42,183 nt of DNA, from positions 62,001 to 104,183 of the forward strand of contig JACRCW010000031.1 of the NCBI GenBank assembly GCA_016218805.1. The letters run 5' to 3'. Positions 1-42,183 of this stretch are shown here, piece by piece. The notes beneath the pieces are model-generated. The model saw only the letters and a list, made by a program, of their open reading frames with translations, was not told the DNA's origin and made no database searches. Each line of letters starts with the position of its first letter. The stretch's first letter is position 1. A program made the position numbers and the translations under genes. Source of the DNA: Deltaproteobacteria bacterium. Its GTDB lineage: Bacteria > Myxococcota > JACRCW01.

Positions 1-118
1 ACCGTCGCTCTATCCAGCTGAGCTAATCGCGCACGCGGCGCGCGCGTATACACCCCGTGCGGAGGGTGCGCAACGCCGCAGCTTGCACGCCGCCCCTCCC
101 TCTTGGAACATCCGCTCC

Positions 119-787
119 ATGCTCCGCTCCGTCGCCATCCTGGTGTTGCTGGGCGCTGCCGCATGCCGTCCCGCGGCGCCCCCCAAAGACCCGCCCGCCC
201 CGCGTGAGGGCGCCCTGCCCCCGCCCTTCAACTTTGCCGAAGCCGAGGCCGGCCTCCTGTTCTCCTACGTGGACGCTGCGGGCGCGGTGCGCAGCGCGGA
301 CGCGCTCAAGGACGTCCCGGAGACGGCGCGCAAGAACCTGATGGTGGTGGACCTACGCAAGAGCCCGGAGGAGCGGATGGCGGACCGGTTTGTGTACTTT
401 GCGGACGCCACCGTGAAGAACCCGGAGGGCAGCTTCACGGCGCTGCCGGTGAGCCGCTACCAGGCTCCGGCGGGAGGCGGGCCGGTGGAGAGCTTTGTCG
501 CCGACACGCAGTCCCATGACGTGGTGGTCTACACGGCGGAATGGTGCGGCTTCTGCAAGAAGACCAAGGCGTTCCTCAAACAGAAGGGCGTCAGCTTCCG
601 CGAACGCGACGTGGAGCGGGACCCCGGCGCGGAGCGCGAGCTGCAGGCCAAGGCAAAACGCGCGGGCGTGCGCGTGTCCGGCGTGCCGGTGACGGACTTC
701 ATGGGCGAGCTGGTGATGGGCTTTGACCAGCCGCGGTTGGAGCGCCTCATCGCAGCGCGCGCGGCGGCACCGGCGCCGGCGCCGTGA
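119..787 (+). CDS. Glutaredoxin/NrdH-like domain lipoprotein
   Basis: Lipoprotein-like signal (…LLGAAAC); C-terminal 'VVVYTAEWCGFCKKTKAFLKQKGVSFRERDVE…GVPV…GFD' is a glutaredoxin fold with CxxC. ATG 119 chosen over the ORF-track start at 83. Confidence 0.8.
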   Translation: MLRSVAILVLLGAAACRPAAPPKDPPAPREGALPPPFNFAEAEAGLLFSYVDAAGAVRSADALKDVPETARKNLMVVDLRKSPEERMADRFVYFADATVKNPEGSFTALPVSRYQAPAGGGPVESFVADTQSHDVVVYTAEWCGFCKKTKAFLKQKGVSFRERDVERDPGAERELQAKAKRAGVRVSGVPVTDFMGELVMGFDQPRLERLIAARAAAPAPAP

Positions 788-791
788 CCCG

Positions 792-2249
792 TCAGCGGAC
801 CTTCTTCATCTCCGCCACAAATTCCGGCGCGGCAATGAACCCCTCCACGCGCGGGTCCTTCAGCAGGTTCCCCTGCGAGTCATAGAACACCACCGCGGGC
901 AGCCCGACGATGCCGTAGCGCCGCCACAGGTCCGTCATCGCCTCCGTCATCTCGGTCGCATCCACCAGCGCGGGCACAAACCGCTGCGCCTCGTCGACAA
1001 ACGCGGGTTCCACGTAGGTCTTGTGCTCCAGCTCTTTGCAGGCCGCGCACCAGTCCGCACCAAAGTCGATCATCACCGGCTTGCCCAGCTCGCGGCCCGC
1101 TTTCACCGCCGCGTCGTGGTCGCGGTACCACGCCACCGTCGTGGGTTTGGGGGGCGCGTCGGCCCAGCCCACCAGCGTGACCAGGGCCAGCGTGGACAGC
1201 GCCAGGCCCGCGGCCTTGCGCACGCGCGGGGCGGTGCCCGCGTCCTTGAAGCTGAGGTGCAGCGCCCCCACCGCCACGCCCAACGCCAGCAGCGCCAGCC
1301 CGGCGGGCAGCGCCCAGGGGTGCGCGCCCACCTCGCGCATGGCGGAGGCCAGCGCCTTGACGTGCGGCTTCACCAGGTATGCGGCCGCGCCAATCATGGC
1401 CAGGCCCAGCACGCTCTTGACGGCCTCCATCCACCGCCCGCTGCGCGGCATGCGGGACAGCGCGCTGGAGAAGGTGCCCAGCACCAGGAACAACAGCCCC
1501 ATGCCCAGGCTGTAGGACGCCATGAGCACCGCGCCGCGGCCCGGCTCACCGGACTTGGAGATGAGGCTGAGGATCACCGCCAGCACGGGCCCCGTGCAGG
1601 GTGCGGCAATGACGCCGGCGGCCAGGCCCATGAGGAAGGCGCCGCGGAAGCCGGAACCGCCCACCTGGCTGAGCCGGTTCTGCACCGCGGGCGGCAGCGC
1701 CAGATCAAACGCGCCAAACATGGACGCCGCCATGGCCAGGCACAGCGCGCCAATGCCCAACACCACGGCGGGGATGGCCATCAGGCCGCCGGAGATGAAC
1801 CCCAGCGAGGCAAACGTCACGCCCAGGCCGGTGTACAGCGTGCTCATGCCCAGCACGTACGCCGCGGACAGGCCAAACGCCTGCAGGCGGCTGGTGGCCT
1901 GCCGCGCGCCGAAGATGGAGATGGTGATGGGGATGAGCGGGTAGACGCACGGGGAGAGGCTGGTCAGCAGCCCGGCCACAAAGCTCAGCCCCAGCGCCAC
2001 GACGTGGTTGTCCCGGCACAGCGCCAGGAGCAGCTTGGCCTTGATGGCCAGGTCCGCCGCGGACCCCGCCGCCTGGGGAACCTCCTGGCATTCCCCCTGG
2101 GCGGCGGCCGTGGTCGCCCCCAGCGTGCCCAGCTCAGCGGCCAGCGCCGCGGCGGGCGCCACGGCGGTGAGCGCGAACACCCCGAGGGCCAGGGCCAACC
2201 GCGCCATCTTCCCGCCTGCACCGTGGATCATCCCGAAAGACCTTCCCAT
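792..2249 (-). CDS. dsbD: DsbD/CcdA-type transmembrane disulfide reductase with C-terminal thioredoxin domain
   Basis: TM domain with 'SLSPCVYPLIP' and 'AAPCTGP' cysteines; C-terminal 'DFGADWCAACKELE…GIVGLP'. No obvious N-terminal alpha domain. True start may be ATG 2207. Confidence 0.85.
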   Translation of the reverse strand: MGRSFGMIHGAGGKMARLALALGVFALTAVAPAAALAAELGTLGATTAAAQGECQEVPQAAGSAADLAIKAKLLLALCRDNHVVALGLSFVAGLLTSLSPCVYPLIPITISIFGARQATSRLQAFGLSAAYVLGMSTLYTGLGVTFASLGFISGGLMAIPAVVLGIGALCLAMAASMFGAFDLALPPAVQNRLSQVGGSGFRGAFLMGLAAGVIAAPCTGPVLAVILSLISKSGEPGRGAVLMASYSLGMGLLFLVLGTFSSALSRMPRSGRWMEAVKSVLGLAMIGAAAYLVKPHVKALASAMREVGAHPWALPAGLALLALGVAVGALHLSFKDAGTAPRVRKAAGLALSTLALVTLVGWADAPPKPTTVAWYRDHDAAVKAGRELGKPVMIDFGADWCAACKELEHKTYVEPAFVDEAQRFVPALVDATEMTEAMTDLWRRYGIVGLPAVVFYDSQGNLLKDPRVEGFIAAPEFVAEMKKVR

Positions 2250-2292
2250 CCGCGTAGGAGCCCGCGCGCCGCCGCGGGATGCGCCTGCGCGC

Positions 2293-4134
2293 TCACACCT
2301 TGCCCAGCAGCTCCAGTTTCAACCGCATCTTGACGTCGTTGTCCGTGTACAGCGCGCCGTGCTGCTGCTGCACCGGGTGGATCTCGCTCCCGGCCAGGAT
2401 GGCGCTGTCCTGCGCCACGGTGCCATCGCCGCAGTCCTCGTCCACAAATTGCGGGTCAATGAACTCCCCGTCCTTGCCGCGCTTGACGTTGATGCGCGCC
2501 AGCGTCTTCTGGCCGTAGCCAAAGATGGACACCACCGGCACGCGCGAACTGGTCCCCAGCTCCTCGTGGAATTCGCGCGCGTCCTTGATGGCCAGCTTCA
2601 CCTTCTCCGGCACCCAGCTGGTGTCATTGAGCAGGTCCACCGGGCCTTTCTCGTCGTGCACCACCGGGTAGGAGGGCAGCAGCTGGTAGGCGGACAGGAA
2701 GGTGGCCACTGTTTCCTTGAGCTTCTGCCTGTTGGTCCCAAACGGAAGCCCGCCCCCGCCCAACATGGTCATCAGGGGCTTGGGCGTCCCGCGGTTGGGC
2801 ACGCCCAGCTGCACCAGCCGGTCAATGTGGTGCCGGCCGCCCATGCGCTCCACGTAGTACCGCGCCACCAGCCCGCCGGCCGAATGCGCAATGACAATGA
2901 ACTTCCCCTGCGCCTTTTCCGGCAGTTCCTCCCACTCGGTGATGAGGTTGCCCAGGTGCCGCGCCGCGTGCCGCAGATCCGCACGCCAGTCATACGCGCA
3001 CACAAACAGGTCCCTGCCCGCCTGGTAGCCCAGCCCCTGCACCAGGTACTCAACCAGCCGGTTGTACGCGTCCAGCTTGATGAGCCCGGGGATCACCACC
3101 ACTTCCTCAACCAGGCCGCGCGGGGTGAGGTCCTTCTCCTCGGGCATCTTGAGCATCTCAGGCGTCTTGAGGAACGTCTTGGCCGCGGGCCACACCATGG
3201 CGTCGCCGCGGAACAGCGTGGAGCCCATGAAGCCGGGGACCACCACCACCGGCAGGCGCTGCCCGGCGGGCGTGGTGCGCGCGCGGCGCGTGGGCGGCGG
3301 CACCAGCGGCAGCTCCGCGGGCCGGCCCGCCTCCAGCGTCTCGTTGCTTTCGTCTGCCCGCGTGGTGCTGCGTGCGCTCACCGGGCGCACCGCCCGTGCG
3401 CCCGTGGACGTGGTGGAGCGCACCGCGCCTGCGCGCGGCGGCAGCGGGATGACCACGGACAGGTCGTCCTGGGTGAAGCCCGCCTTGAAGACAATGCGCG
3501 CGTCCCCCACCTCAAACATGTCCCCGCCGTGCAGCTCCGCGCTCTCCACCGGCGCACCGTTGAGCAGCGTGCCGTTGCGGCTCCCCAGGTCCCGCAGCGT
3601 CACGCCGCCGCCGTGCACCGTGAGCTCTGCGTGCTGGCGTGACACCTTGGGGTGCTCCACCTGCACGTCCACGCCCGGCTGCCGCCCAATCACCAGGCGC
3701 GGCCCGTTGAGCTTGTATTCCACGGACCGGCCCTCGCGCGTGACGACAATGCGCGGCACCGAGTGGTCGGTGATGGACGCTTCAAACCCCTCACCCACCT
3801 GGGTCATCAGCGTCTGGTCTTCCTGCGAGACAATCCCCGTCCCCACCGACACGCGCAGCGTGGTGCCGCCAATGATGACCTCGTCACCGGGGCGCACCAC
3901 CGCGTCCCGCACGCGGTTGCCGTTGAACTTGAACCCGTTGCTGCTCCCCAGGTCCTCCAACCGCAGCTGCGCCCCGGAGCACTGCAGCACCGCGTGGCGC
4001 CGGCTCACCTTGATGTCCAGCAGCACCACGTCGTTGTCCGCGCCCCGGCCAATGCTCACCCGCGGGCTGTCCAGCGAGTAGCGGACCTCGCCCCCGTCGG
4101 GTGCCACCACCACCAGCGTACCGAACCGGCCCAT
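2293..4134 (-). CDS. Tandem FHA domains fused to an LCAT/phospholipase-like alpha/beta hydrolase
   Basis: Two FHA signatures (IGR…VSRRHA…DLGSSNG; IGR…VSRQHA…DLGSRNGT); C-terminal 'VVVVPGFMGS', 'YDWR', nucleophile elbow 'AHSAGG', 'GDGTV', 'QHGAL'. Confidence 0.8.
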   Translation of the reverse strand: MGRFGTLVVVAPDGGEVRYSLDSPRVSIGRGADNDVVLLDIKVSRRHAVLQCSGAQLRLEDLGSSNGFKFNGNRVRDAVVRPGDEVIIGGTTLRVSVGTGIVSQEDQTLMTQVGEGFEASITDHSVPRIVVTREGRSVEYKLNGPRLVIGRQPGVDVQVEHPKVSRQHAELTVHGGGVTLRDLGSRNGTLLNGAPVESAELHGGDMFEVGDARIVFKAGFTQDDLSVVIPLPPRAGAVRSTTSTGARAVRPVSARSTTRADESNETLEAGRPAELPLVPPPTRRARTTPAGQRLPVVVVPGFMGSTLFRGDAMVWPAAKTFLKTPEMLKMPEEKDLTPRGLVEEVVVIPGLIKLDAYNRLVEYLVQGLGYQAGRDLFVCAYDWRADLRHAARHLGNLITEWEELPEKAQGKFIVIAHSAGGLVARYYVERMGGRHHIDRLVQLGVPNRGTPKPLMTMLGGGGLPFGTNRQKLKETVATFLSAYQLLPSYPVVHDEKGPVDLLNDTSWVPEKVKLAIKDAREFHEELGTSSRVPVVSIFGYGQKTLARINVKRGKDGEFIDPQFVDEDCGDGTVAQDSAILAGSEIHPVQQQHGALYTDNDVKMRLKLELLGKV

Positions 4135-4253
4135 CCGTCCTCGCGTATTCCCCGCACCGCGGGGAGATGCACCCTAGGGATCCCCCGTGGCGGGTTCAAG
4201 CCCGCGTGGACTAGCGTGGCTGCCCGGTGACGGGTGGCGACGGAGGCGGCGGC

Positions 4254-4439
4254 ATGTACACGGGCGTGAAGGTGTTCACGGCAACCAAGGCCAAGGAGCG
4301 CGAAGAGCTGGGTGACGCCGTCACCCAGTGGCTCAAGGACCACCGCGTGGAGATCATCAACACGGAGGTCCGGCAGAGTTCCGACCAAGAGTACCACTGC
4401 CTGAGCATTGTGCTGTTCTACCGGGACAAGCCCGCCTGA
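4254..4439 (+). CDS. Small hypothetical protein (61 aa)
   Basis: GGAGG upstream of ATG 4254; strong GC3 bias; 'GVKVFTATKAKEREELG…QSSDQEYHCLSIVLFY' resembles, from recollection, a small conserved myxobacterial protein. Confidence 0.75.
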   Translation: MYTGVKVFTATKAKEREELGDAVTQWLKDHRVEIINTEVRQSSDQEYHCLSIVLFYRDKPA

Positions 4440-4444
4440 CCCGC

Positions 4445-5230
4445 TCAGAAGCTGTACTTCACGCGCGGCACAATGGCGGCGTGCAGCTGCAGCGGCCACA
4501 CCATGGTCCCCAGCACCAGGTCCGCACCCACGGAGAAATGCCGCAGGTGCGTGTAGTACTCCACGCCGCCCATCACCTCGGCCGTGGGCGTCACGGCAAA
4601 CGTCACCGGCGGGAACGGTTGGAAGCTGATGGGGTTGGCCGGGATGCGGATGCCGGGCAGCGCCAGGCACAGCGGGTTGATGTCCGTGGGCTTGCTCCCG
4701 GACGGGGGCGGGATGCAGGCGGGGTTGGCGTTGGCGGCAGCCACTTCGCCGGGTGCCAGCGCGGCCACGCCCAGCGCCACGCGGCCGGAGAACGCCAGGC
4801 GGTCCCACAACGTCACCGGCACCACGCCCAGCGCAACACCCAGGTTGAAGTCCGCCAGGTCCCCCGTGTAGCTGCGGCCGCGGCGCACGCGCTTTTCGCG
4901 CACCTGGCTGACCAGGTAGCCCTCCACGGAGACCAGCCGGATGATGTCATAGCCGCCGCGCACGCCCGCGCGGAAACCCAGCCCGTTGTCGTCCGGGAAG
5001 AACGTGCGCGGGATGTTCTTGGGCGGCAGGGTGCTGACCCAATCCAGGTGCGTGAGCGGCGCGGCCTCCAGGGAGAACCACAGGCCGCGTTCCACCTCAT
5101 TGAGCTTGCGGGGAGCCGGCTGACCGGCCAGCGCGGCGGTCTCATCATCCCGGCGGTCCGCGCCGGAGGCTGGGCTGGCCCACAGCAGGCAAAGCGCCAG
5201 GCTGGCAACGAGGGTGGCGGAGTTCCTCAC
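4445..5230 (-). CDS. gltH: Outer-membrane beta-barrel protein, GltH/CglE-like
   Basis: Signal peptide; 'NEVERG', 'GGVEYYTHLRHFSVGAD', C-terminal 'VKYSF' beta-signal; lies downstream of gltG. Confidence 0.75.
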   Translation of the reverse strand: MRNSATLVASLALCLLWASPASGADRRDDETAALAGQPAPRKLNEVERGLWFSLEAAPLTHLDWVSTLPPKNIPRTFFPDDNGLGFRAGVRGGYDIIRLVSVEGYLVSQVREKRVRRGRSYTGDLADFNLGVALGVVPVTLWDRLAFSGRVALGVAALAPGEVAAANANPACIPPPSGSKPTDINPLCLALPGIRIPANPISFQPFPPVTFAVTPTAEVMGGVEYYTHLRHFSVGADLVLGTMVWPLQLHAAIVPRVKYSF

Positions 5231-5301
5231 GAGGTGAGCGCCTTAGCATGCCTGCCGGGGCGCCTAGAAGGCCGCCGGGCTCCGCCGAAACGGGGAGGAA
5301 C

Positions 5302-5964
5302 TCACCGCCGGTCCCGCCGCACCACCACCGGGCCGGGAAGCGACACGACGGGGGCGCGGAAGCTGGGCGCCACGACCGTGGGCCGCCCCACCGCCACCGG
5401 AGCGCCCGCGGAGCCACCCCCGGCGGGCGCACCGCGGCGCGTCCCCACCACCGCCGTCCCCAGCGTGGTGCCCACACCCACGCTCACGGCCACCCGGCCG
5501 TGCACGTCCAGGTCCGTGCCCAGGCGGTTGAGCAGCGCGAGGTACGGCGTCAGCAGGCTCAGGCGCACCCACGGGCGGTATCGCAGCGCCACCGCGGACT
5601 CCGGGACCGGCACCGCCGCCACCAGGCCCACGGCGGGCGCCAGGCTGCCCAGCACCGTGCATCCCTGCTGCGCCAACAGGGTGACACTCACCCGCAGGGA
5701 CACGGCAGCGTCCTCCACCCAGCCCAACCGCAGCCGCGGCAACCCCAGTGACAGCCGCAGGCCGGTGCGCGTGACCTCCAGGCGCAACCCGGCCTGGCTT
5801 GGGGCTGCCTGTGCCGTCAGGGACAATTCCGCCGCCTGGAGCACGCCGCGCGCCGCGCTGCAGGCACGCACATCAGCCAGCACCGGGTCAGGCGCCGTGG
5901 CCAGCAGCAGCATGGAAAGGAGCGCCAGCACGCCGTGCCTCCGTGAACCGGGCGGATGTAACAC
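5302..5964 (-). CDS. Hypothetical, possibly exported protein
   Basis: ORF filling the gltG-gltH gap on the operon strand; hydrophobic N-terminus (LALLSMLLLATA). No recognisable domain; start uncertain. Confidence 0.45.
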   Translation of the reverse strand: MLHPPGSRRHGVLALLSMLLLATAPDPVLADVRACSAARGVLQAAELSLTAQAAPSQAGLRLEVTRTGLRLSLGLPRLRLGWVEDAAVSLRVSVTLLAQQGCTVLGSLAPAVGLVAAVPVPESAVALRYRPWVRLSLLTPYLALLNRLGTDLDVHGRVAVSVGVGTTLGTAVVGTRRGAPAGGGSAGAPVAVGRPTVVAPSFRAPVVSLPGPVVVRRDRR

Positions 5965-6006
5965 GCTCTTGCGTGGCGCGCACCGCCACCTCCCCCCGGG
6001 GACGGG

Positions 6007-7983
6007 TCAGCCGCCCTGCTTGAAGATGAACGGGTAGGTGACAATGACGATGCCGCCGCCCTTGGGCTTGGGGAAGATCCAGCCGCGCACCTTGCCGGTG
6101 ACGCAGGATTCGGCGGACTTGTTGTTCAGCGTGGACTCCGCCACCACCGCGGACTGCACGTTGCCCTGCGCGCCAATGACAAACTTCACGCCCACCTTGC
6201 CGGCCAGCCCCGGGGAACGCGTCAGTTCGCGCTCATAGCAGTACTTGATCTGCTGGATGTTCTCGCGAATCACGCGGCGGATGATCTCCTTGTCCAGCGA
6301 GCCCAGGATGACCGGCGCGCCCTGGCTGATGTCAATGCTGTGCTCCGTCTTGCCGCCCAGCCCGCCGCCGCCAGCGCCGTAACCCGAGTTGCCGCCGCCC
6401 CGGCCGCGCGTGCCGATCTTGCCCACGCCGAACGTGCTCGTCGACGTGCCGCCGCCGCCGGGACCGTGGCCGCGTTCGCCCAGGCCGCCGAAGCCGTACG
6501 CCTCACCCACCTGCCGGCCGCTGATGCCGCCAAACGCCGTCTCCAGCGCGTTGTTGTCCCCGCCGGCAAACACCGCGGACGAACTCCCGCCGCCGAACAG
6601 CTGCGCGATCTTGTCCTGCACGACCTTCTCATCCTGCGCGCGCTTCTCCGCCTTGGTGGCCATGCGGCCCTGCGGCTTGTCCTTGGACACCTCCTTCTTG
6701 CCGGCCTTGCCCGAATCCCCCTTGTACGCCGCCGCCGCCTTGCCCTTGTCACCCTTGGACGCCTCCAGCTTCTTGAGGAAGTCACTCTTGGGCTTCTTTT
6801 CCGGGTTGATGATGAACTGCGTGAAGCGGTTGTTGGTCTGGAACAGGTCCTCTTCCAGGCTCTTGGTGTCCTGCGGGTAGAGAATCAGCGTGGCCAGGAA
6901 CGCGGCGCTCATGAAGATCGTCGTCATGAACGTGTTCATCCAGCCGTAGTCCACCGCGCCAAACGGCGCCGCCGCCACCTTGCGCCGCGGCTCGGTGAAC
7001 CGGAACGCCAGGATCATGTCGTGGAACATCAGCTCACCGGAGTGGTCCGGTGACAGCGGAATCTCCCCGCCCTTGCCTTCCTTGAGGTCACGCAGGCCCT
7101 TGCCCGTACGGATGAAGCCGGAGAATCCCGGCGGCAGGTTGAGCGCGTAGCTGCTGCCGGAACAGGTGAACAGCGGCTTGGGTGGCGGCGGAAACTCCTG
7201 CGAATCAATGTGGATGTCCCCGCCCGCACCAAAGGTCACCACGGGCTTGTGATCGTGGTGCTGGACTTCAATGACGGTGAGCCCCCAGCGGACCTGGACC
7301 TCCAGCACCGCGCGGGACGCATCCGGCACCGGCTCCGGCGCCGTCTCCATCGGTCCTTCTTCGTCGTCTTCGTATTCGCCTTCAGGCAGGTCATCATCCG
7401 CCGCCGCGGCCGGCACCGGGGCGCGTGCGGGTGCCGGGGCGGGGGCAGGCTTGTGGGAAGCGGCCTTGACCGCTGCGGGGGGCGGTGGGGGTGGGGCCGC
7501 TTCCACCGGCGCTGCTTGCACCGGAGGAGGCGTTGCCGGCGCTGCCACGGGTGCCGGCGTGGGCACCGGGGCCGGCATGGGGCTGGGCGCCGCCGCCACG
7601 GGCGCCAGACGGGACCCGGAGTTGGTCACCCCGGCGGGCTTGGAGAACACGCCGCTGCCCTCAGGGGCCAGCAGGCTGGCCGGTGCTCCCAGGCCCACCA
7701 TCAGCCGGGTGTCCCCCACCACAATGGTGTCACCGTCCTTGAGTTTGAGCTTGTTGACCTTCTCCCCGTTGACGAACGTCCCCTCCGCGCTCCCCATGTC
7801 AATAATGGAGACGTCCCGCCCCCCGGTGACCTCAATGACCGCGTGGATGCGGGAGACCTTCTGGTCATCCAGCTTCAGGTGCGCCGTGGCCAGCCGACCG
7901 ATCTTGATGATGTCCTGGTCAAAGTCCTTCTGTGCCACCAGGGTGTCACCGTGGAAGATCTTGAAATTGATTGGCATTCCCAT
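6007..7983 (-). CDS. gltG: Gliding protein GltG (FHA, TM, Gly-rich linker, TonB_C/AgmX-PglI C-terminal domain)
   Basis: N-terminal FHA (IKIGR…VSRIHA…DMGSAEGT), Pro/Ala linker, single TM, Gly-rich region, C-terminal 'GSLDKEIIRRVI…YCYERE…FPKPKGGGIVIVTYPFIF'. Confidence 0.9.
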   Translation of the reverse strand: MGMPINFKIFHGDTLVAQKDFDQDIIKIGRLATAHLKLDDQKVSRIHAVIEVTGGRDVSIIDMGSAEGTFVNGEKVNKLKLKDGDTIVVGDTRLMVGLGAPASLLAPEGSGVFSKPAGVTNSGSRLAPVAAAPSPMPAPVPTPAPVAAPATPPPVQAAPVEAAPPPPPPAAVKAASHKPAPAPAPARAPVPAAAADDDLPEGEYEDDEEGPMETAPEPVPDASRAVLEVQVRWGLTVIEVQHHDHKPVVTFGAGGDIHIDSQEFPPPPKPLFTCSGSSYALNLPPGFSGFIRTGKGLRDLKEGKGGEIPLSPDHSGELMFHDMILAFRFTEPRRKVAAAPFGAVDYGWMNTFMTTIFMSAAFLATLILYPQDTKSLEEDLFQTNNRFTQFIINPEKKPKSDFLKKLEASKGDKGKAAAAYKGDSGKAGKKEVSKDKPQGRMATKAEKRAQDEKVVQDKIAQLFGGGSSSAVFAGGDNNALETAFGGISGRQVGEAYGFGGLGERGHGPGGGGTSTSTFGVGKIGTRGRGGGNSGYGAGGGGLGGKTEHSIDISQGAPVILGSLDKEIIRRVIRENIQQIKYCYERELTRSPGLAGKVGVKFVIGAQGNVQSAVVAESTLNNKSAESCVTGKVRGWIFPKPKGGGIVIVTYPFIFKQGG

Positions 7984-8049
7984 GGTGTCACCTTCCCTGG
8001 TCCGGGTGCTGGCGATGGGTGTGACGCCGTCCGGTAGCCACGGGTTCCC

Positions 8050-8331
8050 TCACAGGCTGCCGGCGGACTGCAGGATGCGCCGGCGGAAGTTCTCGCGGAT
8101 CTTGATGAGGCTCTTGTGGCGGGCCTTCTTGCGCGCCTCCAGGTACTCGCCGTCCGGCGTCTTGAGGTCACCTTCAATGGTGTCATCTTCAAAGTTGATG
8201 ACCGTCTTGCGCTGGTACTGGTTGCCGTCGCCACCGGCCACCGTGTCCTTGTCCTCCGCCCACGCAAGACCGCCCGCGCTCAGCAGCGCCGCCACCATCC
8301 ACACCCGTGCCGTCTGGTTCATGCCTGCCAC
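8050..8331 (-). CDS. gltF: Gliding protein GltF/CglF
   Basis: Signal peptide followed by 'KTVINFEDDTIEGDLKTPDGEY…SLIKIRENF'; positioned between gltE and gltG. Confidence 0.9.
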   Translation of the reverse strand: MAGMNQTARVWMVAALLSAGGLAWAEDKDTVAGGDGNQYQRKTVINFEDDTIEGDLKTPDGEYLEARKKARHKSLIKIRENFRRRILQSAGSL

Positions 8332-8403
8332 TCCTCAGCAACCATCCTAGGTACCAACCCTATCGCAGCGGGCCAACTTCCCAGCTCCACACCTTGTCCT
8401 ACA

Positions 8404-9867
8404 TCACTTGGGCGGGGTGGGGGTGGCGTCTGCGGGCGGCGGTTCGGGTGGGGGCTGGGGTGCGCCGCCGTCTGCCGGAGCCGGTGGGGCGGGGTTTCTG
8501 GCCGCCTCCTCTGCTTTCAGGCGGGCCTCTTCCTCCGCTTTGGCCAGCGCTTCCTCCTCCGCCTTGATGCGGGCGTCCTCCTCCGCGGCCTTCTTGGCCT
8601 CCTCTTCCTCCTGCTTCTTGAGCAGTTCCAGCTGGCGCTGGTTCTCCGCCTCCTGCCGGATGAGCTGGTCCACCTGCGTGAGCATGCTGAGCGCCGGGTG
8701 GCGCGCCGGCATGGACGGCCCCTTCATCTTCACAAACGTGTTCAGCTCCACCTTGGCGTCTGCGTACTGGTTCATGTTGCGCATGTAGAGGTCCGCCAGG
8801 GCGTAGTGCGGCTCCGGCGCCTCGGGATGGATGCGGGCGGCGTTGAGGAGCGCTTCACGCGCGGGACCAAACTTCCCCTGCCCCTGCAGCGCCAGCCCCA
8901 GGTTGTGCAGCGCGGTGAGGTTCTTGGGGTCACGCCGGAGGATTTCCTCGTATTGTTCGGCGGCGCCGTTGAAGTCCCGCGCCTCCATGGCAAACATGGC
9001 CAGCTGAAAGCGCGCTTTGAGCTGGCTGCCGTCCAGTTCCACGGCCCGGCGCAGCGTGGTGAGCCCCGCGGCCTGGTCCTTCTCCGCCAGCAGGATCTCG
9101 CCCATGATGAACGTCATGTCGGCGTCATCCGCGCGGATCTTCAGGCCGCGCAGCGCCATCAGCTTGGCCAGCGACGTGTGCCGCTGCGCCAGGTAGGAGC
9201 GCGCCAGCAGGCGGTACGCGGGCAGGCTGCGGGGTTCGTGGGCCAGCGCTTCGCGCGTGAGCCTCTGCGCGGCGGCAGGGTCACCCTTGGTCAGCTCCAT
9301 CTCCGCCAGGCGCAGGCGCGCCGCCACCGCGCGCGGGTTCTTGTCCACCACGGCCTGGTACAGCTTGCGGACCTGCTCCTGCGGCGAACCCTTGCGCTCC
9401 AGCAGCGCGCCCAGGTTGGCCACGGCGTACTCCAGCGTGGGGTCCATGGAGATCGCCTTACGGTAGTGCTGCTCCGCCTCGTCCAGCGCGCCACGCTGCT
9501 CCGCCAGCGCGCCCAGGTTGTACAGCGCCACCGCCATCTTCGGGTCGGCGTTGGCCGCGCGCTGGTAGTGCTCCGCCAATTCGGCGGGTTGCGGTCCCTT
9601 CCCTTCCCACGCTTTCCACGCCTTGGATGCGTCGGCAAACGCGGCAATCGCTTCCGGGTTCTTGGTGGGCGGCGGCTTCTTCATGCCCTGGCTGAGGTCC
9701 TGCGTCTCCTCCGGCTTGGGCGCCTCGTCCGGGGCGGGCTCAGCCGGCTTGGGCGGCGGCGCCTCCTGCTTGGGCGGCGTGTCCTTGCGGGTCTCCGCCG
9801 CACCACCGCCGCAGGCGGTAAGACCAACAAACGCAACGGCGCACACGCCGCGGTGAAAGCGCGTCAC
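8404..9867 (-). CDS. gltE: TPR lipoprotein GltE (AglT)
   Basis: Lipobox 'LTAC', multiple TPR repeats, charged coiled-coil and Pro-rich tail; GTGA overlap with the gltD stop. Confidence 0.85.
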   Translation of the reverse strand: MTRFHRGVCAVAFVGLTACGGGAAETRKDTPPKQEAPPPKPAEPAPDEAPKPEETQDLSQGMKKPPPTKNPEAIAAFADASKAWKAWEGKGPQPAELAEHYQRAANADPKMAVALYNLGALAEQRGALDEAEQHYRKAISMDPTLEYAVANLGALLERKGSPQEQVRKLYQAVVDKNPRAVAARLRLAEMELTKGDPAAAQRLTREALAHEPRSLPAYRLLARSYLAQRHTSLAKLMALRGLKIRADDADMTFIMGEILLAEKDQAAGLTTLRRAVELDGSQLKARFQLAMFAMEARDFNGAAEQYEEILRRDPKNLTALHNLGLALQGQGKFGPAREALLNAARIHPEAPEPHYALADLYMRNMNQYADAKVELNTFVKMKGPSMPARHPALSMLTQVDQLIRQEAENQRQLELLKKQEEEEAKKAAEEDARIKAEEEALAKAEEEARLKAEEAARNPAPPAPADGGAPQPPPEPPPADATPTPPK

Positions 9868-12800
9868 GGGCCACCTCCGCCGGCTCCGCCTTCGCCCTCT
9901 TTGGGTTTTTCTTCGCTTTCAGGCTTGGCCTCCGCCTTGGGAACCAGCGGCGCCGCGGGCGGGGCCACCGCCGCCAGGTCCGCGCCCTCCTTGGGCAGTT
10001 CCACCACCAGGAAGTGCGGCTGCGGCGGCGGGACCGGCGGGACCGGCATCTTCTCCACCGCCAGCTTGGGGAACTCATCCGGCCGCTTCTCCTCCAGCAC
10101 GTCCAGGCATTTCTGCGACCACTGGTTGAACACGTGCAGTTCCTGGCTCTTCTGGATGCACAGCTTGAAGGCGCCCACCGCTTCCTCCTCAATGGGCGCG
10201 GCGTTGTCGGCCAGCTGGTCCTTGAAGATCTGTTTCTGGTCCGGCGTGAGCTCACGCGGCGGCGGTACCGACCGCAACGCGTTCATGTAGTGCAGGTTGA
10301 GATCGGCAATGCGGTAAAGCGCGGCAATCGCATATTCGGGGTCCTTGAGGCGCACCACGTCCATGTAGAACTTGCGCACCGCGTCCCGGCCCTTGGCTTT
10401 CTCCTTGATGGCGTTCTTGAACTTGTCCTTCTTCTTGAGGTCAGGCGTCTCCAGCTTCACCTTGCGGTATTCCGCGTATTTCACCTCGGCGTCCATGAAC
10501 GCCACGCGGGCGGCGGAGTTGGATCCCTCCGGGAGCCGCTTGTGCTTCTTGCGGTACTCAAGGGCCAGCTTCTCCAGGATTTCATCCCCCTTCTTGGCGC
10601 CGCGCGCGCGCTGCATGTCCACCGCCTTGAACCGCGCGTCCCACGCCTTCTCCGGGTCATCCTTGTAGTACTTCATGGCGTACTGCTCCAGGCACTCCAC
10701 CGCTTTCTGCCAGTTCTTGCTCTGCTCGTAGAGGCGGCAGATGGACATGGCTACCGCCGCGCCCTCCTTGGACTTGGGGTAATCCTTGAGGTACTTCTCC
10801 CGGTCCTCCACGGCGGTCTTGAGGTTGTTTCCCCCGCCGTAACCCTCCCGGTAGATGCCCGCGTTGAACAGTGCGTCCTTGCTGCGCGGGTCCTGCGGGT
10901 ACTTCTTGTAAAACCGCTCCAGGGCCTCCGCCGCCTTGTCCAGTTCAGCCACCTGCTCATGCGCCTCCGCCACGGAGAACAGCGCGTCCGGCACCAGCGG
11001 GCTGTCCGGGAAGTTGGTCACCAGTGCCTCACGGGTGCGCACCGCCTTGTCCGTCTTACCGGCCAGCTGGAAGTTGGCCGCCGCGTTGGCCAGCGCCTTG
11101 TCCGCCAGCGTGGACTTCCGGAACTCGTCGGCAAATGACAGGTAGGCCTTGGCGGCGTCCTCGTAGCGGCCGTTGCGCTGCAGCTTGCCAATGACCTTGA
11201 ATGAGCTGCTTTCCAACACCTCGGAGATGTTCTTGGCAAACTCCTCCTTGGCCATCAACGGCTTGTTCTTCTGGAACCCGCGCGCCGCGCCGTACAAGGC
11301 ATCCCAGTCTTCGCGCAGGTTGTGGACGTCCAGCACCAGGTTGGCGGCCTGCTCAGCGCGCGGGTGCTCTGGCGCGCCATCAATGACCTTGTTGAACCCG
11401 GCCACCGCCTCGTCAAAGATGTTGGAGTCATACTTGATGCGGGCAATCTTGTAGTTGCACTCCACGGCGATCTTGGGCTTGGAGAAGTATTTCAGGTAGT
11501 TCTCGCACGCCGTCACCAGCTTCTGCTTGGTCTCCGGGATGGGCTGCGGCTTGGTGGGGTCTGAATCCGTGGTCTTCTGCGCCTTCTTCTGCTTCTTCTC
11601 CCACTCCTGCATCAGCTCGTCGTATGCACGCACGGCCTCTTCGGCCGCCGCCTCACCCCACTTGCCCTTGGGGTCAATTTCCAGGACTTTGGCGTACTGC
11701 TCCGCCGCCTTCTCAAACTTCTCCAGCTTGTAGTTCAGCTCCGCGTAGAAGAACCGGATGTCATACGCGGGCTTCTTGTCCGGGAACAATTCCAGGTAAT
11801 CGCCGTACAACTCGTAGGCCAGCTCGTAGGTCTCGTCGTCACGGGTCTTGCGCGCCTCGTTGTGCCAGGTGGTGGCCAGGCTGCGCAGCGTGTTGTCAGA
11901 CAGGTCCTCCGCGTCCCGCAGGTCCGCCTCCACCTTCTGCCGCTTGGGGTCCTTGGGGTCCATGGCCGCCACGTGCGCGCGCACGCGCTGGAACTCGTCC
12001 GTCAGCAGCCGCGCCTGCTTCACCACCGCCTTCTTGTTGCCCATCCGGGACACGCAGGAAACAATGCGCCCCTGGTTGAACGGGTTGCGCGTGTTGTCCT
12101 TGTCCGCGTTGATCATCAGCCGGTACACCACCGCGGCTTCGCGGTCCTGGCCCTCGCCGTAATAGAGGTTCGCCAGCCGCTCAATCATCGCCTTGTAGTC
12201 GTCCCCGTCAGCCAGCGTCTTGAAGTCATCAAACGCCTTGGCCGGGTCACCAAAGTGGCTGTACACCGTGACGTAGTCCTTGCGCGCCTCCTTGGTGAGC
12301 ATGATCTTCTTGTCGCCCAGCTTGTCCGTGTCCAGCTGGGAATACAGGATGACCTCCTTGAACTTCTCCGCCGCGTTCTCCCAGCTGGTCTGGTTGTAGT
12401 AGCACCAACCCTGCTTATAGACGGCGTAGCCGTAGACCTTGCTCTCCTCAAACGCCGCCGCTTTCTGGTACGCCTGCAGCGCATTGTCGATCTTCTTGTT
12501 CTCAAAATGGTACTCGCCGAACGCCAGGTACCCGTCAGCAACAAACGGGCTCTTGGGGAAGGTCTGGATGAGTTCCCGGAAGACCTCCAGCGCTTCCTTG
12601 TGCTTTCCGCCGTCCCAACGGGAACGTCCCAGTGCGTACATCACCTGGTCCAGCCGTTCGAACTTCTTGTACTTCTTGATGATCTCCTCGAAGATCAAAT
12701 CCGCATCCGCGGACCATTTCTTCGCCTTTCCCAGCAGTTCCTCCTTCTGCTTCTCCACCTGCTTCTGCTTCTTGGTATCGCCGGCCTCGCGCGCGGCCAC

Positions 12801-13247
12801 AATGTCATCATCCAGCTCCATGCCGGAGAAGAAGAAATGCTGTGAATTCTCCTCAAACAACTCCGCCTTCTGGAACAGGATGGCGGGCATTTCCTCCGGC
12901 GGCGGGCCCAGCTTGATGATCTGGTCCAGGCTCTGCACCTGTTCGTCGCGCTTCTTCTGGACCTGGAACTCCGTCCTGCGCCGGAACTGCTCCACGCTGA
13001 TGCGCGGGCCCTGCACCTGCGCGGCGTCCTTCTTGCGGACCTCTTCTTTCACCACTTCGGGAACGCGGGACTCGCGCTCCTTGCGTGCTTTCTCCGCCTC
13101 CTCGTCAGCCAGGCGCTTGGCTTCCGCGCTGTCCTTCTCGCCCCGCCGCGACGCCGGCGCCTTCTTGTCCTTCTCCGCCGCCGCTGCCGCCCCCGCCACG
13201 CTCAGCGCGCCCAGCACCAGCGCGGCCGTCCACATCGTCCGTGTCAC
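9864..13247 (-). CDS. gltD: Large TPR protein GltD (AgmU)
   Basis: Signal peptide, ~1130 aa of TPR repeats ('YAVYKQGWCYYN', 'AALYRIA'); synteny with gltE/F/G. Start GTG 13247 overlaps the gltC stop; alternatives are 13256 and 13235. Confidence 0.85.
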   Translation of the reverse strand: MTRTMWTAALVLGALSVAGAAAAAEKDKKAPASRRGEKDSAEAKRLADEEAEKARKERESRVPEVVKEEVRKKDAAQVQGPRISVEQFRRRTEFQVQKKRDEQVQSLDQIIKLGPPPEEMPAILFQKAELFEENSQHFFFSGMELDDDIVAAREAGDTKKQKQVEKQKEELLGKAKKWSADADLIFEEIIKKYKKFERLDQVMYALGRSRWDGGKHKEALEVFRELIQTFPKSPFVADGYLAFGEYHFENKKIDNALQAYQKAAAFEESKVYGYAVYKQGWCYYNQTSWENAAEKFKEVILYSQLDTDKLGDKKIMLTKEARKDYVTVYSHFGDPAKAFDDFKTLADGDDYKAMIERLANLYYGEGQDREAAVVYRLMINADKDNTRNPFNQGRIVSCVSRMGNKKAVVKQARLLTDEFQRVRAHVAAMDPKDPKRQKVEADLRDAEDLSDNTLRSLATTWHNEARKTRDDETYELAYELYGDYLELFPDKKPAYDIRFFYAELNYKLEKFEKAAEQYAKVLEIDPKGKWGEAAAEEAVRAYDELMQEWEKKQKKAQKTTDSDPTKPQPIPETKQKLVTACENYLKYFSKPKIAVECNYKIARIKYDSNIFDEAVAGFNKVIDGAPEHPRAEQAANLVLDVHNLREDWDALYGAARGFQKNKPLMAKEEFAKNISEVLESSSFKVIGKLQRNGRYEDAAKAYLSFADEFRKSTLADKALANAAANFQLAGKTDKAVRTREALVTNFPDSPLVPDALFSVAEAHEQVAELDKAAEALERFYKKYPQDPRSKDALFNAGIYREGYGGGNNLKTAVEDREKYLKDYPKSKEGAAVAMSICRLYEQSKNWQKAVECLEQYAMKYYKDDPEKAWDARFKAVDMQRARGAKKGDEILEKLALEYRKKHKRLPEGSNSAARVAFMDAEVKYAEYRKVKLETPDLKKKDKFKNAIKEKAKGRDAVRKFYMDVVRLKDPEYAIAALYRIADLNLHYMNALRSVPPPRELTPDQKQIFKDQLADNAAPIEEEAVGAFKLCIQKSQELHVFNQWSQKCLDVLEEKRPDEFPKLAVEKMPVPPVPPPQPHFLVVELPKEGADLAAVAPPAAPLVPKAEAKPESEEKPKEGEGGAGGGGP

Positions 13248-15298
13248 TGTCGGCAACCCTTGGAAAGCGTGTATTCGTACGTGCCCAGCTCGTCGCGCCA
13301 GTACTCGCCGTCAAACGGCCAGTACAGTTCCGTGTCCTCCACCGCCGTGGAGTACCGGTACGCGCCCAGCTTGGTCCCCTGCTTCTCCCCCCGGAGGCTG
13401 GCCTCCAACCCTTCCTTCTCCCGCTTGATGATCTCAAACTTGATGCGGAACAACTGGCTGGACAGGCTCTTGAGTTCGTCCCGCTCCGTCTCCAGCTTGG
13501 CCCGCGCAATCTTGCCCGCCTCCGTCACGGTGGCCTCGCGGTGCTTCTTGACCAGGTCCAGCAGTTCCTTCTGCAGCGGCGCGTTCTGCAGCGCCTGCGC
13601 CTTCTGGATCTTCTGCTCCTCCGCCTCCAGTTCACGCGCGCTGGCCGCCTTGAGCGCCAGGTTCTTGTCCCCGCGGGCCAACTTCACCAGCCGCTGGGTG
13701 AGCGCCGTGGCATTGCGCGATCCCTCCAGCTTCTTGAGCAGCGCGTAGTAGTCCTCGGGCGTCTTGGCGTCCTTGGTCAGCTTGTCCAGCTCGTCACGCA
13801 GCGGGCCGTATTGACCCTCAAACTCGTCCAGCACGCCCAGCGCTTCCGGATAGCGGCAGTTCTCGTAGTACGTCACCGCCTTGAGGATGAGGCTCTCCGG
13901 GAAGTACTCGTTGACAAAGAACGGCGCGTGGATGGTGACCAGGTTCCCCAGCGCTTTCTCGTAATCCGCCAGCCGGAAGTACGCCCAACTGCTCTCAAAC
14001 AGCGCGTCCAGCCAGCCCCCGGAATCACGCGAAATGCGGTTGTAGTAGAAAATGGCCGCGCGGAACTGCCGGAATGCGTAGTGCGTGCGCGCCAGGCTGA
14101 AGAACGCTTCTTCGCGCAGCGGGTGGTTCTTCCACTTGCCCGCCTTGGTCAGCTTCACCACCTCGCGGAAGCCCACCACCGCTTTTTCGAATTCCTGCAA
14201 TTCGTAATTGCACACCGCGCCCAGGTACACCGCGCGCAGGCGCAGGTTGCTCTCCGGCTTCACCTGGGCGGCGTGCTCCACGCACTTCTGCAGGGCGTCT
14301 TTCACGTCTGCCACCAGCGCGCGCTGCGGCGGCGGCGGCTCCTCCACCGGCGCGGCTTCCTTCTTCTTGGGTGCGGGCGCCGGCGCAGGCTTCTCCTCCT
14401 CCTCCACCTTGTCACCAATGCCGCCAAACTCCAGGGCCTCCTCTTCCTTCTTGGGCGCGGGGGCCGGCGCCGGCGGGGGCTCCTCCTTCTTGCCCTTCTG
14501 CGCCTTGCCGTTCTTGTCCTTGCCCTTGCCTTTGTCCTTCTCCTTGGGCTTGGCCTCCTCCAGGTCATCCAGCCCAAAGTCCAGCCCGTCATCACCGCCG
14601 CTGCCCGCGCGCGGACCGGGCGCGTCCCCCGCGCCGCCGCCCGCATCATCCGTGTCAAACTGCAGGTCCTCGCCGCCCTCGCCCGCCGGCTTGGCCTCCA
14701 CGCCCTCATCCGCGGTGGCTTTCTGGAAATACAGCTTGCCCAGCAGGAAGTGGAACTCGTCCGCGTACTTCTCCGGCAGGTCCCCCACGGCATAGCGCGC
14801 AATCTCCTCCACCACCACGCCCTGGTCCGCGGCCTTGCGGCTGATGAAAAACAGCCATTCCTTGCTGGTCTTGTAATACTTGTGTTTCTCGCCCTTCTGC
14901 AGGACGGCCACAAACTGCGCCAGGGACGAATGATACAACCCCATGCGGTACAGCGCCTTGGCCAGCAGGTACTCGGACTGCTCGTGGTACTCCTTGGCCT
15001 TGGGGTCCTTCAGCACGCCGTGGAACGCCACCGCCGCCGCGCCCCAGTCATCCTTGGCCATCAGGTCCTGCGCGCGGTCAAAGGCCTGTTTGGACGGCGT
15101 GGTCACCTCAATGGCGGTGGTGTTGTCCCCCAGCCCAATGTCAATCTCCAGGCCGCCGCCTGCGTTGTCCTCCGCGGCGTCCTTCTGGGGCGGTGGTTTG
15201 GCGTTCTTACCCCCGTCCTTGGGCGGCGCGGCATGCAGCACCCCCACGCCGGCCAGCGCGGCAAGACAGCAGGCAAACGCGAGGCGCGTGCGGTCCAT
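13244..15298 (-). CDS. gltC: TPR protein GltC
   Basis: Signal peptide; 'YLLAKALYRMGLYHSSL', 'WLDALFESSWAYF', 'ALGNLVTIHAPFF…YFPES', C-terminal 'YWPFDGEYWRDELGTYEYTL'. Confidence 0.9.
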   Translation of the reverse strand: MDRTRLAFACCLAALAGVGVLHAAPPKDGGKNAKPPPQKDAAEDNAGGGLEIDIGLGDNTTAIEVTTPSKQAFDRAQDLMAKDDWGAAAVAFHGVLKDPKAKEYHEQSEYLLAKALYRMGLYHSSLAQFVAVLQKGEKHKYYKTSKEWLFFISRKAADQGVVVEEIARYAVGDLPEKYADEFHFLLGKLYFQKATADEGVEAKPAGEGGEDLQFDTDDAGGGAGDAPGPRAGSGGDDGLDFGLDDLEEAKPKEKDKGKGKDKNGKAQKGKKEEPPPAPAPAPKKEEEALEFGGIGDKVEEEEKPAPAPAPKKKEAAPVEEPPPPQRALVADVKDALQKCVEHAAQVKPESNLRLRAVYLGAVCNYELQEFEKAVVGFREVVKLTKAGKWKNHPLREEAFFSLARTHYAFRQFRAAIFYYNRISRDSGGWLDALFESSWAYFRLADYEKALGNLVTIHAPFFVNEYFPESLILKAVTYYENCRYPEALGVLDEFEGQYGPLRDELDKLTKDAKTPEDYYALLKKLEGSRNATALTQRLVKLARGDKNLALKAASARELEAEEQKIQKAQALQNAPLQKELLDLVKKHREATVTEAGKIARAKLETERDELKSLSSQLFRIKFEIIKREKEGLEASLRGEKQGTKLGAYRYSTAVEDTELYWPFDGEYWRDELGTYEYTLSKGCRQ

Positions 15299-15304
15299 GG
15301 AGCC

Positions 15305-16060
15305 TCACTTCCGGCGGCCGACGGAGGTTTCCTTGTCAAAGAACGGCGGAACATAGAAACCCACGCCAAACATGGCCGTCACCTGGTTCTGGATGTTGGA
15401 GATGATGGTGGGGCCCCATTGCGGGTACGCGCTGCCGCGCAGTTCCCCGCGCAGCACCATCCAGTCAAACAGGAACACGCGGCTGCCCATCCCCACGTGC
15501 AGCTGCGGGTGGATGAACCACTGGCTGCTGTCCACCGCCAGGCCGGCGCCGCCCAGCACAAACACGTCGTAATGCATGATCCACTCGGAGAAGATGGACA
15601 TCTTCCCGTAGATGGGGCTGAGTTGCAGGTTGGCCCACGCATTGCCGAAATACCGCGCATCCGCGGGAATGGCGCTCTTCTGCTGCCTGAGGAAAATCAC
15701 GGGTTCCAACACCTGCCGGAACGGCGCGCCGGAAAGCCCGCCCTCCACCGCCAGGCCCTCCATGATGTGGAACGTCCCGGCCAGGCCGCCGTGGTAGTAG
15801 CGGTAAAACGCGTCATTCAGGGACACGCCCACCCAGGGATAGATTTCAAAACGCAGCCGCTTGATGAACTTCTTGCCCTGCACGGCCTTGATGCGGTCAT
15901 CCAGCGGCTTGAGCGCCACTTCGGTGGGGCCGCCCGCCGCCGCCGCCTTCTGGGCTTCCTTGGACGTGTCCGCATCCGCCGAGGTCCCCTCCTGGGCAAC
16001 CACCGCCGGTCCCGCAAGCGCCAGACCGAGCACTGCCGACACCACCCTGGACGTTCTCAC
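15305..16060 (-). CDS. Outer-membrane beta-barrel protein, GltA/GltB family
   Basis: Signal peptide; 'DRIKAVQ…RFEIYP…SLNDAFY', 'SPIYGKMS…HYD'; immediately upstream of gltC. GltA versus GltB cannot be decided by eye. Confidence 0.85.
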   Translation of the reverse strand: MRTSRVVSAVLGLALAGPAVVAQEGTSADADTSKEAQKAAAAGGPTEVALKPLDDRIKAVQGKKFIKRLRFEIYPWVGVSLNDAFYRYYHGGLAGTFHIMEGLAVEGGLSGAPFRQVLEPVIFLRQQKSAIPADARYFGNAWANLQLSPIYGKMSIFSEWIMHYDVFVLGGAGLAVDSSQWFIHPQLHVGMGSRVFLFDWMVLRGELRGSAYPQWGPTIISNIQNQVTAMFGVGFYVPPFFDKETSVGRRK

Positions 16061-16106
16061 CGCTGCTCCATGTGCGGGAAACCCCGCCGATTGAAATGGA
16101 ATGATT

Positions 16107-17843
16107 TCACCTGCACTTGGGCGCTCCGTCAGCGGCCCGCCCCAGGAAGCTCACCCGCACTTCGGAGCCCTGCGGCGGGATGTCACTGCCCAGGAACTTC
16201 ACCTGGCTGCACCCGGAAATCATGGCAAACCCGTGGCTGCACTGCGTGGCGTCTCCCGTGCAGCCATTGCAGTCCCGGAAGGCCTGGCTGGTGCGGTCCG
16301 TCCACGGCGGAATGGCCTCCCAGTCTCCGCCCGCGGACTTCTTCACCTCAACCACCAGTTGCGTGGGGTCCGGCGCCACCTCGCCCAGCGAGAGCACGTC
16401 GGTCTCGTTGATGAGATTGGCAATGTCAATCATCGTGGACTTGTACGTTTGCGCGCAGATCGAATCGAGAATGTAGTTGCCCGGCTCCATGCCGCGCGCG
16501 ACGGCGACGTAGCGGTTCCCGCGGTCGGCGGTGCAACAGGGCGGGTTGACCACGCCTCCATCGCCAAGCTGGCTGTTGGTGAGCGTGCCGCAAAACTGGT
16601 TGGCGACTGCGGAGCCACACAATCGCGCCTGGATTGAGTTGCCATACACCGGCGAGCACACCAACTCGGGAGCCGCGTTGGCCGCACTCCCGTTGCAGCG
16701 GCAGTCCCCCGCCGAGAAATCACCGCGCGCCGGCCCTGTCTTGTTGCCGCCCACGATGGCCGCCATGCTCACCAGGGACGCTTCAGGCTTCAGCGACCGG
16801 AGGAAACCCACGTATTCCGAGGTATTCACGAGGAACTGGGTTTCGGTGTAGCACTCCTTGGCGGATGTATAGTCACTCGTGCGCGGGCCGCCGTCGGGAG
16901 AGTCCAAGTTGGAGCAATCCTCCTCGTCCGAGAGAAGAATGACCACCAGCTTCTTCTCGGGACCGGGCACCGGCTGCCCATCGGATCCAGTCAGGCACGC
17001 GCCGCCATCCGCTTTGAGGCAATCCGCGGGACGCAGGAATTGGGTGAGATCCGCACTACAGGAAGGATCCGCGCGGAGGGTGCTGGCGGTTAGGAAGCCG
17101 CGAATGCTGCCCAGCCCTTCCTCGACCGGGCTTCCGCAGACGCTGACCGACCGCACCGCGTCCCTGAAACGCTGCGAAATGGTCGCGATGCTCCCGTCGC
17201 TGGGACGGATGATCTTGTTCGCCTGCCCGGGAATCGGCTGTAGGCACCCGCGTTGGGGCAGCGGCGAACGGCCACCCGGAAACTCAAAGGACGGCGGGTT
17301 GTTGGGACAGAAGTACGTCCCATCGGTATGCTGAAAACCCTCCAAATCCCGCTGGTCCGTTGTAATGATGCCAATCTGGAAATCATTGTCATACAGCTGG
17401 AGCCGCTCAATGAAGCCGCAGTCGTCGTAGATGGCCTTCATGGCGGGGCCGTTGGGCAGGCTCCCCCAGCTCTCCGGCGCGTACCCCCGTCCCGCACCCG
17501 TCGTCATGAACACCTTGAGGTCGTCCACCGCGGAGGAGTGCAGCGCCAGGTCGCATTCACCGCCCTGCTGGTAGGCGGAGGCGTTGCGCGCCAGGTTGTC
17601 CTGCTCCTCCGTCATGGACCCGGAGTTGTCTATGACAAACAGGATGTCCGCAGCCCGGTTGATGTCCACCTTCTTGGGAATCTGCACCGTGCGGCACCCG
17701 GACGGCATGGGCGCGTCAAACACGTGGGACTGGCCGAACAGCGGCAATTCGCAGCCGCCGCTGCACGCGGGAACCGACGCGAGGGCACCCGCGCACAGCG
17801 CAAGGGCCAAGCCGGCGGAACGGTTGAATGTCCGGGTCTTCAC
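16107..17843 (-). CDS. cglB: Cys-rich vWA-domain lipoprotein, CglB-like adhesin
   Basis: AAGGAG RBS; lipobox 'VPAC'; MIDAS 'DILFVIDNSGSMTEEQ'; 'GIITTD', 'LSDEEDCS', many cysteines; heads the glt operon. Confidence 0.65.
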   Translation of the reverse strand: MKTRTFNRSAGLALALCAGALASVPACSGGCELPLFGQSHVFDAPMPSGCRTVQIPKKVDINRAADILFVIDNSGSMTEEQDNLARNASAYQQGGECDLALHSSAVDDLKVFMTTGAGRGYAPESWGSLPNGPAMKAIYDDCGFIERLQLYDNDFQIGIITTDQRDLEGFQHTDGTYFCPNNPPSFEFPGGRSPLPQRGCLQPIPGQANKIIRPSDGSIATISQRFRDAVRSVSVCGSPVEEGLGSIRGFLTASTLRADPSCSADLTQFLRPADCLKADGGACLTGSDGQPVPGPEKKLVVILLSDEEDCSNLDSPDGGPRTSDYTSAKECYTETQFLVNTSEYVGFLRSLKPEASLVSMAAIVGGNKTGPARGDFSAGDCRCNGSAANAAPELVCSPVYGNSIQARLCGSAVANQFCGTLTNSQLGDGGVVNPPCCTADRGNRYVAVARGMEPGNYILDSICAQTYKSTMIDIANLINETDVLSLGEVAPDPTQLVVEVKKSAGGDWEAIPPWTDRTSQAFRDCNGCTGDATQCSHGFAMISGCSQVKFLGSDIPPQGSEVRVSFLGRAADGAPKCR

Positions 17844-18064
17844 GGGGTGACTCCTTATCCCACAGCCAACTGGAGGGGCAATCCGCCCATCTTCGGGGCA
17901 GATGCGCTGCCCGGCGGAGCGTACTTGAGCCCCCCATGGCGTCGGCGGTGGTCGGCTGAACGCCCGATTGACCCTGGGAAAGCGCAGCGGCTACCTCGCC
18001 ACCCGGCGGGGGCACCAGGCGAGTCGGGCTCCCCGCGGCACCCCCACACCCCGGAGGCACTCTG

Positions 18065-18826
18065 ATGGTCACCACCACCCAACCCGATCCCGCCGGCCAG
18101 GAGGCCGCGTTCAATGACGTCAGTCCCCGCGCCGCCGCGCTGGCTCCCGCGCTCGTCCGGCGCCGCGGTGATGTCCAACTTGCGCTGGACAACGTCAACA
18201 CCGGACTGGCTGCCCTTGAGTCCCGGAGCGCGGACCTGCTGGCCAAGTGGCCCGCGGCTCGGGTGGACGCGCTGGCCGGCGCGCGTGAGCTTGCGCTGGC
18301 GGCCGTGTTCGCGTCCTCACGCGCCAACCAGCTTGACGTCCGCGAGAAAGACCTGACGGCGCTCATCTCCCAGATGTACGCGGCGAGGGACAAGACGTTT
18401 GCGGTGATGGACATGTGTGCCACCTGGGAACTCATCCCGGCAGAGCGCGTGGGCAAGATCCGCGAAGGCAAGGGCGCCATTGACGGCGGGCAGGACCTGG
18501 TGGACGGGATGGCGCTGCTGCGGGAGTACGGCGCGGCGCTGCAAGGCAAGACGCCGCTCACGCCGGCGTTCCTGACGGACACCGAAGCGCTGGGCAACCG
18601 GGTGGTGCAGGAACTCAAGAAGGAAGGCGGCCGCAAGGACGTCAACCTGACCGCCAAGGACGCGGCAGACCTGGCCAACCGCATCTGGACGCTGCTGTGT
18701 GACGCCCATTCCGAACTCCGCAAGGCGGGCTTTGAGTTGTGGGGCGACGCCCTGGACGACCACGTTCCCCTGCTGCAAAGCCGGGTGGGCGGCGGGCGAC
18801 GCGCGGCACCTGGCAAGCCCTCCTGA
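18065..18826 (+). CDS. Hypothetical, predicted helical protein (253 aa)
   Basis: GGAGG RBS, strong GC3 bias; no signal peptide or recognisable catalytic motif; directly followed by the 42-bp repeat array. Confidence 0.8.
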   Translation: MVTTTQPDPAGQEAAFNDVSPRAAALAPALVRRRGDVQLALDNVNTGLAALESRSADLLAKWPAARVDALAGARELALAAVFASSRANQLDVREKDLTALISQMYAARDKTFAVMDMCATWELIPAERVGKIREGKGAIDGGQDLVDGMALLREYGAALQGKTPLTPAFLTDTEALGNRVVQELKKEGGRKDVNLTAKDAADLANRIWTLLCDAHSELRKAGFELWGDALDDHVPLLQSRVGGGRRAAPGKPS

Positions 18827-18853
18827 CCCGGTATCACACCCTCTACGACATCC

Positions 18854-19030
18854 AGCCTTCCCGGGAGACTGGGGAAGTGCCGGAGGGTGGCTCGGACCCA
18901 CCGCTTGGCACTGATCCAGTGCCGGAGGCATTGCTTTGAGCCACGGTTGGGCAGTTCCCCAGTGGAAAGGGGTGGGTGCGAGCCTTCCTCCGGGACTGAC
19001 CCAGTGGCGGAGGGTGGCTGGGAGCCAGGC
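18854..19030. repeat. Degenerate 42-bp palindromic tandem repeat array (4 units plus a partial unit)
   Basis: Units start at 18854, 18896, 18939, 18981 and 19023; consensus AGCC-N7-GGCACTG-N3-CAGTGCCGGAGGGTGGCT-N3. AGTG recurs at 18876, 18918, 18961 and 19003. Confidence 0.8.
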
Positions 19031-19092
19031 GCTGGCCAAGGAGAACACCGGCGCCTGGGGTAGGGTGTTGCTGCGCCCGGGAGGAGGCAACC

Positions 19093-20268
19093 ATGCTCAA
19101 GCGCATCAGCCTGCAGAATTTCAAGAGTTTTGGCATACGGCAGGACGTGCCGCTTGCCCCGCTCAGCGTGCTGGTGGGGGCCAACAACACGGGCAAGTCC
19201 TGTTTCCTCAGCCTGGCCCGGTTCCTCCACAACGCCCTGCGGGGCGGGGCGCTCAAGCGCGAGGGCGGCGTGGAGGCGGTGCTCCACCGCCCACCCCACG
19301 GCAACGGCGAGTTGGTGGTGGGATGGGCCACCGAACAGGGCGAGTATGAGAGCCGGTCCTCGCTGGAGGGGGACATCCGCCAACTTGAGGAGCGGCTTGT
19401 CCACCACGATTTGGGTCCAGCATGGGAGGAAGACGGCGGGTTCCTGAGGTTCCGCGTGAAGGCGGTCATCCAGCCGCCGCCGTCAGCGAGGAAGCTGTTT
19501 GAAGGACTCCGCTGGGCCAGGACTCTCGCCGAGCAAGGCCACGAGGAGATGAAGCCGTTTGAGGCTTTGTGGTCGCCCTGGGTCAACAGCCGTCTGCTGC
19601 GGCTGGACACGGCGGCGCTTGGCAGCGACACGAATGCTATTGACGACGAGTGGTTCCCCGGCCCGGTGCTCAAGGACAACGGGCAGGGACTGGCCGCCGT
19701 GATTGCGCGCTGGGATGAGGAGGAACGGGAGCCAACCGTGGACGGCCGCGCGCTGCGCAGCGCCGACCCGCGCCGTGCGGCGGAGTTCAGGCGTTTTGTG
19801 ATGGAGACCATCCCGGAGGTCCGCGCGGTGCACGCCAGGGCTCGTCCGGACGGGGGTTGGAGCCTGGTGGTGGAGCAGCAGAATGGTCAGGAGTTCGCGG
19901 GGAGCCAGGTGTCGGATGGCGTGCTGGCGACCATGGGGTTCGCCGCGCACGTGTTTGCGGCGCCTCGCGGTGGGGTGCTGTTCATTGAGGAACCGGAGAA
20001 CCACGTGCACCCGCTGCGGCTGCGCGCGCTGGTGGACATGTTCCGCCGTGCGGTGCGGGAACGCGGGTGCCAGGTGTTGCTGTCCACGCATTCGCCGGTG
20101 CTGCTGAACGAGTTCCGTGACGAGGCCGACTGTGTGCTGTTGTTCCGGCGGTCCGCGGAGGGGACGCGCGTGGCACCGCTGACGGAGGTGCCCTGGGTGC
20201 GGGAGGAACTGGCCACCGCGCTTCCCGGTGACCTCATGCAGGCGGGGTTCTTTGCCGAGGCGCCCTGA
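19093..20268 (+). CDS. ABC-type ATPase (AAA_15/AAA_21-like)
   Basis: 'ISLQNFKSF', Walker A 'GANNTGKS', signature 'SDG', Walker B/D-loop 'IEEPENHVHP', H-loop 'STHSP'; GGAGG RBS. Confidence 0.9.
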   Translation: MLKRISLQNFKSFGIRQDVPLAPLSVLVGANNTGKSCFLSLARFLHNALRGGALKREGGVEAVLHRPPHGNGELVVGWATEQGEYESRSSLEGDIRQLEERLVHHDLGPAWEEDGGFLRFRVKAVIQPPPSARKLFEGLRWARTLAEQGHEEMKPFEALWSPWVNSRLLRLDTAALGSDTNAIDDEWFPGPVLKDNGQGLAAVIARWDEEEREPTVDGRALRSADPRRAAEFRRFVMETIPEVRAVHARARPDGGWSLVVEQQNGQEFAGSQVSDGVLATMGFAAHVFAAPRGGVLFIEEPENHVHPLRLRALVDMFRRAVRERGCQVLLSTHSPVLLNEFRDEADCVLLFRRSAEGTRVAPLTEVPWVREELATALPGDLMQAGFFAEAP

Positions 20269-20269
20269 A

Positions 20270-20869
20270 ATGCTCCGCCTGGGCATTGCCACCGAGTGTG
20301 ACGACTACGACGGCGAGGTTTTTCGATTCCTGGTGGAGCGTCTGCTGGCGCGTCCTGTCGAGCGGTGGCAGACCGAGATCCACTTCTACGGCGACCGCTC
20401 CGTGAAGAAGTTGGCTGGCGCGTACATGCGCCTGGCGGCAAGGAGCGGTGTGCGGGACTTTCTGTTCGCCGTGGACAATGACGGCGGGGCCCGGCGCCGG
20501 CCGGAACACGCGCCGGACCATGACGTGGACGCGCAGGCCGCAGACGAAAAGGACGGGTGCCGCTGGTGCTGGCTGGAGCGGGCCACGGCAGGCGCTGTGG
20601 CGGATGTCCGCTGTGTGGTGGTGCCGGTGCAGACACTGGAGACCTGGTTGCTGGTGGCGCGCGGGGATGCACTGCACCCGGCCCCCGAAAAGGTCTTCCA
20701 CCGGTCCGCACTCAAGAAGCAGTTCTTTGGCCCCCACCCCTTGCCGCCAACCGAGCAACGCACCCAGGTGGCCCTGGCTGCCCTGGAACTTCCGGGCGGC
20801 ATCGCGCGGCTTGGGGAGTTGGCCAGTTTCAGGCAGTTCGAAGTCCAATTGGAGCCGTGGCGGGGATAG
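20270..20869 (+). CDS. TOPRIM-like / DUF4276-like protein (partner of ATPase 1)
   Basis: ATG 1 nt after the ATPase stop; N-terminal strand + 'ECDDYD', 'AVDND' (DxD) and 'PVQTLETWLL' motifs. Confidence 0.7.
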   Translation: MLRLGIATECDDYDGEVFRFLVERLLARPVERWQTEIHFYGDRSVKKLAGAYMRLAARSGVRDFLFAVDNDGGARRRPEHAPDHDVDAQAADEKDGCRWCWLERATAGAVADVRCVVVPVQTLETWLLVARGDALHPAPEKVFHRSALKKQFFGPHPLPPTEQRTQVALAALELPGGIARLGELASFRQFEVQLEPWRG

Positions 20870-20920
20870 GAGGGCGGCGGCGACGCCCACTTCTGGCTGC
20901 GAGCGCCAAGAAGTGGTTGG

Positions 20921-21847
20921 ATGCGGAGCATGATTGCCAGCGTGAGCATCCGGAACGTGCAGTGCCTCAGGCGCCTTGAGGTGCCTCTGCGGCCGCTCAC
21001 CGTGCTGGTGGGCAACAACGACACCGGGAAGTCCACGTTCCTGCGGGCGTTGTGGCACCTCAGCACTGGAACGGCGCCAACCCGGTCGTTCGGGGCGGAA
21101 CCTCGTCAGGCGCTTGTCTTGGAGGCCGCCCTGGGCGGCGACCGCTTCCCGATTGCGATCGGAGCAGCGCCCCCTATCCCTTATCGACGAGTCCTGGTCA
21201 CGCAGCTGCCCGCCAACGGTGTGCAGCTCGTAGGTCAAGGGTTCTACGACAACCAGGGCGTGCCGGAGCTGGGCGCGAACGGCAGCAACGTCCCGGCGCT
21301 TCTGGACCACTTCTTCCGGCACGACGAGCCGCGCTGGAAGGATTTCAAGAATGCGCTGAAAGCCCAGGTGCCCGGTGTGCAGGACGTGCAGATTGCCACA
21401 CCGGACCCGTCAACCCGCCGCGTGGATCTGGTGATTGAGAACGGTCAGCGCATGCCCGCCGACCAGGCGTCCACCGGCGTGCGGGCGCTCATTTTCTACC
21501 TGGCGCTGGCGTATCACCCCACGCCCGCGCCGCTCATCCTCATTGAAGAGCCCGAGACTGGCCTCCACCCCAAGCGCCTGGAGGATGTGATGCGCCTCCT
21601 GCGGGCCATTGCGGAGGGCCAGCACGGGAGCCCAGCTCAGGTCGTGCTGTCGACGCACTCGCCGTACCTGTTGGACTGCGTGGACCTTGAGAAGGACCAA
21701 GTCCTGGTCTTCCGGCGTCTCCCCGACGGCACACGCACCGCGGAGCCGGCGGACACGGCACGCCTCAAGGTCTTCCTGGACGAGTTCAAGCTGGGAGAGG
21801 TCTGGTTCAACCGCGGCGAGGACGGCCTCGTGAAAGAGGGCGTGTAG
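20921..21847 (+). CDS. Compact ABC-type ATPase (AAA_15/AAA_21-like)
   Basis: 'SIRNVQCL', Walker A 'GNNDTGKST', 'ASTG', 'IEEPETGLHP', 'STHSPYLLD'. Start 20921 or 20930. Confidence 0.9.
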   Translation: MRSMIASVSIRNVQCLRRLEVPLRPLTVLVGNNDTGKSTFLRALWHLSTGTAPTRSFGAEPRQALVLEAALGGDRFPIAIGAAPPIPYRRVLVTQLPANGVQLVGQGFYDNQGVPELGANGSNVPALLDHFFRHDEPRWKDFKNALKAQVPGVQDVQIATPDPSTRRVDLVIENGQRMPADQASTGVRALIFYLALAYHPTPAPLILIEEPETGLHPKRLEDVMRLLRAIAEGQHGSPAQVVLSTHSPYLLDCVDLEKDQVLVFRRLPDGTRTAEPADTARLKVFLDEFKLGEVWFNRGEDGLVKEGV

Positions 21848-21850
21848 ACC

Positions 21851-22429
21851 ATGCACATTCTCGGCGTCGGTGATGGCCCCCGCGACCAGGCCATCATGGA
21901 ACCGATTCTCTGCACCCTCGCCGGCATGCGGGTGAGTGTTGAGTTCAAGACATGGAAGGCCCTACGCGTCGGTGGGTACGCCAAAGCGATGAAGTTCGTG
22001 ATTCGCGAGGTGTTCGACGCGGGAGCCAGGTACGGCGGAGTAGTGGCGTGGGCGGACGATGACGGCGTGTCGGAAAACCGGCTCAAGCAGCTCAGGGATG
22101 GGCGGAACCACAGCGCTCCTCAGTTCGCCGTGAAGGCGGCCGTTGGCGTGGCGGTTCCCCACGCCGAGGCATGGCTACTGGATGATGCCGTCGCCATTCG
22201 CCAGACGCTTGGCCTGGACAGCACCGTGGACGTCCCCCGAGTTACCGAGTGCGCGTATCCGAAGACCACCCTGGACGCCCTGGTGAAACAAGCCTACGTC
22301 GGTGAGGACGTCATGGATGCGCTCCCTCGGATTGCAGAGGCGCTTGACCCCACGCGAATGACCCACGCCAAACGGACGGGGTTCGAGACCTTTCAAACGG
22401 ACTTCCAGGAGCAGTTCGGCCGTCCCTAA
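21851..22429 (+). CDS. TOPRIM-like / DUF4276-like protein (partner of ATPase 2)
   Basis: 'GDGPRD', 'WADDD', 'AVPHAEAWLLDD', 'YPK'; starts 3 nt after the ATPase stop; more A/T-ending codons than the glt genes. Confidence 0.7.
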   Translation: MHILGVGDGPRDQAIMEPILCTLAGMRVSVEFKTWKALRVGGYAKAMKFVIREVFDAGARYGGVVAWADDDGVSENRLKQLRDGRNHSAPQFAVKAAVGVAVPHAEAWLLDDAVAIRQTLGLDSTVDVPRVTECAYPKTTLDALVKQAYVGEDVMDALPRIAEALDPTRMTHAKRTGFETFQTDFQEQFGRP

Positions 22430-22535
22430 CCGGCATGCCGTCACCTTCATCCGGCGGAGCAAAACCAGGCAGACCCCGGCCGCGTCATCCTCCTTGCGGT
22501 TGAAGGATGCCGCCGCCGTCTGGTACTCCGGCGCC

Positions 22536-23111
22536 ATGAAGACGGGCGTGGCCAGCAAGTCATTGGGCGTGTGCGCGGCGTTGGCCGCCACGTGGGCGTG
22601 GACCAGCGCGTGTGACATCAGCGCGGACTGCCTGCCGTGGTTCAGTGGCGTGGGGTGCTTTGACACGGACCTGGGCGCCAAATGCTCTTCTGACGAGGCC
22701 ACGCTCAAGCGCGTGACCGTCAAGCCCAACAGCAATGACGTGGTCAGCGACCCCGGGTTTGAGAACTGCGAGAGCTTCTACTGCGCGTCCACCAACGGGT
22801 CCCGGCCATACTGCACCCGCCGCTGCGCATCCGACTTTGACTGCAACCCGGGCCTGCCCTGCCCGCCCAACGCACCGGACGACGAGCAGTGCCGCCGCCG
22901 CGATCGTTCCAACTGGTCCTGCGGCGTCGTCATCGAGTTCGGTGCGCTGGCCTGCAGTTCAGTGGACCCGGAGACGGGCAGCTGCGAGCTGGACCCCGTC
23001 ACCGGGAAGGTGAAGAGCCCCGCCAAGTACTGCCGCGTCGCGGACGGAGTGGTGGACGTGGGAGAACTCAACGAGCCGACCGCGTCCGTGGCGACTGACG
23101 GCGGGCCCTGA
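22536..23111 (+). CDS. gltK: Cys-rich lipoprotein, GltK/CglC-like
   Basis: Lipobox 'TSAC'; 'DLGAKC…ENCESFYC…YCTRRC' cysteine pattern resembles CglC/GltK from recollection; close to cglB-gltA/B-gltC. Confidence 0.55.
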   Translation: MKTGVASKSLGVCAALAATWAWTSACDISADCLPWFSGVGCFDTDLGAKCSSDEATLKRVTVKPNSNDVVSDPGFENCESFYCASTNGSRPYCTRRCASDFDCNPGLPCPPNAPDDEQCRRRDRSNWSCGVVIEFGALACSSVDPETGSCELDPVTGKVKSPAKYCRVADGVVDVGELNEPTASVATDGGP

Positions 23112-23145
23112 GTGCGGACTGAGAAGATTCTTGGGCGGGGAGGAC

Positions 23146-23181
23146 AATGGGTCGGCGGCCGGCGGGGACGCCGGCCCCACA
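23146..23181 (-). repeat. REP-like element, copy 1
   Basis: 36 bp, 34/36 identical to 28652-28687; minus strand reads GTGG-G-GCCGGCG-TCCC-CGCCGGC (tetranucleotide foot plus 7-bp hairpin); between convergent genes. Confidence 0.75.
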
Positions 23182-23238
23182 GGCACTGTCAGGTAGCGTG
23201 GCGGTTCAGCTCAGCGCAGTGGCGGTGACACCCACCCC

Positions 23239-24357
23239 TCAGTGCCGCGCCACCGCGGGCTGCGCCTTCTTGGACGCGCCGTTGGGCCGCGCCACCGGCA
23301 CTTCCCACAGCCAGCCGTGCTCGTCCTTGGCCGTCCCGTACTGGATGCCGGTGATGGCCTCGTACAGGCGCCGGCTCACCTCGCCCACGTTGCCGTCACC
23401 CAGCACCATCCGCTGGCCGTGCCAGCCCAACTCGCCCACCGGAGAAATCACCGCCGCCGTCCCGCTGCCAAACACCTCCAGCAGCTCGCCCTTCTTGTGG
23501 CGCTCCACAATCTCATCAACGGTGATGGTGCGCTCGGTGGCGTTCATCCCCCAGGACCGCAGCAGGTCAATGACGGACGCCCGCGTGATGCCCGGGAGGA
23601 TGCTGCCGGACAGCGCCGGGGTCGCCACCTCGTCGTTGAAGCGGATGAACACGTTCATCGTGCCCACCTCTTCCAGGTCGCGGTGGTTGGCCGCGTCCAG
23701 CCACAGCACCTGGCTGTAGCCGCGCTTCTTGGCCTCTTCAGCCGCCAGCAGGCTGGCCGCGTAGTTGGCCCCCGCCTTCACCGCGCCCAGGCCGCCCTTG
23801 GACGCGCGGACGTAGGTGTCCTCAATCCAGATCTTCACCGGGTTGAGGCCTTCGGCGTAGTACGCCGCCACCGGTGAGGTGATGACAAAGAACGTGTGCC
23901 GCGCGGAGGGGCGCACGCCCAGGAACGGCTCGGTCGCAATGAGCGTGGGGCGGATATAGAGCGCGGTGCCGACGCTGGCGGGGACCCACGCCCGGTCCAC
24001 GTCCACCAGCGTCTTGATGCCGTCCTCCAGCAGCGCGAGGTCCGGTGACGGCATGCACAGGCGTTCGGCGCCGCGCGCCAGGCGCTTGCAGTGCTCGTCC
24101 AGGCGGAAGATGCGGACCACGTCATCCTTGCCGCGGAACGCCTTGAGGCCCTCAAACATGGCTTGGCCGTAGTGGAACACGGCGGAGGCGGGGTCCAGCG
24201 TGAGGGGCCCGTAGGGAACGACGCGCGCCGAATGCCAGCCCTTCCCCGGCTCGTGGTCCATCATGAACATGTGGTCGGCAAACACCTTGCCGAACCCCAG
24301 GTCCTTGTCGGCCGGGCGGGTCCTCTGGGTCTGGCGGCGGGTGACGTCGATCTTCAT
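23239..24357 (-). CDS. ilvE: Branched-chain amino acid aminotransferase
   Basis: 'FHYGQAMFEGLKA', 'LYIRP', PLP lysine in 'KAGANYA', 'EEVGTMN', 'ILPGITR', 'GSGTAAVISPVG'. Confidence 0.95.
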   Translation of the reverse strand: MKIDVTRRQTQRTRPADKDLGFGKVFADHMFMMDHEPGKGWHSARVVPYGPLTLDPASAVFHYGQAMFEGLKAFRGKDDVVRIFRLDEHCKRLARGAERLCMPSPDLALLEDGIKTLVDVDRAWVPASVGTALYIRPTLIATEPFLGVRPSARHTFFVITSPVAAYYAEGLNPVKIWIEDTYVRASKGGLGAVKAGANYAASLLAAEEAKKRGYSQVLWLDAANHRDLEEVGTMNVFIRFNDEVATPALSGSILPGITRASVIDLLRSWGMNATERTITVDEIVERHKKGELLEVFGSGTAAVISPVGELGWHGQRMVLGDGNVGEVSRRLYEAITGIQYGTAKDEHGWLWEVPVARPNGASKKAQPAVARH

Positions 24358-24521
24358 GGCTGCACCTGCTTCCCTTCCAGGCGCCCCCGTGGGCCCTTGG
24401 GAGGCGGCGGGGGTAGACCAGCTTTGGGGGAGCTTTTCAAGCCCGGTGTTGGTGCGAAGGCCGCGTAGCACCCCGTCCTGCGCCGCAGGGCGTCACTGCC
24501 TCCGCCCGTGCTGGCGCGAGC

Positions 24522-25574
24522 TCAGCCTTTCTTTGCGCCCTTCTTGAAGAACTCCACCTGCCATTTTTCCACGTTCTTGTTGTGGCAGTAGAGGGTTTCG
24601 CAGAACACGTGGGTTCCATCATTCTGGCTGACAAAGAACAGGTATTTCACGTCTGCGGGAGCCACCGCGGCGTCAATGGCCGCCGCCCCGGGCGCGGCAA
24701 TGGGACCGGGGGGCAGACCCTTGATGATGTACGTGTTGTACGGGTGCGGCGTCTCCAGGTCCTTGCGGGTGATGTTCCCCTGGTAATCCGCAATTCCGTA
24801 GATCACCGTCGGGTCCGTCTGCAGCTTCATGCCCTTCTGCAGGCGGTTGTGGAACACGGCGCTGATGAGCGGGCGCTCCTTGGCGGCGCCGGTCTCCTTC
24901 TCCACAATGGAGGCCAGCGTGAGCACCTGGTGCGGGCTGAGCCCCAGCGCTTTGCCCTTGGCCATGATCTCCGGGGTGAGCGCCTTGTCCGCACGCTGCC
25001 GCATCACCTTGAGGATGTCCTTGGCGCTCACGCCGGACGGGAAGCGGTAGGTGTCCGGGAACAGGTACCCCTCCAGGTGGCCCTGTTCCTTGGGGACGCC
25101 CATGGCCTCGGCAAAGTCCGCGTCGCGCATGAACTCCAGCAGCTCGTCCTCGCGGGCCAGCCGGGTGGCGCCAATGATGCGTGCGATCTCTTTGAGGTTG
25201 CTGCCCTCAGGGATGGTGAACTTGTAGGTGACGACGTCACCTTTGATGAGCCTGGCCATGATCTGCGCGGGGGCCAGGGAGGCGGACAGGTCGTATTCGC
25301 CGGGGCGCAGCAGGTGGTCCTGGCCCTTGAAGTAGCGCGCGTACAGGTAGAACTGCCGCGCGGAGCGGATGACACCGGCCTTCTCCAGTTCCTGCCCAAT
25401 GGCCTGCGTGGTGCTCCCGCGGGCCACGGTGACCCGAACGCTGGGCGCCTTGTCCTCGGCGTACGGCGTCTCCCCAAACTTCTCCAGCCGCCGGTACAGG
25501 ATCACTGCCGTGGCGCCGACGGACGCGGCCACCAGGCCGACGGTCACCAGGATGGCGGTGAGGATCCTGCGCAT
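24522..25574 (-). CDS. mltG: Endolytic transglycosylase MltG (YceG family; AgmT-like)
   Basis: N-terminal TM; 'TIPEG', 'LEGYLFPDTY', 'LASIVEKE', 'LQTDPTVIY', 'YNTY…GLPPGPI', 'YLFFV'. Confidence 0.95.
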   Translation of the reverse strand: MRRILTAILVTVGLVAASVGATAVILYRRLEKFGETPYAEDKAPSVRVTVARGSTTQAIGQELEKAGVIRSARQFYLYARYFKGQDHLLRPGEYDLSASLAPAQIMARLIKGDVVTYKFTIPEGSNLKEIARIIGATRLAREDELLEFMRDADFAEAMGVPKEQGHLEGYLFPDTYRFPSGVSAKDILKVMRQRADKALTPEIMAKGKALGLSPHQVLTLASIVEKETGAAKERPLISAVFHNRLQKGMKLQTDPTVIYGIADYQGNITRKDLETPHPYNTYIIKGLPPGPIAAPGAAAIDAAVAPADVKYLFFVSQNDGTHVFCETLYCHNKNVEKWQVEFFKKGAKKG

Positions 25575-25661
25575 GGGCCCTGGTCTACTACGGACCGCGC
25601 CGGCCGGCGCGTTTGCCACGCTTGTGGTGGCAGCCCGCCGCGCGGCATGCTGGTTGTGCCC

Positions 25662-26990
25662 ATGCCAACCGCCTCCAGCCACGTCGGGGAAGCCGGGGCA
25701 ACAGGCCAAGGGTTGCGCGCCGGGGTGCTGGCGCTGGGACTGTGCGTGGTGGCGGGCGGCGGGGTGCGGCTCTTCCAACAGGCGGGCGCATCCGGGGCGG
25801 TGGACTTCTACATGGCGTGGGCGGCGGTGACCCTCCGGCAGGAGGGCGCGGCGCTGGCTGAGGTGTACGACCCGACCCGATCGCCGGAGTTCAACCGCGT
25901 CCTGCAGGAGCGTGCGCGCGGTTCACCGTCCGCGCGGTGGCAGAAGGTGGCCGCGGTCCGGGATGACCTGGACAACTCCGGCACGCCGTTGTTGTACGCG
26001 GTGCTCTCCCCGTTGGTGGGGCCGGATTACGACGATAGCCTGGACCGGTACCGCGCCGTGTTGATGGTGGCGGGGGCTGCGGGCGTGCTGGCGTGGGGCA
26101 CGCTGGCGGGCCTGGACGTGCTGGCCGCGCTGCTGGTGCTGCTGGCGCTGCTGGAGTGGAGCGGGCCGCTGCGCGTGGACGTGGTGGTGGGCAACGTGGC
26201 CAGCCTGCAGCTGCTGGGCGGGGCGGTGGTGGCCGGGCTGCGGCGCCGCGCATCGCCGCTCATCCATGACGGGCTGGCGGGCCTGGTGCTGGCGCTGCTG
26301 GTGCTGTTCAAGCCCACCAACGCAGCCGCGGTGGCGGTCCTGCCGGTGGCGCACGCGCTGGTCCGGGGCGAACTGCGCTCCGTCACCCGTCTGGCCCTGG
26401 GCGGAGTGGCGGGGACGCTGCTGGGCGTGCTGGTGGGCGCGGCCTGGGGCGGCGGCCTGGGGGCGTGGGCCGCGTGGGCCGGGCGCCTGCCGTCATGGTG
26501 GGGGATCACCCGGTCGCTGGAGTTGGGCAACTTCTCCCCCGCCGTGGCGGCCGAATCCGTGCTGGGCGTGTCGCTGGGCGCGCCCATTGCCGGGCTGCTG
26601 CTGGTGGCGGTGGGAGCGCGCTTGTGGCGGGCGCGCGCGGTCCCCGGGCGGATGGCGGGCTCGCAGGCGGACCTGGCGTTGCTGGCGCTGGGGTGGCTGG
26701 TGCCGCTGCTGACCTCGCGGTTGGTGTGGTTCCACTACCTGGTGCTGGCAACACCGGCACTGCTGTTCCTGCTGGCGCGCGCCCACCGCGCGGGAAGCGG
26801 CCTGGTGGCGCTGGCCACCTCCCTGGTGCTGTTGCACCTCCCGCTGCAGCTGTTCCTCACGGACATCACCCTGCTGGTCATTGCCACGCTGGCGGCCAAC
26901 GCGCTGCTGGCGGCGGCGCTGCTGTCCGCCGTGGCTCCGCCCCCCTCCGTCACGGCGCGGACCGCCGCCGCGCCTCCAGATACGCCGTGA
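25662..26990 (+). CDS. Polytopic membrane protein, GT87/DUF2029 (GT-C) glycosyltransferase-like
   Basis: Many TM segments; 'DFY', 'GNV', 'LFKP', 'GNFS', 'WFHYL' motifs. Start 25647 or 25662; the longer ORF-track N-terminus is antisense to mltG. Confidence 0.7.
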   Translation: MPTASSHVGEAGATGQGLRAGVLALGLCVVAGGGVRLFQQAGASGAVDFYMAWAAVTLRQEGAALAEVYDPTRSPEFNRVLQERARGSPSARWQKVAAVRDDLDNSGTPLLYAVLSPLVGPDYDDSLDRYRAVLMVAGAAGVLAWGTLAGLDVLAALLVLLALLEWSGPLRVDVVVGNVASLQLLGGAVVAGLRRRASPLIHDGLAGLVLALLVLFKPTNAAAVAVLPVAHALVRGELRSVTRLALGGVAGTLLGVLVGAAWGGGLGAWAAWAGRLPSWWGITRSLELGNFSPAVAAESVLGVSLGAPIAGLLLVAVGARLWRARAVPGRMAGSQADLALLALGWLVPLLTSRLVWFHYLVLATPALLFLLARAHRAGSGLVALATSLVLLHLPLQLFLTDITLLVIATLAANALLAAALLSAVAPPPSVTARTAAAPPDTP

Positions 26991-27378
26991 GAATGGCCAC
27001 CGCGGCCGCGCGGTCCACGTCGCCCTTTTCCCGCCGCCCCGCCTTCACGTGCCCCAGCGCGGCCTCCCCGTCCACGGAGGAGCCCCACTCGTCCTGGTAG
27101 TCCACGTCAATTCCCCGGGCGCGGAGCGCGTCACCCAGGCGCCGCGCGCGCGCGGCGGAAGCGCTCTCAGTCCCGTCCGCATGCGCGGGGAGTCCCACAA
27201 TGACCCCGCCCGCCTCTTCCGCGCTGCACAGCGCGGCCACGGCCTCCGCGTCCCGGAACGGGCCGCGGGCCTCCAGCGTGCTCAGCGGATGCGCCAGCAG
27301 TCCCGCATGGTCAGAGACCGCCACGCCAATCCGGCGCGCGCCCACGTCCAGCGCCAGGAGCCGCGCGGCGGTGAGCAC
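26950..27378 (-). CDS. ruvX: YqgF/RuvX family nuclease (pre-16S rRNA processing)
   Basis: 'LLALDVGARRIGVAVSD', 'IVGLP', 'DE', 'VDRAAAVAIL'; upstream of mltG. Confidence 0.9.
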   Translation of the reverse strand: MLTAARLLALDVGARRIGVAVSDHAGLLAHPLSTLEARGPFRDAEAVAALCSAEEAGGVIVGLPAHADGTESASAARARRLGDALRARGIDVDYQDEWGSSVDGEAALGHVKAGRREKGDVDRAAAVAILTAYLEARRRSAP

Positions 27379-27382
27379 GTGG

Positions 27383-28516
27383 TCAGCTGCTCGCCCGGGC
27401 CTGCTCGCCCTCGGACTCATCGGCCTCGCGCAGCAGGTCCTGCATGCGCCGCAGGCTCTGTTCCGTCTTGCCCACCCACACGTTCTGCGCCCCCGTGCGG
27501 CGCGCCATCTGCACCGTGTTCTCCCAGACCTTGATCGCCTTACGGACCAGCACCGCCACCTTGCGGCGCATCTCCTTGCGGTACAGGTCCGCCTGCTCCT
27601 CCGTGAGGTCCGGCGGGACGGGGAGCTTCACCATCTCGTCGTGGAGGTCCTCGTACAGCGTGCCCACCTTGTAGCCGGCGGCGGACGCCCAGCCGGCGTG
27701 CCCGGTGCGGATCACCTGCAGGAACTTGTACTGCGCCCGCAGCAGCCGCTGGCACTTCTCCTCCAGCTGCTCGGCCACCTTCTCCTCGCCGCCCGCCGCG
27801 GGGAGCGTCAGGTGGAAGTCATTGAACTCGGCGCGTTCAATCTCGCCCAGGTAGAACAGCGCCTGCGCGTAGAAGTAGCTGTTGTCCATGCGCCGGTCCT
27901 TCTCCTCGGCGCGGTGTACCTTCACGGCCTCCTGGAAGCGGTACTCCGCGGTGGCCCGGTCCCCCGTCATGAAGTACCCAATGCCGGAGTCCACCATGGC
28001 CTCAATCTGGTCCTGCGCATCCAGCTCGCGCTCCTCCAACAGCGCGTCAAACAGCGTGATGACGTCCCGGTAACGCCCCAGCATGGCCAGCACGCTGCCG
28101 CGCTTGAAGGTGGCGTCCAGCTGGTTCTTGGGGTCCTTCTCATCAGCCAGGTAGCGGTCAAACTGCGCCAGCGCGCTCTGCGGGTCCCCGCTCTCCATCA
28201 GGCACACGCCCAGGTTGTAATGCGCGGGGTGCGCCAGCGCGCTGTCGGGGAACTCGTCCACCAGCTTCTGGAAGTAGACCCGCGCATCCGCGTGGTAGCG
28301 GTTGTCCAGGAACTCCGTGCCGCGCGTGAACAGGATGTCCGCGTCGTAGAACTCCAGGGCATCCGGCGTATCCGGCTTGGCCACCACCTTGACGGGGTCC
28401 GCCTTCACCACCGGCGGCTCCGGCGCCACCGCGGGGGAACCGGCCGGGCGCGCCGTGGCACAACCCACCGCCAGCGGCGCCAGCACAACCAGGCAGCGAG
28501 AGAAACACGCGCGCAT
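27383..28516 (-). CDS. TPR lipoprotein
   Basis: GGAGG RBS; lipobox 'AVGC'; TPR repeats ('YFQKLVDEFPDS…AHYNLGVC'). Confidence 0.8.
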   Translation of the reverse strand: MRACFSRCLVVLAPLAVGCATARPAGSPAVAPEPPVVKADPVKVVAKPDTPDALEFYDADILFTRGTEFLDNRYHADARVYFQKLVDEFPDSALAHPAHYNLGVCLMESGDPQSALAQFDRYLADEKDPKNQLDATFKRGSVLAMLGRYRDVITLFDALLEERELDAQDQIEAMVDSGIGYFMTGDRATAEYRFQEAVKVHRAEEKDRRMDNSYFYAQALFYLGEIERAEFNDFHLTLPAAGGEEKVAEQLEEKCQRLLRAQYKFLQVIRTGHAGWASAAGYKVGTLYEDLHDEMVKLPVPPDLTEEQADLYRKEMRRKVAVLVRKAIKVWENTVQMARRTGAQNVWVGKTEQSLRRMQDLLREADESEGEQARASS

Positions 28517-28651
28517 GCCACCTCCACTCCGGGATGCTCCGGATGCTAGCAGATGGGACGCCACGCGCCGGCTGCGGGTTCCCCGCCGGATGACCGATGT
28601 GGGACGCGGTGCGACGTGCGCGGGATGGGTAGCGGTCCATCCATGAGGAGG

Positions 28652-28687
28652 AATGGGTCCGCAGCCGGCGGGGACGCCGGCCCCACA
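28652..28687 (-). repeat. REP-like element, copy 2
   Basis: 34/36 identical to 23146-23181; 24-bp core GCCGGCGGGGACGCCGGCCCCACA identical; intergenic. Confidence 0.75.
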
Positions 28688-28718
28688 TCCACTCTGCTCT
28701 GCCCAGGTTGACCCCAGT

Positions 28719-29885
28719 TCAGCGCCGCTTGCCCGCGGCGGGCTTCTTCTTGGCCACCTTCTTCTTCGCCGGGGCGGGCTTGCGCGTCTTACCCGGTGGG
28801 CGGCGCACCGTGGCCCCCGTGGGCGTGTGCGGCCGGCGCGGCACCAGCCCGGCCAGCGCGCGCGGGTCCGGGGGCATCTCCGTGGGCAAACGCATCCCCG
28901 GCCGCGCAAACAGCGCAAACGGCACCGCCGCCATCACACCGGACACTGTGGCCTCGTCACCACTGCAGCCGCCGGGGATGTGCGCACGGATGGGGGGCGT
29001 GCCCTGGATGTGGATCTCGTCGCGCGCGTTCTCGCTGCCCGCGGCAATCTCCAAGTGGTAGCTGATGCGCTCCACCCCGTCGACGTAGCCGCGCGCCCGC
29101 TGGGTGGCGCCGCGGATCTGGCCGCGCTCCAGCAGGCCCACGGGCGTCTTCATCGTCTCGCGCGCCACCACGGGGACAATGGACTCCCGGTAGTCTGACA
29201 GGGTCCAGTTGAGGCCGCGCGCCACCAGGTCCATGGAGTCCCGCAGGCCCACGTGGCCCACGCCGGCCTCCAGCGCCAGCTCTGCAAACAGCGTGGGGCT
29301 CATCGCCGCGCCCATCTTGGTCAACAGCTGCGGGCGCCGCAGGTTGGCGTCCACCACGCGCGTGCACTCCACGTGCGTGATGTCCCGCGTCACCTGGCAC
29401 AGCGTCAGCACCAGCCGGTCCAGCACAAACCCCGGGTTCACGCCCGCGGCAATGACAACCACGCCCCGCCGCTTGCACGCCTCGTCAATGGCGCGCGCCC
29501 CGGCCAGATCATGAATCACCGGGTTGGCCAGTTCCTCAGCGGTGGAGACCACCGAACAGCCGTGGTTCACCAGGTTGAGGATGTCCTCTTCAATCTCCGC
29601 CATCCGGCTGGAGGTGCACAGGACCGCCAGCTGCGGCCGGTGGCGCCGCAGCGCTTCCTCCAGTTCGCTGCCCACCACCACGCCCCAGGTGTCCTCACCC
29701 AGGATGCGGCCCAAGTCCTTGCCGGCGCGCCCCGGGGACGGATCCACCGCGCCCACCAGGTCCACCAGGTCTGACCGCCGCAGAGCCGCGGCAACGGAAA
29801 GCCCAATGGGCCCCAGCCCTATGACGAGCGTGGTGGCAGGGATCCGCGTGGTGGGATGGTCAGCGTCTTTCCGGTGCATGCGCAT
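28719..29885 (-). CDS. NAD(P)-dependent amine dehydrogenase / 2,4-diaminopentanoate dehydrogenase-like protein
   Basis: Rossmann 'IGLGPIG', 'VVSTAEEL', 'GVNPGFVLD', 'GHVGLRDS', 'GDEAT'; Lys-rich tail. Confidence 0.8.
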   Translation of the reverse strand: MRMHRKDADHPTTRIPATTLVIGLGPIGLSVAAALRRSDLVDLVGAVDPSPGRAGKDLGRILGEDTWGVVVGSELEEALRRHRPQLAVLCTSSRMAEIEEDILNLVNHGCSVVSTAEELANPVIHDLAGARAIDEACKRRGVVVIAAGVNPGFVLDRLVLTLCQVTRDITHVECTRVVDANLRRPQLLTKMGAAMSPTLFAELALEAGVGHVGLRDSMDLVARGLNWTLSDYRESIVPVVARETMKTPVGLLERGQIRGATQRARGYVDGVERISYHLEIAAGSENARDEIHIQGTPPIRAHIPGGCSGDEATVSGVMAAVPFALFARPGMRLPTEMPPDPRALAGLVPRRPHTPTGATVRRPPGKTRKPAPAKKKVAKKKPAAGKRR

Positions 29886-29954
29886 GGGTGCCAGGTGCGG
29901 TCTCCGACGGGAGCCCGAGAAGGGGCGGCTGACTACAACCGACGGGGTGGCCGC

Positions 29955-30476
29955 TCAAGGGGGCGGGCCGGGTGGGGGCTCCCCGCGGCCGACGCAGGCC
30001 CCCTGCTCGCACCACAGGCCGCAGCAGCTGAGGCCGCGCCCGGAACACGGCTCCCCCTCGGGCCGGCAGTCCGCCCAGCCGCCGTGCTCGCCGCAGGTGA
30101 AGGAGCACGCCTCCTCGGCCGCGGTGCAGTTGCCGTTGTCACAGAAACCGCTGTGCAGGACGGTCCCGTCGCCACAGCGGCAGTCCGTGGCGGGGCACTC
30201 GGCGTGGTCCAGGCAGGGAGCCAGTCCCGCGTCCCCGCGGGTCCACCCGCCAAAGGCGGAACACGCATCCGTGCACGCTTCCTCGTCCGTGGTGCAGCGG
30301 AACTGGATGCAATGGCGCGCGGAGATGCGCGTACCGTCGCCGCATGCGCAACCGTGCGGCCGGCATTCCGTGTCGCTTTCGCACGGGGGGCCGCTGGCGT
30401 GGGAGGGGATGTCATCACGCACGCAGGACACCAGGAGGACCGTGAGGACTCCCGCGCCCGCGTGGAGCGGGGTCAC
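29955..30476 (-). CDS. Cys-rich repeat lipoprotein
   Basis: Lipobox 'LVSC'; two 48-aa 8-Cys modules and a 6-Cys C-terminal motif; start overlaps the merR stop. Confidence 0.7.
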   Translation of the reverse strand: MTPLHAGAGVLTVLLVSCVRDDIPSHASGPPCESDTECRPHGCACGDGTRISARHCIQFRCTTDEEACTDACSAFGGWTRGDAGLAPCLDHAECPATDCRCGDGTVLHSGFCDNGNCTAAEEACSFTCGEHGGWADCRPEGEPCSGRGLSCCGLWCEQGACVGRGEPPPGPPP

Positions 30477-30976
30477 GCCTGCGGTCCCTCGCCGTCAGAC
30501 CGGACCAGCAGGCCCGCCAGACCGCTGGCCTTGGCCACGCGCCCGTTGTCGCACTGCGTGCAGTGCACCGGGTGCCCCAGGTCCGGGCACACCTTGCACT
30601 TCTCCATGATGTCCCGCGCCACCGTGAGGTCCTTCTCCACGCGCTGCAGCGTGGCAATGCGCTCGCGCAGGTCATTGAGCTGCCCGTCCATCAGCGCAAT
30701 GGCGCCGGCCAGGCGGGCGTTGCCGTCCATCTCATGCATGTGCACATTCAGCACTTCAGCAACCTGCTCCAGGGACAGGCCCACCGCGCGCAGGTCTGAA
30801 ATGGTCCGCAGGCGCTCCAGGTCCTTCTCGCCGAACAGACGGTGGGCCCCGTGCCGACGTGGGGCCGGGGCCAAAAGGCCCAGCTCCTCGTAGTAACGCA
30901 CCGTCCGGAGAGTATTGCCGGTCAGACGCGCGAGATCCCCCGTCGTGTACAGGCCCGTTCCATCGTCGTTCCGCAT
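30473..30976 (-). CDS. MerR-family transcriptional regulator with C-terminal CxxC-x8-CxxC
   Basis: 'YTTGDLARLTGNTLRTVRYYEELGLL…HRLF…GLSLEQV'; tail 'CKVCPDLGHPVHCTQC'; AGGAG RBS. Confidence 0.9.
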   Translation of the reverse strand: MRNDDGTGLYTTGDLARLTGNTLRTVRYYEELGLLAPAPRRHGAHRLFGEKDLERLRTISDLRAVGLSLEQVAEVLNVHMHEMDGNARLAGAIALMDGQLNDLRERIATLQRVEKDLTVARDIMEKCKVCPDLGHPVHCTQCDNGRVAKASGLAGLLVRSDGEGPQA

Positions 30977-31056
30977 GTTTCACTCCTGCGGTAGAGGGTC
31001 GCCCCCAAGATGGCCCCGCAGACTGCGGGTGGCGAAGGCCAGACCCTACGTCGCGG

Positions 31057-31085
31057 AACATATGGCGATGCACAATCACTTACAA
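31057..31085 (-). promoter_or_regulatory. Putative sigma70-type promoter for the downstream merR gene
   Basis: Minus strand TTGTAA (31085-31080), 17-nt spacer, TATGTT (31062-31057), in an AT-rich patch. Confidence 0.5.
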
Positions 31086-31101
31086 CGAGCTGAAAACGTG
31101 T

Positions 31102-31422
31102 TCAGCCGTGGCCTTCGCTCACCAGGTTGCGGCTGTGGCGCGGGATCTCCACGGTGACGTCGGCGCGCACGCGCGCCTGGCAGCCCAGGCGGCTGTGGGG
31201 GGTGAGGCCCACCGCCTCGTCCAGCTGGTCCTCTTCCTCGTCCGTGGCGTCCGGGAGGGAGTCATAACCCTGTGCGACGATCACGTGGCAGGTGGAGCAG
31301 GCGCACGCGCCGCCGCACGCGTGGTCCAGGGCCACGCCCGCCTTGGTGGCGGCCTCCAGGATGGAGGTCCCCGGCTCGACGTCAATCGCAGTGCCAGAAG
31401 GGAGGAAGGTGATGCGGGGCAT
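31102..31422 (-). CDS. fdx: ISC-type [2Fe-2S] ferredoxin
   Basis: 'HACGGACACSTCHV…SRLGCQA'. Confidence 0.95.
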   Translation of the reverse strand: MPRITFLPSGTAIDVEPGTSILEAATKAGVALDHACGGACACSTCHVIVAQGYDSLPDATDEEEDQLDEAVGLTPHSRLGCQARVRADVTVEIPRHSRNLVSEGHG

Positions 31423-31427
31423 GGGGC

Positions 31428-33257
<1,830 letters not shown>

Positions 33258-33280
33258 CCGCTGCTCCGTCGCCGTCACGG

Positions 33281-33895
33281 TCACTGCACGTGCACAGCGT
33301 GCTCGCGCTGGCCCTGCAGGTCTTCCCACAGGCGCGTGAGGTAGCGGACCCTTGTCACAAGGGCGCCCAGCGGCGCCACCCGCGCCGCATCACGCAGCGC
33401 CTGCTCCCGCTCCAGCTCACCAAAGCGCCGCTCCAGGTCCGTCAGCAGCCCCGCCCGCGCGCTGCCCACCTGTTCCACCAGGGCACGGCGCACGTCGTCG
33501 CCCTGCTCGGCGCGCTCGCGTGTTTCCATGAGGTCCGCCAGCAGCGTGGGGTCCGCGCGGTGATCCGGGGTCACGCCAGCCAGCCTGAGCAGCGCCAGCG
33601 CGCGCGCCTCCACGTCCCTGAGCGTGCGGTGCGCCTCGGTGAGGGCCGCGGTGCGCTCCACGGCAATGCGGCGCTCCTTGTCTGACGCGCGCGCCAACCG
33701 GTCAGGATGCACCGCCATGGAACGGCGCCGGAATGCTGCGTCCAGGGCTTCCGCCGTGAGGGCGTAGGAAGTGGGGAGGCCCAGCACGTCAAAGGGCGAA
33801 GCCCCCGCCGGCAGCGGCAGCAGCGCGCGGCAGCCCTGACAGCGCGGCTCGGCCACCGGGTCGGTGGTGGCGTCACAGTGCGGGCACTTCGTCAT
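33281..33895 (-). CDS. hscB: Co-chaperone HscB (J-domain) with N-terminal tetracysteine motif
   Basis: 'CPHC…CQGC' followed by a J-domain with 'HPD'; between iscA and hscA. Confidence 0.9.
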
Positions 33896-33902
33896 GGGGC
33901 CT

Positions 33903-34328
33903 TCAGATCGCGAAGGACTCGCCGCACGAGCAGGCCTTCTTGGAGTTGGGGTTGATGAACTTCCACCCGGCCTGCAGGCCCTGGCCAAAGTCCAGCTGCG
34001 TGCCCCCCAGGTACAGCAGGCTCTTCTTGTCCACGACCACCTTCACGCCGTGGAACTCCATCTCCACGTCGTGCTGGTCCATGCGGCGCGCCACGTCAAT
34101 GTGGTAGCTCATCCCGGAGCAGCCGCCGCCCTGCACCGCCAGCCGCAGCCAAGTTTTGGCCGGGTCATCACCCTGCGCCTCCATGAGCTTGCGCGCCTGC
34201 CGGGCGGCGTTCTCCGTCAGCGTCACCGTGCGCGCCGGCGCGCTGGGCCGGGCCTGTTGCAGCGGTGCGGGGCGCGCCACGGCGCCCTTGTCCTGGTTCA
34301 ACACCGCCCCCAACGAAATGCCGGCCAT
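33903..34328 (-). CDS. iscA: A-type Fe-S carrier IscA
   Basis: 'GGGCSGMSY', 'NPNSKKACSCGESF'. Confidence 0.95.
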   Translation of the reverse strand: MAGISLGAVLNQDKGAVARPAPLQQARPSAPARTVTLTENAARQARKLMEAQGDDPAKTWLRLAVQGGGCSGMSYHIDVARRMDQHDVEMEFHGVKVVVDKKSLLYLGGTQLDFGQGLQAGWKFINPNSKKACSCGESFAI

Positions 34329-34343
34329 GTCCGTCTCCTGTCT

Positions 34344-34796
34344 TCAGGCGCCGCGCGCCGGGTCAAATGCCTCGCGCGCGTGGGCCTCGCCGGCGGTGCT
34401 CGGGGCCTGGATGGCCTCGCCCTTCTTCTTGCGGTAGTCCGCAATGGCCGCCTTGATGGCGTCTTCCGCCAGCACGCTGCAGTGGATCTTCACCGGCGGC
34501 AGGCTGAGTTCGCGGGCAATGTCCTGGTTCTTGATCTTCTCCGCCTCGTCCACGCTCTTGCCCTTCACCCACTCGGTGACCAGCGAGGACGACGCAATGG
34601 CCGACCCGCAGCCGAACGTCTTGAAGCGCGCATCCTCAATGATGCCGCTGTCACTGATGCGAATCTGCAGTTTCATGACGTCACCGCAGGCGGGCGCGCC
34701 CACCAGGCCGGTGCCCACGTTGGGGTCGTTCCGGTCCAGCGTCCCCACGTTGCGGGGGTTTTCATAGTGGTCAATGACCTTGGTGCTGTACGACAT
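34344..34796 (-). CDS. iscU: Fe-S scaffold IscU
   Basis: 'MSYSTKVIDHYENPRNVG', 'APACGDVM', 'FGCGSAIAS', 'LPPVKIHCS'. Confidence 0.97.
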   Translation of the reverse strand: MSYSTKVIDHYENPRNVGTLDRNDPNVGTGLVGAPACGDVMKLQIRISDSGIIEDARFKTFGCGSAIASSSLVTEWVKGKSVDEAEKIKNQDIARELSLPPVKIHCSVLAEDAIKAAIADYRKKKGEAIQAPSTAGEAHAREAFDPARGA

Positions 34797-34806
34797 GACT
34801 GACTCC

Positions 34807-36024
34807 TCAGTGGGCCGCCCACTGCACGGTGTTGGGATCAATTCCTTCCTGCACCATCTCCCACAGCGGAGAGAGCTCGCGCAGTTTGGCAACCTTGCGG
34901 ATGACCAGGTCCGCCACGAAGTCCACCTCCTCCTCCGTGTTGAACCGGCCGATGCCGAAGCGGATGGAGGAGTGCGCCAGGTCGTCGCCAATGCCCAGCG
35001 CGCGCAGCACGTAGGACGGCTCCAGGGACGCGCTGGTACACGCGCTGCCCGAGCTCACCGCCACGTCCTTGAGCGCCATCAGCATGCTCTCCCCCTCCCC
35101 GTAGGCAAATGAGAGGTTGAGGTTGCCCGGCAGGCGCTTCTCCGGGTGGCCGTTGAGGACCGCCTTGGGAACGGCAGCCTCAATCCTGGCGCGCAGGCGG
35201 TCCCGCATGCCCTTGATGCGCACCATCTCGGTGGGCATCTCCAGCCGCGCCAGTTCCGCCGCCGCCCCCAGCCCGACGATGCTGGGCACATTCAGCGTGC
35301 CCGACCGCAGGCCGCGCTCATGGCCGCCGCCGTCCATCTGCGGCGCCAGGCGCACGCGCGGCTTGCGGCGCACGTACAGCGCACCCACGCCCTTGGGGCC
35401 GTACATCTTGTGCGCGGTGATGCTGACCAGGTCCGCCTTCACCGCGTTGACGTCAAACGGCACCTTCCCCAGCCCCTGCACTGCGTCGGTATGGAAGTAG
35501 ATGCCGCGCTCGCGGCACAGCGCGCCAATCGCGCTGACGTCGTTGATCGTGCCAATCTCATTGTTGGCGAACATCACCGAGACCAGGATGGTGTCCGGCC
35601 GCAGCGCCGCCTGCACCTTGGCGGGGTCGATGAGACCGTCGCGGGCTGGGTCCAGGTAGGTCACCTCAAAGCCTTCGCGCTCCAGCGCGCGGCAGCTGTC
35701 CAGCACCGCCTTGTGCTCAATCTTGCTGGTGACCAGGTGCTTGCCCTTGTCCTTGAGGAACAGGGCGGAGCCCTTCACCGCCAGGTTGTTGGACTCCGTG
35801 GCGCCCGAGGTGAACACGATCTCCTTGGGGTCCGCACCGATGAGCGCCGCCACCTGTTCGCGCGCCTTTTCCACGGCCGCCTCCGCCGTCCACCCGAACG
35901 AGTGGTTGCGCGAGGCCGCGTTGCCGAACTTCTCCGTGAAGTACGGCAGCATCTGTTCCAGCACGCGCGGGTCCACCGGCGTGGTGGCGTGGTTGTCCAT
36001 GTAGATCGGCAGCTTCAGCGTCAT
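34807..36024 (-). CDS. iscS: Cysteine desulfurase IscS
   Basis: '[15 protein letters not shown]', '[10 protein letters not shown]', 'SSGSACTS', '[10 protein letters not shown]'. Confidence 0.97.
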
Positions 36025-36040
36025 GGCGTTGTTGTCTCCT

Positions 36041-36580
36041 TCACGTGCGGCGTCGGATGCCGTCCACCAGCGGCGGGGTTCGCGCGGGGTCGTGGCCGGG
36101 CTCCTCGCAGTGCGCGCAGACCAGGTTCACCGGGCCGCGGCTGCACTCCGAGCACTCCTCCAGGTAGCGCAGGCTGGCCACCAGCTCGCCCTCCAGCGCG
36201 CGCAGCCGCTCCATCTGCTCCCGCACGTCGGACAGCTTCCCCTCAAACACGCCGCGGACCCGCTTCATGGCCAGCTCGCCCGGCTCCGCGGCCGCGGCGG
36301 ACCCCACCAGCTCCACAATGGACGCCAGCGTGAATCCCAGGTCCTGCAGCTTGGCAATCCACCGGACCCGCTCAATGGCCGCCGGCCCGTACACGCGGAA
36401 CCCGCCCTGGGTGCGCTCGCCCGGAGTGAGCAGCCCCAGCTCTTCGTAGAGCCGCAGCGCCCGCACGGTGCGCCCGCTGGCCTTGGCCAGGTCACCGATC
36501 TTGAGCCGCGCCAGATCGGCGCCGGCCGGGCGCGGGGGGATTTCCCCAATCTGTGCAAGCGGTTGCAAAGCGATGTCCAT
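36041..36580 (-). CDS. MerR-family transcriptional regulator with C-terminal CxxC-x8-CxxC, first gene of the isc operon
   Basis: '[26 protein letters not shown]…GFRVY…LGFTLASI'; tail '[16 protein letters not shown]'; ends 16 nt before iscS. Confidence 0.9.
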
Positions 36581-36590
36581 AGGGCCACCC

Positions 36591-36616
36591 TGACTCTCAC
36601 GTGAACGTGAGGGTTA
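36591..36616. promoter_or_regulatory. Palindromic operator 1 (MerR-family-like)
   Basis: TGACTCTCACGT-GA-ACGTGAGGGTTA; arms 10/12 complementary; overlaps the -10 end and predicted TSS. Confidence 0.7.
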
Positions 36617-36643
36617 GATACGGGGCTGGGTGGACCCTGTCAA
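36615..36643 (-). promoter_or_regulatory. Putative sigma70 promoter of the merR-isc operon
   Basis: Minus strand TTGACA (36643-36638), 17 nt, TATCTA (36620-36615). Confidence 0.65.
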
Positions 36644-36647
36644 GCCA

Positions 36648-36673
36648 TGACCCTTACGCAAGCGTCAGAGTCT
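36648..36673. promoter_or_regulatory. Palindromic operator 2 (related to operator 1)
   Basis: TGACCCTTACGC-AA-GCGTCAGAGTCT; inner arms 9/11 complementary; 17/26 identical to operator 1; just upstream of the -35. Confidence 0.6.
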
Positions 36674-36678
36674 GTCCG

Positions 36679-37116
36679 TCAGCGCAGCAGCGCGTCTTCC
36701 AGTTCTTTGGCTTCGCGCTCCAGGGCGTCCCGCTCGTTGCGGTCCGTCCACGTGCGCTTCTCACGCGCCAGCGCGCGCAGTTCCTCAATGCGGCGCACCG
36801 TGCCCACCACGCCGTCCGCCGCGCTCAGGCACACGGCGCCGGCGTGCGCCGGCTGCGTCCCCACCACGGGCGTGGTCAGCGGTGCGGTCTGCAGGCAGCG
36901 CTGGATGCGCGCGTCAATGACGGCAAACGCCCGCGCCCGCACCCGCTCCAACTGCTCAATCTGGCGGTCCACCACGTCGCGCTTGGGCATGTCCGCAAAC
37001 GTCCGCAGCGTGGCCCGCTCCTTCTTGAGCGCGGCAATGTCCTGGTCAAGCTGCAGCAGGTCCGGGTGGCCGTAGAAGCCGGCCAGCGTGGCGACGACGA
37101 GCAGGGCACTGAGCAT
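36679..37116 (-). CDS. Hypothetical exported protein
   Basis: GGAGAG upstream of ATG 37116; short hydrophobic N-terminus; helical/coiled-coil character; two Cys. Confidence 0.65.
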   Translation of the reverse strand: MLSALLVVATLAGFYGHPDLLQLDQDIAALKKERATLRTFADMPKRDVVDRQIEQLERVRARAFAVIDARIQRCLQTAPLTTPVVGTQPAHAGAVCLSAADGVVGTVRRIEELRALAREKRTWTDRNERDALEREAKELEDALLR

Positions 37117-37213
37117 GGCGGTCTCTCCGGGGCAGGTCTGACTTGGACGGTTGCGCAGGGCCCCGGTATTCACCGTGCCCGCTGTTCGCCCGGCTTCCGG
37201 GAGGGCGGCCCGA

Positions 37214-37256
37214 CTTGGTATCCCAACCGTTTACGCTGCACCACGTTTGGGATACC
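37214..37256. promoter_or_regulatory. Inverted repeat upstream of the XRE gene
   Basis: GGTATCCCAACCGT-N12-ACGTTTGGGATACC, 13/14 complementary. Confidence 0.65.
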
Positions 37257-37287
37257 TGGCCAGCCTCCTGCCACCCCGGAGCCCGTC

Positions 37288-37629
37288 TTGAGCCTGGCTG
37301 ACAACCTCCTCCAGCTGCGCACCACCGCCGGCATGACCCAGCAGGCCCTGGCGGACGCCGCCAAGGTCAACGTCCTCCAGATCAAGCGCTACGAGGGCGG
37401 CCACTCCGAACCCAGCGTGCGCGTCCTGGTGGCCCTGGCCAACGCGCTGGGCTGCACCCTGGACGCCCTGGCGTACGAGGAAGGGCCCGCCCTGCGCGGC
37501 AGCCGCTGGCGCGCGCTCGCCGCCCGGGTGGAAGGCCTTGGCCGTCCCCACAGCGAGCGCATTGCCGAGGTGGTGCTTGCCCTGGTGGAACGCGTGGAGC
37601 GCATGCAGCGCGAGCGGCCGGCCAGGTGA
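37288..37629 (+). CDS. XRE-family HTH transcriptional regulator
   Basis: 'LLQLRTTAGMTQQALADAAKVNVLQIKRYEGGHSEPSVRVLVALANALGCTLDAL'; TTG start at 37288 inferred. Confidence 0.85.
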   Translation: MSLADNLLQLRTTAGMTQQALADAAKVNVLQIKRYEGGHSEPSVRVLVALANALGCTLDALAYEEGPALRGSRWRALAARVEGLGRPHSERIAEVVLALVERVERMQRERPAR

Positions 37630-37630
37630 C

Positions 37631-37672
37631 CTTGGTATCCAAAGCGTTGATATTGGTGACCATTGAGATACC
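37631..37672. promoter_or_regulatory. Second, related inverted repeat downstream of the XRE gene and upstream of queD
   Basis: CTTGGTATCCAAAGCGTT…TTGAGATACC; shares CTTGGTATCC and the GGTATC…GATACC geometry (39 versus 40 nt span) with 37214-37256. Confidence 0.55.
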
Positions 37673-37735
37673 ACGTCCGTCCGCGCCACTTGCGCGATTG
37701 TCCGCCCACCTGCTGGCGACTATAGGCGCAGCGCC

Positions 37736-38095
37736 ATGCGCGTCAGGGTGGACTTCCCGTTTTGTGCGTCACACATCCTGCCCCGGCATCCCGGCCGGTG
37801 CCGTTCGCTCCACGGCCACAACTACCTGCTCCAGGTGACGGTGAAGGGGCGCATTGATCCCGTCAGCGGCATGGTGATGGACTTTGATGACATCACCAGC
37901 GTGGTCAACGAACACGTACTGGCCCAGGTGGACCACAAGCACCTCAACGACGTGATGGGCAACCCCACCGCCGAGCACATTGTGCAGTGGTGCTGGAAGC
38001 AGCTGGCCGGGAAGCTCACCGGCCTGGACGAGCTGATGCTGTACGAGACGCCGGACTGCTGCGCCGTGTACCGCGGCGAAGACGAGGCCCCATGA
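37736..38095 (+). CDS. queD: 6-carboxytetrahydropterin synthase (QueD/PTPS family)
   Basis: 'FCASHIL…CRSLHGHNY', 'GMVMDF', 'DHKHLN', 'NPTAE', 'YETP'. Confidence 0.92.
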   Translation: MRVRVDFPFCASHILPRHPGRCRSLHGHNYLLQVTVKGRIDPVSGMVMDFDDITSVVNEHVLAQVDHKHLNDVMGNPTAEHIVQWCWKQLAGKLTGLDELMLYETPDCCAVYRGEDEAP

Positions 38096-38715
38096 TTCCC
38101 CACGGCGCGCGCAGCGTGGGCATCCCGCGGGAGGGCGCCTTTGACCGGGCCCGGTTTGAAGCCGCGGTGCGCGAGCTGCTGTCCGCCGCGGGCTTCTCCG
38201 GCCAGGAGGAACACCTGGGCAGCACGCCCACGCGCGTGGCTGACCTGTGGGCCCGCCGCCTGCTTGGCGGCTACGAGGTTGACGCCGCGGACGCGCTGGG
38301 GCGCGGCTTTGAGGACACGCGCCGCGACGCGGTGATCATCCGCGGCATTGCCATCCACGGCGTGTGCCCGCACCACCTGGTGCCGTTCCGGGGCGTGGCC
38401 CACGTGGGGTACATCCCCGGGGGACGCCTGCACGGGTTTGGCCGCGTGGCGCGCATGGTGGACGCCCTCAGCCACCGCCTCACCTACCAGGAGTGGTTCA
38501 CGCGTGACGTGGTGGACGCGCTGATGCGCCACGGTGAAGCCTCCGGCGCGGCTTGTGTCGTAGAGGCGGAACAGCTGTGCCTGCTACTGGGGGAGGACCG
38601 GCGCGGTGATGAGCGTGTGATCACGCAGGCCTTTGCCGGTAGCTACGCCGGCGAGGGCCCCGAGGCGGCCGCCCGCCGGAAGGAGCTGTTGGACGCGCTG
38701 GGACGGGCGCCCTGA
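38092..38715 (+). CDS. folE: GTP cyclohydrolase I (FolE family, divergent)
   Basis: ATGA overlap with queD; 'TPTRVA', 'CPHHLVPFRGVAHVGYIP', 'QE', third Zn-ligand Cys in 'EQLC'. Confidence 0.8.
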   Translation: MIPHGARSVGIPREGAFDRARFEAAVRELLSAAGFSGQEEHLGSTPTRVADLWARRLLGGYEVDAADALGRGFEDTRRDAVIIRGIAIHGVCPHHLVPFRGVAHVGYIPGGRLHGFGRVARMVDALSHRLTYQEWFTRDVVDALMRHGEASGAACVVEAEQLCLLLGEDRRGDERVITQAFAGSYAGEGPEAAARRKELLDALGRAP

Positions 38716-38797
38716 GGACCGTGCCAGAACTCCCCGGGAACAGGGCCGTTCAACCCATCTTGTAAGATCCATGGCGGGTGACAAGTTTGAGGGTGCC

Positions 38798-39304
38798 ATG
38801 TCCGTTGTGAACCGCTCCCCTGCTGCGTCCTCCGGCACTCCGGGGCCGGAGCATTTCTGCGCGTTTGACGCGGACATCATGGGCCGCACCCCGCTCATGG
38901 CGGGCATGCCGGAGGACTGCCGGTGCGTGCTGACGGACCGCATGGAACCGCGCACCTACCAGGACGGAGAAACCGTCTATGCCGAGGGCGACGCGGCGCG
39001 TGACCTGTTCATCGTTGCCTCCGGCAACCTGGTGGTCAGCAAGCGCGGCGTTGCGCTGATGCTGTTGCGCCCGGCGGACTTCTTTGGTGAGCCCAGCTTC
39101 CTGGACATGCAGCCGCGCGGCAACACGGTCCGCGCCCGCGGCCTGACGACGGTGTACGTGATTCCGTACTCCGCGCTGCGGTCGCTCTACCAGGTGAACA
39201 TGCGGATGTACGCGCTCATCGTGATGAACCTGGCGCGCGAAATCTCGCGGCGGCTGCGCCACGCGGACGCGCTGGTGGCCGGCAGCACCCAGCCGCCCGA
39301 GTGA
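38798..39304 (+). CDS. Stand-alone cyclic nucleotide-binding domain protein
   Basis: 'VYAEGD…LFIVASG…FFGEPSFLDMQPRGNTVRA'; no HTH. Start 38798 or 38771. Confidence 0.85.
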   Translation: MSVVNRSPAASSGTPGPEHFCAFDADIMGRTPLMAGMPEDCRCVLTDRMEPRTYQDGETVYAEGDAARDLFIVASGNLVVSKRGVALMLLRPADFFGEPSFLDMQPRGNTVRARGLTTVYVIPYSALRSLYQVNMRMYALIVMNLAREISRRLRHADALVAGSTQPPE

Positions 39305-39310
39305 CACGCC

Positions 39311-40273
39311 TCAGGCGGCAAATCCCCACGCCATGGAGAACAGCCGGGCGATGTCCTGTGCCGGGAAGAACGACCCGTTGCCCGCCAGCGGCTGGAACGC
39401 GCGGTTGAAGTCCGGCGGCGCCTGCTGCGCCTGCAGCTGGCCGCCCCCCACTCCCTGCTGCATCAGCTGGCGCACGCCGTCGTCATTGGCCTCCACGCCG
39501 TAGCGCTGCTTGATGTCATCAATGGCGCCCTTGAAGTTGTAGTCCTTGAGGTCCATCACGCCGTTGCCGTTGCCGTCGCAGAAGATGTCGCCATTCTCAA
39601 ACTTCAGCGCCTTGTGCGTCTTGCCCTTGGCATCCTTGACCGTCGTCTCTTCGGCCTTGATGCCGTAACGGCGATCCAACTCCTCAGCCAGCTTCTTGGG
39701 CGTCATGCGCTTGCCCTTGGAGTCCGACAGGATGTTGTGCAGCGCCAGCTTGATGTGCGGGCTGTTGTTGAGGTTGGTGGGATTGGCCTTGTTGGTGCGG
39801 CAGGTGGACGTGGTGGCAAAGCGGTCCGGGCCCGTAGGCGTGGTGGGGTTGCCCGGCGTGGTGGGCCGCGTGATCACCGGGTCATCCTTCACCGGCACGT
39901 CCGGGCGGATGCCGGGGTGCGCAAACGCGTTGGCGCGCACCGGGTAATTGCCGGGATTGAACATGCCCATGGCGTTGAAGATTTCCGCCGCGGCGGTGCC
40001 GGCAAAGCCCGGGTTTCCCAGCAGCGCCTGCTGCGAGCCCGCCAGCGCGCGCAGCATGGAGGGCTCCATGGGGCGGTAGCCCGCGGGCGCCGGCAACAAC
40101 GAGCCCAGCGGGTTGCGCGCCAGCGACGGGGACCGCGCGAACGAGTCCGCCAGCATGGACAGGATCTGCTGGGCCATCTGCGCCTGCACGCCGGACAGCG
40201 ACGAAGTGGGCTGGTAGGCGGCGCGGAGGGCGGAGGGCGGGAACGAGGAACCGATCAACATGGCGTGCTCCAT
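39311..40273 (-). CDS. Hypothetical protein with low-complexity termini and an EF-hand-like loop
   Basis: Coding-like GC3 bias; S/Q/A/P-rich N-terminus without a signal peptide; 'DGNGNGVMDLKD'. Confidence 0.75.
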   Translation of the reverse strand: MEHAMLIGSSFPPSALRAAYQPTSSLSGVQAQMAQQILSMLADSFARSPSLARNPLGSLLPAPAGYRPMEPSMLRALAGSQQALLGNPGFAGTAAAEIFNAMGMFNPGNYPVRANAFAHPGIRPDVPVKDDPVITRPTTPGNPTTPTGPDRFATTSTCRTNKANPTNLNNSPHIKLALHNILSDSKGKRMTPKKLAEELDRRYGIKAEETTVKDAKGKTHKALKFENGDIFCDGNGNGVMDLKDYNFKGAIDDIKQRYGVEANDDGVRQLMQQGVGGGQLQAQQAPPDFNRAFQPLAGNGSFFPAQDIARLFSMAWGFAA

Positions 40274-40438
40274 GCCGTGGGGCGTTGGTCCGGCTACGGG
40301 TTTCTTGTCGGGGCCCGTGGGGTTGGGCGCCGCCTACAGGTATGTTTTCGGCGCCTACCTACCCCCGTCCCTCCGTCAAACGTCCGATCTTGGCGCGCCG
40401 GACCCGGTGGGGGAGCATGGGCGCACGGGAGGTGGCCA

Positions 40439-41674
40439 GTGAGCGCGCCGCAGAAGAAGAAGTTCCAGGGCTGGGAACTCACGCCGCGCGGGAAGATTGT
40501 GGGCGTGTGGCCGCTGCCGGACCAGCTGGAGCCGGATGACTGCGTGGAGGTGGAGGTGGACGCGGCGGGCAATGTGACCTGCATCCGCGAATGGCTGGAC
40601 GGCGGGAAACACCCGGTGGTGCGGCGCCCGTTCTACAAGGCCGGCCGGTTGGACCGCTCAGAGTATGAGGACCCGACGACGGGGCTTTGCGGCTGCAACC
40701 ACTACGAGTACGACGGGCGCGGCCTGCTCTCCGCGCGGCAGGAGGTGGCCCCCAACGGGAAGGTGCGGCACCGCATTGAGGTGCGGTGCGACGACCAGGG
40801 GCGCTTTGCCGAGGAGAAGGTGCACGACGCGCGCGGCCGCGTGGTGGAGCAGCACCGCTACATGTACGACGACGCCGGCCGCCTGGTGCGCGACGAAGAG
40901 CTGCTGCTTCCCGCGGGCAAGGCGCTCAAGGGCTTCCACGCGCTCACCTATGACGCGCGCGGCCGGATTGCGCGCCGGGCCTGGCACGACCCGGCGGGAC
41001 GCGAGCTGTCCTCCTTCCGCTACGCGTACGACGCGCTGGACCGGCGCGTGGAGATGACCGTGGAGTCCAGCGGGAAGGCGCAGGTCACCCGGCGCGTGGT
41101 GTTTGACGAGAAGGGACACAGCAAGGACACCGCATTGGTGGACGCGGCGGGCAGGCCGGTGGTGGTGGACGGCAAGGTGTCCACCGGCGTGGAGGCCAAG
41201 GGCGGCACACCGTCACCGGACAGGCTGCTGCGCGAGGGGTCCGCCACGCTGGGCCAGCTCACGCGCATGGACACCCGCCAGGTGGAGGCGGTGTGCCACC
41301 AGGCGTACGCGCACTTTGAGTCGGGGCGGTTTGCCGAGGCGCGGGCGTTGTTTGAATCCCTGGCGACGTTGGACCCCCGTTGCGCGTACTACCTGGCCGG
41401 CGTGGCCGCCGCGGCCATGCAGGAGGGGGACGTGGCCGCCGCGCTGAACTGGTATGACCGCGCGCTCACGCACGCACCGGGGCACCTGCCAAGCCTGGTG
41501 GGCCGGGCCGAGGCGCTGCTGCGCAAAGGCGACGTCGACGCGTCGCTCCAAGCGTTCCAGCAGGTGCTGCTGCACGCGCCTGCGGCGGATGACCCCGTGG
41601 TGCAGCGCACGCGCGCGCTGATGACTGCGCTGGCCCAGGGCGTGGCCCCCGCACCGGGGCGCGGCGGGCACTGA
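40439..41674 (+). CDS. YD/RHS-like repeat protein fused to a SycD/LcrH-like TPR domain
   Basis: GGAGGT RBS then GTG 40439; repeats 'YEYDGRGLL', 'YMYDDAGRL', 'TYDARGRI', 'YAYDALDRR'; C-terminal 'TLGQLTRMDTRQVEAV…AYAHFESGRFAEARALFESLATLDP' plus TPRs. Confidence 0.75.
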   Translation: MSAPQKKKFQGWELTPRGKIVGVWPLPDQLEPDDCVEVEVDAAGNVTCIREWLDGGKHPVVRRPFYKAGRLDRSEYEDPTTGLCGCNHYEYDGRGLLSARQEVAPNGKVRHRIEVRCDDQGRFAEEKVHDARGRVVEQHRYMYDDAGRLVRDEELLLPAGKALKGFHALTYDARGRIARRAWHDPAGRELSSFRYAYDALDRRVEMTVESSGKAQVTRRVVFDEKGHSKDTALVDAAGRPVVVDGKVSTGVEAKGGTPSPDRLLREGSATLGQLTRMDTRQVEAVCHQAYAHFESGRFAEARALFESLATLDPRCAYYLAGVAAAAMQEGDVAAALNWYDRALTHAPGHLPSLVGRAEALLRKGDVDASLQAFQQVLLHAPAADDPVVQRTRALMTALAQGVAPAPGRGGH

Positions 41675-41685
41675 CGCGGGTAGGC

Positions 41686-42183
41686 TCAGATGGCCTTGAG
41701 CTTCTTGAACTCCGGCGTCTCCCGCAGCTTGCCAAACTCCGGCGCCTCCAGGTCCTTCTTCTCCAGGGAACCCGCCTTCTCCAGCGCCTTGAGGCTCTTG
41801 AGCGCGTCCTTGTCGTTGCCCTTGAGCGCGTGCACCCGCGCCAGGTCAATCTTCAGCAGCAGGTCCACCCCGCGCTCCAACTCGCGTTCAGACGGCTTGA
41901 GCTTTTCCGCCGCCGTCAGTTCCCGCAGCGCCGCGTCCGCATCCCCGTTGAGCAGGTAGGCGTATCCCAGCCGGACGTGCGGCGTGAGCCGGTCCGGCGT
42001 CTGTTTCACTGAGCGTTCCAGTTGCAGGATCGCCTCGCCCGCCTGCCCGGCGTCCAGCAGGCGCTCACCGAGGTTGAGTTGGTAGAAGGGGGAATCACCA
42101 CCGGCCAGGCGCAGCGCCTGCCGCGCGTGCTCCATGGCGTCCTTGGGATTGTCCGTCCGGTAGGACGCGTAGGACAGGCGGTA
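41686..42183 (-). CDS. TPR protein, C-terminal part (runs off the window edge)
   Basis: Frame stays open to the window end; TPR motifs ('YQLNLGERLL', 'HVRLGYAYLL', 'DLARVHALKG') and terminal 'PEFGKLRETPEFKKL'. Confidence 0.8.
   Translation of the reverse strand, partial: YRLSYASYRTDNPKDAMEHARQALRLAGGDSPFYQLNLGERLLDAGQAGEAILQLERSVKQTPDRLTPHVRLGYAYLLNGDADAALRELTAAEKLKPSERELERGVDLLLKIDLARVHALKGNDKDALKSLKALEKAGSLEKKDLEAPEFGKLRETPEFKKLKAI

What the first reader, a model, noticed from the sequence alone, without database searches (positions are those of the whole stretch)
18065..19030. Candidate new module: unknown helical protein followed by a 42-bp palindromic array with dyads every ~21 bp
Seen: 27 nt after the stop of a 253-aa unknown gene, four degenerate units: U1 AGCCTTCCCGGGAGACTGGGGAAGTGCCGGAGGGTGGCTCGG, U2 ACCCACCGCTTGGCACTGATCCAGTGCCGGAGGCATTGCTTT, U3 AGCCACGGTTGGGCAGTTCCCCAGTGGAAAGGGGTGGGTGCG, U4 AGCCTTCCTCCGGGACTGACCCAGTGGCGGAGGGTGGCTGGG, then a fifth AGCC at 19023. 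Units have a dyad at CACTG-N3-CAGTG and another at GGCT-N3-AGCC, i.e. symmetry every two helical turns; U4 pairs at 14/18 positions. U1 and U3 also cross-pair (ACTGGGGAAGTGCC with GGCAGTTCCCCAGT, 13/14), so U1-U3 could fold into one nested hairpin. There are no unique spacers. Inference: a phased binding array or structured RNA/ssDNA partner for the upstream protein, or a leader controlling the ATPase/TOPRIM genes that start about 60 nt downstream. I know no described system matching this.
Basis: partly seen in the sequence, partly recalled or inferred. Interest (0 to 1): 0.85.

Follow-up and report, generated by a model that had tools for sequence, protein, structure and literature searches.

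The report
Unknown helical protein with phased palindrome array
A worn four-unit, 42-bp palindromic repeat array right after an uncharacterised helical-protein gene is real, and relatives of that gene in five other myxobacterial genomes also lie beside arrays with the same 21/42-43-bp spacing, which points to an undescribed gene-plus-repeat pairing whose mechanism is still open.

Summary
Window 18854-19030 carries four degenerate 42/43-bp units. Identity at lag 42 is 0.50 against 0.29±0.04 in shuffles (0 of 2000 reach it), and dyads recur about every 21 bp. The array is non-coding and matches no Rfam family.

- **Second copy.** The same genome holds a better-kept copy (same 21-nt leader, five units) in front of a sugar-transferase gene, with no copy of the protein nearby.
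- **Family association.** The 253-aa protein belongs to a large unannotated, all-helical family. In 14 of 30 loci examined (six genomes), a tandem array of period 20-23, 41-44 or 85 bp lies within about 650 bp, on either side of the gene.
- **Background.** In two of those genomes such arrays are otherwise rare. In this genome and one other they are common, and most lie away from the family.

The protein is acidic with no recognisable DNA-binding fold, and the array sequence is not conserved between 60%-identical orthologues.

The closest known architecture is the REP/BIME cluster; membership fails on copy number and RAYT linkage. I rate it a new variant of a known kind, of moderate to high interest.

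The parts
18065..18826 (+). Gene of the 253-aa all-helical protein ('p253'), a member of a large unannotated family
   Evidence: GC3 is 0.85. No Pfam, NCBIfam, PHROGs or PADLOC family matched. 713 representative proteins match at E<=1e-3. The AlphaFold2 model has pLDDT 93.9 and 11 helices.
18828..18850 (+). Leader motif (CCGGTATCACACC...GACA) directly after the stop codon
   Evidence: It is shared with the second array copy on contig C44. The 11-mer core occurs exactly twice in the genome. The 21-nt pattern with <=1 mismatch is found in G000 and, with one mismatch, in one other of 401 phylum genomes. A related core, CCSGTAHC, follows the stop of two other paralogues.
18854..18895 (.). Unit 1 (42 bp)
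18896..18938 (.). Unit 2 (43 bp), containing the perfect 17-bp palindrome at 18907-18923
   Evidence: The matching unit of the C44 copy is also 43 bp.
18939..18980 (.). Unit 3 (42 bp). Its first half cross-pairs with unit 1.
   Evidence: I2: 26-nt arms, 81% complementary
18981..19022 (.). Unit 4 (42 bp), a near-complete hairpin centred at 19000
   Evidence: I3
19023..19030 (.). Terminal partial unit (AGCCA...). The C44 copy ends the same way.
19025..19058 (.). Small inverted repeat after the array (11-nt arms, 91% complementary)
   Evidence: I5
19093..20268 (+). AAA_21/AAA_15 ATPase (best PADLOC model HEC-01A), 62 nt after the array
20228..20869 (+). 213-aa partner ORF with no family match
20921..21847 (+). 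Second AAA_21/AAA_15 ATPase (HEC-01A-like)
21851..22429 (+). 192-aa partner, HEC-01B-like (E 9e-8)

Best explanation
The array is a real, non-coding, degenerate tandem array. It is one half of a recurrent pair: genes of this uncharacterised helical-protein family lie beside tandem arrays whose units span about two or four helical turns (21-22 or 42-43 bp, sometimes 85 bp) and carry one or two dyads.

My best reading is that the array is the nucleic-acid partner of the protein. It would be a phased, dyad-bearing DNA platform recognised by spacing and shape more than by base sequence. Copies of such arrays in front of other genes would bring those genes under the same influence; here that means the ATPase operon 62 nt downstream, and a second copy in front of a sugar-transferase gene on contig C44.

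Shown: the array's reality and significance, the second copy, the recurrence of the gene-array pairing across six genomes, and its specificity in two genomes where arrays are otherwise rare.

Inferred: that the protein touches the array at all, that DNA rather than RNA is the form that matters, and any regulatory effect.
For: 1. Periodicity and dyads are significant.

2. A paralogous copy of the whole element lies at G000:C44:6131-6375. It has the leader plus five 42/43-bp units at 87-91% identity, with unit-by-unit correspondence including the 43-bp second unit. It sits about 80 nt before a Bac_transf gene.

3. p253 homologues sit beside arrays as follows:
- G000: 3 of 4 paralogues.
- G006: 3 of 7.
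- G162: 4 of 8; G072: 2 of 3; G032: 1 of 1.
- G179: 1 of 1.
- Total: 14 of 30 loci.

4. Background with the same TRF settings:
- G006: 1 weak period-42 array (plus two of period 21) in 346 kb.
- G072: none of period 22, 41-44 or 85 in 400 kb.
- G001: none in 400 kb, in a genome without the family.
- G145: none in 400 kb, in a genome with a single array-less orthologue.

5. The G179 array next to the closest homologue (E 3e-86) has the same design, two dyads per 42 bp. The second dyad varies as GGGT/ACCC, GGCT/AGCC and GGTT/AACC.

6. In G006 the short motif is kept while the spacers vary.

7. In G162 two loci share both array and gene.

8. Three G000 paralogues, only about 25-30% alike as proteins, have a related core (CCSGTAHC) within a few nt of their stop codon. 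The C73-type array recurs at C1:10928-11126, about 220 nt before another AAA_21 ATPase.

9. Motifs occur in both orientations at strict 21-bp phasing, which fits duplex DNA better than an RNA motif.
Against: - The protein model shows only generic helical bundles. Foldseek against PDB gives 0 matches at E<=1e-3. The best VIA-align score is Z 8.6 over 97 residues, inside the range the tool calls common for helical proteins.
- The protein's pI is 5.8 (core 5.1).
- Arrays next to 60%-identical orthologues share no sequence.
- The array lies upstream in some genomes and downstream in others.
- 16 of 30 loci have no array, including all 5 loci from the Myxococcaceae-like family.
- In G000, 55 of 62 arrays of period 22, 23 or 42-44 lie outside called genes, and their neighbours are diverse. 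Only 3 lie next to the family.
- G162 also has about 11 such arrays in 394 kb.
- Paralogues that were duplicated together with their array are not independent counts.
- There is no covariation above shuffles among the 9 units (score 0.100 against 0.147; 472 of 500 shuffles are at least as high).
Confidence: 0.4

Rival explanations
1. A REP/BIME-like element. The array is one of many selfish or structural palindromic tandem repeats of this lineage. It would act, if at all, in cis, for example as a hairpin block that stabilises or attenuates the transcript between the upstream gene and the ATPase genes, or as a site for nucleoid proteins. The protein family lies near arrays only because both gather in accessory or defence DNA.
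For: - Genome-wide TRF of G000 shows sharp non-triplet peaks of array period at 22 (20 arrays), 42 (11), 43 (13) and 44 (3). None occur at 40, 41, 46 or 47.
- 55 of 62 such arrays lie outside called genes.
- Ten pairs of array loci share a repeat unit; nine look like one family at two sites (the tenth joins two contig ends).
- A Y1_Tnp (RAYT-like) gene at C54:78377-78601 has a 42-43/85-bp array about 490 nt away. Its palindrome matches arrays at the C44 contig end and the C100 contig start.
- Window units alternate in orientation as in BIMEs.
- Both strands fold far better than shuffles (z -5.05 and -4.54; 0 of 200 shuffles each).
- 4 of 20 AAA_21 ATPase ORFs have arrays upstream.
Against: - In G006 and G072 arrays are rare in random samples yet lie beside 3 of 7 and 2 of 3 family genes.
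- The window family has only 2 loci in the genome, far below REP copy numbers.
- No RAYT lies next to it.
Confidence: 0.25
2. A two-part duplicative or mobile cassette. Gene and array move or duplicate together. The array would be the cis site for recombination or mobilisation by a factor encoded elsewhere, and the protein would be cargo or a helper.
For: - The family is multi-copy: 9 matches in G162, 7 in G006, 4 in G000 and 3 in G072.
- Several copies lie at contig ends or on short contigs.
- Neighbours are unrelated from locus to locus.
- L061 and L064 share array plus gene.
- In G179 the array plus gene sit between casA and casB of a type I-E operon.
- Arrays also occur alone (C44, C1).
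Against: - No transposase or recombinase domain was found in the protein or next to it.
- I did not identify terminal inverted repeats or target duplications.
- In G179 the gene's stop overlaps the casB start, which looks like an integrated operon member.
- The family is not found in the plasmid or phage collections.
Confidence: 0.2
3. RNA-level partner. The array is co-transcribed with the gene and acts as structured repeat RNA, either processed units in the manner of type III toxin-antitoxin repeats or a scaffold or sponge for the protein.
For: - The array is close to, and could be co-transcribed with, the gene. No terminator-like site lies between stop codon and array (the scan's one terminator-like hit lies inside the gene at 18717-18729), and no promoter-like site was found.
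- The predicted fold is strong.
- Units of 42-43 nt carry hairpins.
- Defence-type neighbours are present.
Against: - Both strands fold about equally well.
- Motifs occur in both orientations within one array.
- Arrays lie on either side of the gene.
- There is no covariation above shuffles.
- No Rfam match was found.
- The protein has no known RNase fold.
Confidence: 0.12
4. A frameshifted remnant of a protein with 14-aa repeats.
For: 42 bp equals 14 codons. Long spurious ORFs cross the region on the minus strand.
Against: - Unit 2 is 43 bp in both the window and the C44 copy.
- All three plus-strand frames are interrupted within the array.
- Sister arrays have periods of 22 and 43.
- The array lies between two well-defined genes.
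Confidence: 0.01

Closest known systems
REP/BIME clusters with REP-associated tyrosine transposases (RAYT); REPINs
   Same: - Short imperfect palindromes in intergenic DNA, regularly spaced and in alternating orientation. The abstract of PMC2817692, seen in the search listing, describes BIMEs in this way.
- Family-specific repeats flank a dedicated gene and are also dispersed elsewhere.
- One array family in this genome lies beside a Y1_Tnp gene.
   Different: - The window family has 2 loci, not hundreds.
- Units abut with strict 21/42-43-bp phasing.
- The associated gene is an all-helical protein with no Y1/HUH match.
- No GTAG or CGTC tag is visible in the units.
Plasmid partition centromeres such as F sopC (tandem 43-bp repeats, each with an inverted repeat, downstream of sopB); recalled, not checked in a paper
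   Same: Tandem units of about 43 bp, each with a dyad, directly downstream of the gene of a candidate binding protein.
   Different: - No ParA or ParB homology.
- No HTH-like structural match.
- Chromosomal, multi-copy loci.
- The family is not found in the plasmid or phage collections.
Iterons of theta-replicating plasmids (about 22-bp direct repeats in helical phase beside rep); recalled
   Same: Repeats with 21-22-bp phasing beside a 250-300-aa protein gene. In G006 the motif is conserved while the spacers vary.
   Different: No Rep winged-helix fold or family was found. There is no replicon context. Many arrays contain inverted units.
Type III toxin-antitoxin loci (ToxIN: tandem 36-nt RNA repeats before the toxin gene); recalled
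   Same: A stand-alone pair of tandem repeat array and single gene, multi-copy, in defence neighbourhoods.
   Different: - The array may lie after the gene.
- The protein is not ToxN/AbiQ-like.
- No terminator-like site lies between array and gene.
- Units occur in both orientations.
Mycobacterial interspersed repetitive units (MIRU); recalled
   Same: Intergenic minisatellites of 40-100 bp within operons, at low copy number per family.
   Different: MIRUs are not palindromic or phased to helical turns. To my recollection they are not tied to one protein family.

Membership tests
REP/BIME | Imperfect palindromic unit of about 20-40 bp in intergenic DNA | tested here: met
   Dyads recur about every 21 bp. 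67.9% of cells pair in register against 30-43% when slid. The array lies between genes.
REP/BIME | Regularly spaced units in alternating orientation | tested here: met
   Half-units alternate as X and X'.
REP/BIME | High copy number of one family (>100 per genome) | tested here: not met
   The nhmmer unit profile hits only the window and C44 loci. The leader core occurs exactly twice.
REP/BIME | Cognate RAYT (Y1 transposase) flanked by the same repeat | tested here: not met
   The two Y1_Tnp matches in G000 lie on C54 and C163. The C54 gene is flanked by a different array family.
REP/BIME | GTAG or CGTC tetranucleotide tag at one end of the palindrome (feature taken from the title and abstract of PMC3733652 in the listing) | tested here: not met
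   Units start AGCC and end GGCT; I read no such tag in the unit listing.
Type III toxin-antitoxin (ToxIN-like) | Tandem direct repeats immediately upstream of, and on the same strand as, the toxin gene, with a terminator between | tested here: not met
   The array lies downstream of the 253-aa gene. No terminator-like site lies between the array and either flanking gene; the scan's one hit lies inside the gene at 18717-18729.
Type III toxin-antitoxin (ToxIN-like) | Toxin of the ToxN/AbiQ family | tested here: not met
   No PADLOC or Pfam family matches the 253-aa protein.
Partition centromere (sopC/parS-like) | ParB-type centromere-binding protein and ParA ATPase encoded beside the repeats | tested here: not met
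   No Pfam family matches the 253-aa protein. The neighbouring ATPases are AAA_21/AAA_15, not ParA.
Partition centromere (sopC/parS-like) | Tandem repeats, each with an inverted repeat, downstream of the binding-protein gene | tested here: met
CRISPR array | Conserved repeats separated by unique spacers of similar length | tested here: not met
   The units abut one another and there are no unique spacers.
Any Rfam RNA family | Match at the family's gathering score | tested here: not met
   0 matches in the whole window at gathering score. The best E-value in 18700-19200 is 0.67, far below the gathering score.
HEC-01-like ATPase pair (downstream genes) | AAA_21-type ATPase followed by a small partner matching HEC-01B | tested here: inconclusive
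   Both ATPases hit HEC-01A models (E 2e-34 and 6e-34). Only the second partner hits HEC-01B (E 9e-8); the first partner has no hit.

The most novel reading that the evidence does not exclude
Proteins of this unannotated helical family and tandem arrays phased at two or four helical turns form a previously undescribed two-part genetic system in Myxococcota. It would be comparable in logic to RAYT-REP, centromere-binding or repeat-RNA systems, but built from a different protein fold. The protein would recognise (or help generate) arrays by spacing and dyad structure rather than by sequence. The pair would be recruited into defence loci: between casA and casB of a type I-E operon, and in front of AAA_21 ATPase pairs.
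Probability: 0.35. Interest if true: 0.8.

Novelty: new variant of a known kind. Interest (0 to 1): 0.62.

Why it matters
If the pairing is functional, it gives a first handle on a protein family with hundreds of representative clusters and no annotation.

It also defines a class of bacterial tandem repeats whose period is set by the DNA helix (22 and 42-44 bp, with none at neighbouring non-triplet periods). That would be a testable case of structure-defined rather than sequence-defined recognition.

The link to defence genes (a type I-E cas operon and AAA_21 ATPase pairs) could reveal a new way such cassettes are regulated or moved.

If the arrays turn out to be only REP/BIME-like passengers, the result still extends that class to Myxococcota. 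In that case they would have unusual low-copy, array-only families.

Tried and rejected
- **TRF on the window.** It found nothing.
- **Rfam.** No match at gathering score or at E-value threshold.
- **DNA search of 40 relatives.** Only three short matches of 20-31 nt at E 0.007-0.009, which I took as chance.
- **Leader pattern in metagenome contigs.** Two stretches matched; both read as ordinary sequence without arrays.
- **The search for related loci.** A 3-row alignment gave one locus (a Byssovorax MAG) with no array.
- **PDB by sequence profile.** One hit at E 0.15, which I ignored.
- **ESM Atlas.** Only unnamed clusters.
- **Possible distant family members.** I tested the genes upstream of the arrays on C10 and C59 with hhalign. 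Probabilities were 2.1% and 0.6%, against 95-97% for the true paralogues, so I rejected the idea.
- **Shared GTGAC/GGTCAC core among array families.** 7 of 48 families against 4.5 expected, so not supported. Only G-run words such as ACCCC are enriched (18 against 4.3).
- **Second copies of two G006 arrays.** None at E<=0.01.
- **Expression.** No RNA holder was listed. The laid contigs give no information on variation; only the probable source run spans the array.
- **Promoter and terminator scan.** No promoter-like sites and one terminator-like site, inside the gene.
- **Literature.** Three searches and passages of PMC2700814 turned up no description of 22/43-bp arrays or of this protein family in myxobacteria. 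This is not proof that none exists.
- **Complex prediction.** Not used, because there is no protein-protein claim.
Full report
**The observation**

The 253-aa gene (18065-18826) has the codon-position GC pattern of a real gene (GC3 0.85). After its stop codon come 27 nt and then four units starting at 18854, 18896, 18939 and 18981. A fifth AGCC sits at 19023.

- Unit 2 is 43 nt, not 42.
- The array is too worn for Tandem Repeats Finder (0 rows).
- The repeat finder sees unit pairs of 77% and 70% identity at spacings 127 and 85, plus inverted repeats with arms of 62 nt (74% complementary) and 26 nt (81%, 73%).
- Identity at lag 42 is 0.504 against 0.285 ± 0.038 in dinucleotide shuffles. 0 of 2000 shuffles reach it at lag 42, and 1 of 2000 at any lag from 5 to 99.
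- In the unit-hairpin register 67.9% of 162 cells pair, against 29.9-42.9% with the partner slid by 1-3 columns.
- As single strands both strands fold far better than shuffles: z -5.05 and -4.54, with 0 of 200 shuffles each.
- There is no covariation above shuffles among the nine available units (0.100 against 0.147; 472 of 500 shuffles at least as high). The dyads are real, but selection on pairing is not shown.
- No Rfam family matches.
- A coding remnant is unlikely. The second unit is 43 bp in both copies of the element, and all plus-strand frames are interrupted.

**A second copy in the same genome**

The window is G000:C155:62001-104183. By several indications this is an uncultured myxobacterium:
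- an OMP_myx_plus domain nearby;
- Atlas clusters that are mostly Myxococcota;
- earlier notes, which I did not check.

A DNA search of the genome found a 42-bp tandem array at C44:6131-6349, with 4.5-5.2 copies at 87-91% identity.
- It is preceded by the same leader. The 11-mer core occurs exactly twice in the genome.
- It ends with the same partial unit.
- The units correspond one to one with the window's, including the 43-bp second unit. The whole roughly 200-bp element was therefore duplicated and then diverged.
- A profile of the units finds only these two loci.

The C44 copy lies about 80 nt before a Bac_transf sugar-transferase gene. No homologue of the 253-aa protein is nearby. The element was not found in 40 relatives. 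Its leader was not found in the other 400 genomes of the phylum, apart from one 1-mismatch hit. A metagenome scan gave only two chance matches.

**The protein**

No Pfam, NCBIfam, PHROGs or PADLOC family matches it. It is nevertheless not an orphan:
- 713 representative proteins match at E≤1e-3, and 341 at ≤1e-10.
- A word-based search found three relatives (62%, 63% and 32% identity) besides the query itself.

The AlphaFold2 model is confident (pLDDT 93.9, pTM 0.78) and all-helical, with 11 helices.
- Foldseek against PDB gives no match at E≤1e-3.
- The exhaustive VIA-align search gives only generic helical bundles. The best is Z 8.6 over 97 residues, within what the tool itself calls common for helical models.
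- The protein is acidic: pI 5.8 overall, 5.1 without its basic tail. The family median is 6.85 over 44 sequences.
- It is not found in the plasmid or phage collections.

**Do homologues have periodic flanks?**

A profile search found the family in 29 of 201 genomes of the phylum. It is multi-copy in G162 (9 matches), G006 (7), G000 (3 here, 4 by my own hmmsearch) and G072 (3). I examined 30 loci. Arrays of period 20-23, 41-44 or 85 bp lie within about 650 bp in 14 of them.

| Genome | Loci with an array | Position and period |
|---|---|---|
| G000 | 3 of 4 | Window; C164 (period 21-22 ×5-6 downstream, plus a 23-bp array upstream); C73 (period 21, three forward units, a palindrome, five reverse units) |
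| G006 | 3 of 7 | Downstream, period 21, 21/42 and 41 |
| G032 | 1 of 1 | Upstream, 42 × 6.4 |
| G179 | 1 of 1 | Upstream, 42 × 4.5 |
| G162 | 4 of 8 | Upstream, 43 × 5.6, 85 × 6.7, 85 × 8.2, 43 × 10.7 |
| G072 | 2 of 3 | Upstream, 43 × 8.4 and 21/43 |

No such array was seen at any of the following:
- the fourth G000 paralogue;
- four G006 loci;
- four G162 loci;
- one G072 locus at a contig end;
- the Byssovorax locus;
- all five loci of the Myxococcaceae-like family f11, where the gene is single-copy.

Two of the 14 (the window and L052) were recognised by eye and autocorrelation rather than by TRF.

**Controls for background**

In G000 a uniform detector applied to the 260 nt after each of 3699 called genes gives these results:
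- 84 genes (2.3%) score ≥0.50 and 291 (7.9%) score ≥0.45.
- The window gene ranks 67th (0.508) and the C73 paralogue 22nd (0.723).
- The C164 paralogue scores 0.492 and the C133 paralogue 0.33.

Random samples, analysed with the same TRF settings, gave the following counts.

| Genome | Family status | Sample size | Arrays of period 20, 22, 23, 41-44 or 84-88 | Other |
|---|---|---|---|---|
| G162 | 9 matches | 394 kb | 7 | Three of period 21, one of period 127 |
| G006 | 7 matches | 346 kb | 1 (a weak 42) | Two of period 21 |
| G072 | 3 matches | 400 kb | None of period 22, 41-44 or 85; one of 23, one of 20 | Two of period 21 |
| G001 | Same family as G000, no homologue | 400 kb | 0 | — |
| G145 | Single array-less orthologue | 400 kb | 0 | — |
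| G002 | No homologue | 278 kb | 1 (period 41) | — |

In G006 and G072 the arrays are therefore rare, yet they lie beside the family's genes. The association is not a by-product of array abundance.

Caveats: paralogues duplicated together with their array (L061 and L064) are not independent, the samples are small, and two further controls could not be fetched.

**Shared architecture without shared sequence**

The array next to the closest homologue (G179, E 3e-86) shares no sequence with the window's array but has the same design.
- Its units are 42 bp, with a 17-bp perfect palindrome at the unit junction and a second dyad about 21 bp away.
- The second dyad appears as GGGT/ACCC, GGCT/AGCC and GGTT/AACC in successive units.

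In G006 a short motif is kept while the spacers vary. In G162 the units are 90-97% alike, which indicates recent expansion.

In G000 three paralogues have a related core (CCSGTAHC) within a few nt of the stop codon. I defined this motif after seeing it.

The C73-type array recurs at C1:10928-11126.
- Its motifs sit at offsets 0, 21, 42 and 84 (forward) and 93, 114, 135, 156 and 198 (reverse).
- It starts inside the stop codon of a Uma2 endonuclease gene.
- It lies about 220 nt before another AAA_21 ATPase gene.

**A wider class of arrays**

G000 as a whole shows sharp peaks of tandem-array period at 22 (20 arrays), 42 (11), 43 (13) and 44 (3). There are none at 40, 41, 46 or 47.
- 55 of 62 such arrays lie outside my crude gene calls, which cover 74% of the genome.
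- Their neighbours are diverse.
- Ten pairs of array loci share a repeat unit; nine look like one family at two sites (the tenth joins two contig ends).

One family lies about 490 nt from a Y1_Tnp (RAYT-like) gene on C54 and recurs at the end of C44 and the start of C100. Of 20 ORFs similar to the window's ATPases, 4 have an array within 1.2 kb, always upstream (window, C10, C59, C1). On C10 the order is unknown 306-aa gene, then a 21-bp × 7 array, then the ATPase, which mirrors the window. That upstream gene is not detectably related to the family.

**Context of the homologues**

Neighbours differ from locus to locus. They include YceI, PfkB, an ABC permease, a DinB-type polymerase, a glycosyltransferase, UDG, OmpA, a response regulator, a beta-CASP nuclease and HsdM.

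In G179 the array and gene lie between casA and casB of a type I-E operon, and the gene's stop overlaps the casB start. In the window the genes after the array are two AAA_21 ATPases with small partners. Their best PADLOC models are HEC-01A and, for one partner, HEC-01B. I could not confirm a TOPRIM domain.

**Reading**

I put the 'protein partner' reading first, at 0.4. Three things favour it:
- the pairing;
- the conserved architecture despite sequence turnover;
- the orientation-free 21-bp phasing.

It remains inference, and four things count against it:
- the acidic, bundle-only fold;
- the variable side of the array;
- the many arrays without the gene;
- the array-less loci.

The rivals are a REP/BIME-like class with incidental linkage (0.25), a duplicative gene-array cassette (0.2) and a repeat-RNA partner (0.12). 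None is excluded by my data, and they are not mutually exclusive.

Membership in REP/BIME fails on copy number, RAYT linkage and tag. The architecture (regularly spaced palindromes in alternating orientation) is still the closest known.

No RNA data exist for this organism in the runs offered, and the available contigs show no variation. Three literature searches and one paper's passages gave no prior description. This does not prove there is none.

Noticed in passing
L058 (G179:C9:124100-129400), 139-4874: A type I-E cas operon has a 42-bp × 4.5 tandem array and a close homologue of the 253-aa protein inserted between cse1/casA and cse2/casB. The inserted gene's stop overlaps the casB start.
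   Followed up: partly
whole genome G000 (for example C133:98016-98367, C87:35345-35630, C108:3339-3543, C163:42444-42736): Intergenic tandem arrays show sharp period peaks at 22 and 42-44 bp, with none at 40, 41, 46 or 47. There are about 48 sequence families, many of them palindromic. G-run words such as ACCCC are enriched (18 of 48 families against 4.3 expected).
   Followed up: partly
G000:C54:78377-78601 (-) and C54:79087-79313: A Y1_Tnp (RAYT-like) gene lies about 490 nt from a 42-43/85-bp array. The array's palindrome recurs in the arrays at the end of contig C44 and the start of C100.
   Followed up: partly
L054 (G000:C1:7000-16000), 3697-4730, minus strand: A Uma2 endonuclease gene has its stop codon inside the first unit of a 21-bp array. 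The array has five forward units, a palindrome and five or six reverse units. About 220 nt later comes an AAA_21 ATPase gene.
   Followed up: partly
G000:C10:4680-5802, minus strand: An unknown 306-aa gene is followed by a 21-bp × 7 array (GGCCCGGAA motif), about 60 nt of spacer and an AAA_21 ATPase. This is the same layout as the window, with an unrelated upstream gene.
   Followed up: partly
window 19093-22429: Two consecutive pairs of AAA_21/AAA_15 ATPase plus small partner, best matching the candidate defence models HEC-01A and HEC-01B. The first partner (20228-20869) has no family match at all.
   Followed up: partly
G000:C164:29335, C73:24003 and 22 other places; also L059, L061 and L063 of G162: A 21-nt hairpin (GGCGGGGG-CTTGT-CCCCCGCC) occurs 24 times (≤2 mismatches) in G000, 17 of them outside called genes. 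It is also seen near the family's genes in G162, so it may be a small REP-like family shared between the two genomes.
   Followed up: partly
G000:C164:29480-29700 and C59:37530-37740: A long inverted-repeat element of about 210 nt, with G/C-run arms, appears to be present at both places, upstream of a paralogue of the protein and between an array and an ATPase gene. I saw this by eye only.
   Followed up: no
window 6007-17843, minus strand: A run of minus-strand genes encodes an FHA/TonB_C protein, several very large TPR proteins, an OMP_myx_plus beta-barrel protein and a 578-aa protein with no family match. GC content drops to 0.59-0.65 over 10-18 kb against about 0.70 in the flanks.
   Followed up: no
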